In this document: positions 1 to 32,000 of the stretch, in pieces
Layout of the letters: each line of letters opens with the position of its first letter
How positions within the stretch are numbered: position 1 is the first letter of the stretch
NCBI RefSeq assembly: GCF_000018105.1
Contig: NC_009927.1
Coordinates: 210,001 to 242,000 of the forward strand
Direction of reading: 5' to 3'
Length of the DNA stretch: 32,000 nt
Origin: Acaryochloris marina MBIC11017
GTDB taxonomy: Bacteria > Cyanobacteriota > Cyanobacteriia > Thermosynechococcales > Thermosynechococcaceae
Notes under the pieces: model-generated
The model's database searches: none
Seen by the model: only the letters and a program-made list of their open reading frames with translations
What the model was told of the DNA's origin: nothing
Program-made: the position numbers and the translations under genes

Positions 1-1352
1 TTAGAAATGTGACTGCCGCCCCGGACATTGCCTAACTGATCTGACGCTACTTCGCCGCCAACGGCCAACGCAGCTCCCAGGATTCGATTGCCAAAGCTAG
101 TACCGCCTTGGGTCTTGTACTGGGCCAAAAGATAGGTGGTGTTCTTCTGCTCGATCATGTATTGACCTGGCCCAACTGGCTGATTGTTGAGCTTTGTCAG
201 CTCTGCGGTGAACTGAGTTCCATTGAGAGATGTAATCTTGGCCTCTGCTGACTGCCCCTTGTGCGGCCCACTAGTGATCGTCAGTGGAATAATGACCCTC
301 TGAGCCTCATCCTGTGATCTCCATTCCACATGTCTGACAACCTTAGCGGACATTTTAGAAACTGTAGGCGTATTGGATGAGGTAGGCGAATTAGAGCCGC
401 TAAATTCCTGATCGTATTGATCCATCGTTTGGATCTCACCGGCCAAGAAGTTGACCTGATGACTTGGCTTAGCTTTGACTACTGAGGGCCTAGCGTAAGC
501 AGTTTTAATGGGTCGCTTATAAGGCGTCAACTTAACGGGTTTAATGGGCTTGGGAGTGGTGGGCGTTGGTGTTGTCTGACCGAGTGTGATCGGCTTGGTT
601 GGGGCTTGAGTCTTGATACTAATCCGATGTTTTGCACAAGCAGGGACATTGATACCGCCTTGCAAAAACTCGACACAGTTTTCTAACGTTGGCTTAGGCT
701 CAGCTTTGAGCGCTGTCCTAGGCTTAGCCGGTGCAACAGCCGGTCTATATGCTCTCACTGGAGCTGGGGCTGTATAGCGAGGTCTGTTAAGGCGAACTGT
801 GTTTCGAGGTGTCACCGTCCTTCTAGCGGGCACTCTCGCCGGTCCTCTGGGGGGTGTCTGGGGTGCTGTCGTTGTCGTCCCTGGTCTAGCCGCTGGATTT
901 GTTGCTATTCCTGGCTGTTGAGCCGTTGGCTTACCCGTGGCATTGGGGTTTTGCTGACCTTCTAAAGGTATCGACTCAAATTGCGCCCCTTGGGTCAACG
1001 ATGAATTATCCCCCAACTGCTGGGACTTCTCGCTCTCTAACTGGCTTATCTTTGCCTTTAAACCTGCAATTTGTTCAGTTTCACCAGCCACCACAATCTT
1101 AGGCTTACGATTGCCGGTAAATACCCGATGAACCCCAATAGCCGAAACGCCGACAAAAACTAGGATCACAGCTCCATAAAAGTAGGTACTCTTAAACCAT
1201 TCATGGGTCTTTCGGCCTTCTGGAGCAATACCCGTCTCAATTGTCGAGATAGGCCTATCATCCTCTATCGGCTGGGCCAAGGTTTCGATAACGCTATCTT
1301 GCTCCTGGGTAGTGAAAATCTCTCTCCCTTCTTGTGCTTCAACTTGGCTCAT
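1..1352 (-). CDS. T4SS VirB10/TrbI-like protein; C-terminus runs off the left window edge (not in the supplied ORF track)
   Basis: Hand translation from ATG 1352..1350 (ATGA overlap with the stop of the upstream ORF) stays open for about 450 codons to position 3: MSQVEAQEGREIF... It shows an acidic N-terminus, one TM helix (YFYGAVILVFVGVSAIGV), a coiled coil (IAGLKAKISQLESEKSQQL), a long Pro/Thr/Ala/Arg-rich linker and a beta-rich C-terminal part. This is the canonical VirB10/TrbI layout, and it is the last gene of the T4SS-like operon. Confidence 0.6.
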   Translation of the reverse strand, partial: MSQVEAQEGREIFTTQEQDSVIETLAQPIEDDRPISTIETGIAPEGRKTHEWFKSTYFYGAVILVFVGVSAIGVHRVFTGNRKPKIVVAGETEQIAGLKAKISQLESEKSQQLGDNSSLTQGAQFESIPLEGQQNPNATGKPTAQQPGIATNPAARPGTTTTAPQTPPRGPARVPARRTVTPRNTVRLNRPRYTAPAPVRAYRPAVAPAKPRTALKAEPKPTLENCVEFLQGGINVPACAKHRISIKTQAPTKPITLGQTTPTPTTPKPIKPVKLTPYKRPIKTAYARPSVVKAKPSHQVNFLAGEIQTMDQYDQEFSGSNSPTSSNTPTVSKMSAKVVRHVEWRSQDEAQRVIIPLTITSGPHKGQSAEAKITSLNGTQFTAELTKLNNQPVGPGQYMIEQKNTTYLLAQYKTQGGTSFGNRILGAALAVGGEVASDQLGNVRGGSHIS

Positions 1353-2086
1353 CGAACTTCCTCTCTGTATTCAATAATTTTCAAACCGTCTGTTTGGAAT
1401 TTGTTCAAGGCTTGGGTTAGGGTTGATTGCTCTAGACCCCACTCATGGCCTGTTCTAGGCTGTTGCTCTTGGATACGAAAAGTAAAACTGAGCTTTTCTT
1501 TGAATGCTGCCCCTTTGGCGTTTTTATCAGTAGCTACCGCCACCCGGACCCCCCTCACATCGACTTGCCATTGGGACTTTGAAAGCTTTTTGACCTGGGG
1601 ATTACCGCTTAGCTCAACCGTTGACAGGTATTTACCCTTGAGGAACTTATCGAAGCTAAATCCTTGACGCTCATAGCTTCTGGCCCTCGTTAACAGCCAG
1701 TTTTGGCGTAAATCTGACTCCATATCGAAGTAGAGCGAGGCTAAATAGAAGTTTCGAGGATAGATCTCTTGGCCTTCCTGTACCATTTGCCCTGGTTGCC
1801 AGTCGTACCCCGACTTAATGAGATTTGCAGCAAATGAGGCAATGCGGGCTTGGGCTTCATTCGGATCAATCTGCTGAGCTTCGGCACCGTTACGCGCCCC
1901 TTGAGATTGACTAAAGGCTTGATAATCGCCGACATCCGGGTTAGAGACTCGTTGAAGAATTAGGAACTGTAAAAGCACCACCACGAAAAGAAACGCCCGC
2001 TTAGGTGTCACAAATTTCCTGGTAAACCCGAGGAAGGTTCTAGAACAGCCCTGAAAAAAAGTAGTTAAATGTTTCACCGTGATCAC
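1349..2086 (-). CDS. Bitopic T4SS membrane protein, VirB8/TrbF-like (paralog of 2083..2775)
   Basis: 245-aa ORF. The GTG start overlaps the upstream TGA (GTGA) and its own TGA overlaps the next ATG (ATGA). An N-terminal TM helix (AFLFVVVLLQFLIL) precedes a roughly 190-aa soluble domain. It aligns by eye to its neighbour: ARIASFAANLIKSGYDWQ / AVVARFVSDLVTLGYRWD; WQVDVRGVRVAVATD / WFVEVRAIRFATDG; FQTDGLKIIEY / FWSDGLAVVDF. Confidence 0.5.
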   Translation of the reverse strand: MITVKHLTTFFQGCSRTFLGFTRKFVTPKRAFLFVVVLLQFLILQRVSNPDVGDYQAFSQSQGARNGAEAQQIDPNEAQARIASFAANLIKSGYDWQPGQMVQEGQEIYPRNFYLASLYFDMESDLRQNWLLTRARSYERQGFSFDKFLKGKYLSTVELSGNPQVKKLSKSQWQVDVRGVRVAVATDKNAKGAAFKEKLSFTFRIQEQQPRTGHEWGLEQSTLTQALNKFQTDGLKIIEYREEVR

Positions 2087-2775
2087 CCATGCATATCAAC
2101 AAAATCAACTACTGCTAGACCATCAGACCAAAAGCGTTCCATGTAGGGGTTTAACGCCTGATCGGCTAAGGTCCAATAGCTTTGAGTGTTGGGGTTTATC
2201 GCCTTAACAGCAAACTTAAAATGCAGCTTTTCTTGCCCCAAAATCTTTTCCTTGCCATCCGTTGCAAACCGGATCGCCCGGACTTCGACAAACCAAAGAC
2301 CATTCCCCTGATCCTCGACAACCGGATCACTTGTTAGCAGTGCGTATGAGTTCTGCAGTGTCTGGGTGCCGCCCTGCACTTTCCCGTACTTCGTAGCGAA
2401 GTCAATGCCCCATTTAAGCAATGTGGGCTGGTCAAAGAGATGGCCCACAGCGGCATAAGTGGCGGGAAACAGGATTTTTCTATCCTCTACATACTGTTTA
2501 GACGTATCCCAGCGGTATCCCAGCGTTACAAGGTCGGACACAAACCGGGCCACAACAGCATCCGATCGATAATAACCGGGCATTGCTTGAGCTTCGATTG
2601 TTTCACCATTTTTGAGCTGAACAAATCGGTAAGTTGCGCCCCCGACTGGCGTATTGCCCACCGTTGCCAGGGCGTTGACCTGCATTAGTAGAATCAGCAC
2701 CATTGCTACGGCCCAAGCTCTGAGGTGCTTTCTCATCCCCCAGAGCTTCACCGACCATTTCTCTTTTCTTGCCAT
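2083..2775 (-). CDS. Bitopic T4SS membrane protein, VirB8/TrbF-like (paralog of 1349..2086)
   Basis: 230-aa ORF with an ATG start and AAGGA 9 nt upstream. It has an N-terminal TM/signal-anchor (AWAVAMVLILLMQVNALA) and a soluble domain paralogous to the next ORF. The operon position matches trbF/virB8. Confidence 0.5.
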   Translation of the reverse strand: MARKEKWSVKLWGMRKHLRAWAVAMVLILLMQVNALATVGNTPVGGATYRFVQLKNGETIEAQAMPGYYRSDAVVARFVSDLVTLGYRWDTSKQYVEDRKILFPATYAAVGHLFDQPTLLKWGIDFATKYGKVQGGTQTLQNSYALLTSDPVVEDQGNGLWFVEVRAIRFATDGKEKILGQEKLHFKFAVKAINPNTQSYWTLADQALNPYMERFWSDGLAVVDFVDMHG

Positions 2776-2799
2776 TTCTTTTTCCTTGACATTCTCTAT

Positions 2800-2830
2800 A
2801 AAAAAGACCCCTACACCGTTGTTATAGGGG
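2800..2830 (-). terminator. Intrinsic-terminator-like hairpin inside the T4SS operon
   Basis: The minus strand reads CCCCTA-TAACAACGGTG-TAGGGG followed by TCTTTTTTAT (6-bp stem, 11-nt loop, T6). It lies between the stop of 2857..3348 and the start of 2083..2775. Confidence 0.5.
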
Positions 2831-2856
2831 CCTTATTCAGATGTCCAAAATCCATA

Positions 2857-3348
2857 TCATTCCAGCTCGTACAGCCCTCGCCCGTGGTGCCGATACCGCC
2901 AAAAGTTGCGCCGAGGCCAAACGGCACCAAGGGGTATCAGCAGAGTGGCAAGAAAGCCCACCGGCATCAAAAAGATAAAAACAATCTGGCTCCAAGCGAA
3001 GCATGAGGCCAAGCACTGATACAGTCCAAAAGCAAAAAGCGATTTGTTCAAGCCCTCGCCGAAGCTCACACGAAACCGGGGAAGTTTACAGTCACAGCAT
3101 TTCAGGCCTAACCAGTACGCTATGAAGCTCCAAAAGAAGTTAAGACGGGGTGCAAAATCCACGCCTTGCGTAAAGTGCTGAAAATAGTTAAGGCCTGCTG
3201 GGGCACAAATCGCCGCATAAATTAGCGCTGTAGCTGCCAAGAGCGATAAGGGATTGGCTCGGTATTCGTCTCGGATTGAGGCCATGACCACCACTAGGCC
3301 AACAGCCATGATAATCATTTGAGCCTTTAGGACATCTGGAATGAACAT
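2857..3348 (-). CDS. Small polytopic membrane protein of the T4SS operon (function unknown)
   Basis: The ORF track gives 2857..3393. I prefer the internal ATG at 3348 (MFIPDVLKAQ...), which has GAGG 10 nt upstream and removes a 41-nt overlap with the upstream gene. There are 4-5 hydrophobic helices (MIIMAVGLVVVMA, LLAATALIYAAICAPAG, FFWSFIAYWLGL, IVFIFLMPVGFLATLLIPLG). Confidence 0.55.
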   Translation of the reverse strand: MFIPDVLKAQMIIMAVGLVVVMASIRDEYRANPLSLLAATALIYAAICAPAGLNYFQHFTQGVDFAPRLNFFWSFIAYWLGLKCCDCKLPRFRVSFGEGLNKSLFAFGLYQCLASCFAWSQIVFIFLMPVGFLATLLIPLGAVWPRRNFWRYRHHGRGLYELE

Positions 3349-3352
3349 CTCT

Positions 3353-4681
3353 TTACCTCGCCAACTGTCTTTTTGAATTTGCCTTATAGGCAATACTAAA
3401 CGCTACTCCTGAGATTACCGACAGGGCAGCACCCGCAGCACCGATCGCAGTGCCTCTGTAGGTTCGGGCCATCTGAAAGCCGCTCACTCCTCCTGATGCT
3501 GCCGCAATCAATGGAGCCGTAATTCCCAGAGTAAACAGGAATAATTTTGGCCCAAACTCATGGAATTGCGGTTGAGAGGACAGCACCGCCACCATGCCGA
3601 TAATAATCAGGTAAACCTGCTCTGTGATTATCAAAGACAGCATCGTTACAAACCAATCAAGCAAAACCTGACGCTTACCAGGGATAACGGACCAAGCAAC
3701 CGTTATGGGAAAGAACATACCACCTAGTAAGAACAATATCTCGATTGAGCTGGTGTACAAGGTATTACCGAATTCTACGAGACCCATGTAGAGAAAGTCG
3801 CCGATACCTGATAGGGCCGAGGCTACTAGATCCCCGATAGCCGAAAAGTCATCTTGAATTAGCAAGGGATCGGGAATACCGCCGATCTGATCAAAACCTG
3901 GATTGCTACCAGGGCCTAGATCCGCAATCAGCCTACGTCTAATCTTCTTAGTGCCGTCACCGACCTGACGAGCCAATCCGTCTGCCTTTGCTTCGACAAT
4001 TTCACAACTCTGTAGCTTAGCCCCACACTGTTGTTTTAGCTGCGCTTGATTACGCTTAATTGTCTCTTCAAGAGTAGTCAGACAATCCAGGAAATCATAG
4101 GTCTGGCCCTCCTCCAACTTAACGCCTTCTGCCCCCGTGGGTCTTACTGCCTGGGGAACGCGAACGGTAGGGAAAGGGAGGCCCTGACAGATTGCTAGTT
4201 GATCGCTGACCTCCTGCCCAAATTGCACATTGAAAAACTCGTTGGCGATCGCCTCAGTAAAAACTTGGTTCGCGTGAACAACAGACTTTGTATTGTTGCG
4301 CATATTGTTTCTAAAGGCCCAGGTCGTATTGGCAATGTCATAAGCCCTTACAAACTGGGACGCTAACAGGAAAACAGCCAGAATCACCCAAAAGAACTGC
4401 GGCGCAGCATCTAAGACCACCGCAACCGGGCCATCTTTCGCAGTCTTAAAACCCAATCGGTTAATCAGGACCACTGAAACCCCGATAATCCCAATCACAA
4501 AAAGCAGATTCACCGGAGCTTCCACTGTTTTTGAGACCAGATTGCTGCTGCCGAGAGTGTCACCACCGACAACATAGCGGCGGGCCGTTTCCCAAAACTT
4601 GATGTGATCGTCAGATAACTCTAGGCTCTTAGTGCCGTTCAGGTCAGCCAGATACAGAGCATTTAGGAAACTGTTGATCAT
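3353..4681 (-). CDS. VirB6/TrbL-like polytopic T4SS inner-membrane protein
   Basis: 442 aa with an ATGA overlap with the upstream gene. Multiple TM helices occur at both ends (LLFVIGIIGVSVVLI, FFWVILAVFLLAS, ILFLLGGMFFPITVAWSVI, LIIIGMVAVL, ITAPLIAAASGG). A central soluble loop and a small-residue-rich C-terminal tail are present. It sits directly after the TrbJ-position gene, as in trb operons. Confidence 0.55.
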   Translation of the reverse strand: MINSFLNALYLADLNGTKSLELSDDHIKFWETARRYVVGGDTLGSSNLVSKTVEAPVNLLFVIGIIGVSVVLINRLGFKTAKDGPVAVVLDAAPQFFWVILAVFLLASQFVRAYDIANTTWAFRNNMRNNTKSVVHANQVFTEAIANEFFNVQFGQEVSDQLAICQGLPFPTVRVPQAVRPTGAEGVKLEEGQTYDFLDCLTTLEETIKRNQAQLKQQCGAKLQSCEIVEAKADGLARQVGDGTKKIRRRLIADLGPGSNPGFDQIGGIPDPLLIQDDFSAIGDLVASALSGIGDFLYMGLVEFGNTLYTSSIEILFLLGGMFFPITVAWSVIPGKRQVLLDWFVTMLSLIITEQVYLIIIGMVAVLSSQPQFHEFGPKLFLFTLGITAPLIAAASGGVSGFQMARTYRGTAIGAAGAALSVISGVAFSIAYKANSKRQLAR

Positions 4682-5940
4682 TGCTGGCCCCCTGGAGTGG
4701 TGTTGGCCGCATTGGCTGTGTTAGTAGTGTTGACCGTTTCATTTACGGGAACAATCAAGCCGCCAATGCTTCGCCCTCTCCGCTTCCTAGCCCTTAGATC
4801 CTTTCTAACTTCGTAGTTGTGCGCCCTATGAACTCCACTGTTGATGTTTGCCAGTTGCCGACCATTGAGGGCCGTCATTAGTTGCATGGTGGTGGTTTTG
4901 TTAAGCTGTGCCCTTTGCATTCCCACAATTGAGGCCATGCCCCCAAGCTGCCTTAAAGAGCTATCGTTAAGCTCTGCCAAAGCTGCGACCTGCATAGAGC
5001 CGAGGTTGGCTTGGATGCCCGCTAATGTGTTTAAATCCTTGACGGCCTGCTGGGTAGACTTCCGTTTCTGTGCCCCTGTTGCGACTTCTGCGGAGGTTGC
5101 CGCTTGTTTTTGGCTAGCCGCTTGCAGTTCACGAACTTGGATAGCACTCAAGGCAGCATCACTGATCACAGCCTCCAAGGCCTCCGCTGAGGCGTCCGAG
5201 AACTCATCTTCCTGTTTAAGCTGTTCTTGCCCTTCTGGGCCTAAAACGATGTCAGGGCCAGTCTGGGCTGCCATAGAAGAGATTGCATCGTTATTGACGG
5301 TTTTTACGTACCACTGTTGGGGTGTAACAGGATTCCCGAGAGCTGCTTTCTTGAACTTTTGGGATCTAGTCGTTGCATTAGATAGCGTGGCTATTCGCTG
5401 GCTAGCTGTCGAAGTCGCCACCGAAGCCACCGCCGCATTGGGATCTATAACTCCATACAGCTCAAGGATCGATCGGACTCCCCCCACAAGACTGCCAGAG
5501 TTCCGATTGTTAAAGGCATCTAGAACACTTCGACCCAACTTGTAAGTCTTTAACCCTTTCTGAGCTTTACCGAGAATATCAAAAACCTTAACTGTAGTGG
5601 GATGCAACGCTCTATTGCCGCTGGGGCCTTGCAGTAGATCCTTCAGAAAGCTGGGCTTTGAGTCCTTGGACTGCTGATAGATGTCGTCTACTTGATAGAG
5701 GCCAGACGGGCTATAACTCCCAGTATCTGGGGGGCCAGAGTTTGAAGTATAGATATCAGTGCCCAAGTTGGTCGCTTGATTCAGCGGAGGATAGTTACTC
5801 TGCAAGGGTAAATTATTGGTCGAAAACGAGACGTTTCCACTAGGGTTAGTGACGGACTCAAAAACCGACTGAGCCAAGATTACCTCTGGAGCTGCAACGG
5901 TCAAAAATAGGGCTGTGAGAAAGGCTTCTTTGTGTTTCAT
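4678..5940 (-). CDS. Secreted coiled-coil protein at the TrbJ/VirB5 position of the operon
   Basis: 420 aa. It has a signal peptide (MKHKEAFLTALFLTVAAPEVILAQ), an S/N/P/T-rich region and an Ala/Gln-rich helical segment (LSAIQVRELQAASQKQAATSAEVATGAQKRK...). The gene order is VirB4, then this ORF, then the VirB6-like gene. Only position and architecture support the assignment. Confidence 0.4.
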   Translation of the reverse strand: MKHKEAFLTALFLTVAAPEVILAQSVFESVTNPSGNVSFSTNNLPLQSNYPPLNQATNLGTDIYTSNSGPPDTGSYSPSGLYQVDDIYQQSKDSKPSFLKDLLQGPSGNRALHPTTVKVFDILGKAQKGLKTYKLGRSVLDAFNNRNSGSLVGGVRSILELYGVIDPNAAVASVATSTASQRIATLSNATTRSQKFKKAALGNPVTPQQWYVKTVNNDAISSMAAQTGPDIVLGPEGQEQLKQEDEFSDASAEALEAVISDAALSAIQVRELQAASQKQAATSAEVATGAQKRKSTQQAVKDLNTLAGIQANLGSMQVAALAELNDSSLRQLGGMASIVGMQRAQLNKTTTMQLMTALNGRQLANINSGVHRAHNYEVRKDLRARKRRGRSIGGLIVPVNETVNTTNTANAANTTPGGQQ

Positions 5941-5944
5941 GGTG

Positions 5945-8900
5945 CTATCGGCAAACTACGGTTTCTGGGCCTCTACCTTGTGAATAGGCGGCGTAGAGGG
6001 AATTACCAAAATTTTGATAACTCTTGATCAGTTCTTCGGGGGTATCGCCTTTGATGAATTGGCGCTTGGCTAAAAGCTCCTTGGGCTGGGTTGCACCGAG
6101 GGACAACAGCATCCGGGTTGTGTAATACAAAAGCTCCATGTGCAGATCCCCCCGCTTTAGATACCACTGAGAGGACATATCGGTAAGGTCTGGATCCTGG
6201 GTATATCGCTCCAGAATTTCCTGTTTCAGCCCAAAGGAGTGAACAAAATGCTCAATGCTATTTGTCTCCGAACGGCCCACCAGAACATTGTCAAAATTAC
6301 TTAGAATGTCGTCACAGTACGGAGATTTCAGCAAAGATCCGACATCAGTAGCCAGTAAGATACCATTGCCGCCTTTCTTTCGCCCTTCTGGGAAGATACG
6401 CGAGAACTTAGAAGCAAAGGCCTGCATTGGTAAAAGCGTGGTTCCTTCGTCCAATCCAAAAACGCTATGGTCATAGGTGGACGTGATCCGCTTCATAAAG
6501 GCTAGAGCAGCCAAGGAATAGACTAGGCCTTCTTTTGAGCCGTTTTTGACATCCGTTAAGCCTAGAACAAGGTATCGAACACTGGGATCGAAGGAGGTTT
6601 GAGCATTGAGCCGTTTGCCCCAAGGCTGGCTTAACATTCCCGTCAACCGAGATCGGATCATTGCAACAGCTTGCTTCTCCTGTTCACTGGGTTCAAACGC
6701 CCCCAGACCTTCAACACCAGTTGTTTTAGCTAGATCCACATTTCCCGCTAGGTAGTCCCGAGACCAGGGGATATACTCTCGTAAGAAATCGCCTACAAGT
6801 GGGTCTTTTTCCTCTCCTGATGTCTTCCGTGCAAAGTCCCGATAGGCCAGGGACAGAACGGTTAACACGTCGTCAGCTAAAGGGTGGTGAGGGTCATCGC
6901 CGATCACTGCCGCTTGCAACGTTTCCACATGGGTTTCTACCAGGGCGTCTATCTCCCAGGAATTACGGCCCAAGCCATACCGGCCCAGCATATTGAAGTT
7001 TTGCTTTTTGATATCTTGATACGCACAATCCACTCCGCAAGCCTGCCAAAGATCGATAGCTGGGGTGTAAGTACTAGCCGCTACCTCTCCGGTAGACTGG
7101 TCAGCAATCGGGGGCGAGTCCATAAACACAAATGGGGTATTCGTCGCAATGCACTGAGATAGAATCTCAAGGCCCTGCATCGACTTACCGCCACCACTTT
7201 TTGCAGAAATAAAAGTGTGATTTTTTTTGCCGCAAAAATCGATAAAAACTTGGGCTGAAATATGTTTGCCGATATACCCCACACCTCTTTCATCTAAGGG
7301 TTGAGGCTGAGTTAGGGGCACAAGGGGTACTACTTGAGTCGCTTCATATTCGATTCGCCGATCTGGGTCAAAGCACATTGCATCCCAGGTATAGGGCTGA
7401 CTGTCGATCCAGTACTGCTCGATAGAGTTTTGTACCAAAGTGCAATGGTCAACGCCTACCCGACCCATCACTGTCGTGGTCTTGAGCTTTAGTTGATCTC
7501 GCGTATCGGCATAGATCCAAATCAGGGTGCTGCTGGACATGGTTCGACCACCGGCCCGCAGAGTTTGAGCTGCGTCCATTAGTTCGTCTACATCACCCAG
7601 AGAATCTGTATCAACCGTTTGACGGCCTATTGCAGCATTTGATCGCTTGGTCCGGTTGGTCAGGCCCTTGGCTATCTCCTGCTTCTTTCTCAGGGGATTA
7701 ACAGCCTCAATCTCTGTGATGATTTCAACATCAGACAGGCCTTCAAGCCACCTAAAAGTATTTTGGACATGGCCGATGGCGTGAGAGCCGTTAATGTCGG
7801 CGTATCCCTCCATCTGATCGACACGGACGCAAGCACTAAAAAGGCCTGCTGGGTTGCCTTCCTGGTTCTTTTTGCCCTTGAGAGGATACCAGATGTCGCT
7901 ACGGGCAAAGATAGGAATAGGGGGCACGTCGCCACCGTCGCCGAATAACTCGCCCAAGATATGACGATCGTCCCCTAACTCGTTGCGCTCAAAGAATCCT
8001 TGATCGGTTACTCGGATGTACTGAGGGCAGGTATCCACCGGCTTATCATGGATCTTGGAATAGTCCCTTTGATAAAGCTCATGGACCGTTAAGGGGCGAG
8101 TTCTGATCTTGATGCCCTTATTCAGGGATTGCATGGGCAGTGTGCAGCCCGCTTCAAAGGCAAAATCAATTGCCTGCATTGCCATTTTTTGCTTGGGCTT
8201 ATCGCCAAAATAACGAGCAACCTGGGGAGTCAGCTTTTGAGACCATCGATCTTTCCAGTCCTGGGGCACAAAATTCTCTTGCCCTAGGGGAGATTGAACC
8301 CGAGCATAGACATAAAGAGTAGGGGCTACGATCCTCCCCCGCTTCTCGCCATCGACAGCCCACCGCCCCCGAGCCTTGATAATCTCAACGGTCAAGGCAT
8401 CCTGATCGGCCTGCTCTAACAGCCGTTTTTGTTGCAAAATTTGAGCCGATGCATCGGAGGGAACAGACCAGACAAACCGCAATTTGAGCTTGGGATAATT
8501 CCGAAAGGTCCGGTGAATATCCTTCATCACTTGCATACACTCTTGATGATCCATGCAAGGACTGAAACCAGCGACCTTAAAGCCAAAGACTAGATAAACG
8601 TTGGGTGATGATCCCCGATTTTGATAGTAAAAACCAGCACTGGAATGGTTCTTCTCGTAAGAGCCATAAAATCGCAGATGACTGAACCTCTGCTCGATAC
8701 TATAAAACCGTCGATCGCCTCGCTCAATGTATGACTCATCCTTGAAAACAGGACGGGGAAGGCCGTCTGAGCCTTCCCCTTTTGTAGGGCCTTCACTGTA
8801 GAAGTCCCGAGTCTTGGTCATCCGTTCTTTCTCTAGGGCGAAGTCCTTACCGCCCCAGGTGATCAAGCTGACCAGCAGAATTATAAATAAGAGGCCCGCC

Positions 8901-9076
8901 ACCTCTATTCCAAACAAAAAATTAACGATGATTGCAAGTACTAGGCAAACTAAGGCCGCAATCACCTGAGACATGGTGTAAGGCTGGAGCTGCAAGGACC
9001 CAATAGAAAGGTTTACCATCCCATTTCTAAGGGCCTCGTTATCAGCCGCCTTCTGTTCGTAGGTTGTAACACCCAT
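5945..9076 (-). CDS. virB4: VirB4/TrbE-family conjugative ATPase with N-terminal VirB3-like TM hairpin
   Basis: 1043 aa with GGGAGGG SD 9 nt upstream of the ATG. Two N-terminal TM helices (VIAALVCLVLAIIVNFLFG, GLLFIILLVSLITW) are present. Walker A is ISAKSGGGKSMQG and the Walker B-like segment is SVFGLDEGTTLL. Its size and its position after the pilin gene are typical of VirB4. Confidence 0.8.
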   Translation of the reverse strand: MGVTTYEQKAADNEALRNGMVNLSIGSLQLQPYTMSQVIAALVCLVLAIIVNFLFGIEVAGLLFIILLVSLITWGGKDFALEKERMTKTRDFYSEGPTKGEGSDGLPRPVFKDESYIERGDRRFYSIEQRFSHLRFYGSYEKNHSSAGFYYQNRGSSPNVYLVFGFKVAGFSPCMDHQECMQVMKDIHRTFRNYPKLKLRFVWSVPSDASAQILQQKRLLEQADQDALTVEIIKARGRWAVDGEKRGRIVAPTLYVYARVQSPLGQENFVPQDWKDRWSQKLTPQVARYFGDKPKQKMAMQAIDFAFEAGCTLPMQSLNKGIKIRTRPLTVHELYQRDYSKIHDKPVDTCPQYIRVTDQGFFERNELGDDRHILGELFGDGGDVPPIPIFARSDIWYPLKGKKNQEGNPAGLFSACVRVDQMEGYADINGSHAIGHVQNTFRWLEGLSDVEIITEIEAVNPLRKKQEIAKGLTNRTKRSNAAIGRQTVDTDSLGDVDELMDAAQTLRAGGRTMSSSTLIWIYADTRDQLKLKTTTVMGRVGVDHCTLVQNSIEQYWIDSQPYTWDAMCFDPDRRIEYEATQVVPLVPLTQPQPLDERGVGYIGKHISAQVFIDFCGKKNHTFISAKSGGGKSMQGLEILSQCIATNTPFVFMDSPPIADQSTGEVAASTYTPAIDLWQACGVDCAYQDIKKQNFNMLGRYGLGRNSWEIDALVETHVETLQAAVIGDDPHHPLADDVLTVLSLAYRDFARKTSGEEKDPLVGDFLREYIPWSRDYLAGNVDLAKTTGVEGLGAFEPSEQEKQAVAMIRSRLTGMLSQPWGKRLNAQTSFDPSVRYLVLGLTDVKNGSKEGLVYSLAALAFMKRITSTYDHSVFGLDEGTTLLPMQAFASKFSRIFPEGRKKGGNGILLATDVGSLLKSPYCDDILSNFDNVLVGRSETNSIEHFVHSFGLKQEILERYTQDPDLTDMSSQWYLKRGDLHMELLYYTTRMLLSLGATQPKELLAKRQFIKGDTPEELIKSYQNFGNSLYAAYSQGRGPETVVCR

Positions 9077-9108
9077 TTTTCGACCCTCCCTGCGTAACTC
9101 CTCCTTCC

Positions 9109-9624
9109 TTAGATGACACCGGGGGCACGTCCAGCATTGCCGCTAGTACCACCAGTAAAGAACGCAACGAAGATCACAAGGTAGATACAAACTAGTCCGA
9201 TTAACCAGCCCATGAAGGGAGCAAAGGCTTTTTTGAGGGGGGTCTCGTTCATGTGGTGATCACCAAGGCCCCATAGGATCATCCCCACCATGAGAATGAT
9301 CCCGCCAATCACCACGATATTGATCACCTGACATACAGACTCAGCAGCACCACCCAGACCGGCGAAAGCTGTAGCAATAAAGCTATACAGGTCTGACATA
9401 AACCAAAAGTCTTGCCCGCACTGGGCACCCGTACCCCCCGCATTTTGGCCCGCTCCATTGGTTAATGGCCCGCCTGGGTTTTGAGCCAGAACGTTATGAG
9501 GTAGTAAGATCGCACCCCAAAAAAAGCTGAAAATCGTTAAGGCCTGGAAGCGCTGTAGGTTCGTTAGCCGGTAGGTTGCAATAGTGTTTAGACCGTTAAG
9601 TAGTTTGATGGCTAGAGTATTCAT
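9109..9624 (-). CDS. VirB2/TrbC-like pilin precursor
   Basis: 171 aa with AGGAAAG SD. A long leader carries a hydrophobic segment ending ...HNVLAQ. Two hydrophobic helices (VINIVVIGGIILMVGMILWGL and FMGWLIGLVCIYLVIFVAFF) are split by a short polar loop, followed by a short Gly-rich tail. It is the first large gene of the operon. Confidence 0.55.
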   Translation of the reverse strand: MNTLAIKLLNGLNTIATYRLTNLQRFQALTIFSFFWGAILLPHNVLAQNPGGPLTNGAGQNAGGTGAQCGQDFWFMSDLYSFIATAFAGLGGAAESVCQVINIVVIGGIILMVGMILWGLGDHHMNETPLKKAFAPFMGWLIGLVCIYLVIFVAFFTGGTSGNAGRAPGVI

Positions 9625-9652
9625 TATTCTTTCCTGTAGGTAATGGGGCTAA

Positions 9653-9802
9653 TTAGTCTTGAAATCGTTTTGGAATGAGCCGAGAAAGGACCACCAAAGC
9701 ACCGATTGACAGCGCAAAAGTGGTAATTGAAAAGAGGGTCATACTTATGGAACCGTCTAGACCCGAAAGTATTGCGGTGTAGTTGTTTGAGAGTGAAAGC
9801 AT
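9653..9802 (-). CDS. Possible 49-aa single-TM peptide (below the ORF-track cutoff)
   Basis: Hand translation gives MLSLSNNYTAILSGLDGSISMTLFSITTFALSIGALVVLSRLIPKRFQD*. It has an ATG start and only a weak AAGAG upstream. It fills the gap between the 297-aa gene and the pilin gene. Confidence 0.3.
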   Translation of the reverse strand: MLSLSNNYTAILSGLDGSISMTLFSITTFALSIGALVVLSRLIPKRFQD

Positions 9803-9835
9803 AATCTCTTTTTTGCAGTTTGCAGATTGAAAAAA

Positions 9836-10729
9836 TTACCGACTTACGCCGCCATGGCCTAACAAGTCGTCATAGGTCTTCTGAGGTAAATGTGAATACT
9901 TCAATGCCTTTTCGACTGATGCCCCTCGTCTTAGGTATCGGGCCGCTGACTGAGCTTGCCAGTAGAGTTTGTGATTGCGGTTTATCTGTCGCAATCCTCT
10001 AGCCCGGTGCAATCCCCTAATCAGGTAATTGGCTAAGGCCTTGTTGTCCAACGTCGATCGGTCAATCAGGATCCGTCCCGTGGTTGAGACCTTGGCGACT
10101 CGCCGAACCAGCTTCGGAGATTGTCTAATCTGAACAGGCCTAGGGGCCTTAGCACTGGGATCTGATACCTTCACAGGAAAACTAGACCGGGGGCTGGAAG
10201 GCTTGGGGGGCTTAACCGAGAGAGTCACCGGCTTATTAATCGGTGCGTTTTCCTGGCCTGAATGAACGACTTCCAAGCGAGGGAACTGCTGAAACCCCTT
10301 ATTGACCGGTGGGGCAGTTGCCACTAAAGGCTGGGCTGGCCCCGCTGTGTACATGGTCAGGATGTTATCAGGGGCCTCGCCGACCCGAGTAATCCGGTAA
10401 CGCAGAGATTTAGTGCCCAATGGTCCCGAGACCTTCAACACCAAAGAGGCCGATTTTGCGGTACTGCCTTTCACCCATCGGAGGACTAGTTGATCTCTCT
10501 CTGCCTGAGAGGGAGCTAAGGCCCTGAACTCCGTATGGTCACTTGAACGGGCCTCTAGAACCGTGTAGCCGGTTTCACTGAGATCAAGAAAGTGATCCGT
10601 TTCCCCGGACACTTCTAGATTCTGTGCCTTATTAAAGGCCTCGCCGATCACCAAAGAGGCAGGGTTCGCTAGTCCGGGTAATGCGGTTAATGCCACTAGG
10701 CCTAAAGTCGATAATGTTGTTTTGAACAT
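9836..10729 (-). CDS. Secreted protein: signal peptide, beta-rich domain, Pro-rich linker and a basic helical C-terminal module
   Basis: 297 aa with signal peptide MFKTTLSTLGLVALTALPGLANP. The C-terminus ARYLRRGASVEKALKYSHLPQKTYDDLLGHGGVSR recurs twice upstream (12142.. and 12396..). Confidence 0.6.
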   Translation of the reverse strand: MFKTTLSTLGLVALTALPGLANPASLVIGEAFNKAQNLEVSGETDHFLDLSETGYTVLEARSSDHTEFRALAPSQAERDQLVLRWVKGSTAKSASLVLKVSGPLGTKSLRYRITRVGEAPDNILTMYTAGPAQPLVATAPPVNKGFQQFPRLEVVHSGQENAPINKPVTLSVKPPKPSSPRSSFPVKVSDPSAKAPRPVQIRQSPKLVRRVAKVSTTGRILIDRSTLDNKALANYLIRGLHRARGLRQINRNHKLYWQAQSAARYLRRGASVEKALKYSHLPQKTYDDLLGHGGVSR

Positions 10730-12158
10730 AGGTTGAGTACCTGTCTAATTTTTTGGATGGCTGGGAAGAACGGATCCGTCCTTCCTTTGTGGTTGGCCCT
10801 CTTACGCTGTCCCTTCGGAGGACATGAAAAAGCCCGGTGGCATAGTGTACGGCTCCCTTTAAGAAACCAAAGGCGAAGGGTAAAACCCCAGAAAAACCAG
10901 GCAGGGAAGAGAGGATCCGTTCTTCCTTGGTGGGGTCTGAAGTGGGCATATCTGCAGATCGGCCCTCGAAAACGGTCTCTAAATCCAGACCGAGACCTGG
11001 CCGATTTATGCCTGTTTCACTCTGCTTAAGCAGGGGGCAATCTACCAGAGCATCAACCATCGACTGAACCGGCGTAACAACGGCTTGAATGGCTCGACCA
11101 ATCCGACCGCCCAGCCGTACAGCATCCACACGAGGCAATATTGGAAAGACCCGTCTAACAACTACTTCAGGGATTGCCAGGACTTCGGGGGTCTCTACGC
11201 TGGTATCGCCTGCTAAGAATTCGTGGACAGTACTTTTGGCTTTTTTGATGAACTGACGGACTCTCTCAGGTCCTACACCGTGTCTTTCACCAATCTCCTT
11301 AGCGCTGTACCCTTCAATCCGACTGGTCACTGCATCAACATGCTTGGACTCTAGACGCCCGCTCTCTTCTAAGGCTTGAAGAATATCAGCCTGTTCTGTG
11401 GATAGAGCATAGGCCCAAGGATCGCAGCTGTGATCAACTAATGCGCTCTCATATTGGATGGTGGAATCTTCATCAATCAAGCCACTGAGGCTTAGGGATT
11501 GGGTAAAGTTCTTTGCCATCAGGGCATTTAAGACCGTTTGCACCGTTAAATTGCTTTGTTCTGCAATCTCTTCGACGCTGGGTTCCCGACCCAAGGCATT
11601 AGTCAAAAATGCTGCCGCCTCATTAACAGCGGATACATTACGGGACACTTCCCGACTGATGCCCGCTTCACTGCAATACCTCTTTTGAATCTCAGTCCGC
11701 AGAACCCAACTGAAATAGGTAATAAAACGATGTCCTTTGGACTCGTCGTACTTCTTTGCTGCAATGTCTACCGCCGCCTCACCAGAACAGACTAAGGCTT
11801 GACGGTCTATGCTCCGGTCATAACGCTGGGATGCAGTGACGATAAACCCTTTATATTCCTTGATTAACTGGCGTAATGCCCGAGGATTGCCGACTCTAAC
11901 TTTTTGGATTAGATCTAGTTCCTGATCGAAGGTTAATCGGCTATCTGATTTTGGTTCTTGCGTAAATCTGCCTATCATATCCATGAGCCTTGAATTGGTA
12001 GTAGGTTTGAGGCTTTCAGGCTTTGGCGGTGTCGAGATCGTCGAGGCCTGTTTTTGTTCGGTAGGTTCTTCCTTGATCTCCATTGAAGAAACATAGGCAG
12101 AATGGCCCTTAAGGTGCAAATTTGCCTTAATGGTGAGGGTTTCAGCGATCGACGACAC
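10632..12158 (-). CDS. Sigma-70 family RNA polymerase sigma factor with a roughly 190-aa C-terminal extension; start codon uncertain
   Basis: Region 2 reads YDESKGHRFITYFSWVLRTEIQKRY and region 4 HTH reads GYSAKEIGERHGVGPERVRQFIKKA. The extension contains RVDAVRLGGRIGRA (11091..11132) and a hydrophobic stretch LPGFSGVLPFAFGFLKGAV. The track start is GTG at 12158. Alternative ATGs at 11984 and 11978 (MDMIG...) match the MIG start of the paralog at 21600. The last 98 nt overlap the next gene. Confidence 0.8.
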   Translation of the reverse strand: MSSIAETLTIKANLHLKGHSAYVSSMEIKEEPTEQKQASTISTPPKPESLKPTTNSRLMDMIGRFTQEPKSDSRLTFDQELDLIQKVRVGNPRALRQLIKEYKGFIVTASQRYDRSIDRQALVCSGEAAVDIAAKKYDESKGHRFITYFSWVLRTEIQKRYCSEAGISREVSRNVSAVNEAAAFLTNALGREPSVEEIAEQSNLTVQTVLNALMAKNFTQSLSLSGLIDEDSTIQYESALVDHSCDPWAYALSTEQADILQALEESGRLESKHVDAVTSRIEGYSAKEIGERHGVGPERVRQFIKKAKSTVHEFLAGDTSVETPEVLAIPEVVVRRVFPILPRVDAVRLGGRIGRAIQAVVTPVQSMVDALVDCPLLKQSETGINRPGLGLDLETVFEGRSADMPTSDPTKEERILSSLPGFSGVLPFAFGFLKGAVHYATGLFHVLRRDSVRGPTTKEGRIRSSQPSKKLDRYSTYVQNNIIDFRPSGINRITRTSEPCLFGDRRGL

Positions 12159-12215
12159 CGTGATCTAGGAAGTCATCAAAGGTCTTTTGAGGCAGTCGGG
12201 ACCAGCGCAACAATT
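12096..12215. repeat. Direct repeat, copy A (partner 12350..12470)
   Basis: A 79-nt core, ggcagaatggcccttaaggtgcaaatttgccttaatggtgagggtttcagcgatcgacgacaccgtgatctaggaagtc, is 73/79 identical by my count to the copy 254 nt downstream. Similarity continues more weakly for about 40 nt (ggcagtcgggaccag[c/t]gcaaca). Confidence 0.85.
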
Positions 12216-12314
12216 TCTCAATGGATACGCCGCTTTTGAGGTGGCGGGATTGGCGAGGGCCGACGTGGATGTGATCGCCAACAGTCCCAGTGACATTAAT
12301 GTGGTTTTGATCAT
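12142..12314 (-). pseudogene. Internally deleted, frameshifted paralog of the 297-aa secreted protein
   Basis: ATG 12314 opens MIKTTLMSLGLLAITSTSALANPATS... (compare MFKTTLSTLGLVALTALPGLANPASL) and stops after 49 aa (TAG 12165..12167). A different frame encodes RHLKSGVSIEKLLRWSRLPQKTFDDFLDHGVVDR* (stop 12142..12144), homologous to the C-terminus of 9836..10729. That frame has no ATG. Confidence 0.5.
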
Positions 12315-12349
12315 TTTCTATGTGGCCGATGAGCTACATAGGAAGGGTA

Positions 12350-12470
12350 GGCAGAATGGCCCTTGAGGTGCAAATTTGCCTTAACGGTAGGGGTTTCAGC
12401 GATCGATGCCACCGTGATCTAGGAAGTCCTTCAATGTTGTTTTTGGCAGTCGGGACCAGTGCAACATTGT
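12350..12470. repeat. Direct repeat, copy B (partner 12096..12215)
   Basis: See copy A. This copy carries the 3' end of ORF 12396..12635 plus a truncated sigma-N-terminus-like 33-codon frame (GTG 12412 to TGA 12311). Confidence 0.85.
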
Positions 12471-12635
12471 TTCATCCTCATATCTTGCCAGGGTTAATGC
12501 CTGAGTCTTCCGCTCAATCCGCTCCACCAAGCCCTGCTTAAGGGCCTGTTTTGCTGCTCTAATTTGACTTTGCTTAAAAGGAGTAAATTTATCCAAAGAT
12601 TTGACAACCGTGAAGATAGTCCATTTCGATTTCAA
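12396..12635 (-). CDS. Small protein or gene remnant carrying the third copy of the C-terminal LPxxT..DHGG.xR module
   Basis: 79 codons with a TTG start and no in-frame upstream ATG. An in-frame stop lies at 12648..12650, exactly at the GC-to-AT compositional boundary. The C-terminus is ARYEDETMLHWSRLPKTTLKDFLDHGGIDR*. Confidence 0.35.
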   Translation of the reverse strand: MKSKWTIFTVVKSLDKFTPFKQSQIRAAKQALKQGLVERIERKTQALTLARYEDETMLHWSRLPKTTLKDFLDHGGIDR

Positions 12636-12724
12636 CTCTTTTATGAATTAAGAAAAAATAATCATTTCTAATAAAACAAACTGAGATTCAATAATAGGAT
12701 CAATGAGACATAAAAATTTATGCA

Positions 12725-13444
12725 ATGAATGGAATTATTACAGCACTAATAGGTGCTCTTATTGGTGGAGCAATAGGTTTTTATACATCACTTTACATGA
12801 AGTACTTAGAGAAAAAGGAATTTATTCTACGGAATTATATTAATCACTTAAAAATCGCTAATGAAGAATTATTTATCAGAATCAATGTATTGCTGAATCT
12901 GAGGCAAAGCAGAAAGCTAGAAATTATTGACATTTCTAGCTTCCAAGAATTAGAAGATAAAAATACTGAATGGTATAACGAAGAAGGTGCATTTTTTGGC
13001 ACCACAGCCTACTTTTTATGTTGGTTATTTTTTTCTATAGATCTTATAAAAAGAGAGATACCACATTTCAAGCTAAGGAAAGTCAAATCAAATATAGTAA
13101 TGAATTCTCTCTTTGATTTACAACATGTTTTTTTAAAAGATTTTGGAATATATTATGCCATTCAAATGAGCATAGGTCGTGAGATGGAAAACCCAGATGG
13201 ACGGGTAATTAGCTACAGACAATTTGTCGAGAAGCTCCAAGACTATAATTCACGAATATGGTTCAAACGCATAGTTTGTTTCATCCTTGATTTCAAAAAT
13301 GGAAACAGATTTAGGCAATTTCAAGAAATCTATAAATATTCCTATGAGTTAGCAAAAGTTCTTGACGCGATTACAGAATCTGAAGGAACACTTGATTCCA
13401 GGCTCTCAAAAGAATCATTGCCTTTATTTGGGACTAAATTTTAG
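12725..13444 (+). CDS. Hypothetical 2-TM protein in the AT-rich islet
   Basis: 239 aa with an ATG start. The N-terminal glycine-zipper TM is IITALIGALIGGAIGFYTSLY and the second hydrophobic helix is AFFGTTAYFLCWLFFSIDLI (about aa 88-108). The rest looks helical and Lys/Glu/Asn-rich. I recognised no family. Confidence 0.6.
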   Translation: MNGIITALIGALIGGAIGFYTSLYMKYLEKKEFILRNYINHLKIANEELFIRINVLLNLRQSRKLEIIDISSFQELEDKNTEWYNEEGAFFGTTAYFLCWLFFSIDLIKREIPHFKLRKVKSNIVMNSLFDLQHVFLKDFGIYYAIQMSIGREMENPDGRVISYRQFVEKLQDYNSRIWFKRIVCFILDFKNGNRFRQFQEIYKYSYELAKVLDAITESEGTLDSRLSKESLPLFGTKF

Positions 13445-13472
13445 GTTATTCGTATTGACATCTCTATTTCTA

Positions 13473-13712
13473 TCACCCCCAGATCCGAGCCACACTCTCT
13501 CGTCCCAGATACACTCCCACCATCTCCTCAATCCGCTCAATAGTTTCCCCTGGCCGCAGACTCAATACCTGCAACACATCAAACGTGTCCTCCAGTTCCA
13601 GCGCGCACTCAAAGCAGAACTCAGGACTTGCAAACGGAATTCTGATGAATGGCTTCCCAGTCCCTTCCACGGTAATCCAGTATTGCCCTGAATTGCTTCG
13701 GGAAACGGTCAA
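13473..13712 (-). CDS. Hypothetical ORF or remnant in a GC-normal spacer between the two AT-rich blocks
   Basis: 79 codons from a TTG start. The frame stays open upstream to 13787 but contains no ATG. No family was recognised. Confidence 0.2.
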   Translation of the reverse strand: MTVSRSNSGQYWITVEGTGKPFIRIPFASPEFCFECALELEDTFDVLQVLSLRPGETIERIEEMVGVYLGRESVARIWG

Positions 13713-13852
13713 GTACTCAAGCTGGCCCTCTAGCTTGATTGGCTGGATAAGATTCTGTTGACTGCGCTCAAGGCGTAGAATTTGGACTCAAAGGCTCTGG
13801 ATACTCTGGGATGTCGGGCTCTGCTTGTAGTTTGCCGAGCTGAAAAAGCTCA

Positions 13853-13911
13853 TTTCTGTTGACTGGAGCTGTTAAAATTGTTGCAATACTAACAGCTCCA
13901 GTCAACAGAAA
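13853..13911. repeat. Perfect 22-bp inverted repeat with a 15-nt spacer
   Basis: The left arm tttctgttgactggagctgtta (13853..13874) and right arm taacagctccagtcaacagaaa (13890..13911) are exact reverse complements. It lies 67 nt downstream of the stop of 13978..15708. On the minus strand a T5 run begins 6 nt after the stem. Confidence 0.9.
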
Positions 13912-13977
13912 ACGATGGTTTATTTTGCCGTAGAAATATAAACCAAAATCTCCTAATTTTAATCCATACCAACATCT

Positions 13978-15708
13978 TCAGGAATCAGCTCTGATATCTT
14001 TTAAATCTATTTGAATTTTTTCAAGTAAGAGTTTTTGATCAATAAACTTATCTAGGCCATAAGGCAAAGTTGGTCCAAAATGTCCTAAATCTGGAATAGA
14101 ATAACCTCGGAATGTAGACATAAGAATAACTTCACTATATGAAAAACTAAGTGAATCATCTACATAGGAAGGGCTTCTCGAAAATAGTTCTTTATATAAA
14201 TCTCTCGTAAATATTTTTTTAACCCCTATTTCCTTAGAATCTAGTAACAGGTCTTCTAGCAGGCGAATAGCATTTTTTTCTACAAGGCAAATTTTGCGCT
14301 CTGTGAGTTCTTCTACAGAAATGCCCCAGCGTTCTGATATTTCGCTAGCTGAGTAGCAACTCCTGTAATTCCATTCACGTTTAGCTGAATAATATTCAGC
14401 ATAGAGCGAGTAAAATAATGCGCTGGCATAAAGCTCAACACGTTTGAGAGAAGTAATTTCCTCTTCAACTTCTTGAAGTATGGGCGGTAACTCTTCAATA
14501 TCAATAACAACTAAATTTTCCTTTTTCCCTAACAATAAAGAAAATTTAGACTTATTTTTAATCAAATAATCTACAAGATCTTCAGGAATTTCAACAGTAA
14601 CTTTTACACTGCCTTCTTCTACATCTTCTATAGAAATCTTTTTGACATCCACTCCCAAAAAACCAGCAAGGGTATACTTGAGTTTCTCATCACATTGCAA
14701 TTCTAAGAATTTTTCTAACTCTAGATCAAGAGTTATCCTAACTTTTTTTTTCATGGATTGATTTGATGCTAGATTCTCTATGTTTGCTGAGCTTGTTAAT
14801 TGGAAGATGGAACCCAAGATCCCTGTCTTAATCAGGGAATAAGTAAATGCTGCCGCAGCATTACACGCATACTCTGTCCATTCAGAACTACGCTTATAAC
14901 CTACAATATCACTCAAAGACCGTATAGCAAGGACAGGATATATTCGTTCTCCCCTCCAAGCTGCTCTATAAACTCCACCTAGCTCCATTTCTACGTTTGA
15001 AACAGAACGAGCACAATCTTGCCACTGCTGAATAATATCAATATTTTTCACGAGAAAGTTACTACTAGCTGTAGGAGCTACTCGATAGATTGGTTGACGT
15101 TTTGTCGATGTATCACAAAAATGATGTCTAATTGATTCATGAACTTTTTCTTTCCATTCAAGATCACCATAGTATGCATTATCGTTAATATCTTCCGGAA
15201 CATTAACAACAGGCATCTCTTGAGAAATAGAGGTTACTGAATTCCATTCTCCAAGTTGATTCTTGTATGCTGATATAACTTCAAGAATCCTACTGACACT
15301 AGGGTGTATCGGCCCTCCACTAGTATTATTTTCTATAGATCTATCTGGATTTATTGCAGAAACAGAGAAGTCATAAAGGCGACTTGCCAGAATTATGTCA
15401 CCCAAAGTGTATTCTATTGCTGGAACACCCCCCGCGATACCCACTAAAACTAGTAATTTTGGCTTTATATCTTCAATCAGATCATTTGTAATCTGTTGCG
15501 CTGCACCCTGACCTTGCTCTAGGCAGCGAGTAAGGACAATACTATATTCACATCCACCAGGAGTAGAGACCTGGCTAAAAATATATATATGTCTACCTCC
15601 AGCTACACCAGTCCAGGATTCAAATCGACAGAGAACTGCATCAAACTCTTCTTGCTTAATTGTAATAATGGCAAAATCAACATTGTTCTTAATAGATTCA
15701 ATCTTCAT
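13978..15708 (-). CDS. PNP/MTAN-fold nucleosidase domain, small adaptor-like module and a sigma-70 region-4-like HTH C-terminal region
   Basis: 576 aa with an ATG start. Phosphorylase-superfamily landmarks occur in order: DFAIITIKQEEF, LLVLVGIAGG, SNVEMELGGVY, LAIRSLSD. The middle segment is VRITLDLELEKFLE...EEGSVKVTVEIPEDLVDYL. The C-terminal YSASEISERWGISVEELTE is 9/19 identical to region 4 of the neighbouring sigma factor (YSAKEIGERHGVGPERVRQ). Confidence 0.65.
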   Translation of the reverse strand: MKIESIKNNVDFAIITIKQEEFDAVLCRFESWTGVAGGRHIYIFSQVSTPGGCEYSIVLTRCLEQGQGAAQQITNDLIEDIKPKLLVLVGIAGGVPAIEYTLGDIILASRLYDFSVSAINPDRSIENNTSGGPIHPSVSRILEVISAYKNQLGEWNSVTSISQEMPVVNVPEDINDNAYYGDLEWKEKVHESIRHHFCDTSTKRQPIYRVAPTASSNFLVKNIDIIQQWQDCARSVSNVEMELGGVYRAAWRGERIYPVLAIRSLSDIVGYKRSSEWTEYACNAAAAFTYSLIKTGILGSIFQLTSSANIENLASNQSMKKKVRITLDLELEKFLELQCDEKLKYTLAGFLGVDVKKISIEDVEEGSVKVTVEIPEDLVDYLIKNKSKFSLLLGKKENLVVIDIEELPPILQEVEEEITSLKRVELYASALFYSLYAEYYSAKREWNYRSCYSASEISERWGISVEELTERKICLVEKNAIRLLEDLLLDSKEIGVKKIFTRDLYKELFSRSPSYVDDSLSFSYSEVILMSTFRGYSIPDLGHFGPTLPYGLDKFIDQKLLLEKIQIDLKDIRADS

Positions 15709-16060
15709 AAATTACTGTAACCATCAAGCTTAAGGTTTGCCCAATTTTGATTTAATTTATCTCAGCCTAAAAAATCAAAATGGGATCATTGAAGCATTAT
15801 TTCCTGATAGAGATCATACAGCTTATTGTGACTGACAAACTCTGATATTTCACTTCAAACCGCAGACAAAGCTATTTAAAAGACAAAAAATGGATTCGAA
15901 CAAGTATCTGTAGATCTATCTTTTAGTTAACACCCAAAAACATAAATAGTACTGCCAAGGTACAAGCGATCTAGCCTCTAAACATATAAGCTAGAGGTCA
16001 ATTCAAATAAGCACAGAATTAAAAATTGAACTTTAAATCAAGGTCAAATACATCGGATTT

Positions 16061-19000
16061 TCAACCCGTTTTCTCGGTAGAGTCCAAAGGGGAACCATCA
16101 TCACCCCCCTCAAGCTGCCCGAGTTCCTGATCATTTCCCTGACCAAATCCATCAATTTCAGATCGCTTATCAATTTCTGTAATTAGATCGTCCTCTTTCT
16201 TACAGATTTCACAACTTGGTCTATTTTTCTCCAATCTCTGATTCCATTTCGCCTGAAATGCCTTCAGCATCTGGTCTTTGTACGCTTCATTACCTGAATA
16301 GCGAATCACATACAGACTCACGGATTCCTCACTGCCCACCTTCACCAGCTCATGGGCCACTCTCTTGATTAACTTGTTGACGATGGCAACGGCACTCTGC
16401 CCTTCACTGATGACATTCCTGAAGTGGCGATAGATTTGATAGCGATATTCCAACGCCTTCACCTTAATATCTTCCAACCGCTGATCATCCTCCGTCATCA
16501 CCATGATTTCCATCCGCATCCGGGCCTCCACCTGCTCATATCGGGCCTGGGTAAACGCCTGAGACTGCTGCTCAATGGCCTCCACCAAACCCTGCTTCTG
16601 ACCCTTGAGGGTCTGCTTCTGCTGTTCCAACTGCTCCAGTTCCCCCTTCAGCGTTGCCTTCCTGGGATGGGCCTTTCTGCCTAACGCCGTCAATTTGGCT
16701 TGAATGACCTTCTGCTCCTGAATGATTTCCCTGATCTGCCCAGCTAATCCCTTGACTTCCAATCTCAAAGACTGTCGTTGACGCTGCACCTGGCGACCCT
16801 TTTCCAACGCTTTGTCGTAGGCTTCATAATCAGCGCTGGTGACATTGTAGGTATCCACTAAATCAAATACCCCCAAGTCACGAAGTAACTGTACCTGGAT
16901 GCGATTATTGGTTAACCGATGAGTCAACACGAACTGACTATTGAGCTGTTTCATAAAATTCCTCCGGTCTAATTCCTCAGCAACTTCAGGGTGAAAGCTC
17001 ATCCAATGCAACTTTGTGGCACTCTTGAGCCGTCCTCGATGCTCGACACAGACTTGATGAATGAATTCATCCGTGAGGTCCACACCAGGCAATTCATCTT
17101 GCAGCAAGACCTTCTTGGCATCCAACGTATCTTTATAGGTGGCAGAAGAACTCCCCATCACTCGGATGGCCTGCTCCACCGTGAACCGTTCCCCATCAGC
17201 CGTTCCCAGCATCACGGCTGTCTCTCGCTCCATCTGCTTCCGCACTTTACTGAAGGACTCGACGATATCGGCATTGCGCTCTCTCAGCTCCTCCATCTCA
17301 ATCGAATGTCCATGATCTTTCAACAACAGCATCAAGGACTCTCTGAGGGCTAACAGTGACGCAATGGAGCGGGTCTGATACCGAGCAAAGCTGACGTTGT
17401 GACAGTTATTGGGATTCTGCTGATATGCCTTCAGTGCTGCTAACTGCTGAGCCGTTTCCGGGGATTGGTCATGAATGAGCTGCTGTTCTAAATCAATGGA
17501 GGCCGCAACGTCTTGTCCATACTTGGACTGAAGCATGATGACCTGTTCCACGGACTTAATCGAAGGGATATCTGGGATATGGGCCTTCCTCGTCACATAG
17601 ATTTCACGAGTGACTTTTGCTCTGTATCTCCAGAGCTGCTGATAGACACTGCGGGCATGGTTGGATGAGGCATAGCAGAACACTCGACTGAAATAGGGAA
17701 TCAATCGGGGTTCATCAATACTGACCCCACTCTCGGCTGTAGGGCTGAGGAATAGTGCCGTGGGTCGATAGTCTTCGACAAACTGAGTGGGATTGGCCTG
17801 AAAGGTTTTGTTCTCTGGTCGTTCTGAGGTCTTCCTGTCATGGCGCAAAATGCCCTTGGCAAACTCAGGGTTCATTTCTGCGATGATTCGCTCAAGCTTC
17901 TCTAGGAATTCTTGCGATGTGGCGACGACAATAAACTTTTCATCAGCAGCTACGGCATTTAGGATTCTCTCTAGAAACTGAGAGGTCTGTCCTGAGAACA
18001 CCTTCGTGGGAAAGTTATCGTCAGGCTTATATTCATTGACGATAATCTTAGTGTTGTACTTCCCGCCTGTGATGCCCTTGATATAGTCAATGGGAATTTG
18101 AGACAGGGAATCTTCCAAGAGAATGATATTGCCTTGGGTTTCTAAGACCCGGTTTGCGATCGCATGGAAATGCTCCAAGATCTGATTCTGCCGATCCCCC
18201 AAGGTTTGACCACTGAGGACATGGAATAAAGCAGCATCGGCTTCATCGAGGATGATGCAGCTATCAGGTTCAATATCATCAAGTTCTATCTTGAGTAGGC
18301 TATCGAAGCAAAGGAGAATAGACCGTTCAGACCGAAAGCCCATGCTGATATTGCCCTGGTATTCCTTATTGAGTCGGAATAGGTGAATCAGCTTGTAGAG
18401 GGTATTGCCGTTGGCGTCAGTCTCGGTGAATCGGTCCTCGGTATTAAACAGCAGGTTATTCCGGTAACCGGGCATAATCACCTGGCCCTTGACCTGGCCC
18501 ACCAGGGACTTCAGCATCTCCGTCTTGCCAGTGCCACACATGGAAGCAATGGCGACCACTGACCCCGGATCAATGGTGCCTAGATCTGAGAGTTCGATGT
18601 AGCGCTTGTTGATAACCGTTGTGGCTTTATCCGATAGACCATTGAGCTTTAGAAAGAGCTGACCCAACTCATATTCCAGACCCAAGCTATTGAAAAACCA
18701 AGTGGGCTTGAATACGATTTGGGCCAATTCCACTTGAGTGAGTTCATCGATATCGCAGGAATTCTCCTTGTAGGTCTGCCCCCACCAGGCCACTTCCACG
18801 GCATAGCCCCATTCTTCTAGTAAGCGAATGACTCGCTGATATTGGTGAAAGACATTGAGGTTCCGCACGGCACCCGCATCAGGATAGAGGGTGATGATCG
18901 GGGTCTGTTCAGCAGATTTCGATAAGACGGTCAGAGTTTCTCGTAAGGTTTCAGGCGATGAGGCCCAGAGTCCCCCCGCTGCGCCAATCGTGGGGAGCTG

Positions 19001-19807
19001 CAATCGTTGAGACAAGAGATAGGGCTTGACCCCCGTTCCTTCAACGAGGGCTATCCGAGAGTAGGGACCAAAGGACTTGTAGACGGCTAAGGGAATTTCA
19101 CCGTTGACATGAGGACCATTGCCGTTAGGATTGCGGCGGGTAAAACTGGACAACCAGATGTAGCGGTTGTCAGTATCAACATTCCGCTTTCTGAGCTGCA
19201 ACGCTGTTATTTGACCGTGGACGTTGTAGAGAGGCCAGAGATAGCCCCCCTGTGAATTGAGGAAGCCATCGGGGAGAACACCGGGCAAGTCCAAAGAAAA
19301 GTCTTTGACTCGCTGAAATTGACCCACGGAGAAGGCTTGGAAGCCATTGATTTCAGCCTGGGACATGCACCGCCGAACCAAGTCCCCCTGATCCATTGAG
19401 CAGAGAGAAAGATCCGAGAGGAGTTGTCGATATTGCTGATCGCGGAGTTCAATAGGCAGCTCTCTGGCAATTCGCTGTTGCCGTTTTTCTTCCGCTTGCT
19501 TTTCCCTTAAGGCTTTGCGGGTTTCCCAATCGATGGCGTTGAAATCCTCGCCCGTGTGGGGTGCCCAGATGCCCCAGAGATAGTTCTTGGTGAGTTTGCG
19601 GAATTTGTAGCCGTTGACGGTGCCAATGTCCTGAGTCTCGGACATGCAGAGAACGATGTCGCCACCGCCTCGGCAACGGCCATCGTGGGAGTCACAGACG
19701 GGGCAGTGATTTGCTCCTCGGAAGGGGACGAGCTTTGATGGGGTTCTTCCCGGTGTACCAAAGCCAAGTTGAGGTGGATTCAGAGTGAGTGAGGCCGTGG
19801 AGGTCAT
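16061..19807 (-). CDS. Plasmid Rep-type primase-helicase: Zn-ribbon, Toprim-like domain, P-loop NTPase and coiled-coil tail
   Basis: 1248 aa with AAGGAGG 7 nt upstream of the ATG. The Zn-binding segment is CPVCDSHDGRCRGGGDIVLCMS. Toprim-like Glu and DxD-type motifs are RIALVEGTGVKP and IITLYPDAGAV. Walker A is ASMCGTGKTEML and the DEAD-like Walker B is CIILDEADAAL. A long Gln/Glu/Lys coiled coil lies near the C-terminus. The architecture matches what I recall of CyRepA-type (DUF3854 plus helicase) Rep proteins of cyanobacterial plasmids. Confidence 0.7.
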   Translation of the reverse strand: MTSTASLTLNPPQLGFGTPGRTPSKLVPFRGANHCPVCDSHDGRCRGGGDIVLCMSETQDIGTVNGYKFRKLTKNYLWGIWAPHTGEDFNAIDWETRKALREKQAEEKRQQRIARELPIELRDQQYRQLLSDLSLCSMDQGDLVRRCMSQAEINGFQAFSVGQFQRVKDFSLDLPGVLPDGFLNSQGGYLWPLYNVHGQITALQLRKRNVDTDNRYIWLSSFTRRNPNGNGPHVNGEIPLAVYKSFGPYSRIALVEGTGVKPYLLSQRLQLPTIGAAGGLWASSPETLRETLTVLSKSAEQTPIITLYPDAGAVRNLNVFHQYQRVIRLLEEWGYAVEVAWWGQTYKENSCDIDELTQVELAQIVFKPTWFFNSLGLEYELGQLFLKLNGLSDKATTVINKRYIELSDLGTIDPGSVVAIASMCGTGKTEMLKSLVGQVKGQVIMPGYRNNLLFNTEDRFTETDANGNTLYKLIHLFRLNKEYQGNISMGFRSERSILLCFDSLLKIELDDIEPDSCIILDEADAALFHVLSGQTLGDRQNQILEHFHAIANRVLETQGNIILLEDSLSQIPIDYIKGITGGKYNTKIIVNEYKPDDNFPTKVFSGQTSQFLERILNAVAADEKFIVVATSQEFLEKLERIIAEMNPEFAKGILRHDRKTSERPENKTFQANPTQFVEDYRPTALFLSPTAESGVSIDEPRLIPYFSRVFCYASSNHARSVYQQLWRYRAKVTREIYVTRKAHIPDIPSIKSVEQVIMLQSKYGQDVAASIDLEQQLIHDQSPETAQQLAALKAYQQNPNNCHNVSFARYQTRSIASLLALRESLMLLLKDHGHSIEMEELRERNADIVESFSKVRKQMERETAVMLGTADGERFTVEQAIRVMGSSSATYKDTLDAKKVLLQDELPGVDLTDEFIHQVCVEHRGRLKSATKLHWMSFHPEVAEELDRRNFMKQLNSQFVLTHRLTNNRIQVQLLRDLGVFDLVDTYNVTSADYEAYDKALEKGRQVQRQRQSLRLEVKGLAGQIREIIQEQKVIQAKLTALGRKAHPRKATLKGELEQLEQQKQTLKGQKQGLVEAIEQQSQAFTQARYEQVEARMRMEIMVMTEDDQRLEDIKVKALEYRYQIYRHFRNVISEGQSAVAIVNKLIKRVAHELVKVGSEESVSLYVIRYSGNEAYKDQMLKAFQAKWNQRLEKNRPSCEICKKEDDLITEIDKRSEIDGFGQGNDQELGQLEGGDDGSPLDSTEKTG

Positions 19808-19895
19808 GGGCGACCTCCTTGATGCAGGGGTATATGAGTTGATTCCCGAACGTTTTGTGGTTCGGTAAATAAAAATATAGAAAGCATAAAAAGAC

Positions 19896-19928
19896 CCTCT
19901 ATCGGTTGTCGGTAGCGAGATAGAGAGG
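19896..19928 (-). terminator. Hairpin plus U-rich tail upstream of the rep leader (terminator or attenuator candidate)
   Basis: Arms ctctatc (19897..19903) and gatagag (19919..19925) flank a 15-nt loop. The minus strand continues GTCTTTTTATGCTTTCTATATTTTTA. The arms and loop resemble the GCTCTCTA...TAGAGAGC hairpins at 21642 and 21744. Confidence 0.35.
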
Positions 19929-20334
19929 TGTAGCTAGGTTAATTTAAATTAAAGAAATCTTGCCAGCACAAAGTCGGCTGCTCTAAAATAAGAACACACC
20001 ACTCAGGGATGACTAACTATTTGCCTATCCAAAGCTTCTGTTAGTTCCCGCTCTATCTGAAAAATATGATTTTTCAATCTCCGCCCTAGCTATGTCCGTA
20101 GCTGGGGTTTTGAGACTTAAGGGTTTATTTCATCGCACCTCCCAAAGAAAAATACAGAGAAACTTAGTGAACCATACTACGCCCGAACCCTCAATAGGGA
20201 AAGGCTTTAAAACAAAAGATCATAAGGGTTTAGGGATCTCAGGCAGAATCGTTTGTGGACAGAAAACTTCTCCCCTCATCCTCGACTCAGACCTAGATGA
20301 TTTGTTTTATCTCTTAGGCTGATTCCTATTGGTT

Positions 20335-21600
20335 TTAAGGAGTAATATTCGGCGGTCGCGGGTGTACTATTAGGTGTTTCATCCCAAGGAATTTAAAGAT
20401 ATTAGTTGCCATAGAATGCATCGTTGATCTCCTTGTATGGGTTATATAGTTTTCCTGAAATCCTCTGATAGCCAGATATACGAGCGCTAATGGCAGCAGA
20501 AATACACTTAGAATTTCTTGGCCGATTTCCAGATATCCTCCCCAAGCGTCTTGAATGCCTCCCAATCCACAGCATCGCTGATTCGTTGAGGAAGGTTGAT
20601 ACCCCGATTTAGGAGCAATCCTGTGATTGCTACACCGACAAAAAGCCAAAATAGGTTTCGCAACATTAGCTAGTCCTCCTAATTGACAGTTAAATTCCTC
20701 CTTTGTAGAGTTGAAAATCTGATTGAGGGCACGGCCAATCTTTCCACCTAGCCGTGGAGCATCAACACGTTTCATGACAGGTTTCTTAACTTCTTCGGGT
20801 TCTTTGGCTTGAAGTGGCTGAGGGAATCGAACCAAGCAAGCGCCGTAAGTGACTAGGTGTTTTAGATAGGCGAGGGCTTCTTTAAATAGCTGCCTGATCC
20901 TTTCACCTGAAAGGCCAAACATTCTTCCAATCGCACGATAACTGTGCCCATCCCTCCTGGCCCGAACGATTACGTTATATCGCTCGGGGAGCTGTGCTAT
21001 ATATTCCTTTTCGTCGATATTTTCCGCGTAATCCCACAGATCATCGTCACCCTCAACAAGATCAATCTGCTCTGCCTTAAGATTTTCGCCAACAGGGATA
21101 TTTAGACTGGAGGTTTCAACCACTCTCGCTCTGTCCAAAGTGCTGGTAATGATTCGCTGGGAATATCCAGTTCGCTCTGAAAGTTCTTCTAGTGTTGGCT
21201 GACGCTCTAATTCCCACTCCAGTTTTTGTGATGCTTGCTTAATATCTTTTAAGTGTTTAGCAATTTCCTTGGATAGTCCCCGCTGATCGTTAAGAAACTG
21301 CTGAATTTCAGTTCTTATGACTTTCACAGCGTAACTGCTGAACTTGCAGCCCTTAGAAACGTCAAACTTTTCAATAGCGCGGGCTAAGCCCCAGTTCCCG
21401 GCAGTAACTAAATCGTTCCAGTCATCTAGTCCGCGATACCGATTTGCTTCCTTGAAGACCAATCGCTGATTCTTTCGTATAAAACGGTCTTCAGTCCTTC
21501 TATCCCCAGCCTGAGCGAGTAGAATCTGAGGGTACTGGACCTCGTTGCTAAACTGTTCGGATCTTTGGGTTTGTGGGTTGCGTGAAGTAGTGCCTATCAT
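20335..21600 (-). CDS. Sigma-70 family sigma factor (paralog of 10632..12158) with a roughly 170-aa C-terminal extension
   Basis: 421 aa. Region 2 reads FDVSKGCKFSSYAVKVIRTEIQQFL and region 4 reads GHSYRAIGRMFGLSGERIRQLFKEALAYL. The extension has RVDAPRLGGKIGRA (20728..20769) and a TM-like EILSVFLLPLALVYLAIRGF (aa 362-380). Confidence 0.8.
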   Translation of the reverse strand: MIGTTSRNPQTQRSEQFSNEVQYPQILLAQAGDRRTEDRFIRKNQRLVFKEANRYRGLDDWNDLVTAGNWGLARAIEKFDVSKGCKFSSYAVKVIRTEIQQFLNDQRGLSKEIAKHLKDIKQASQKLEWELERQPTLEELSERTGYSQRIITSTLDRARVVETSSLNIPVGENLKAEQIDLVEGDDDLWDYAENIDEKEYIAQLPERYNVIVRARRDGHSYRAIGRMFGLSGERIRQLFKEALAYLKHLVTYGACLVRFPQPLQAKEPEEVKKPVMKRVDAPRLGGKIGRALNQIFNSTKEEFNCQLGGLANVAKPILAFCRCSNHRIAPKSGYQPSSTNQRCCGLGGIQDAWGGYLEIGQEILSVFLLPLALVYLAIRGFQENYITHTRRSTMHSMATNIFKFLGMKHLIVHPRPPNITP

Positions 21601-21626
21601 AGACTTAACCTCATGTATTCTTTACG

Positions 21627-21675
21627 GTTTCTGAGGTTGGTGGCTCTCTAGTTGTTTGACGGCGGTTAGAGAGCC
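21627..21675. repeat. 49-nt direct repeat, copy 1, containing the hairpin GGCTCTCTA-N16-TAGAGAGCC
   Basis: gtttctgaggttggtggctctctagttgtttgacggcggttagagagcc is 46/49 identical to 21729..21777. It lies in the 5' leader of the sigma gene. Confidence 0.9.
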
Positions 21676-21728
21676 ACGTTGAGATTGATTTTTTACTTTT
21701 ATCGAGAATAGTGTTTCAAGAGTTATGA

Positions 21729-21777
21729 GTTTCTGAGGTCAGTGGCTCTCTAGTTGTTTGACGGCGGTTAGAGAGCT
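21729..21777. repeat. 49-nt direct repeat, copy 2
   Basis: gtttctgaggtcagtggctctctagttgtttgacggcggttagagagct. It overlaps the stop codon (21768..21770) of ORF 21768..22073. Confidence 0.9.
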
Positions 21778-22073
21778 AATTGAATTGTGGGTAATCTGGG
21801 TAGCAAGCTTCTAAATAATCGTTTGATGGGTGAGTTATGTCGTTGGAGTGAACTTGGGTATTTCCTTGGCTTACTCTGCTGGCTGTTGCCGATCCTGATC
21901 TTCGTTGGGTTTGGCTGGTGATCAAGGTGGTTGGCGTGGGAGAGCCAAGCCAGGATGAAGTTGAGTAATTGCTGTGAGATAGTTCTTTCCCAGTCTGCTT
22001 CAGTGCGTCGAATATTACTGAAATGCTTATGGGTAAAAGGAATTTGTGGGTTGAAGTAGATACTGCCTATCAT
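21768..22073 (-). CDS. Small basic hypothetical protein (paralog of 22528..22920) whose N-terminus is homologous to the sigma factor at 21600
   Basis: 101 aa. Its MIGSIYFNPQIP...FSN compares with sigma MIGTTSRNPQTQ...FSN, and the first 30 nt are 23/30 identical. It shares RIG(N/T)S and LLPRLPT with ORF 22528..22920 and has the same 5' leader hairpin. Confidence 0.45.
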   Translation of the reverse strand: MIGSIYFNPQIPFTHKHFSNIRRTEADWERTISQQLLNFILAWLSHANHLDHQPNPTKIRIGNSQQSKPRKYPSSLQRHNSPIKRLFRSLLPRLPTIQLAL

Positions 22074-22079
22074 TTAGCT

Positions 22080-22147
22080 ATAAACCTCCTATTTAGGTTT
22101 ATTTACTGCTCTCCTGGCTTGGCATAGCTGTGGGGAGCGATTTTTTT
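22080..22147 (+). ncRNA. Candidate cis-antisense sRNA (two stem-loops plus U7) opposite the SD and leader of ORF 21768..22073
   Basis: The plus strand has TTGTGG (22044)-N18-TATCAT (22068..22073). Next come ATAAACCT-CCTATTT-AGGTTTAT (22080..22102) and GCTCTCC...GGGGAGC (22108..22138, with an inner GGCT/AGCT extension). The sequence ends GA-TTTTTTT (22141..22147). Confidence 0.3.
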
Positions 22148-22369
22148 GAAACTTAAACCCTTAACTTAAGACTTGATTTCGGAATGAGCAGAAAATTCGA
22201 CGTGTATATTATATACGGTATACGTTAATTTAGTTAGTTAGTTCAATATATTTACTTTAAGTATTTATATAGGTGGTTAATTGAAAAATAGCATATTTAG
22301 CTACTAAACAAAGGGTTTTAGAGAGAGAACTACAGAGGGGATTTGTCGTAAAATCTGAGGATTATTCAC

Positions 22370-22651
22370 ATGTGTGAACCTAAATTGATTACCTGGAACT
22401 TAAGACAAGTAATGGATGAGCATAAGATTCAGCCTGCTATTTTGGCTGAACATATGCAGACAACCCCAGTTGCGATATCGAGAATGAGGCGTCCTAAAAT
22501 GCCAAGAATGGAGGAAGATAAGCTTAATCATTTACTAATTTGTTTAAACGCCTTACGAAAATCTGGGACACCACCGATAGGCATAGCAGATTTATTGGTC
22601 TTCACCTTTACTGTTGAGGAAGCAGCGAAAGCACGAATCAACGAATCGTGA
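22370..22651 (+). CDS. XRE/Cro-type helix-turn-helix transcriptional regulator
   Basis: 93 aa with GAGGA 10 nt upstream of the ATG. WNLRQVMDEHKIQPAILAEHMQTTPVAISRMRR...LNHLLICLNAL....IADLLVF follows the pattern of small cyanobacterial HTH_XRE proteins. Confidence 0.65.
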   Translation: MCEPKLITWNLRQVMDEHKIQPAILAEHMQTTPVAISRMRRPKMPRMEEDKLNHLLICLNALRKSGTPPIGIADLLVFTFTVEEAAKARINES

Positions 22652-22920
22652 ATTGTCTTTAGAAGCTCATCCTCTGTGGGCAATCGCGGTAACAGGACTC
22701 TGATGGTTTTGGTTAGAGAATAACCAAAAAGAATGAATGGTCTACAACTGGTGCCAATTCGCTGCGTTTGTTTACCGTCGCTCTGAGAATATTGCGAATA
22801 TGTTTGGGGCTGTGAATTTTGCTGAGCGGTCCAGCCCAAGAACAAGACTTTGATTAGACCCAAGACTTGCTTTAGAAAGGTGGTTTGTGTACTTAGGTCG
22901 ATTCTACCTATCATTTTCAT
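22528..22920 (-). CDS. Small hypothetical protein (paralog of 21768..22073); its 3' end is antisense to the HTH gene
   Basis: 130 aa beginning MKMIGRIDLSTQ... GGAGG lies 5 nt upstream of ATG 22920. It shares RIGTS and LLPRLPT with the 101-aa ORF. The last roughly 40 codons overlap 22370..22651 on the opposite strand. Confidence 0.4.
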   Translation of the reverse strand: MKMIGRIDLSTQTTFLKQVLGLIKVLFLGWTAQQNSQPQTYSQYSQSDGKQTQRIGTSCRPFILFGYSLTKTIRVLLPRLPTEDELLKTIHDSLIRAFAASSTVKVKTNKSAMPIGGVPDFRKAFKQISK

Positions 22921-22989
22921 ATAAACCTCCTTGTTAGGTTTATCTATTGCTCTCTAATGGCTGTACCAAAGCCTTAGAGAGCTATTTTT
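22921..22989 (+). ncRNA. Candidate cis-antisense sRNA (two stem-loops plus U5) opposite the SD and leader of ORF 22528..22920
   Basis: The plus strand has TTGTGT (22885)-N18-TATCAT (22909..22914). Next come ATAAACCT-CCTTGTT-AGGTTTAT (22921..22943) and GCTCTCTAA...TTAGAGAGC (22949..22982, with inner GGCT/AGCC pairs). The sequence ends TA-TTTTT (22985..22989). It is closely similar to 22080..22147. Confidence 0.3.
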
Positions 22990-23273
22990 GCTTCAGGTAG
23001 CTACTGCAATCGTGTAAACCTTGAGAGTTGATTCTTCAAGACTTACATGAGATCGACGTATGACTGAATAAAAGACAAGAATGTTTTCAGTTAAATAAAT
23101 GTATGTATTTGATGTTTTATACCCCATATCTATAACGATTTCAAACCTTTGACATAAATTTGTGAAAATCAATGAACATATAGAGGAGTGAATGTCATAA
23201 ATTTATAGATTTTATATAAATAAAGTGTAAAGTAGATTTAATTGGCCCTTTAAAGCGTTATTTTGGCCGAAAA

Positions 23274-24638
23274 ATGGAATTTGAAAAAGCTAAAAGCTAT
23301 ATTAACGAGCTATCCCTCATTAAATGGGGAAAGAAGTTGGGTTTACCCGGTGAGATTGCTATTCAAGCAGCTTGGGAAGGTATTACGATTGCTCAAGCTA
23401 TTAAGGATCACCCGTTAGGCGCATCAACGAGTGAAGGATATGTTTCTTGTCGAGTGGGGCCAGACCTTTGGAAACTACTATCTCAAGAACTGGGTATAGA
23501 GGTAAAAAAGAAGAACTTACGTCTCGTCTTTGAAGAACTAGATCAGCAGGGTATGTTTGCCACTACCACTAGCGATCCCACTCCAGAACAAGAAGGCACT
23601 AAAAAAACTTCACAGCAAATAGATAACACAACATCTATAACAACTGCCCTAGGTCACCACCCCCCAAAAGTCCCTCACTTTTACGGGAGAGATGAAGACT
23701 TTCTACAACTGTCTACCACACTAGCCCAGAACCGTTTTGTAGCCTTAATTGGTGCTGCAGGAATTGGTAAGAGCGCGTTGGCCTCTATCTACGTGCAGCG
23801 CATGAACTCAAAACCTCAACCTGATTTTAAGAAAATCATATGGATGTCGCTGCATCACGGACAGACAGTTAGTGGGCTAATGGAGTTTCACTTCAAGGAG
23901 TGTGAATTTACAGCTTTGATTCAAGAACTTAGCTGTCTATTTGTAATTGACTGTGGCCCTGTAGAGTTTGAGGAGGATAAAAATTTTCAGGCTATAGCTC
24001 AGCAATTCTGTGTTGGAAGACATCAAAGCACTCTGTTGATTCTTAGCCGCAACACTGTGAGATCTGTTCAACAATTAGCCAGAATTCAAAGACCAGCAGC
24101 AACAATCAAACTAAGTGGATTACCCGATAAAGATGCACTCCGAATTCTTAAGGAACAAGGGATTCAAGGTGAATCGGATTGCAAGAAATTAATCAAATCC
24201 TATCGGGGAAATCCTCAGCTCCTTCTACTAGCAGCAGAACGTATCAATCGATTTTGTGGTGGCAAGCTTGTTGAGTCCTTTATGCTGCATAAAACATCAT
24301 TTGCCAGTGATTATGTCAGACGAGTGATTCAGGAATACAGAATGCAAGAACTGACACCGACTGAACAAAGAATACTAGATATATTGATCCAGTCAGACAA
24401 TGATGCTCCCAGGTGGATTACGTTTAGTGAATTAATGATGGAACTATCTTCTGGTGGGGGTAATGCTTCAATGTCAGAGTTGATTGAAGTTTTAGAGAAG
24501 TGGGAAGGAATGTCATTGATTGAATCTGACAACGACCAGAACACTGGAGAAGCAACGTTTATGCTTCCCCCGACCACTCGCAAGGTACTCATGCGGAATA
24601 CTCTGAACAGCCTTGTTTCATTTTCGCAGCCTGCATGA
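23274..24638 (+). CDS. STAND (NB-ARC-like) P-loop NTPase with an N-terminal HTH-like domain and no C-terminal repeat sensor
   Basis: 454 aa. The N-terminus AAWEGITIAQAIKDHPLGASTSEGYVSCRVGPDLWKLLSQELGIEVKKKNLRLVFEEL matches a domain I recall at the N-termini of cyanobacterial NACHT/WD40 proteins. FYGRDEDF precedes Walker A LIGAAGIGKSALA, and Walker B is CLFVIDCGP. The stop overlaps the next start (ATGA). Confidence 0.65.
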   Translation: MEFEKAKSYINELSLIKWGKKLGLPGEIAIQAAWEGITIAQAIKDHPLGASTSEGYVSCRVGPDLWKLLSQELGIEVKKKNLRLVFEELDQQGMFATTTSDPTPEQEGTKKTSQQIDNTTSITTALGHHPPKVPHFYGRDEDFLQLSTTLAQNRFVALIGAAGIGKSALASIYVQRMNSKPQPDFKKIIWMSLHHGQTVSGLMEFHFKECEFTALIQELSCLFVIDCGPVEFEEDKNFQAIAQQFCVGRHQSTLLILSRNTVRSVQQLARIQRPAATIKLSGLPDKDALRILKEQGIQGESDCKKLIKSYRGNPQLLLLAAERINRFCGGKLVESFMLHKTSFASDYVRRVIQEYRMQELTPTEQRILDILIQSDNDAPRWITFSELMMELSSGGGNASMSELIEVLEKWEGMSLIESDNDQNTGEATFMLPPTTRKVLMRNTLNSLVSFSQPA

Positions 24639-26350
24639 TGAAATTTTGTATTAGCCCATGGTGTTCTCAGAGACAAAATCCAGACGAGGCCGAGATTTGT
24701 CAATCCTGCGGAACACCCCTGCTAATTAATGATCGGATTCGGTTGATTCGTCCTTTGCGGGAATTAGTGGATTTGATCCCCTCAGAGGTCTTTGAGGTAG
24801 AGGATATAACCGGGTCGTATGCAATTCCTCCTGGCCGACGAGTTCTCAAAACCCTGAGAACAGTGGATGCTAAACGAGTCGAAATGATGGAGCGGGAAGT
24901 CAGGGCGCTTCAGATGCTCAATCATCCAGGGATTCCAAAAGCGGACCTGGGTGATTTTTTTGAGTTTCAACCAAATTCGGGGTTCCCTTTGTACTGCATC
25001 CTGATGACCAAGCTAGAGGGTCAAGATCTGGATAAGTGGATTGAAGAGAATGGACGCATCTCTCAAGAAAAAGCCTTAGATTGGCTGAAGCAATTGTTTG
25101 AGCTGCTGCATGAGGTCCATGATTGCGGCTTCTTTCATCGGGACATCAAGCCATCGAATATCCTTCTCAAAGAAGATGGAACACTCGCTCTGATTGATTT
25201 TGGTGGTGTAAGAGAAGTCACAGATACCTACCTTGCTAAGCTTTCTGGAACCGGTGAACCCACTGGTTTTGACAAAGAGCATGAAATCACAATCGTACGC
25301 ACTCCAATGTTTTCGCCGCCTGAACAGGTTAATGGTCGGGCTATCCCTCAATCAGACTTCTATGCAGTCGGTCGTACCTTTGTAGTGCTGGTGACTGGAC
25401 TAGATTTATTCGATATCCCTCTAGATGACGATAACAAAAAATTGCTTTGGAGGAAGAAGGCACCTCATATCGATCCACCTCTGGCTGATTTTCTGGATAA
25501 GTTAATGAGTCTATCGCCTAAGCAACGGCCAAAAACAACGGGCGATATTTTAGATCAGCTCAATCAACTTCCCAAACGCATCCGTTGGCATCGTCGCGTT
25601 AAATCAGTACCATTTCGACTTAGCGCAATACTACTAACCATTCTGGTTGTAGTTGGCTTGTTTCAAGGTGGCAAGATCGGTCTTTCTAGATATTTTTTTA
25701 GAATGGCGGGTGAGAGTGAAGGGAGAAATGATTTAGAGGCCGCCAAACAAAACTATAAACTCGCCGTTCAATTTGATCCAGGTGATTATGCAGCCTACAA
25801 CAACTTGGCGGCAGTCTGTCAACTATTGAAAAAATACCCCTGTGCGATTGAAAATTACAAAAAAGCCCTCCAACTTAAACCGAATAATGAAGTCGTTTTT
25901 TATAACATAGCGAGTATTTATGATGATGCTCAAGACTTCACGGAGGCGCGTTTCTATTATCAGAAATCAATTGAGGCTAGCCAGGGAAAATTTGTCGCTG
26001 CTATTAACAACGTGGCAAGGTTAGATATTCTAGACGATCAACCACGAAAAGCTGTAAAAAGTATTTCTCCAGCACTCAAAAAAGTCGAGAATATTCGGAC
26101 TAAAGCATCCTTGTACAAAAACCTAGGATGGGCATATTTCCAACTGGAACAATATAAGAAATCCGTCGTCAACTTAGAAAAAAGCGTTGAAATAGAGGCA
26201 AATGAAGCCAGCACCCAATGTCTACTCGCTAAAGCTAAGAACCAATTGAATTTGCCATCTAAATCGAATTTACAATTGTGCTTGTTCTTAAGTTCTGAAT
26301 TACCAGAAGTTTGGACATGGAAACAGGAATTTGTTGATCGACTGGAATGA
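24635..26350 (+). CDS. Zn-ribbon, Hanks-type Ser/Thr protein kinase, TM helix and TPR-repeat protein
   Basis: 571 aa. The Zn-ribbon is CISPWCSQ...CQSCGTPL. Kinase motifs are RVLKTL (Lys), HRDIKPSNILL, IDFGGV and SPPEQ. The TM helix is FRLSAILLTILVVVGLF. TPR-like repeats follow (AYNNLAAVCQLLKKYPCAIENYKKALQLKPNN...). Confidence 0.8.
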   Translation: MMKFCISPWCSQRQNPDEAEICQSCGTPLLINDRIRLIRPLRELVDLIPSEVFEVEDITGSYAIPPGRRVLKTLRTVDAKRVEMMEREVRALQMLNHPGIPKADLGDFFEFQPNSGFPLYCILMTKLEGQDLDKWIEENGRISQEKALDWLKQLFELLHEVHDCGFFHRDIKPSNILLKEDGTLALIDFGGVREVTDTYLAKLSGTGEPTGFDKEHEITIVRTPMFSPPEQVNGRAIPQSDFYAVGRTFVVLVTGLDLFDIPLDDDNKKLLWRKKAPHIDPPLADFLDKLMSLSPKQRPKTTGDILDQLNQLPKRIRWHRRVKSVPFRLSAILLTILVVVGLFQGGKIGLSRYFFRMAGESEGRNDLEAAKQNYKLAVQFDPGDYAAYNNLAAVCQLLKKYPCAIENYKKALQLKPNNEVVFYNIASIYDDAQDFTEARFYYQKSIEASQGKFVAAINNVARLDILDDQPRKAVKSISPALKKVENIRTKASLYKNLGWAYFQLEQYKKSVVNLEKSVEIEANEASTQCLLAKAKNQLNLPSKSNLQLCLFLSSELPEVWTWKQEFVDRLE

Positions 26351-26409
26351 TAAAACTAAATATAGTAAGATATCTTAAAAATTTATTTTAGAAAAAATTT
26401 TTATATTAA

Positions 26410-27321
26410 ATGTACTCATTCAAAAAAGTCTTTTTAGCGTTGTTCGTATTATTCTCTTTTTGTAGAATATCTGAGACTGCTTACGCTGAAACTGGGGAAA
26501 CTCCGTCCCAGGCTAACCGGTGTCTTACAACGGTGGCACGGATCCTCTCGTCGGGTGATCAACGCCATGCTAAGGGACGTTTGCTTTGTCCTGGGGATCA
26601 GGTCCGCCCGATTGCAGGCAAACAAACGCTCGTTCTATGCCATAACGGCAAGTCCCTTACAAAAGGTAAAGAGGGGGAAGTGGGCCGTCTCTGTTCTTCT
26701 GGTCCGAAAAGACTTCAGCAAAAAGGCCGCTTGAGATTTCTAAAGTCACGGGGGACAACGGACAAAGAAGGGAAATTAAGCATTGTTCAGCCTTTAGGGA
26801 CCATGATCATGCAACTTCGCCCTGATTTTGCATGGAAACCCGTGAAGGGAAGCACCCACTATGAAGTGACCCTTCAAGGCCCAAACAGTAAGTGGGAGCA
26901 GAAAGTGACTTCAGGGCATCGTCTAAACTATCCCAAAAGTTGGCCTGCATTAGAATATGGCAAAGCATATTATGTGACAGTTTACGCCTATCAAAACGAG
27001 AAAATTATTGGTTCAGATCGGACAAAGCTCAATCTCCTGTATGAAGAAGAAATCAGCTTGGTTAATGAGGCCGTTGCGGCAATTCACCAACTCTCCTTAT
27101 CTCCAGTCGAGGCAGCGAAAGAGCTAGATGCTGTTTATATGTCTTTCAAACTATTGGATCAATCGATTGGGGTTCTACAAAACCTGAAAGACAGTGGACA
27201 GAGTAATTCTCAACTTAATCGATTACTGGGTGATCGTTATTACCAAGTCGGGCAACCTGAGCTTGCACCCAGAGCGGAAGAAGCTCAACTCCCGACCAGT
27301 ATGAAGTTACCCCAAAAATAA
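26410..27321 (+). CDS. Secreted protein, DUF928-like
   Basis: 303 aa with signal peptide MYSFKKVFLALFVLFSFCRISETAYA. The core PDFAWKPV...HYEVTLQGP...LNYPKSWPALEYGKAYYVTVYA resembles the DUF928 pattern (PtFxW ... Y.f.L ... LP...p.Le.Gk.Y.W) as I remember it. It sits beside CHAT and TpsA-like genes, a neighbourhood I recall as recurrent in cyanobacteria. Confidence 0.4.
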   Translation: MYSFKKVFLALFVLFSFCRISETAYAETGETPSQANRCLTTVARILSSGDQRHAKGRLLCPGDQVRPIAGKQTLVLCHNGKSLTKGKEGEVGRLCSSGPKRLQQKGRLRFLKSRGTTDKEGKLSIVQPLGTMIMQLRPDFAWKPVKGSTHYEVTLQGPNSKWEQKVTSGHRLNYPKSWPALEYGKAYYVTVYAYQNEKIIGSDRTKLNLLYEEEISLVNEAVAAIHQLSLSPVEAAKELDAVYMSFKLLDQSIGVLQNLKDSGQSNSQLNRLLGDRYYQVGQPELAPRAEEAQLPTSMKLPQK

Positions 27322-29678
27322 GGGTGCCAATAGTCTTTAGATGCCAATAATTTTAACTGAGCTTGTTGCAAAGCTTGAGCCTTGGATCGCCCCTCCTTCA
27401 GGCCCTGATAAAACGCTGTAATCAATTCAGTCGTTGCTCGTGACTCCGCTAACCAGAGAGACGCTAGGGTATTTTTTGATCCAGCTTGAATGGCTAATCC
27501 AGTAATACCGAGTGCAGATCGCCTATCTCCTTTAGCAGTCTCACAAGCACTGAGAATAAGTAGTTCCAGTGTGGCTTGACCCAGCTCACTTTTCTGGTTG
27601 ATTAAATCATGAAACTGTTGAGCATTAATCGGTTCGTTGTAGGCCAGGAGAAAAGTTTTCTGAGGATCTGAGCTAAATTGCCCGTGGCTAGCTATATGGA
27701 TGATGGGGGTTTCTTGGTAAATTGCCGCTTTCAAACGATCCGCCGTGAAATCACGATTGACGAGAGAGGTGAATCTCTGGGAAATCTGCTTAACTTCTCG
27801 TAGTTCCTCATCAACTTCAGGTAGGGCGGGTAGGCCCTTGGGAACATCGGGTGAATTAAAGCTAGGAGATTCTTGAGATAGCCCTGCAAATAAGACATTG
27901 AGCGACTTAAGACTCTTGGGTTTTCTGGTTTGTAGATAGGTATTGAGGGAATTCGTGACGCTGTAATTCTGGATTAAATACCCTTGACCATCGTGGAGCA
28001 GGCTTAAGGGAAGGTTTTGAAACTTGCTATCGAGGACAAAGAGTAAATCACCTGTAGGGGGTAGGTGATCACTAAGGGGGGCAATCAGCTCACTGTAGAG
28101 AATCTGTGCATTCCTCAAAAAATGGGCTTCAGAAATTTCTTCCACGGAATCCCCATCAAAGAGGGTTAGCAGTTTAAATAACTCCTGCTGAACGATGGTT
28201 GAATCAGGCTGGTGCCGATAGATGCCCTCTGGAGTTTGAGCAATGATTTCTATTTGACCATTGAGATCCAAGATATGGATTGTGGCACTGTAGGACGCCA
28301 GCTGTTCACTAGATTGAGCCAAGAGCTTCCCGCATTTTAGATAGTTCTCAAGCTCAGCGACTTGAAGCTGTTGGTGGGTATCCAAGACAAGCTGATAACT
28401 TGGAGTGGGAGAAGAAAGTAGAAGCTTGATGTATTCCTGGTAAACAGGCTCAACACTGTTCTTGTAGCTGAACTGAAGATCTGAACTCGCGGAGATCAAC
28501 ATCGTTCGCACCTGATCCAGGTGACTGATCGTGGTATTGTAAGCTGCGATCGCATGGGTTCGCTGGCCGGATTGTTGGTATATCTGCGCGAGCTGCCAAG
28601 ACCATTGATAGGCAAGGCTATCGTCATTGGAAGACTGAGCGAGTTTCAAGGCTTTACTAAAGACCTTCTTTGCATCCCCTAATTGTTCAGATTCTAGATA
28701 GATTTTGCCGAGGGTTCCAAAGGCTTGGGATCTTAAACTGGAATCTTGCAGTAATTTGGCCCTATCAAGGGCTGATCTAGCGTGGTGAAATGCCTCTCTA
28801 GTCATTCCTTGTTCGTTGAGTAGCCCACTCAACTTAAGTTCGAGATTGACCGCATCCACCTCATGAAATTGGCTGAAATCAGTTGAGGCTAAATTACTGA
28901 TATAAGGCTGAATGAGGTGTTGGGATTGCTGATATACAGGGCTTAAATTAGACGACTTGACTGTTTTGAGATGTTGGATTAGTTGAAGGTTATTTAGTTG
29001 AGCATGGACCCGATGAGAAGGTATAGAGTCAAGGCTTGTGTATAAGGAAATCGCTTCTAAAGCCTTTTCCTGGGCTGTATTGATGGCCGTCGCTTCACTG
29101 GTCGGATCAGCCGTCAATGAGAGTTGATTAATCGCGTCTTTGTATTGGGATTGGTAGCTATTGGCGAGACTGAGTATAATATCGGGGTGGCTAGGATCTA
29201 AGGTGGTAGCTCGTTTGAGAACCGTAACTGAGGACTCAAGCTGACCAAGCAGTTGAAGATTGTTGCCCAAATTTTGAAGAGCAGCAAGTTGTTGTTCCGG
29301 TGCCAAACCCAGCTTATCCAAGTCTGGAATGGAGAGGGAATTATTCGATGGTCTCTGGCAAATTTCGCGGTTTAAGGTTAGGACTTCAGTTAAAACGGTA
29401 CAGGCTCGATGATATTGTCCCAATCGTTTTAGGGCAATACTTTGGTTGATCAAAGCACCGTTAAAGCCATTGGAGTGCTGGGCATCTTCATAGACTGATT
29501 CTGCATTCTGAAAACGCTTTAGAGCTTTTTGAGGTTGATTGGTATTGAGATATTGCAAGCCTTCTTGAATAAGACTGTCTCCCTGCTGGATTGTGGGGGA
29601 GGAGGTGACAGCCGTGGCTTGATATGGACTAGAAACCAATAAAAGCAGACTGAGAACTTGATAAGGGTTGAGTTTCAT
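27285..29678 (-). CDS. Secreted TPR-repeat CHAT-domain (caspase-like) protease
   Basis: 797 aa with signal peptide MKLNPYQVLSLLLLVSSPYQATA. Multiple TPR-like repeats are present. The C-terminal CHAT region carries the His/Cys dyad contexts IIHIASHGQF and LLILSACETAKGD. The start lies 12 nt after the stop of the upstream exoprotein gene. Confidence 0.8.
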   Translation of the reverse strand: MKLNPYQVLSLLLLVSSPYQATAVTSSPTIQQGDSLIQEGLQYLNTNQPQKALKRFQNAESVYEDAQHSNGFNGALINQSIALKRLGQYHRACTVLTEVLTLNREICQRPSNNSLSIPDLDKLGLAPEQQLAALQNLGNNLQLLGQLESSVTVLKRATTLDPSHPDIILSLANSYQSQYKDAINQLSLTADPTSEATAINTAQEKALEAISLYTSLDSIPSHRVHAQLNNLQLIQHLKTVKSSNLSPVYQQSQHLIQPYISNLASTDFSQFHEVDAVNLELKLSGLLNEQGMTREAFHHARSALDRAKLLQDSSLRSQAFGTLGKIYLESEQLGDAKKVFSKALKLAQSSNDDSLAYQWSWQLAQIYQQSGQRTHAIAAYNTTISHLDQVRTMLISASSDLQFSYKNSVEPVYQEYIKLLLSSPTPSYQLVLDTHQQLQVAELENYLKCGKLLAQSSEQLASYSATIHILDLNGQIEIIAQTPEGIYRHQPDSTIVQQELFKLLTLFDGDSVEEISEAHFLRNAQILYSELIAPLSDHLPPTGDLLFVLDSKFQNLPLSLLHDGQGYLIQNYSVTNSLNTYLQTRKPKSLKSLNVLFAGLSQESPSFNSPDVPKGLPALPEVDEELREVKQISQRFTSLVNRDFTADRLKAAIYQETPIIHIASHGQFSSDPQKTFLLAYNEPINAQQFHDLINQKSELGQATLELLILSACETAKGDRRSALGITGLAIQAGSKNTLASLWLAESRATTELITAFYQGLKEGRSKAQALQQAQLKLLASKDYWHPYFWGNFILVGS

Positions 29679-29690
29679 ATTGTTAAAGGC

Positions 29691-32000
29691 TCAGGTCTTG
29701 TCACAGGTTGCAGCTTGGGATGCAATTCGGGTTGTTTGGTCTTGATGCTCCGCGATGAGGACAAGCTTTCCATCAATCTTTTGCCAGCCAATAGCCTCTT
29801 GAATGACGGGGAGATCTGGAGCGGTCTGGTTGCCCTCAGAGTTAGATGCCAATTGCATCTGAGAAGCATTCCACGGGACATCAGTGGTAGCGATATCATG
29901 GGCTTTTGCCTTTTGGTTTCCTGGCCCCAAGACAACAAACGAGCTGCGCCCTTGGGTTGGATTGCAAGCTGAGACGACTTTCGGTGAACGTTCAACATTA
30001 GGAGCGGCTGAAGTTGTCTCTTCAGCATCAGTTCGTTGAGTGTTCACAGTAACAGAACCCTCTTGTTGAGTTCCAGAAGCTGATGTTGCAGTTATTTTTG
30101 TATCAGGTGAAAGAAAAAGTCCTACTGTATTAATCTGAATATTTCCACCTCTGTTATTAATTGCATTAGCTGAAATGTTATTGCTCCCAAGCCCTACAAA
30201 GACATCAGCATCAATCTGTATATTGCCACCAGGGCCATCACCCTTAGCTGAAGCAGAAATAGTCCCATTATTGAGTAGCAGGAAATTGGATAGTAACTGA
30301 ATGTTTCCACCATTACCTAAAGCAGTAGCTAGTAACGATGCATTGTCTACTTGAATATTCTGAGCCTGAAGAGAAATATTTCCAGCATCATTTGGTCCGT
30401 CATTCCGAACGTTCACTCTGCCACTATCTTTAACCAAGATAGAGTTTGCTGTGATGCGAATGGATCCGGGTTCGCCAGTTGGTATATCTGGTAATTGAAA
30501 AAGTGCCCGAAAAAACTCGTTCGTTCTTTCAGAAGAAGATATTATTTGGCTACTATCACGGAAGTCATCGCTTCCTGGGATTTTTCCTTGTAATATCAAA
30601 CTGCCCTGAACATCAATTTCGATATTTCCTGCATCGCCACTATTGGTAGTTGTTGAGTTAATTCTTCCCCCATCAACGATAGTTAGATTGTCCACTTTGA
30701 GGAAAATATTACCTGCATCACCAGGGGAAACAGTAGTAGTACCGATAAAACTAGGATTGAATGATAAGGGTAAATCTGGGCCAATACTAATTGGAGATCC
30801 CCCAGAAATGGATATATCATCAAAAGTGACTTTTATGTCACCTGTATCCCCAAGTGACAAAGGACTGGAAGAAGTAGTACTTGAGGAGATAAACCCTCCA
30901 CCAGTGATAGTTAGCTGACGGCCTTGACCTTTAATGCCCCCTGCATTTCCATTCGTTGTCAAAGATGTAATGGAGCTAGGCCGAAAATTCAACGGAATAG
31001 GTGATGTTCCATCAATCAAGAGTGAGTTATCAATGGAAAAGTCTATTTTTCCTCCAGTTCCACCTGCAAAATTAAATGAATTAATAAATCCATAGCTAGT
31101 CAACACACCATTTTGTGAAGAAACTTTGATATTTGGACCTGTATAGCTTGAAAAATTTTGAGATACAATTCCACCATATGGGACAGTACCATCAGATAGT
31201 GAAACTGTTAATGCGGCTGGATCTTGCACTCCCTGAATGACTAAATCACCAGAAAGGTTAATATTGATTTGACTGTTATTATTGCTTGAATAGTTAGAAC
31301 TGATTACAAGCGATTGATCATTGATAAGTAAGTTTTTACCACGGATAAATATATTCCCTGATGGTGATCCTGTCGCAGTCAATAATGATTTATTTGATAA
31401 AGTGACATCGGCAAAGTGAACAATCTTTTCATCGTTAAATTGAAACCCTGTAGGATCGAGTGATATACCTACTTCTCCTTCATCAACACTACTCAACACT
31501 AAATTTCCTGATGGTGATGCCACAACACCACCATTAAATATAATATTCCTTCCAACAAAAGCTAAAGTTTGATTTGGAGTTTGGAAGGGAATGGATAACG
31601 GGGAGTCAACAATAGGGCTTCCAGCAGGCAATGGGTTAGCTCTTTGTAGGGAATTCCCTGTGCCCTGGATTGTAATAGATCCTGATGAAGAATCTATGCT
31701 TAAACTTACAGGTAGACTTTTACTTAATAAAGAGATTTCATTAATAGAATTTAGATCAAGTTTTTTGCCATCAAGAAAATCTATTCTATTTGCAGTAGTT
31801 GCAATAAATGATCCACCAAGACTTAACTGGCTGCGTGGACCAAAGATAATCCCATTAGGGTTGATAAGGAATAAGTTTGCTGCTCCATTCGCTTGCAATG
31901 TACCGTTAATATTAGACATTGAAGTTCCTGTAATTCTGGCAAGAATATTTTGGATACTAATATCATTCAAAAAATGGGCTGTCCGATGTGATGGCACAGA
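29691..32000 (-). CDS. TpsA-type (filamentous haemagglutinin-like) beta-helical exoprotein; N-terminus off the right edge
   Basis: The frame is open to the window edge, so the track's GTG at 31997 is an artefact. The TPS-domain segment is IQNILARITGTSMSNINGTLQANGAANLFLINPNGIIFGP (NPNGI motif). Degenerate beta-helix repeats follow (GDAGNI, GGNIQI, ...). The C-terminus is of the C...SSFVVLG...EAIGWQKIDGKLVL type I recall from cyanobacterial homologs. Confidence 0.8.
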   Translation of the reverse strand, partial: SVPSHRTAHFLNDISIQNILARITGTSMSNINGTLQANGAANLFLINPNGIIFGPRSQLSLGGSFIATTANRIDFLDGKKLDLNSINEISLLSKSLPVSLSIDSSSGSITIQGTGNSLQRANPLPAGSPIVDSPLSIPFQTPNQTLAFVGRNIIFNGGVVASPSGNLVLSSVDEGEVGISLDPTGFQFNDEKIVHFADVTLSNKSLLTATGSPSGNIFIRGKNLLINDQSLVISSNYSSNNNSQININLSGDLVIQGVQDPAALTVSLSDGTVPYGGIVSQNFSSYTGPNIKVSSQNGVLTSYGFINSFNFAGGTGGKIDFSIDNSLLIDGTSPIPLNFRPSSITSLTTNGNAGGIKGQGRQLTITGGGFISSSTTSSSPLSLGDTGDIKVTFDDISISGGSPISIGPDLPLSFNPSFIGTTTVSPGDAGNIFLKVDNLTIVDGGRINSTTTNSGDAGNIEIDVQGSLILQGKIPGSDDFRDSSQIISSSERTNEFFRALFQLPDIPTGEPGSIRITANSILVKDSGRVNVRNDGPNDAGNISLQAQNIQVDNASLLATALGNGGNIQLLSNFLLLNNGTISASAKGDGPGGNIQIDADVFVGLGSNNISANAINNRGGNIQINTVGLFLSPDTKITATSASGTQQEGSVTVNTQRTDAEETTSAAPNVERSPKVVSACNPTQGRSSFVVLGPGNQKAKAHDIATTDVPWNASQMQLASNSEGNQTAPDLPVIQEAIGWQKIDGKLVLIAEHQDQTTRIASQAATCDKT

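What the first reader, a model, noticed from the sequence alone, without database searches (positions are those of the whole stretch)
13978..15708. Nucleosidase (PNP/MTAN-fold) effector fused to a sigma region-4-like HTH; candidate novel conflict or addiction protein
- **aa 1 to about 300:** phosphorylase-superfamily landmarks in the canonical order. These are DFAIITIKQEEF (first strand), LLVLVGIAGG (glycine loop), SNVEMELGGVY (the xME substrate-binding segment) and LAIRSLSD (the position of the catalytic Asp in MTAN-type nucleosidases; D267 by my count).
- **aa about 322-385:** VRITLDLELEKFLE...VEEGSVKVTVEIPEDLVDYL looks like a small alpha/beta adaptor module. I recall this type from cyanobacterial STAND, CHAT and TIR proteins but am not sure of its name.
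- **aa about 415-487 (14248..14466):** resembles sigma-70 region 4. YSASEISERWGISVEELTE is 9/19 identical to YSAKEIGERHGVGPERVRQ of the sigma factor encoded 2 kb away.

PNP-fold domains are established nucleotide- and ATP-nucleosidase effectors in phage defence (Detocs DtcC and CBASS Cap17-type, from memory). They also serve as effector domains of NLR-like proteins. I know of no described PNP plus sigma-region-4 fusion.

Hypothesis: the sigma4-like domain acts as a decoy or sensor. It could bind RNAP, an anti-sigma-type partner, or -35-like DNA, and gate a nucleotide-depleting effector.
Basis: partly seen in the sequence, partly recalled or inferred. Interest (0 to 1): 0.8.

Follow-up and report, generated by a model that had tools for sequence, protein, structure and literature searches.

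The report
Catalogued PNPase–TRADD-N–HTH conflict protein
This plasmid gene of the cyanobacterium Acaryochloris marina encodes a predicted "suicide/immune" enzyme: a nucleotide-cleaving head, a TRADD-N adaptor and a small DNA-binding-like tail. The exact protein and its three-part architecture were already listed in a 2021 survey, so it is real but not new.

Summary
The 576-aa ORF at 13978..15708 (-) is real. Residues 1-300 are a confident MTAN-fold nucleosidase. Pfam PNP_UDP_1 is above its cutoff, AF2 pLDDT is 90-97, and Foldseek top hits are all MTAN (E~1e-13). The catalytic equivalents E21, E240-M-E242 and D267 are conserved.

The tail (aa 409-576) is nearly an orphan, with one relative in ~1.8 billion representatives. 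It contains a probable helix-turn-helix.

Its likeness to sigma region 4 is limited to a 19-residue HTH core. There is no Pfam hit at E<=10, pairwise E is 0.097, and no fold match was found.

This exact protein (WP_012167159.1) is listed as "PNPase+TRADD-N+HTH" in Kaur et al. 2021 (eLife 10:e70394), so the claim of an undescribed fusion fails.

The best reading is a single-chain conflict protein. A C-terminal sensor acts through TRADD-N to switch on a nucleotide (probably ATP) nucleosidase of the Cap17/DtcC kind. It sits in a low-GC islet beside the replication gene of a conjugative megaplasmid. Function is untested experimentally. The sigma-4 decoy idea is unsupported but not excluded.

The parts
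13978..15708 (-). Whole gene, 576 aa plus stop. It equals WP_012167159.1 (AM10699_RS28865 / AM1_RS31580) and has the architecture PNPase-TRADD-N-HTH.
   Evidence: ORF. 100% identity to P0001 and to plasmid pREC1 NZ_AP026076.1. Literature listing.
14809..15708 (-). aa 1-300: PNP/MTAN-fold nucleosidase domain, the predicted effector.
   Evidence: Pfam PF01048 31.3 bits against a cutoff of 25.1. PADLOC PDC-M60C and CBASS PN effector models. AF2 pLDDT 90-97. Foldseek hits to MTAN at E~1e-13. PDB profile hits are all MTAN.
15646..15648 (-). E21 codon, equivalent to MTAN Glu12 (water-activating residue).
   Evidence: Aligns with the last E of the MTAN 'MEEE' motif. Invariant in A1 and at least 90% conserved in A3. 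PDB 1z5n is the Glu12Gln mutant.
14983..14991 (-). E240-M241-E242, equivalent to the MTAN E-M-E ribose/purine-binding segment.
   Evidence: Aligned with MTAN 'VEME'. Invariant in A1.
14908..14913 (-). S266-D267, equivalent to the MTAN catalytic Asp197 in the 'SD' motif.
   Evidence: Aligned with MTAN 'RA(L/M)SD'. Invariant in A1. PDB 1z5o is the Asp197Asn mutant.
14488..14751 (-). aa 320-407: bacterial TRADD-N adaptor domain (KKKVRITLDLEL...NLVVIDIEEL).
   Evidence: The target itself scores Pfam TRADD-like_N E=0.043. An exhaustive phmmer search finds 7 relatives of this segment, of which P0125 (27.3 bits) and P0128 (24.6 bits) pass the 23.7-bit cutoff. This segment of this protein is in the published TRADD-N alignment. 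AF2 gives beta-alpha-alpha-beta-beta-alpha-alpha at pLDDT 63-75.
13981..14484 (-). aa 409-576: near-orphan C-terminal module, the predicted sensor or regulatory part.
   Evidence: No Pfam or PADLOC hit. Nothing in the word-index, profile, plasmid, genome or metagenome searches except P0127. AF2 is low confidence.
14089..14352 (-). aa 453-540: core shared with the only relative, P0127, a standalone 134-aa protein next to an AAA_16 ATPase.
   Evidence: phmmer E=5.4e-4 against 1.84e9 proteins. Pairwise BLASTP E=7e-14, 33% identity over 89 aa. Context.
14242..14358 (-). aa 451-489: probable helix-turn-helix (CYSASEISERWGISVEELTERKICLVEKNAIRLLEDLLL).
   Evidence: Predicted as strand-helix-turn-helix-long helix in both AF2 runs, with pLDDT ~80 for aa 450-469 in the C-terminal-only run. 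Weak match to the r4 HTH core. Labelled 'HTH' by Kaur et al..

Best explanation
The gene encodes a single-polypeptide member of the bacterial TRADD-N class of predicted counter-invader / programmed-growth-arrest proteins.

**Shown:**
- The N-terminal 300 aa are an MTAN-fold N-glycosidase with an intact catalytic set (E21, E240-M-E242, D267). The domain belongs to the group of PNP domains found fused to NLR/STAND, caspase/CHAT, TIR and Death-like modules.
- aa 320-407 are a TRADD-N adaptor domain.
- aa 409-576 are a rare module containing a likely helix-turn-helix.
- The gene lies alone in a 36-37% GC islet, against ~50% in the flanks, directly downstream of the CyRepA1 replication gene of a conjugative Acaryochloris megaplasmid that also carries other conflict genes.

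**Inferred:**
- The C-terminal module is the input. It would bind a nucleic acid or protein cue from an invader, or from disturbed plasmid or cell state.
- The TRADD-N domain passes this on by homotypic association or conformational change.
- That change assembles or unlocks the PNP domains. By analogy with Cap17, DtcC and fungal/sponge immune PNP domains, these then hydrolyse the N-glycosidic bond of ATP/dATP (or a related adenine nucleotide), depleting the pool and arresting the cell before the invader spreads.
For: - PNP domain.
- Catalytic residues conserved.
- Not a housekeeping MTAN: 31.9 bits against the 169-bit equivalog cutoff.
- Relatives of the PNP domain carry conflict-system partners such as NB-ARC, CHAT, caspase+bDLD3, TIR, EAD7, iSTAND and Roc-COR.
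- TRADD-N domain. Its relatives are fused to TIR, HNH and ECF sigma modules.
- Published description of the class: a variable N-terminal effector including PNPase, a central TRADD-N, and a variable C-terminal domain including an HTH. This very protein is listed.
- Immune PNP domains are ATP/dATP nucleosidases, including N-terminal PNP domains of NLR-like proteins of about the same length, residues 2-308 (Rousset et al. 2023).
- Low-GC islet and plasmid context.
- Neighbouring PD-T4-6-like kinase, STAND ATPase and CHAT protein.
- The only relative of the tail is also in a foreign low-GC two-gene islet, paired with an AAA_16 ATPase.
Against: - No bacterial TRADD-N protein appears to have been tested experimentally; the literature search found only citations.
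- Substrate specificity (ATP versus NAD, AMP or MTA) cannot be read from sequence, and no tree was built to place this domain inside the Cap17/DtcC clade.
- The target's own Pfam TRADD-like_N score is below the cutoff (14.1 against 23.7 bits), so that assignment rests on transitive hits and on the published alignment.
- The tail could not be modelled (pLDDT below 50 in the full-length run), so its sensor role is an inference from position only.
- No partner gene is evident. The downstream ORF is a pseudogene remnant.
- Defence against phage versus plasmid addiction versus some other role cannot be distinguished.
Confidence: 0.65

Rival explanations
1. One reading: the tail is a sigma-70 region-4 mimic. 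It would bind the RNAP beta-flap, an anti-sigma-type factor (for example a phage sigma appropriator) or -35-like DNA, and thereby gate the nucleosidase as a decoy or guard.
For: - A 19-aa HTH core resembles the r4.2 segment of the sigma factor 2 kb away: 9/19 identical, BLASTP E=0.097.
- An r4 HMM built without that neighbour still gives 5.9 bits, reached by 5 of 2000 shuffles.
- TRADD-N domains closely related to this one are fused to genuine ECF sigma r2+r4 (P0128) or to r2 (P0124, P0126).
- Kaur et al. note ECF-HTH/TRADD-N combinations.
- Two sigma genes lie on the same plasmid segment.
Against: - No Sigma70_r4, r4_2 or ECF Pfam hit at E<=10.
- Single-sequence r4 models from the other two sigma factors are not significant: 142 and 235 of 2000 shuffles reach the observed score.
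- The match covers only the generic HTH core, not r4.1.
- P0127, the only homolog, does not score.
- Foldseek of the tail finds nothing at E<1, and the noise is mostly MarR-type winged HTH rather than sigma-4.
- Kaur et al. used the generic 'HTH' label although 'ECF-HTH' was available in the same table.
Confidence: 0.05
2. The protein is one component of a larger multi-gene system together with the STAND-like ATPase, the PD-T4-6-like kinase-TPR protein and the CHAT-TPR protein 7-14 kb away. TRADD-N would act as the bridge that recruits the nucleosidase to that NTPase/caspase machinery.
For: - Kaur et al. report that some TRADD-N proteins are encoded next to AP-ATPase-TPR or EACC2-caspase genes.
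- Their neighbourhood string for this protein includes the TPR+caspase and kinase genes.
- Those genes are present in the window.
Against: - The genes are separated from the target by the plasmid replication gene and a sigma gene, and lie on the other strand.
- They have a different GC content: the target islet is 36-37%.
- No shared adaptor domain was found between the target's C-terminal half and the STAND N-terminus; the best BLASTP E is 2.3.
Confidence: 0.12
3. It is a plasmid addiction or maintenance module, or a transcription regulator. The HTH would bind plasmid DNA near the origin or rep gene, and the nucleosidase would kill or arrest cells that lose or mis-replicate the plasmid, or would serve as a ligand-sensing domain.
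For: - The gene lies immediately downstream of the CyRepA1 gene on a conjugative megaplasmid.
- The tail has a probable HTH.
- It is a solo gene without a recognisable partner.
Against: - No antitoxin-like partner is present.
- The catalytic residues are intact, which argues against a purely sensory PNP domain.
- The same PNP clade is overwhelmingly fused to immune-type modules.
- The locus is not conserved on other Acaryochloris plasmids in PLSDB.
Confidence: 0.12
4. It is an ordinary MTA/SAH nucleosidase for salvage, as the NCBI family name suggests.
For: - The NCBI name is 'MTAN family protein'.
- The closest solved structures are MTANs.
Against: - It scores 31.9 bits against the 169-bit equivalog cutoff.
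- Identity to MTAN structures is 12-17%.
- It carries 276 extra residues with TRADD-N and HTH modules.
- It lies in a plasmid low-GC islet, and its relatives have conflict-type fusions.
Confidence: 0.03

Closest known systems
Bacterial TRADD-N proteins (Kaur, Iyer, Burroughs & Aravind 2021, eLife 10:e70394), e.g. Gemmata sp. SH-PL17 AMV23994 (PNPase-TRADD-N-caspase-bDLD3), which is P0028 here
   Same: Same three-part plan: a variable N-terminal effector, a central TRADD-N and a variable C-terminal domain. The PNPase is of the same type: P0028 is 38% identical over 64% of the query, including the TRADD-N segment. The target itself is listed in that paper as PNPase+TRADD-N+HTH.
   Different: The C-terminal module is an almost unique HTH-containing domain rather than a caspase/Death-like domain, STAND, TPR or pentapeptide repeats. 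The class is a computational prediction with no experimental test found.
Immune ATP nucleosidases: CBASS Cap17, Detocs DtcC, and fungal NLRN / sponge DDAN PNP domains (Rousset et al. 2023, bioRxiv 10.1101/2023.01.24.525353; published in Cell by my recollection)
   Same: A PNP_UDP_1-fold effector attached to immune-type sensor or adaptor domains. It matches the PADLOC CBASS 'PN-superfamily effector' model at E=1.1e-13. An N-terminal PNP domain of ~300 aa is also seen in fungal NLRN, residues 2-308.
   Different: Activation here would be through TRADD-N and an HTH tail rather than cyclic oligonucleotide binding (Cap17), phosphotransfer (DtcC) or an NLR NTPase. ATP specificity and clade membership were not tested here.
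Housekeeping MTA/SAH nucleosidase (MTAN/Pfs; e.g. PDB 1jys, 4qez, 6ayq)
   Same: Same fold (Foldseek E~1e-13, TM ~0.78) and the same catalytic Glu / E-M-E / Ser-Asp motifs.
   Different: Only 12-17% identity. It fails the NCBIfam equivalog cutoff (31.9 against 169 bits). It has about 70 extra residues within the domain and a 276-aa extension. Its context is a plasmid conflict region, not salvage.
TRADD-N-ECF sigma fusions (P0128, P0126, P0124 here; 'ECF-HTH+TRADD-N+pentapeptide' in Kaur et al.)
   Same: A closely related TRADD-N module (37-44% identity) joined to an HTH-bearing domain.
   Different: Those proteins have bona fide Sigma70_r2/r4 Pfam matches; P0128 scores r4_2 at E=5.7e-18. The target's tail has none. 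Those proteins also lack an enzymatic effector, or carry HNH instead.

Membership tests
Phosphorylase superfamily (PNP_UDP_1, PF01048), MTAN-like branch | Profile match above the curated threshold | tested here: met
   31.3 bits against a cutoff of 25.1, aa 37-278. The family profile hits 15 MTAN PDB sequences, best E=3.1e-9.
Phosphorylase superfamily (PNP_UDP_1, PF01048), MTAN-like branch | Alpha/beta PNP fold | tested here: met
   AF2 pLDDT 90-97 for aa 1-300. Foldseek PDB top hits are MTAN or futalosine hydrolase, E 2e-13, TM(target) 0.74-0.79.
Phosphorylase superfamily (PNP_UDP_1, PF01048), MTAN-like branch | Catalytic residues equivalent to E. coli MTAN Glu12, Glu174 (E-M-E) and Asp197 | tested here: met
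   E21, E240-M241-E242 and S266-D267 align to those motifs and are invariant or at least 90% conserved in relatives.
Housekeeping MTA/SAH nucleosidase (NCBIfam NF004079 equivalog) | Score at or above the equivalog cutoff (169 bits) | tested here: not met
   31.9 bits.
Immune ATP nucleosidase clade (Cap17/DtcC-like PNP) | Sequence similarity to defence-system PNP effector models | tested here: met
   PADLOC PDLC00759 'Effector PN-superfamily' E=1.1e-13, and PDC-M60C E=7.9e-21.
Immune ATP nucleosidase clade (Cap17/DtcC-like PNP) | Placement inside the defensive clade of the PNP tree | not tested
   No phylogeny was built. There is only indirect support from the conflict-type fusion partners of the 175 relatives.
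Immune ATP nucleosidase clade (Cap17/DtcC-like PNP) | Cleaves ATP/dATP to adenine plus (deoxy)ribose-5'-triphosphate; toxic when expressed alone | not testable with these tools
   Requires biochemistry, using the assays described in Rousset et al..
Bacterial TRADD-N proteins (Kaur et al. 2021) | A TRADD-N domain is present | tested here: met
   The target alone is sub-threshold (E=0.043, 14.1 against 23.7 bits). phmmer relatives of aa 319-409 (E 6e-10 to 5.8e-4) include P0125 and P0128 above the cutoff, and 6 of 7 show the family. This segment of this protein is in the authors' TRADD-N alignment.
Bacterial TRADD-N proteins (Kaur et al. 2021) | TRADD-N lies between a variable N-terminal effector/EAD and a variable C-terminal domain | tested here: met
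   PNPase (aa 1-300) - TRADD-N (aa 320-407) - HTH-containing tail (aa 409-576). This matches the text and the table entry.
Bacterial TRADD-N proteins (Kaur et al. 2021) | TRADD-N alpha/beta fold | tested here: inconclusive
   AF2 gives beta-alpha-alpha-beta-beta-alpha-alpha at pLDDT 63-75. No separate fold search of this segment was possible because the prediction jobs were exhausted.
Sigma-70 region 4 (PF04545 / PF08281) | Profile match | tested here: not met
   No hit at E<=10 in Pfam. The two real sigma factors in the window and P0128 do hit.
Sigma-70 region 4 (PF04545 / PF08281) | Similarity extending over r4.1 and r4.2 to known sigma factors | tested here: inconclusive
   BLASTP E=0.097 and 0.29 against the two window sigma factors. 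The ad hoc r4 HMM gives 12.2 bits with the neighbour sigma included and 5.9 bits without it (5 of 2000 shuffles). Only the 19-aa HTH core aligns.
Sigma-70 region 4 (PF04545 / PF08281) | Sigma-4 fold | tested here: inconclusive
   The tail model has mean pLDDT 55 or below 50. Foldseek finds nothing at E<1, and one sigma-containing complex appears only at E=9.1.
Generic helix-turn-helix domain | Helix-turn-helix with a recognition helix | tested here: inconclusive
   Predicted H454-461 / turn / H465-489 in both AF2 runs, with pLDDT ~80 locally in one. There is a weak HTH-core profile signal. Kaur et al. label it 'HTH'. No significant profile or fold match was found here.

The most novel reading that the evidence does not exclude
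The near-orphan C-terminal module (aa 409-576) could be a sigma-region-4-like decoy. It would guard the RNA polymerase / sigma interface by binding a phage or plasmid anti-sigma or sigma-appropriating factor (or the beta-flap), and it would release an ATP-depleting nucleosidase through TRADD-N. That would be a new trigger logic for bacterial immunity. The same module, in standalone form, pairs with an AAA_16 ATPase in an unrelated GC-rich bacterium.
Probability: 0.04. Interest if true: 0.8.

Novelty: already known. Interest (0 to 1): 0.22.

Why it matters
As a discovery it matters little. The protein, its domain order and the predicted role of each kind of domain are already published, and the biochemical activity of related immune PNP domains (ATP/dATP nucleosidase) is established.

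Its remaining value is as a test case. It is compact, single-gene and plasmid-borne. Bacterial TRADD-N proteins are proposed to be evolutionary precursors of an animal apoptosis adaptor, and I found no experimental test of them. This protein has a readily assayable effector and a small, almost unique input domain, so it would be a convenient construct for asking how TRADD-N couples sensing to effector activation.

Tried and rejected
- **Homolog searches for the tail.** The word-index search with aa 300-576 found nothing. The profile search with the tail plus P0127 returned only P0127. tblastn against 72,556 plasmids returned only the gene itself. Pattern scans of GTDB genomes and JGI metagenomes found nothing.
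- **Structure of the tail.** The AF2 prediction had mean pLDDT 55, and Foldseek against the PDB found nothing at E<1. The full-length model did not improve it.
- **EAD-type pairing.** The target's C-terminal half shows no similarity to the N-terminus of the window's STAND ATPase.
- **P0127's ATPase partner.** It is related to the window's STAND ATPase only at the Walker A motif. The tail has no similarity to that ATPase.
- **Internal duplication of the tail (two HTH units).** Not supported, E=0.19.
- **Downstream 79-aa ORF as an operon partner or antitoxin.** Rejected. It is the C-terminal remnant of a 236-aa gene that is intact on plasmid pMB08, and the region upstream of it carries a frameshift and a stop codon.
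- **Promoter and terminator scan around the gene.** Counts were at chance level.
- **tRNA and Rfam scans of the window.** Empty.
- **Flanking repeats that would mark an insertion.** Nothing convincing bounds the islet.
Full report
**1. The observation**

The window holds a 576-codon ORF at 13978..15708 on the minus strand with an ATG start. The stated nucleotide range for aa 415-487 (14248-14466) is also correct.

The gene has 36% G+C and sits in a 37% G+C islet (about 12200-16060). The flanking genes have about 50% G+C.

The window is 100% identical over the region queried (window 12000-16100) to plasmid pREC1 (NZ_AP026076.1, 393,608 bp) of Acaryochloris marina MBIC10699. That plasmid is typed as conjugative, MOBF / MPF_T. 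There the gene is AM10699_RS28865 / WP_012167159.1, annotated 'hypothetical protein'. It lies directly downstream of a 'plasmid replication protein, CyRepA1 family' gene.

**2. The N-terminal domain**

- Pfam PNP_UDP_1 matches aa 37-278 at 31.3 bits, above the 25.1-bit cutoff.
- A profile of 30 relatives finds only MTA/SAH nucleosidases among all PDB sequences, with a best E of 3e-9.
- An AlphaFold2 model built on that alignment has pLDDT 90-97 across aa 1-300.
- The best Foldseek matches are all MTAN or futalosine hydrolase, with E about 1e-13 and TM 0.74-0.79.
- In the HMMER alignments, E21 falls on the last Glu of the MTAN 'MEEE' motif, which is E. coli Glu12. E240-M241-E242 falls on 'EME', and S266-D267 falls on the 'SD' motif containing Asp197. 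The Glu12Gln and Asp197Asn mutant structures appear in the hit list.
- These residues are invariant or at least 90% conserved in relatives.

It is not a housekeeping MTAN. It scores 31.9 bits against an NCBIfam equivalog whose cutoff is 169. It scores better against defence-system models: PADLOC PDC-M60C at E=7.9e-21, and the CBASS 'Effector PN-superfamily' at E=1.1e-13.

A search of 5.8 billion protein clusters gave 175 hits at up to E=6e-84. Most of the 120 listed cover only about half of the query, which is the PNP domain, and none covers more than 68%. Their other domains are NB-ARC, AAA_16, CHAT, caspase+bDLD3, TIR, WD40, TPR, protein kinase, Roc-COR, FGE-sulfatase, EAD7 and iSTAND.

**3. 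The middle module**

The target gives a weak Pfam TRADD-like_N hit (E=0.043, aa 347-376).

An exhaustive phmmer search with aa 300-576 against 1.84 billion representatives found seven proteins matching aa ~319-409, with E from 6e-10 to 5.8e-4. Six of the seven show TRADD-like_N, and two pass the Pfam cutoff: P0125 at 27.3 bits and P0128 at 24.6 bits against 23.7.

Their other domains are TIR+CSD, HNH+TIR, HNH+Sigma70_r2, and a complete ECF sigma factor with r2 and r4.

AF2 models the segment as beta-alpha-alpha-beta-beta-alpha-alpha at pLDDT 63-75.

**4. What the literature already says**

Kaur, Iyer, Burroughs and Aravind (eLife 2021;10:e70394) describe bacterial TRADD-N proteins. In these, the domain lies between a variable N-terminal effector and a variable C-terminal region. 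The effector list explicitly includes PNPase, TIR, HNH, caspase, an ECF-like HTH or EADs. The C-terminal list includes repeats, STAND, caspase, PAS, GUN4, bDLD3 or a DNA-binding HTH.

Their founding example is the Gemmata SH-PL17 protein with the architecture PNPase-TRADD-N-caspase-bDLD3. It is my hit P0028.

Their Figure 3 source data lists WP_012167159.1, 576 aa, Acaryochloris marina, with the architecture 'PNPase+TRADD-N+HTH'. The neighbourhood string matches this window. Their TRADD-N alignment contains KKKVRITLDLEL...NLVVIDIEEL of this protein. 'PNPase+TRADD-N' occurs 26 times in that table.

I found no experimental study of a bacterial TRADD-N protein.

**5. The C-terminal tail and the sigma-4 claim**

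The tail (aa 409-576) has no Pfam or PADLOC match. It has one relative anywhere, P0127. The evidence for that relationship is phmmer E=5.4e-4 against 1.84e9 sequences and pairwise BLASTP E=7e-14 with 33% identity over 89 aa, covering aa 453-540. Further word-index, profile, plasmid, genome and metagenome searches added nothing.

P0127 is a standalone 134-aa protein. Its gene ends 4 bp before a 440-aa AAA_16 ATPase gene. The pair forms a 43-47% G+C islet wedged between leuA and pyrF in a ~70% G+C genome. So the module again occurs in horizontally acquired DNA, next to a STAND-like NTPase.

Tests of the sigma claim gave the following results.
- There is no Sigma70_r4, r4_2 or ECF hit even at E<=10. 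The two sigma factors in the window, and P0128, do hit these models.
Against the other sigma factor E is 0.29.
- A small r4 HMM built from three real r4 segments gives 12.2 bits, with 0 of 1000 shuffles reaching it. That profile contains the sequence chosen for its resemblance, so it is biased.
- Leaving that sequence out gives 5.9 bits, reached by 5 of 2000 shuffles. Single-sequence models from the other two sigma factors are not significant. Only the 19-residue HTH core aligns, and P0127 does not score.
- AF2 predicts strand-helix-turn-helix-long helix at aa 451-489 in both runs, with local pLDDT ~80 in one. Overall confidence is low, with a mean of 55 in one run and below 50 in the other.
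- Foldseek finds nothing at E<1. The noise is mostly MarR-type winged HTH proteins.

I conclude that an HTH is likely, in agreement with Kaur et al.'s generic 'HTH' label, but assignment to sigma region 4 is not established.

**6. Context**

- The 79-aa ORF downstream (13473-13712) is not a partner. It is the C-terminal remnant of a 236-aa gene that is intact on Acaryochloris sp. 'Moss Beach' plasmid pMB08. The region upstream of it in this window carries a frameshift and a stop codon.
- The other ORFs of the islet have no family matches.
- Seven to fourteen kb away, beyond the replication gene and a sigma gene, lie three conflict-type genes: a STAND-like ATPase, an overlapping kinase-TPR gene that matches the antiphage PD-T4-6 models (E=1.9e-84), and a CHAT-TPR gene. 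I found no domain-level link between them and the target.

**7. Mechanism**

Shown:
- a catalytically intact MTAN-fold domain of the conflict-associated kind;
- a TRADD-N adaptor;
- a rare HTH-containing tail;
- a solo gene in a foreign-looking islet on a conjugative plasmid.

Inferred:
- The inference follows the published logic for TRADD-N proteins and the demonstrated ATP/dATP nucleosidase activity of Cap17, DtcC and eukaryotic NLR- or Death-linked PNP domains.
- The tail senses a cue.
- TRADD-N transmits it by association or conformational change.
- The nucleosidase then depletes adenine nucleotides and arrests the cell.

I put 0.65 on this overall reading. Much of the remaining probability goes to its being part of a larger system, or to a plasmid-maintenance role. 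I put about 0.05 on the sigma-4 decoy model.

**8. Verdict**

However, the protein and its architecture are already in the literature, and the specific novel element, a sigma-4 fusion acting as a decoy, is not supported. Interest is low. The residual interest is that the class is experimentally untested and that the tail is a near-orphan module.

Noticed in passing
window 23274-24638 (+) and 24635-26350 (+): A 454-aa STAND-like ATPase (weak nSTAND1/NB-ARC hits) overlaps by 4 nt a Ser/Thr kinase-TPR gene. The kinase domain matches the PADLOC antiphage PD-T4-6 models very strongly (E=1.9e-84). This is probably a two-gene defence unit on the plasmid.
   Followed up: partly
window 27285-29678 (-): A TPR + CHAT (caspase-like) protein, CHAT E=7.8e-51. 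It is another conflict-type gene on the same plasmid segment.
   Followed up: no
window 13473-13880 (-): The annotated 79-aa ORF (13473-13712) is the C-terminal remnant of a 236-aa gene that is intact on Acaryochloris sp. 'Moss Beach' plasmid pMB08 (79% identity over 99 aa). Further upstream the homology continues in another frame with an in-frame stop, so this is a decayed gene. On pMB08 the intact copy lies near a TIR-domain gene and a SUMF1/FGS gene.
   Followed up: partly
window 13853-13911: A 28-nt inverted repeat (93% complementary, 3-nt loop) lies 67 nt downstream of the target's stop codon, followed on the minus strand by a second small GAGCT...AGCTC hairpin. It may be a terminator or a regulatory hairpin for the target gene.
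   Followed up: no
window 12094-12220 and 12348-12474: A 127-nt direct repeat (86% identity, 254 nt apart) spans the 5' end of the sigma-factor ORF and the start of the low-GC islet. Its meaning is unknown.
   Followed up: no
L002 4925-6655 (JGI metagenome contig Ga0316160_131309): The only relative of the target's tail (P0127, 134 aa) and an adjacent 440-aa AAA_16 ATPase form a 43-47% GC two-gene islet between leuA and pyrF in a ~70% GC genome. This is an obvious horizontally acquired cassette of unknown function.
   Followed up: partly
window 10632-12158 (-) and 20335-21600 (-): Two plasmid-borne sigma-70 family genes have long C-terminal extensions (~170-200 aa) without any Pfam match. The first shows regions 3 and 4 but no region 2 hit at E<=0.01.
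   Followed up: no
window 12200-16060: A low-GC islet (37% against ~50% in the flanking rep and sigma genes) contains the target plus orphan ORFs. One is a 239-aa protein with an N-terminal hydrophobic helix (12725-13444, +). None of these has a Pfam or PADLOC match.
   Followed up: partly

Follow-up and report, generated by a model that had tools for sequence, protein, structure and literature searches.

Cis-antisense RNA beside a cyanobacterial plasmid replication gene has been described in pSYSA, a CyRepA1 plasmid of Synechocystis 6803, where an abundant antisense transcript lies upstream of the rep gene (PMC9978351). This RNA, asRNA1, is ~150 nt long, begins at the ssr7036 stop codon, and spans the coding region of that gene, and a role in copy-number control was proposed for pSYSA (PMC9978351). 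The window analyzed here, a 32,000-nt stretch of plasmid pREB2 of Acaryochloris marina MBIC11017, encodes a Rep protein with 26% identity to Slr7037 (BLASTP, E 4e-27) and carries a repeated module of ~110 bp, each copy of which (cassettes 1-4, Table 1) faces the start of a minus-strand gene. Comparison of these modules makes it probable that they form a new antisense sRNA family, each being a small plus-strand RNA gene. The kind of plasmid control that the predicted sRNA cassettes would represent is familiar, but its setting is new.

Table 1. Features of the cassette region of pREB2 (positions within the window)
Feature	Coordinates	Strand	Remarks
Second sigma-70-family gene	10632..11978	-	448 aa from MIG start; Pfam Sigma70_r3/r4
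Cassette 4 promoter-like region	11949..11978	+	TTTTGG/TTGGTT 11949-11956, 16-18 nt spacer, TATCAT 11973-11978
Cassette 4 predicted sRNA, ~74 nt	11985..12058	+	hairpin A 11985-12015, hairpin B 12017-12050, tail GUUUUUGUU
CyRepA1 replication gene	16061-19807		downstream of sigma-421 gene
Sigma-70-family gene (sigma-421)	20335..21600	-	421 aa; AM1_B0294; UniRef name 'Sigma-28 subunit'
Cassette 1 promoter-like region	21571..21600	+	TTGTGG 21571-21576, 18-nt spacer, TATCAT 21595-21600
Cassette 1 hairpin A	21607-21638	+	carries anti-SD
Cassette 1 hairpin B, copy 1a	21640-21677	+	18 bp on plus strand, only 10 bp on minus
-10-like box TAAAAAAT	21688..21695	-	immediately upstream of hairpin B'; complementary to the T6 of the initial annotation
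Duplicate of hairpin-A 3' arm and hairpin B, copy 1b	21729..21776	+	hairpin 21744-21776
ORF101	21768..22073	-	AM1_B0295
44-codon ORF	21787..21921	+	GTG start; C-terminal TM-like helix
Cassette 2 promoter-like region	22044..22073	+	TTGTGG 22044-22049, 18-nt spacer, TATCAT 22068-22073
Cassette 2 predicted sRNA, 68 nt	22080..22147	+	hairpin A 22080-22102, hairpin B 22107-22139, U7 22141-22147
Small Cro/CI-type HTH gene	22370..22651	+	between units 2 and 3; position conserved in relatives
ORF130	22528..22914	-	AM1_B0296; conserved MIG start at 22914; ORF101 paralogue
Cassette 3 promoter-like region	22885..22914	+	TTGTGT 22885-22890, 18-nt spacer, TATCAT 22909-22914
Cassette 3 predicted sRNA, 69 nt	22921..22989	+	hairpin A 22921-22943, hairpin B 22949-22982, U5 22985-22989

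Cassettes 1, 2, and 3 were checked against the sequence and lie where the initial annotation had placed them. That annotation missed cassette 4, which is complete (11949-12058) and sits opposite the ATG ATA GGC start of the second sigma gene, as well as hairpin B copy 1b, which is 96% identical to the first copy. Ten related Acaryochloris plasmids or contigs have the same layout, with a sigma gene and then a CyRepA1 replication gene downstream; the compared sequences are often close kin, so that counts across them exceed the number of independent events. PGAP annotation of the relatives supports the location of the cassettes upstream of a CyRepA1-family rep gene. Several motifs are overrepresented: CCTATCAT occurs five times, always on the plus strand (1.1 expected on both strands together), GCTCTCY...RGAGAGC three times (0.02 expected), and the hairpin-A motif twice (0.01 expected). 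The locus also contains direct repeats, one of 71 nt with 79% identity and another of 31 nt with 77%.

The shared ATG ATA GG(C/T) starts of three minus-strand ORFs, and the TATCAT and TTGTG(G/T) pairs with 18-nt spacers opposite them, had been noted initially and are present in the sequence. In cassettes 1-3, the CAT of each TATCAT is the complement of the ATG in this start; in cassette 4, it is complementary to the second sigma gene's ATG. Every cassette has a TTG 16-18 nt upstream of TAYCAT, with a spacer of 18 nt in most copies, and both TAnnnT and TTG are invariant among the compared cassettes. The distance from the -10 box to the conserved TA opening hairpin A is fixed at 6-7 nt. The -35 element agrees with the sigma-70 consensus (TTGACA) at TTG alone, i.e., 3/6 bases, and a simple consensus scan flagged none of the cassette sites as a sigma-70 promoter.

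In cassette 1, the -10 box covers the sigma start codon and codon 2, and the TTG is complementary to CAA, the codon for Gln10. Codon 2 of the opposing ORFs is ATA (n = 17) or GTA (n = 6) in all 23 distinct cassettes, while both are rare in the long ORFs of the window (ATA, 14% of Ile codons; GTA, 16% of Val codons). The wobble position of this codon is invariably A, and this base provides the -10 box with its first T. The TTG is retained as CAA where the residue is Gln and, where it is Lys, as CC-CAA-AA spanning two codons; the promoter-like TTG and TAYCAT pair is conserved at the DNA level even where the encoded residues differ. It had been suggested that the N-terminal protein conservation is really conservation of an antisense promoter. 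The invariance of the codon-2 wobble base supports this idea, although a preference for A-rich, unstructured initiation regions could likewise account for the wobble A, and ORF101 and ORF130 themselves look like real paralogous ORFs. The accompanying statement that TATCAT does not allow synonymous mutation is wrong, as changing ATA to ATC or ATT alters the -12 T.

The ORF101 frame is open in 10/10 relatives, with indels of 15 and 45 nt that are multiples of three, and pN/pS falls from 0.4-0.7 over its N-terminal half to 0.12-0.2 over its C-terminal half. The ORF probably encodes a real small basic protein. Its stop codon, which falls within copy 1b in the window, always lies inside a hairpin-B copy upstream of sigma, 45-170 nt before the sigma start. 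ORF130 is open in all relatives carrying unit 3 and is under weak constraint (pN/pS 0.59). The second sigma gene is probably AM1_B0287, for which PGAP sets the start at 12158, 60 codons upstream of the MIG start. Its product is colinear with sigma-421 from residue 1 and only 28% identical to it, and the locus still has ATGATAGGC / GCCTATCAT, an upstream TTG, a U-tract, and two hairpins unrelated in sequence.

Hairpin A begins 7 nt past the -10 box and carries an anti-SD (CCUCC, CCUUC, or CCUCA) at its stem/loop junction. Hairpins A and B with the U-runs at 22141-22147 and 22985-22989 fold as originally described. The fold z-scores of window cassettes 1-3 range from -3.5 to -6.0, with -23.2 kcal/mol (z -3.5) for the plus strand of cassette 2 and -25.9 kcal/mol (z -6.0) for that of cassette 3, where the R1 model matches at 22922-22988. 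T-rich tails after hairpin B (5-8 T per 10 nt) are conserved in nearly all copies of cassettes 2, 3, and 4, and these three cassettes have the GC-rich stem directly followed by a U-tract that defines a Rho-independent terminator. In 20000-24000, where cassettes 1-3 lie, a simple scan detected no terminator-like site.

The sigma-421 copy had been called less clean, and it is: no relative has a U-tract directly after the cassette-1 stem or a clean terminator, and the tail is weak, interrupted, and U-rich, with the T6 at 21689-21694 separated from the stem. On the minus strand, the complement of this T6 belongs to TAAAAAAT, a candidate sense promoter of the sigma mRNA, and an equivalent NANAAT box lies 5-12 nt upstream of the hairpin in 11/11 loci. 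The T-runs could be partly the complement of A-rich sense-promoter sequence.

Pairing is strand specific. Across 17 sequences of hairpin B from cassette 1/1b, 88.6% of cells are paired on the plus strand vs 63.1% on the minus strand, and one-sided G-U/Watson-Crick variation occurs at nine pairs on the plus strand vs one on the minus strand; the upper eight pairs of the cassette-1 hairpin form on the plus strand only. A scan of 26 TAYCAT-anchored segments (four of them not cassettes) showed the plus strand to be the more stable in 23, with a mean difference of 8 kcal/mol. Cassette-2 orthologues fold only on the plus strand, as in L001 (-24.4, z -3.1 for plus vs -5.3, z -0.36 for minus), and cassette 4 reaches -34.2 kcal/mol (z -5.9) on the plus strand vs -11.5 kcal/mol (z -1.6) on the minus strand. 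In window cassette 3, the strands fold equally well (-25.9 for plus vs -25.6 for minus). The proposal of short plus-strand RNAs antisense to the leaders is thus borne out in part, by strand-specific structure, conserved tails, and conserved TTG/TAYCAT.

In the mechanism that we propose, the promoter would consist of the TTG as -35 element, a spacer of 16-18 nt, and TAYCAT as -10 box, whose last three bases are the complement of the opposing ATG and whose first T is the complement of the codon-2 wobble base. Transcription would start at a conserved A 7 nt downstream of the -10 box, the first base of hairpin A, and in cassettes 2, 3, and 4, it would terminate at the GC-rich hairpin B and U-tract, giving RNAs of 68-74 nt. 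Each RNA would show perfect complementarity to the minus-strand mRNA from -7 to ~-75, and we therefore propose that pairing occludes the ribosome-binding site and represses translation. The predicted targets are the two plasmid sigma-factor genes and the small paralogous ORFs AM1_B0295 and AM1_B0296, which lie just upstream of the sigma and CyRepA1 gene pair. Cassette 1, facing sigma-421, has a promoter and hairpins as in the other cassettes, and its weak tail would be complementary to the probable -10 box of the sense promoter. Transcription from cassette 1 may stop at this tail, or it may continue through 1b and the stretch opposite ORF101 to the terminator of cassette 2 (22147). Architecture, conservation, and strand-specific pairing are what the sequences show; transcription, the RNA ends, repression of translation, and any bearing on plasmid copy number or incompatibility are inferred. 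An A. marina RNA-seq study was not strand specific, and its tables are without coordinates for this pREB2 region.

The hairpins may also be exchanged between plasmids. Those of window cassette 2 share 81% identity with L004 and 49% with L001, while L001 is the nearest relative (80-95%) for all flanking segments, a pattern that would be expected from an exchangeable specificity module. As a doubtful extension, the cassettes might be such modules of a sigma-factor-dependent CyRepA1 replicon, the antisense RNAs of each plasmid setting the levels of its own sigma factor and of the small AM1_B0295-type protein, which would drive rep expression or primer transcription. If this were true, swaps of hairpin modules between plasmids would create new incompatibility groups, which could explain how many related megaplasmids are kept in one Acaryochloris cell.

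Strand-specific hairpins with T-runs suit any plus-strand transcript, and they could be only the 3' UTRs or intrinsic terminators of plus-strand genes, TTG...TAYCAT being kept merely as start-codon context of the minus-strand genes, without a separate small RNA. Downstream of the HTH gene that precedes cassette 3 (22370-22651), no obvious terminator comes before 22949-22989, and upstream of cassette 2 lies the conserved 44-codon ORF (21787-21921), which would encode a membrane peptide. The start and stop of this ORF are conserved in most relatives and its pN/pS is 0.30, but its wobble positions are shared with ORF101 (0.24), L018 lacks its GTG start, the corresponding plus-strand frame in unit 3 is broken, whereas the ORF on the minus strand there stays open, and it has no homologue in the protein database; it is probably a shadow ORF, with dual coding as the alternative. 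Cassette 4 has the same design with no upstream plus-strand gene that would need a terminator, cassette 1 lies within the 5' end of a minus-strand gene, and the invariant codon-2 wobble A, the frame-independent TTG, and the fixed spacing from -10 box to hairpin would go unexplained, which makes this explanation improbable. We regard as quite improbable, too, that the cassettes act in cis as structures in the 5' UTRs of the minus-strand mRNAs (an SD-sequestering thermometer, a protein-binding leader, or translational coupling with ORF101) without any antisense RNA. The minus-strand leaders of all three window cassettes do fold so that the 3' arm of hairpin A' contains the SD (z -3.6 to -6.4), as the initial annotation had claimed, and cassette-1 hairpin A' retains one additional A-U or G-U pair on this strand. 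The sense -10-like box just upstream of hairpin B' and the constant termination of ORF101 within a hairpin-B copy also fit. However, SD sequestration holds for this plasmid and is lost in relatives (cassette 2, z -0.36) and absent in cassette 4 (z -1.6), in both cases with minus-strand structure no better than in shuffles; neither the plus-strand-only upper pairs of cassette-1 hairpin B nor the T-runs downstream on the plus strand are accounted for.

The repeats might instead act as DNA, either as inverted-repeat operators for the HTH protein or a sigma factor or as single-stranded hairpins for priming by the CyRepA1 primase-helicase or at an origin. A replication gene adjoins, several related inverted repeats cluster there, the module is exchanged between plasmids, and strand-specific G-T pairing could equally serve a single-stranded DNA hairpin. 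We still consider such a role very unlikely, as 8-20 bp of variable sequence lie between the half-sites, the hairpins have wholly different sequences from one cassette to the next while the architecture is retained, and it would not explain why the repeats are in fixed register with start codons, why hairpin A carries an anti-SD, or why there are U-tracts.

The locus resembles type I toxin-antitoxin systems (hok/sok; par-fst of pAD1) in that a 44-codon hydrophobic plus-strand ORF lies amid overlapping sense and antisense features and is flanked by direct repeats. However, the conservation of this ORF is ambiguous given the shared wobble positions and the start lost in one relative, and the predicted small RNAs could not be antisense to it because both are on the same strand. 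CopA/CopT-tap-repA (R1, IncFII) and the related leader-peptide-coupled systems of IncB/IncI-alpha plasmids likewise have a countertranscript opposite the leader of an upstream small ORF, and ORF101 ends in a stable hairpin upstream of the next gene, a position that could couple translation. Here, the distance from the ORF101 stop to the next start is 45-170 nt and the downstream gene encodes a sigma factor, not Rep.

With pSYSA, pREB2 shares a CyRepA1-type Rep and, upstream of rep, a small ORF with a cis-antisense RNA, which on pREB2 is predicted. The pREB2 RNAs would differ in being ~70 nt long and in covering 5' leaders only, not the coding region, and a sigma-factor gene separates cassette and rep. 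No significant similarity exists between Ssr7036 and ORF101 (E 3.1).

The initial annotation had seen a mirror of FinP/traJ of F-like plasmids, and the architecture agrees: a short cis-antisense RNA, encoded on the other strand of a plasmid regulatory gene's 5' leader, with two stem-loops, the first carrying the complement of the target ribosome-binding site and the second being a terminator. The likeness is one of analogy only, as FinP has no sequence or covariance-model similarity to the pREB2 cassettes; Rfam gave no match at gathering scores across the window and, at E up to 5, none to the FinP (RF00107), CopA, or RNAI models in 21500-23100 and 11900-12500. Unlike FinP, the predicted pREB2 RNAs end short of the start codon, which is overlain instead by the -10 box, their targets are sigma factors and small ORFs rather than a transfer activator, and each plasmid carries several paralogous cassette copies.

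The cassettes facing the start codons of sigma-421 (cassette 1), ORF101 (cassette 2), ORF130 (cassette 3) and a second sigma-family gene (cassette 4) each combine a promoter-like TTG...TAYCAT with two plus-strand hairpins, A and B. Judged from sequence comparison, they probably constitute a family of small cis-antisense RNA genes with promoters that would lie over the start codons of the target genes. All coordinates in the initial annotation were correct when checked against the sequence, and the motifs occur at a frequency far above chance expectation. A second copy of hairpin B (1b) had been overlooked, as had cassette 4.

Positions of cassettes, genes and repeats on the window scale
Feature	Position	Strand	Remarks
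Second sigma-family gene	10632-11978	-	448 aa, MIG start
Second sigma-family gene, PGAP start	10632-12158	-	508 aa; GTG 60 codons upstream
Cassette 4	11949-12058	+	Complete; 10 kb away from the other cassettes
127-nt direct repeat, first copy	12094-12220		Opens with TAGGCAGAATGG
127-nt direct repeat, second copy	12348-12474		Opens with TAGGCAGAATGG; the two copies are 86% identical
CyRepA1-related gene	16061-19807		1248-aa protein
Sigma-421	20335-21600	-	421 aa
C-terminal extension of sigma-421	20335-20820	-	~160 aa
Second hairpin-B copy and hairpin-A 3' arm	21729-21776		96% identical
ORF101	21768-22073	-	GenBank AM1_B0295
44-codon ORF	21787-21921	+	Conserved; TM-like C-terminal helix (…SELGYFLGLLCWLLPILIFVGFGW)
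Cassette-2 hairpins	22074-22147	+	
AT-rich segment	22190-22300		Separates cassette 2 from the HTH gene; short palindromes GTGTATATTATATAC, GGTATACG; perfect TATAAT on the minus strand
ORF130	22528-22914	-	GenBank AM1_B0296

Cassettes 1, 1b, 2 and 3 lie at equivalent positions in six related loci (L001-L006), and cassettes are also present in the further contigs L013, L015 and L016-L018; since close kinship is common among the sequences compared, conservation counts here are higher than the number of independent events. A cassette-1 covariance model matched all copies of cassettes 1 and 1b and, more weakly, several copies of cassettes 2 and 3, every match having the same orientation. The larger sigma genes of three loci (L009-L011) are without a cassette, and a scan of a genome collection with the sigma alignment gave one unrelated locus among the matches listed. 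The 1b duplication is wholly absent from pMB08 (L002, 3290-3350). In the divergent pREC4 (L005, 4310-4360), a T5 run comes after hairpin 1b, and units 2 and 3, including the ORF101 unit with cassette 2, are absent. The duplication and units 2 and 3 are thus accessory to the core sigma cassette.

The CAT of cassette 4 is the complement of the ATG ATA GGC start of the second sigma-family gene (Pfam Sigma70_r3/r4), and the cassette has GCCTATCAT with a TTG upstream of it, two strong hairpins that are unrelated in sequence, and the tail UGUUUUUGUU. This architecture has been kept although the second sigma and sigma-421 are only 28% identical. The two proteins are colinear from residue 1 of the MIG start, which favors that start; the longer PGAP form would cross cassette 4 and enter the 127-nt repeat, and the comparison suggests that PGAP over-extends the gene. 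Six Acaryochloris plasmids contain sequence related to this repeat, often in multiple copies each, and a motif resembling it follows hairpin 1b in pREC4. Both sigma paralogues and all orthologues have a conserved C-terminal extension past region 4 (RVDAxRLGGxIG… and a hydrophobic stretch), which is unusual for a sigma factor.

Comparison of the two strands was the key test, because Watson-Crick hairpins are strand-symmetric and G-U pairs are not. Over 17 sequences of hairpin B from cassettes 1 and 1b, pairing holds in 88.6% of cells when read as the plus strand versus 63.1% as the minus strand, and the upper eight pairs hold G-U, or G-U to Watson-Crick switches, on the plus strand only. In homologous plasmids, one-sided G-U/Watson-Crick changes occur at nine pairs of this hairpin on the plus strand versus one on the minus strand, in favor of the antisense RNA proposal. 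At the base of hairpin B, pairs alternate in this way too (U-A/U-G and G-C/G-U) from one cassette type to another. Of 26 TAYCAT-anchored segments that fold well (4 of them not cassettes), 23 are more stable as the plus strand, by a mean of 8 kcal/mol. For the cassette-2 orthologue of L001, the values are -24.4 kcal/mol (z -3.1) for the plus strand and -5.3 (z -0.36, no better than shuffles) for the minus strand; for cassette 4, they are -34.2 (z -5.9) and -11.5 (z -1.6). As pairing and fold stability favor the plus strand across relatives, the plus-strand RNA structure is what is conserved. The minus-strand hairpins that had been proposed to sequester the SD are present in this plasmid but are not the conserved structure in relatives.

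In the promoter-like part, seventeen cassette copies (16 distinct sequences) share TTTG, a variable 18-nt spacer and GCC TAYCAT, and a conserved TA 6-7 nt downstream of TAYCAT opens hairpin A. TAYCAT begins with a T that is complementary to the codon-2 wobble base, and codon 2 is ATA (n = 17) or GTA (n = 6) in 23 of 23 distinct cassettes; in the long ORFs of the window, ATA accounts for only 14% of Ile codons and GTA for only 16% of Val codons. TTG is the complement of CAA (Gln10) and, where the residue is Lys, is kept out of frame as CC-CAA-AA over two codons, which argues that it is conserved as DNA and not as protein. The wobble base and the frame-independent TTG support the idea, raised in the initial annotation, that the N-terminal conservation may be antisense-promoter conservation. 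Its statement that TATCAT cannot be mutated synonymously was wrong, since changing codon 2 from ATA to ATC would be a synonymous promoter-down change. Against an antisense promoter, only three of six bases match in the -35 element, and a consensus promoter scan listed none of the cassette sites. The conserved GGGTAAT and TAGGC motifs might also be read as a SigF-type TAGGC...GGTAA promoter.

In nearly all plasmids, hairpin B of cassettes 2, 3 and 4 runs into a T-rich tail, and cassette 4 has no upstream plus-strand gene that would require a terminator. A clean U-tract was never found at cassette 1 in any relative. The cassette-1 tail is instead the complement of a NANAAT box that, on the minus strand, precedes hairpin B' by 5-12 nt in 11 of 11 loci. 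This box is a candidate sense -10 element, in which case sense and antisense promoters would stand face to face at cassette 1, about 90 bp apart.

The cassette-2 hairpins share 81% identity with their L004 counterparts and 49% with the ones in L001, the closest relative in the flanking segments throughout (80-95%; 40-56% for L004 in adjacent segments), with the mosaic breakpoint at about the CAT of the start codon and -10 box. As hairpins and flanks match different plasmids, the predicted RNA-coding part has moved between plasmids as a unit.

ORF101 and ORF130 correspond to GenBank AM1_B0295 and AM1_B0296 of A. marina MBIC11017, which puts the window on plasmid pREB2; neither is called in the RefSeq PGAP annotation. 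A highly conserved block in the spacer between the sigma and HTH genes coincides with the 44-codon plus-strand ORF, which lies antisense to the better-conserved half of ORF101. This overlap, with a pN/pS of 0.78 beyond the block, first suggested that ORF101 is purely a shadow of the plus-strand ORF. The pN/pS values of the two (0.30 for the plus-strand ORF, 0.24 for ORF101) cannot separate them, as they share wobble positions. The shadow reading was revised on several grounds. All relatives keep the minus-strand frame open (chance per sequence, 5-15% for unit 2 and about 1.5% for unit 3), with indels of 15 and 45 nt, both multiples of three. In a protein-guided codon alignment of 10 sequences, pS is flat along ORF101 and pN/pS is 0.4-0.7 in the N-terminal and 0.12-0.2 in the C-terminal half. 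The GTG start of the plus-strand ORF is lost in L018, and the ORF130 and ORF101 families are homologous over the stretch MIG to LLPRLPT (hhalign probability 94%, E 1.3e-7), with only the minus-strand frame intact in unit 3. ORF101 is thus fairly likely to be a real gene, and the comparison suggests that AM1_B0295 and AM1_B0296 are probably real small genes omitted by PGAP. Amino acid conservation in the TM half is about twofold higher for the plus-strand frame, which leaves room for dual coding; the 44-codon ORF may be dual coding or encode a type-I-toxin-like peptide. A protein search gave no homologue of the 44-aa peptide, and tblastn against plasmids gave matches in the three closest relatives only. 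The ORF101 stop always lies inside a hairpin-B copy upstream of sigma, a position that, speculatively, suits translational coupling.

The nearest PLSDB plasmids are all from Acaryochloris. Six of the closest share a gene order in which a CyRepA1 gene is preceded on the same strand by a sigma-70-family gene, followed beyond sigma by an unannotated spacer of ~750 nt, a small opposite-strand HTH gene and a spacer of ~620 nt. A STAND ATPase gene comes next in four of the six loci and a different gene in the other two. The AT-rich segment beside the HTH gene probably contains divergent promoters or an operator.

The one A. marina transcriptome study consulted is not strand-specific and gives no usable coordinates for this region, and the 51% and 36% of pREB2 reads assigned by Rockhopper to unannotated regions cannot be localised (PMC5295598, supplementary file 13). 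Such reads make up 0-1% for pREB1, 3, 5 and 7, and high values alternate oddly between replicons (pREB2, 4, 6 and 8) (PMC5295598). A literature search gave no published description of the RNAs proposed here.

Acaryochloris carries many large, related plasmids, and to our knowledge, essentially nothing is known of their replication, coexistence or regulation. If the proposal is true, antisense sRNA genes facing plasmid sigma genes beside rep would be a concrete, testable control point with a bearing on copy number, incompatibility and vector design. They would also clearly exemplify how a promoter on the opposite strand can constrain the start codon and codon 2 that it overlaps. The interest is moderate and mainly for cyanobacterial plasmid biology.

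Plasmid control by antisense RNAs is of a well-known kind; the form proposed here would be new. The cassette architecture would work like FinP/traJ and plasmid countertranscripts, and the FinP-like label holds for architecture but not for membership in a curated RNA family, as Rfam gave no match above the gathering thresholds and no relevant one when E values up to 5 were allowed. We know of no CyRepA1 replicon studied other than pSYSA, where an antisense RNA has a proposed role in copy-number control. The 1248-aa protein of the window is a relative of pSYSA CyRepA1, Slr7037 (26% identity, E 4e-27), and by analogy, pSYSA is the nearest biological precedent. There, the small ORF ssr7036 lies upstream of CyRepA1 and is overlapped by an abundant antisense RNA, but this RNA is ~150 nt long and covers the coding region, no sigma gene intervenes (PMC9978351), and in our sequence comparison Ssr7036 is unrelated to ORF101.
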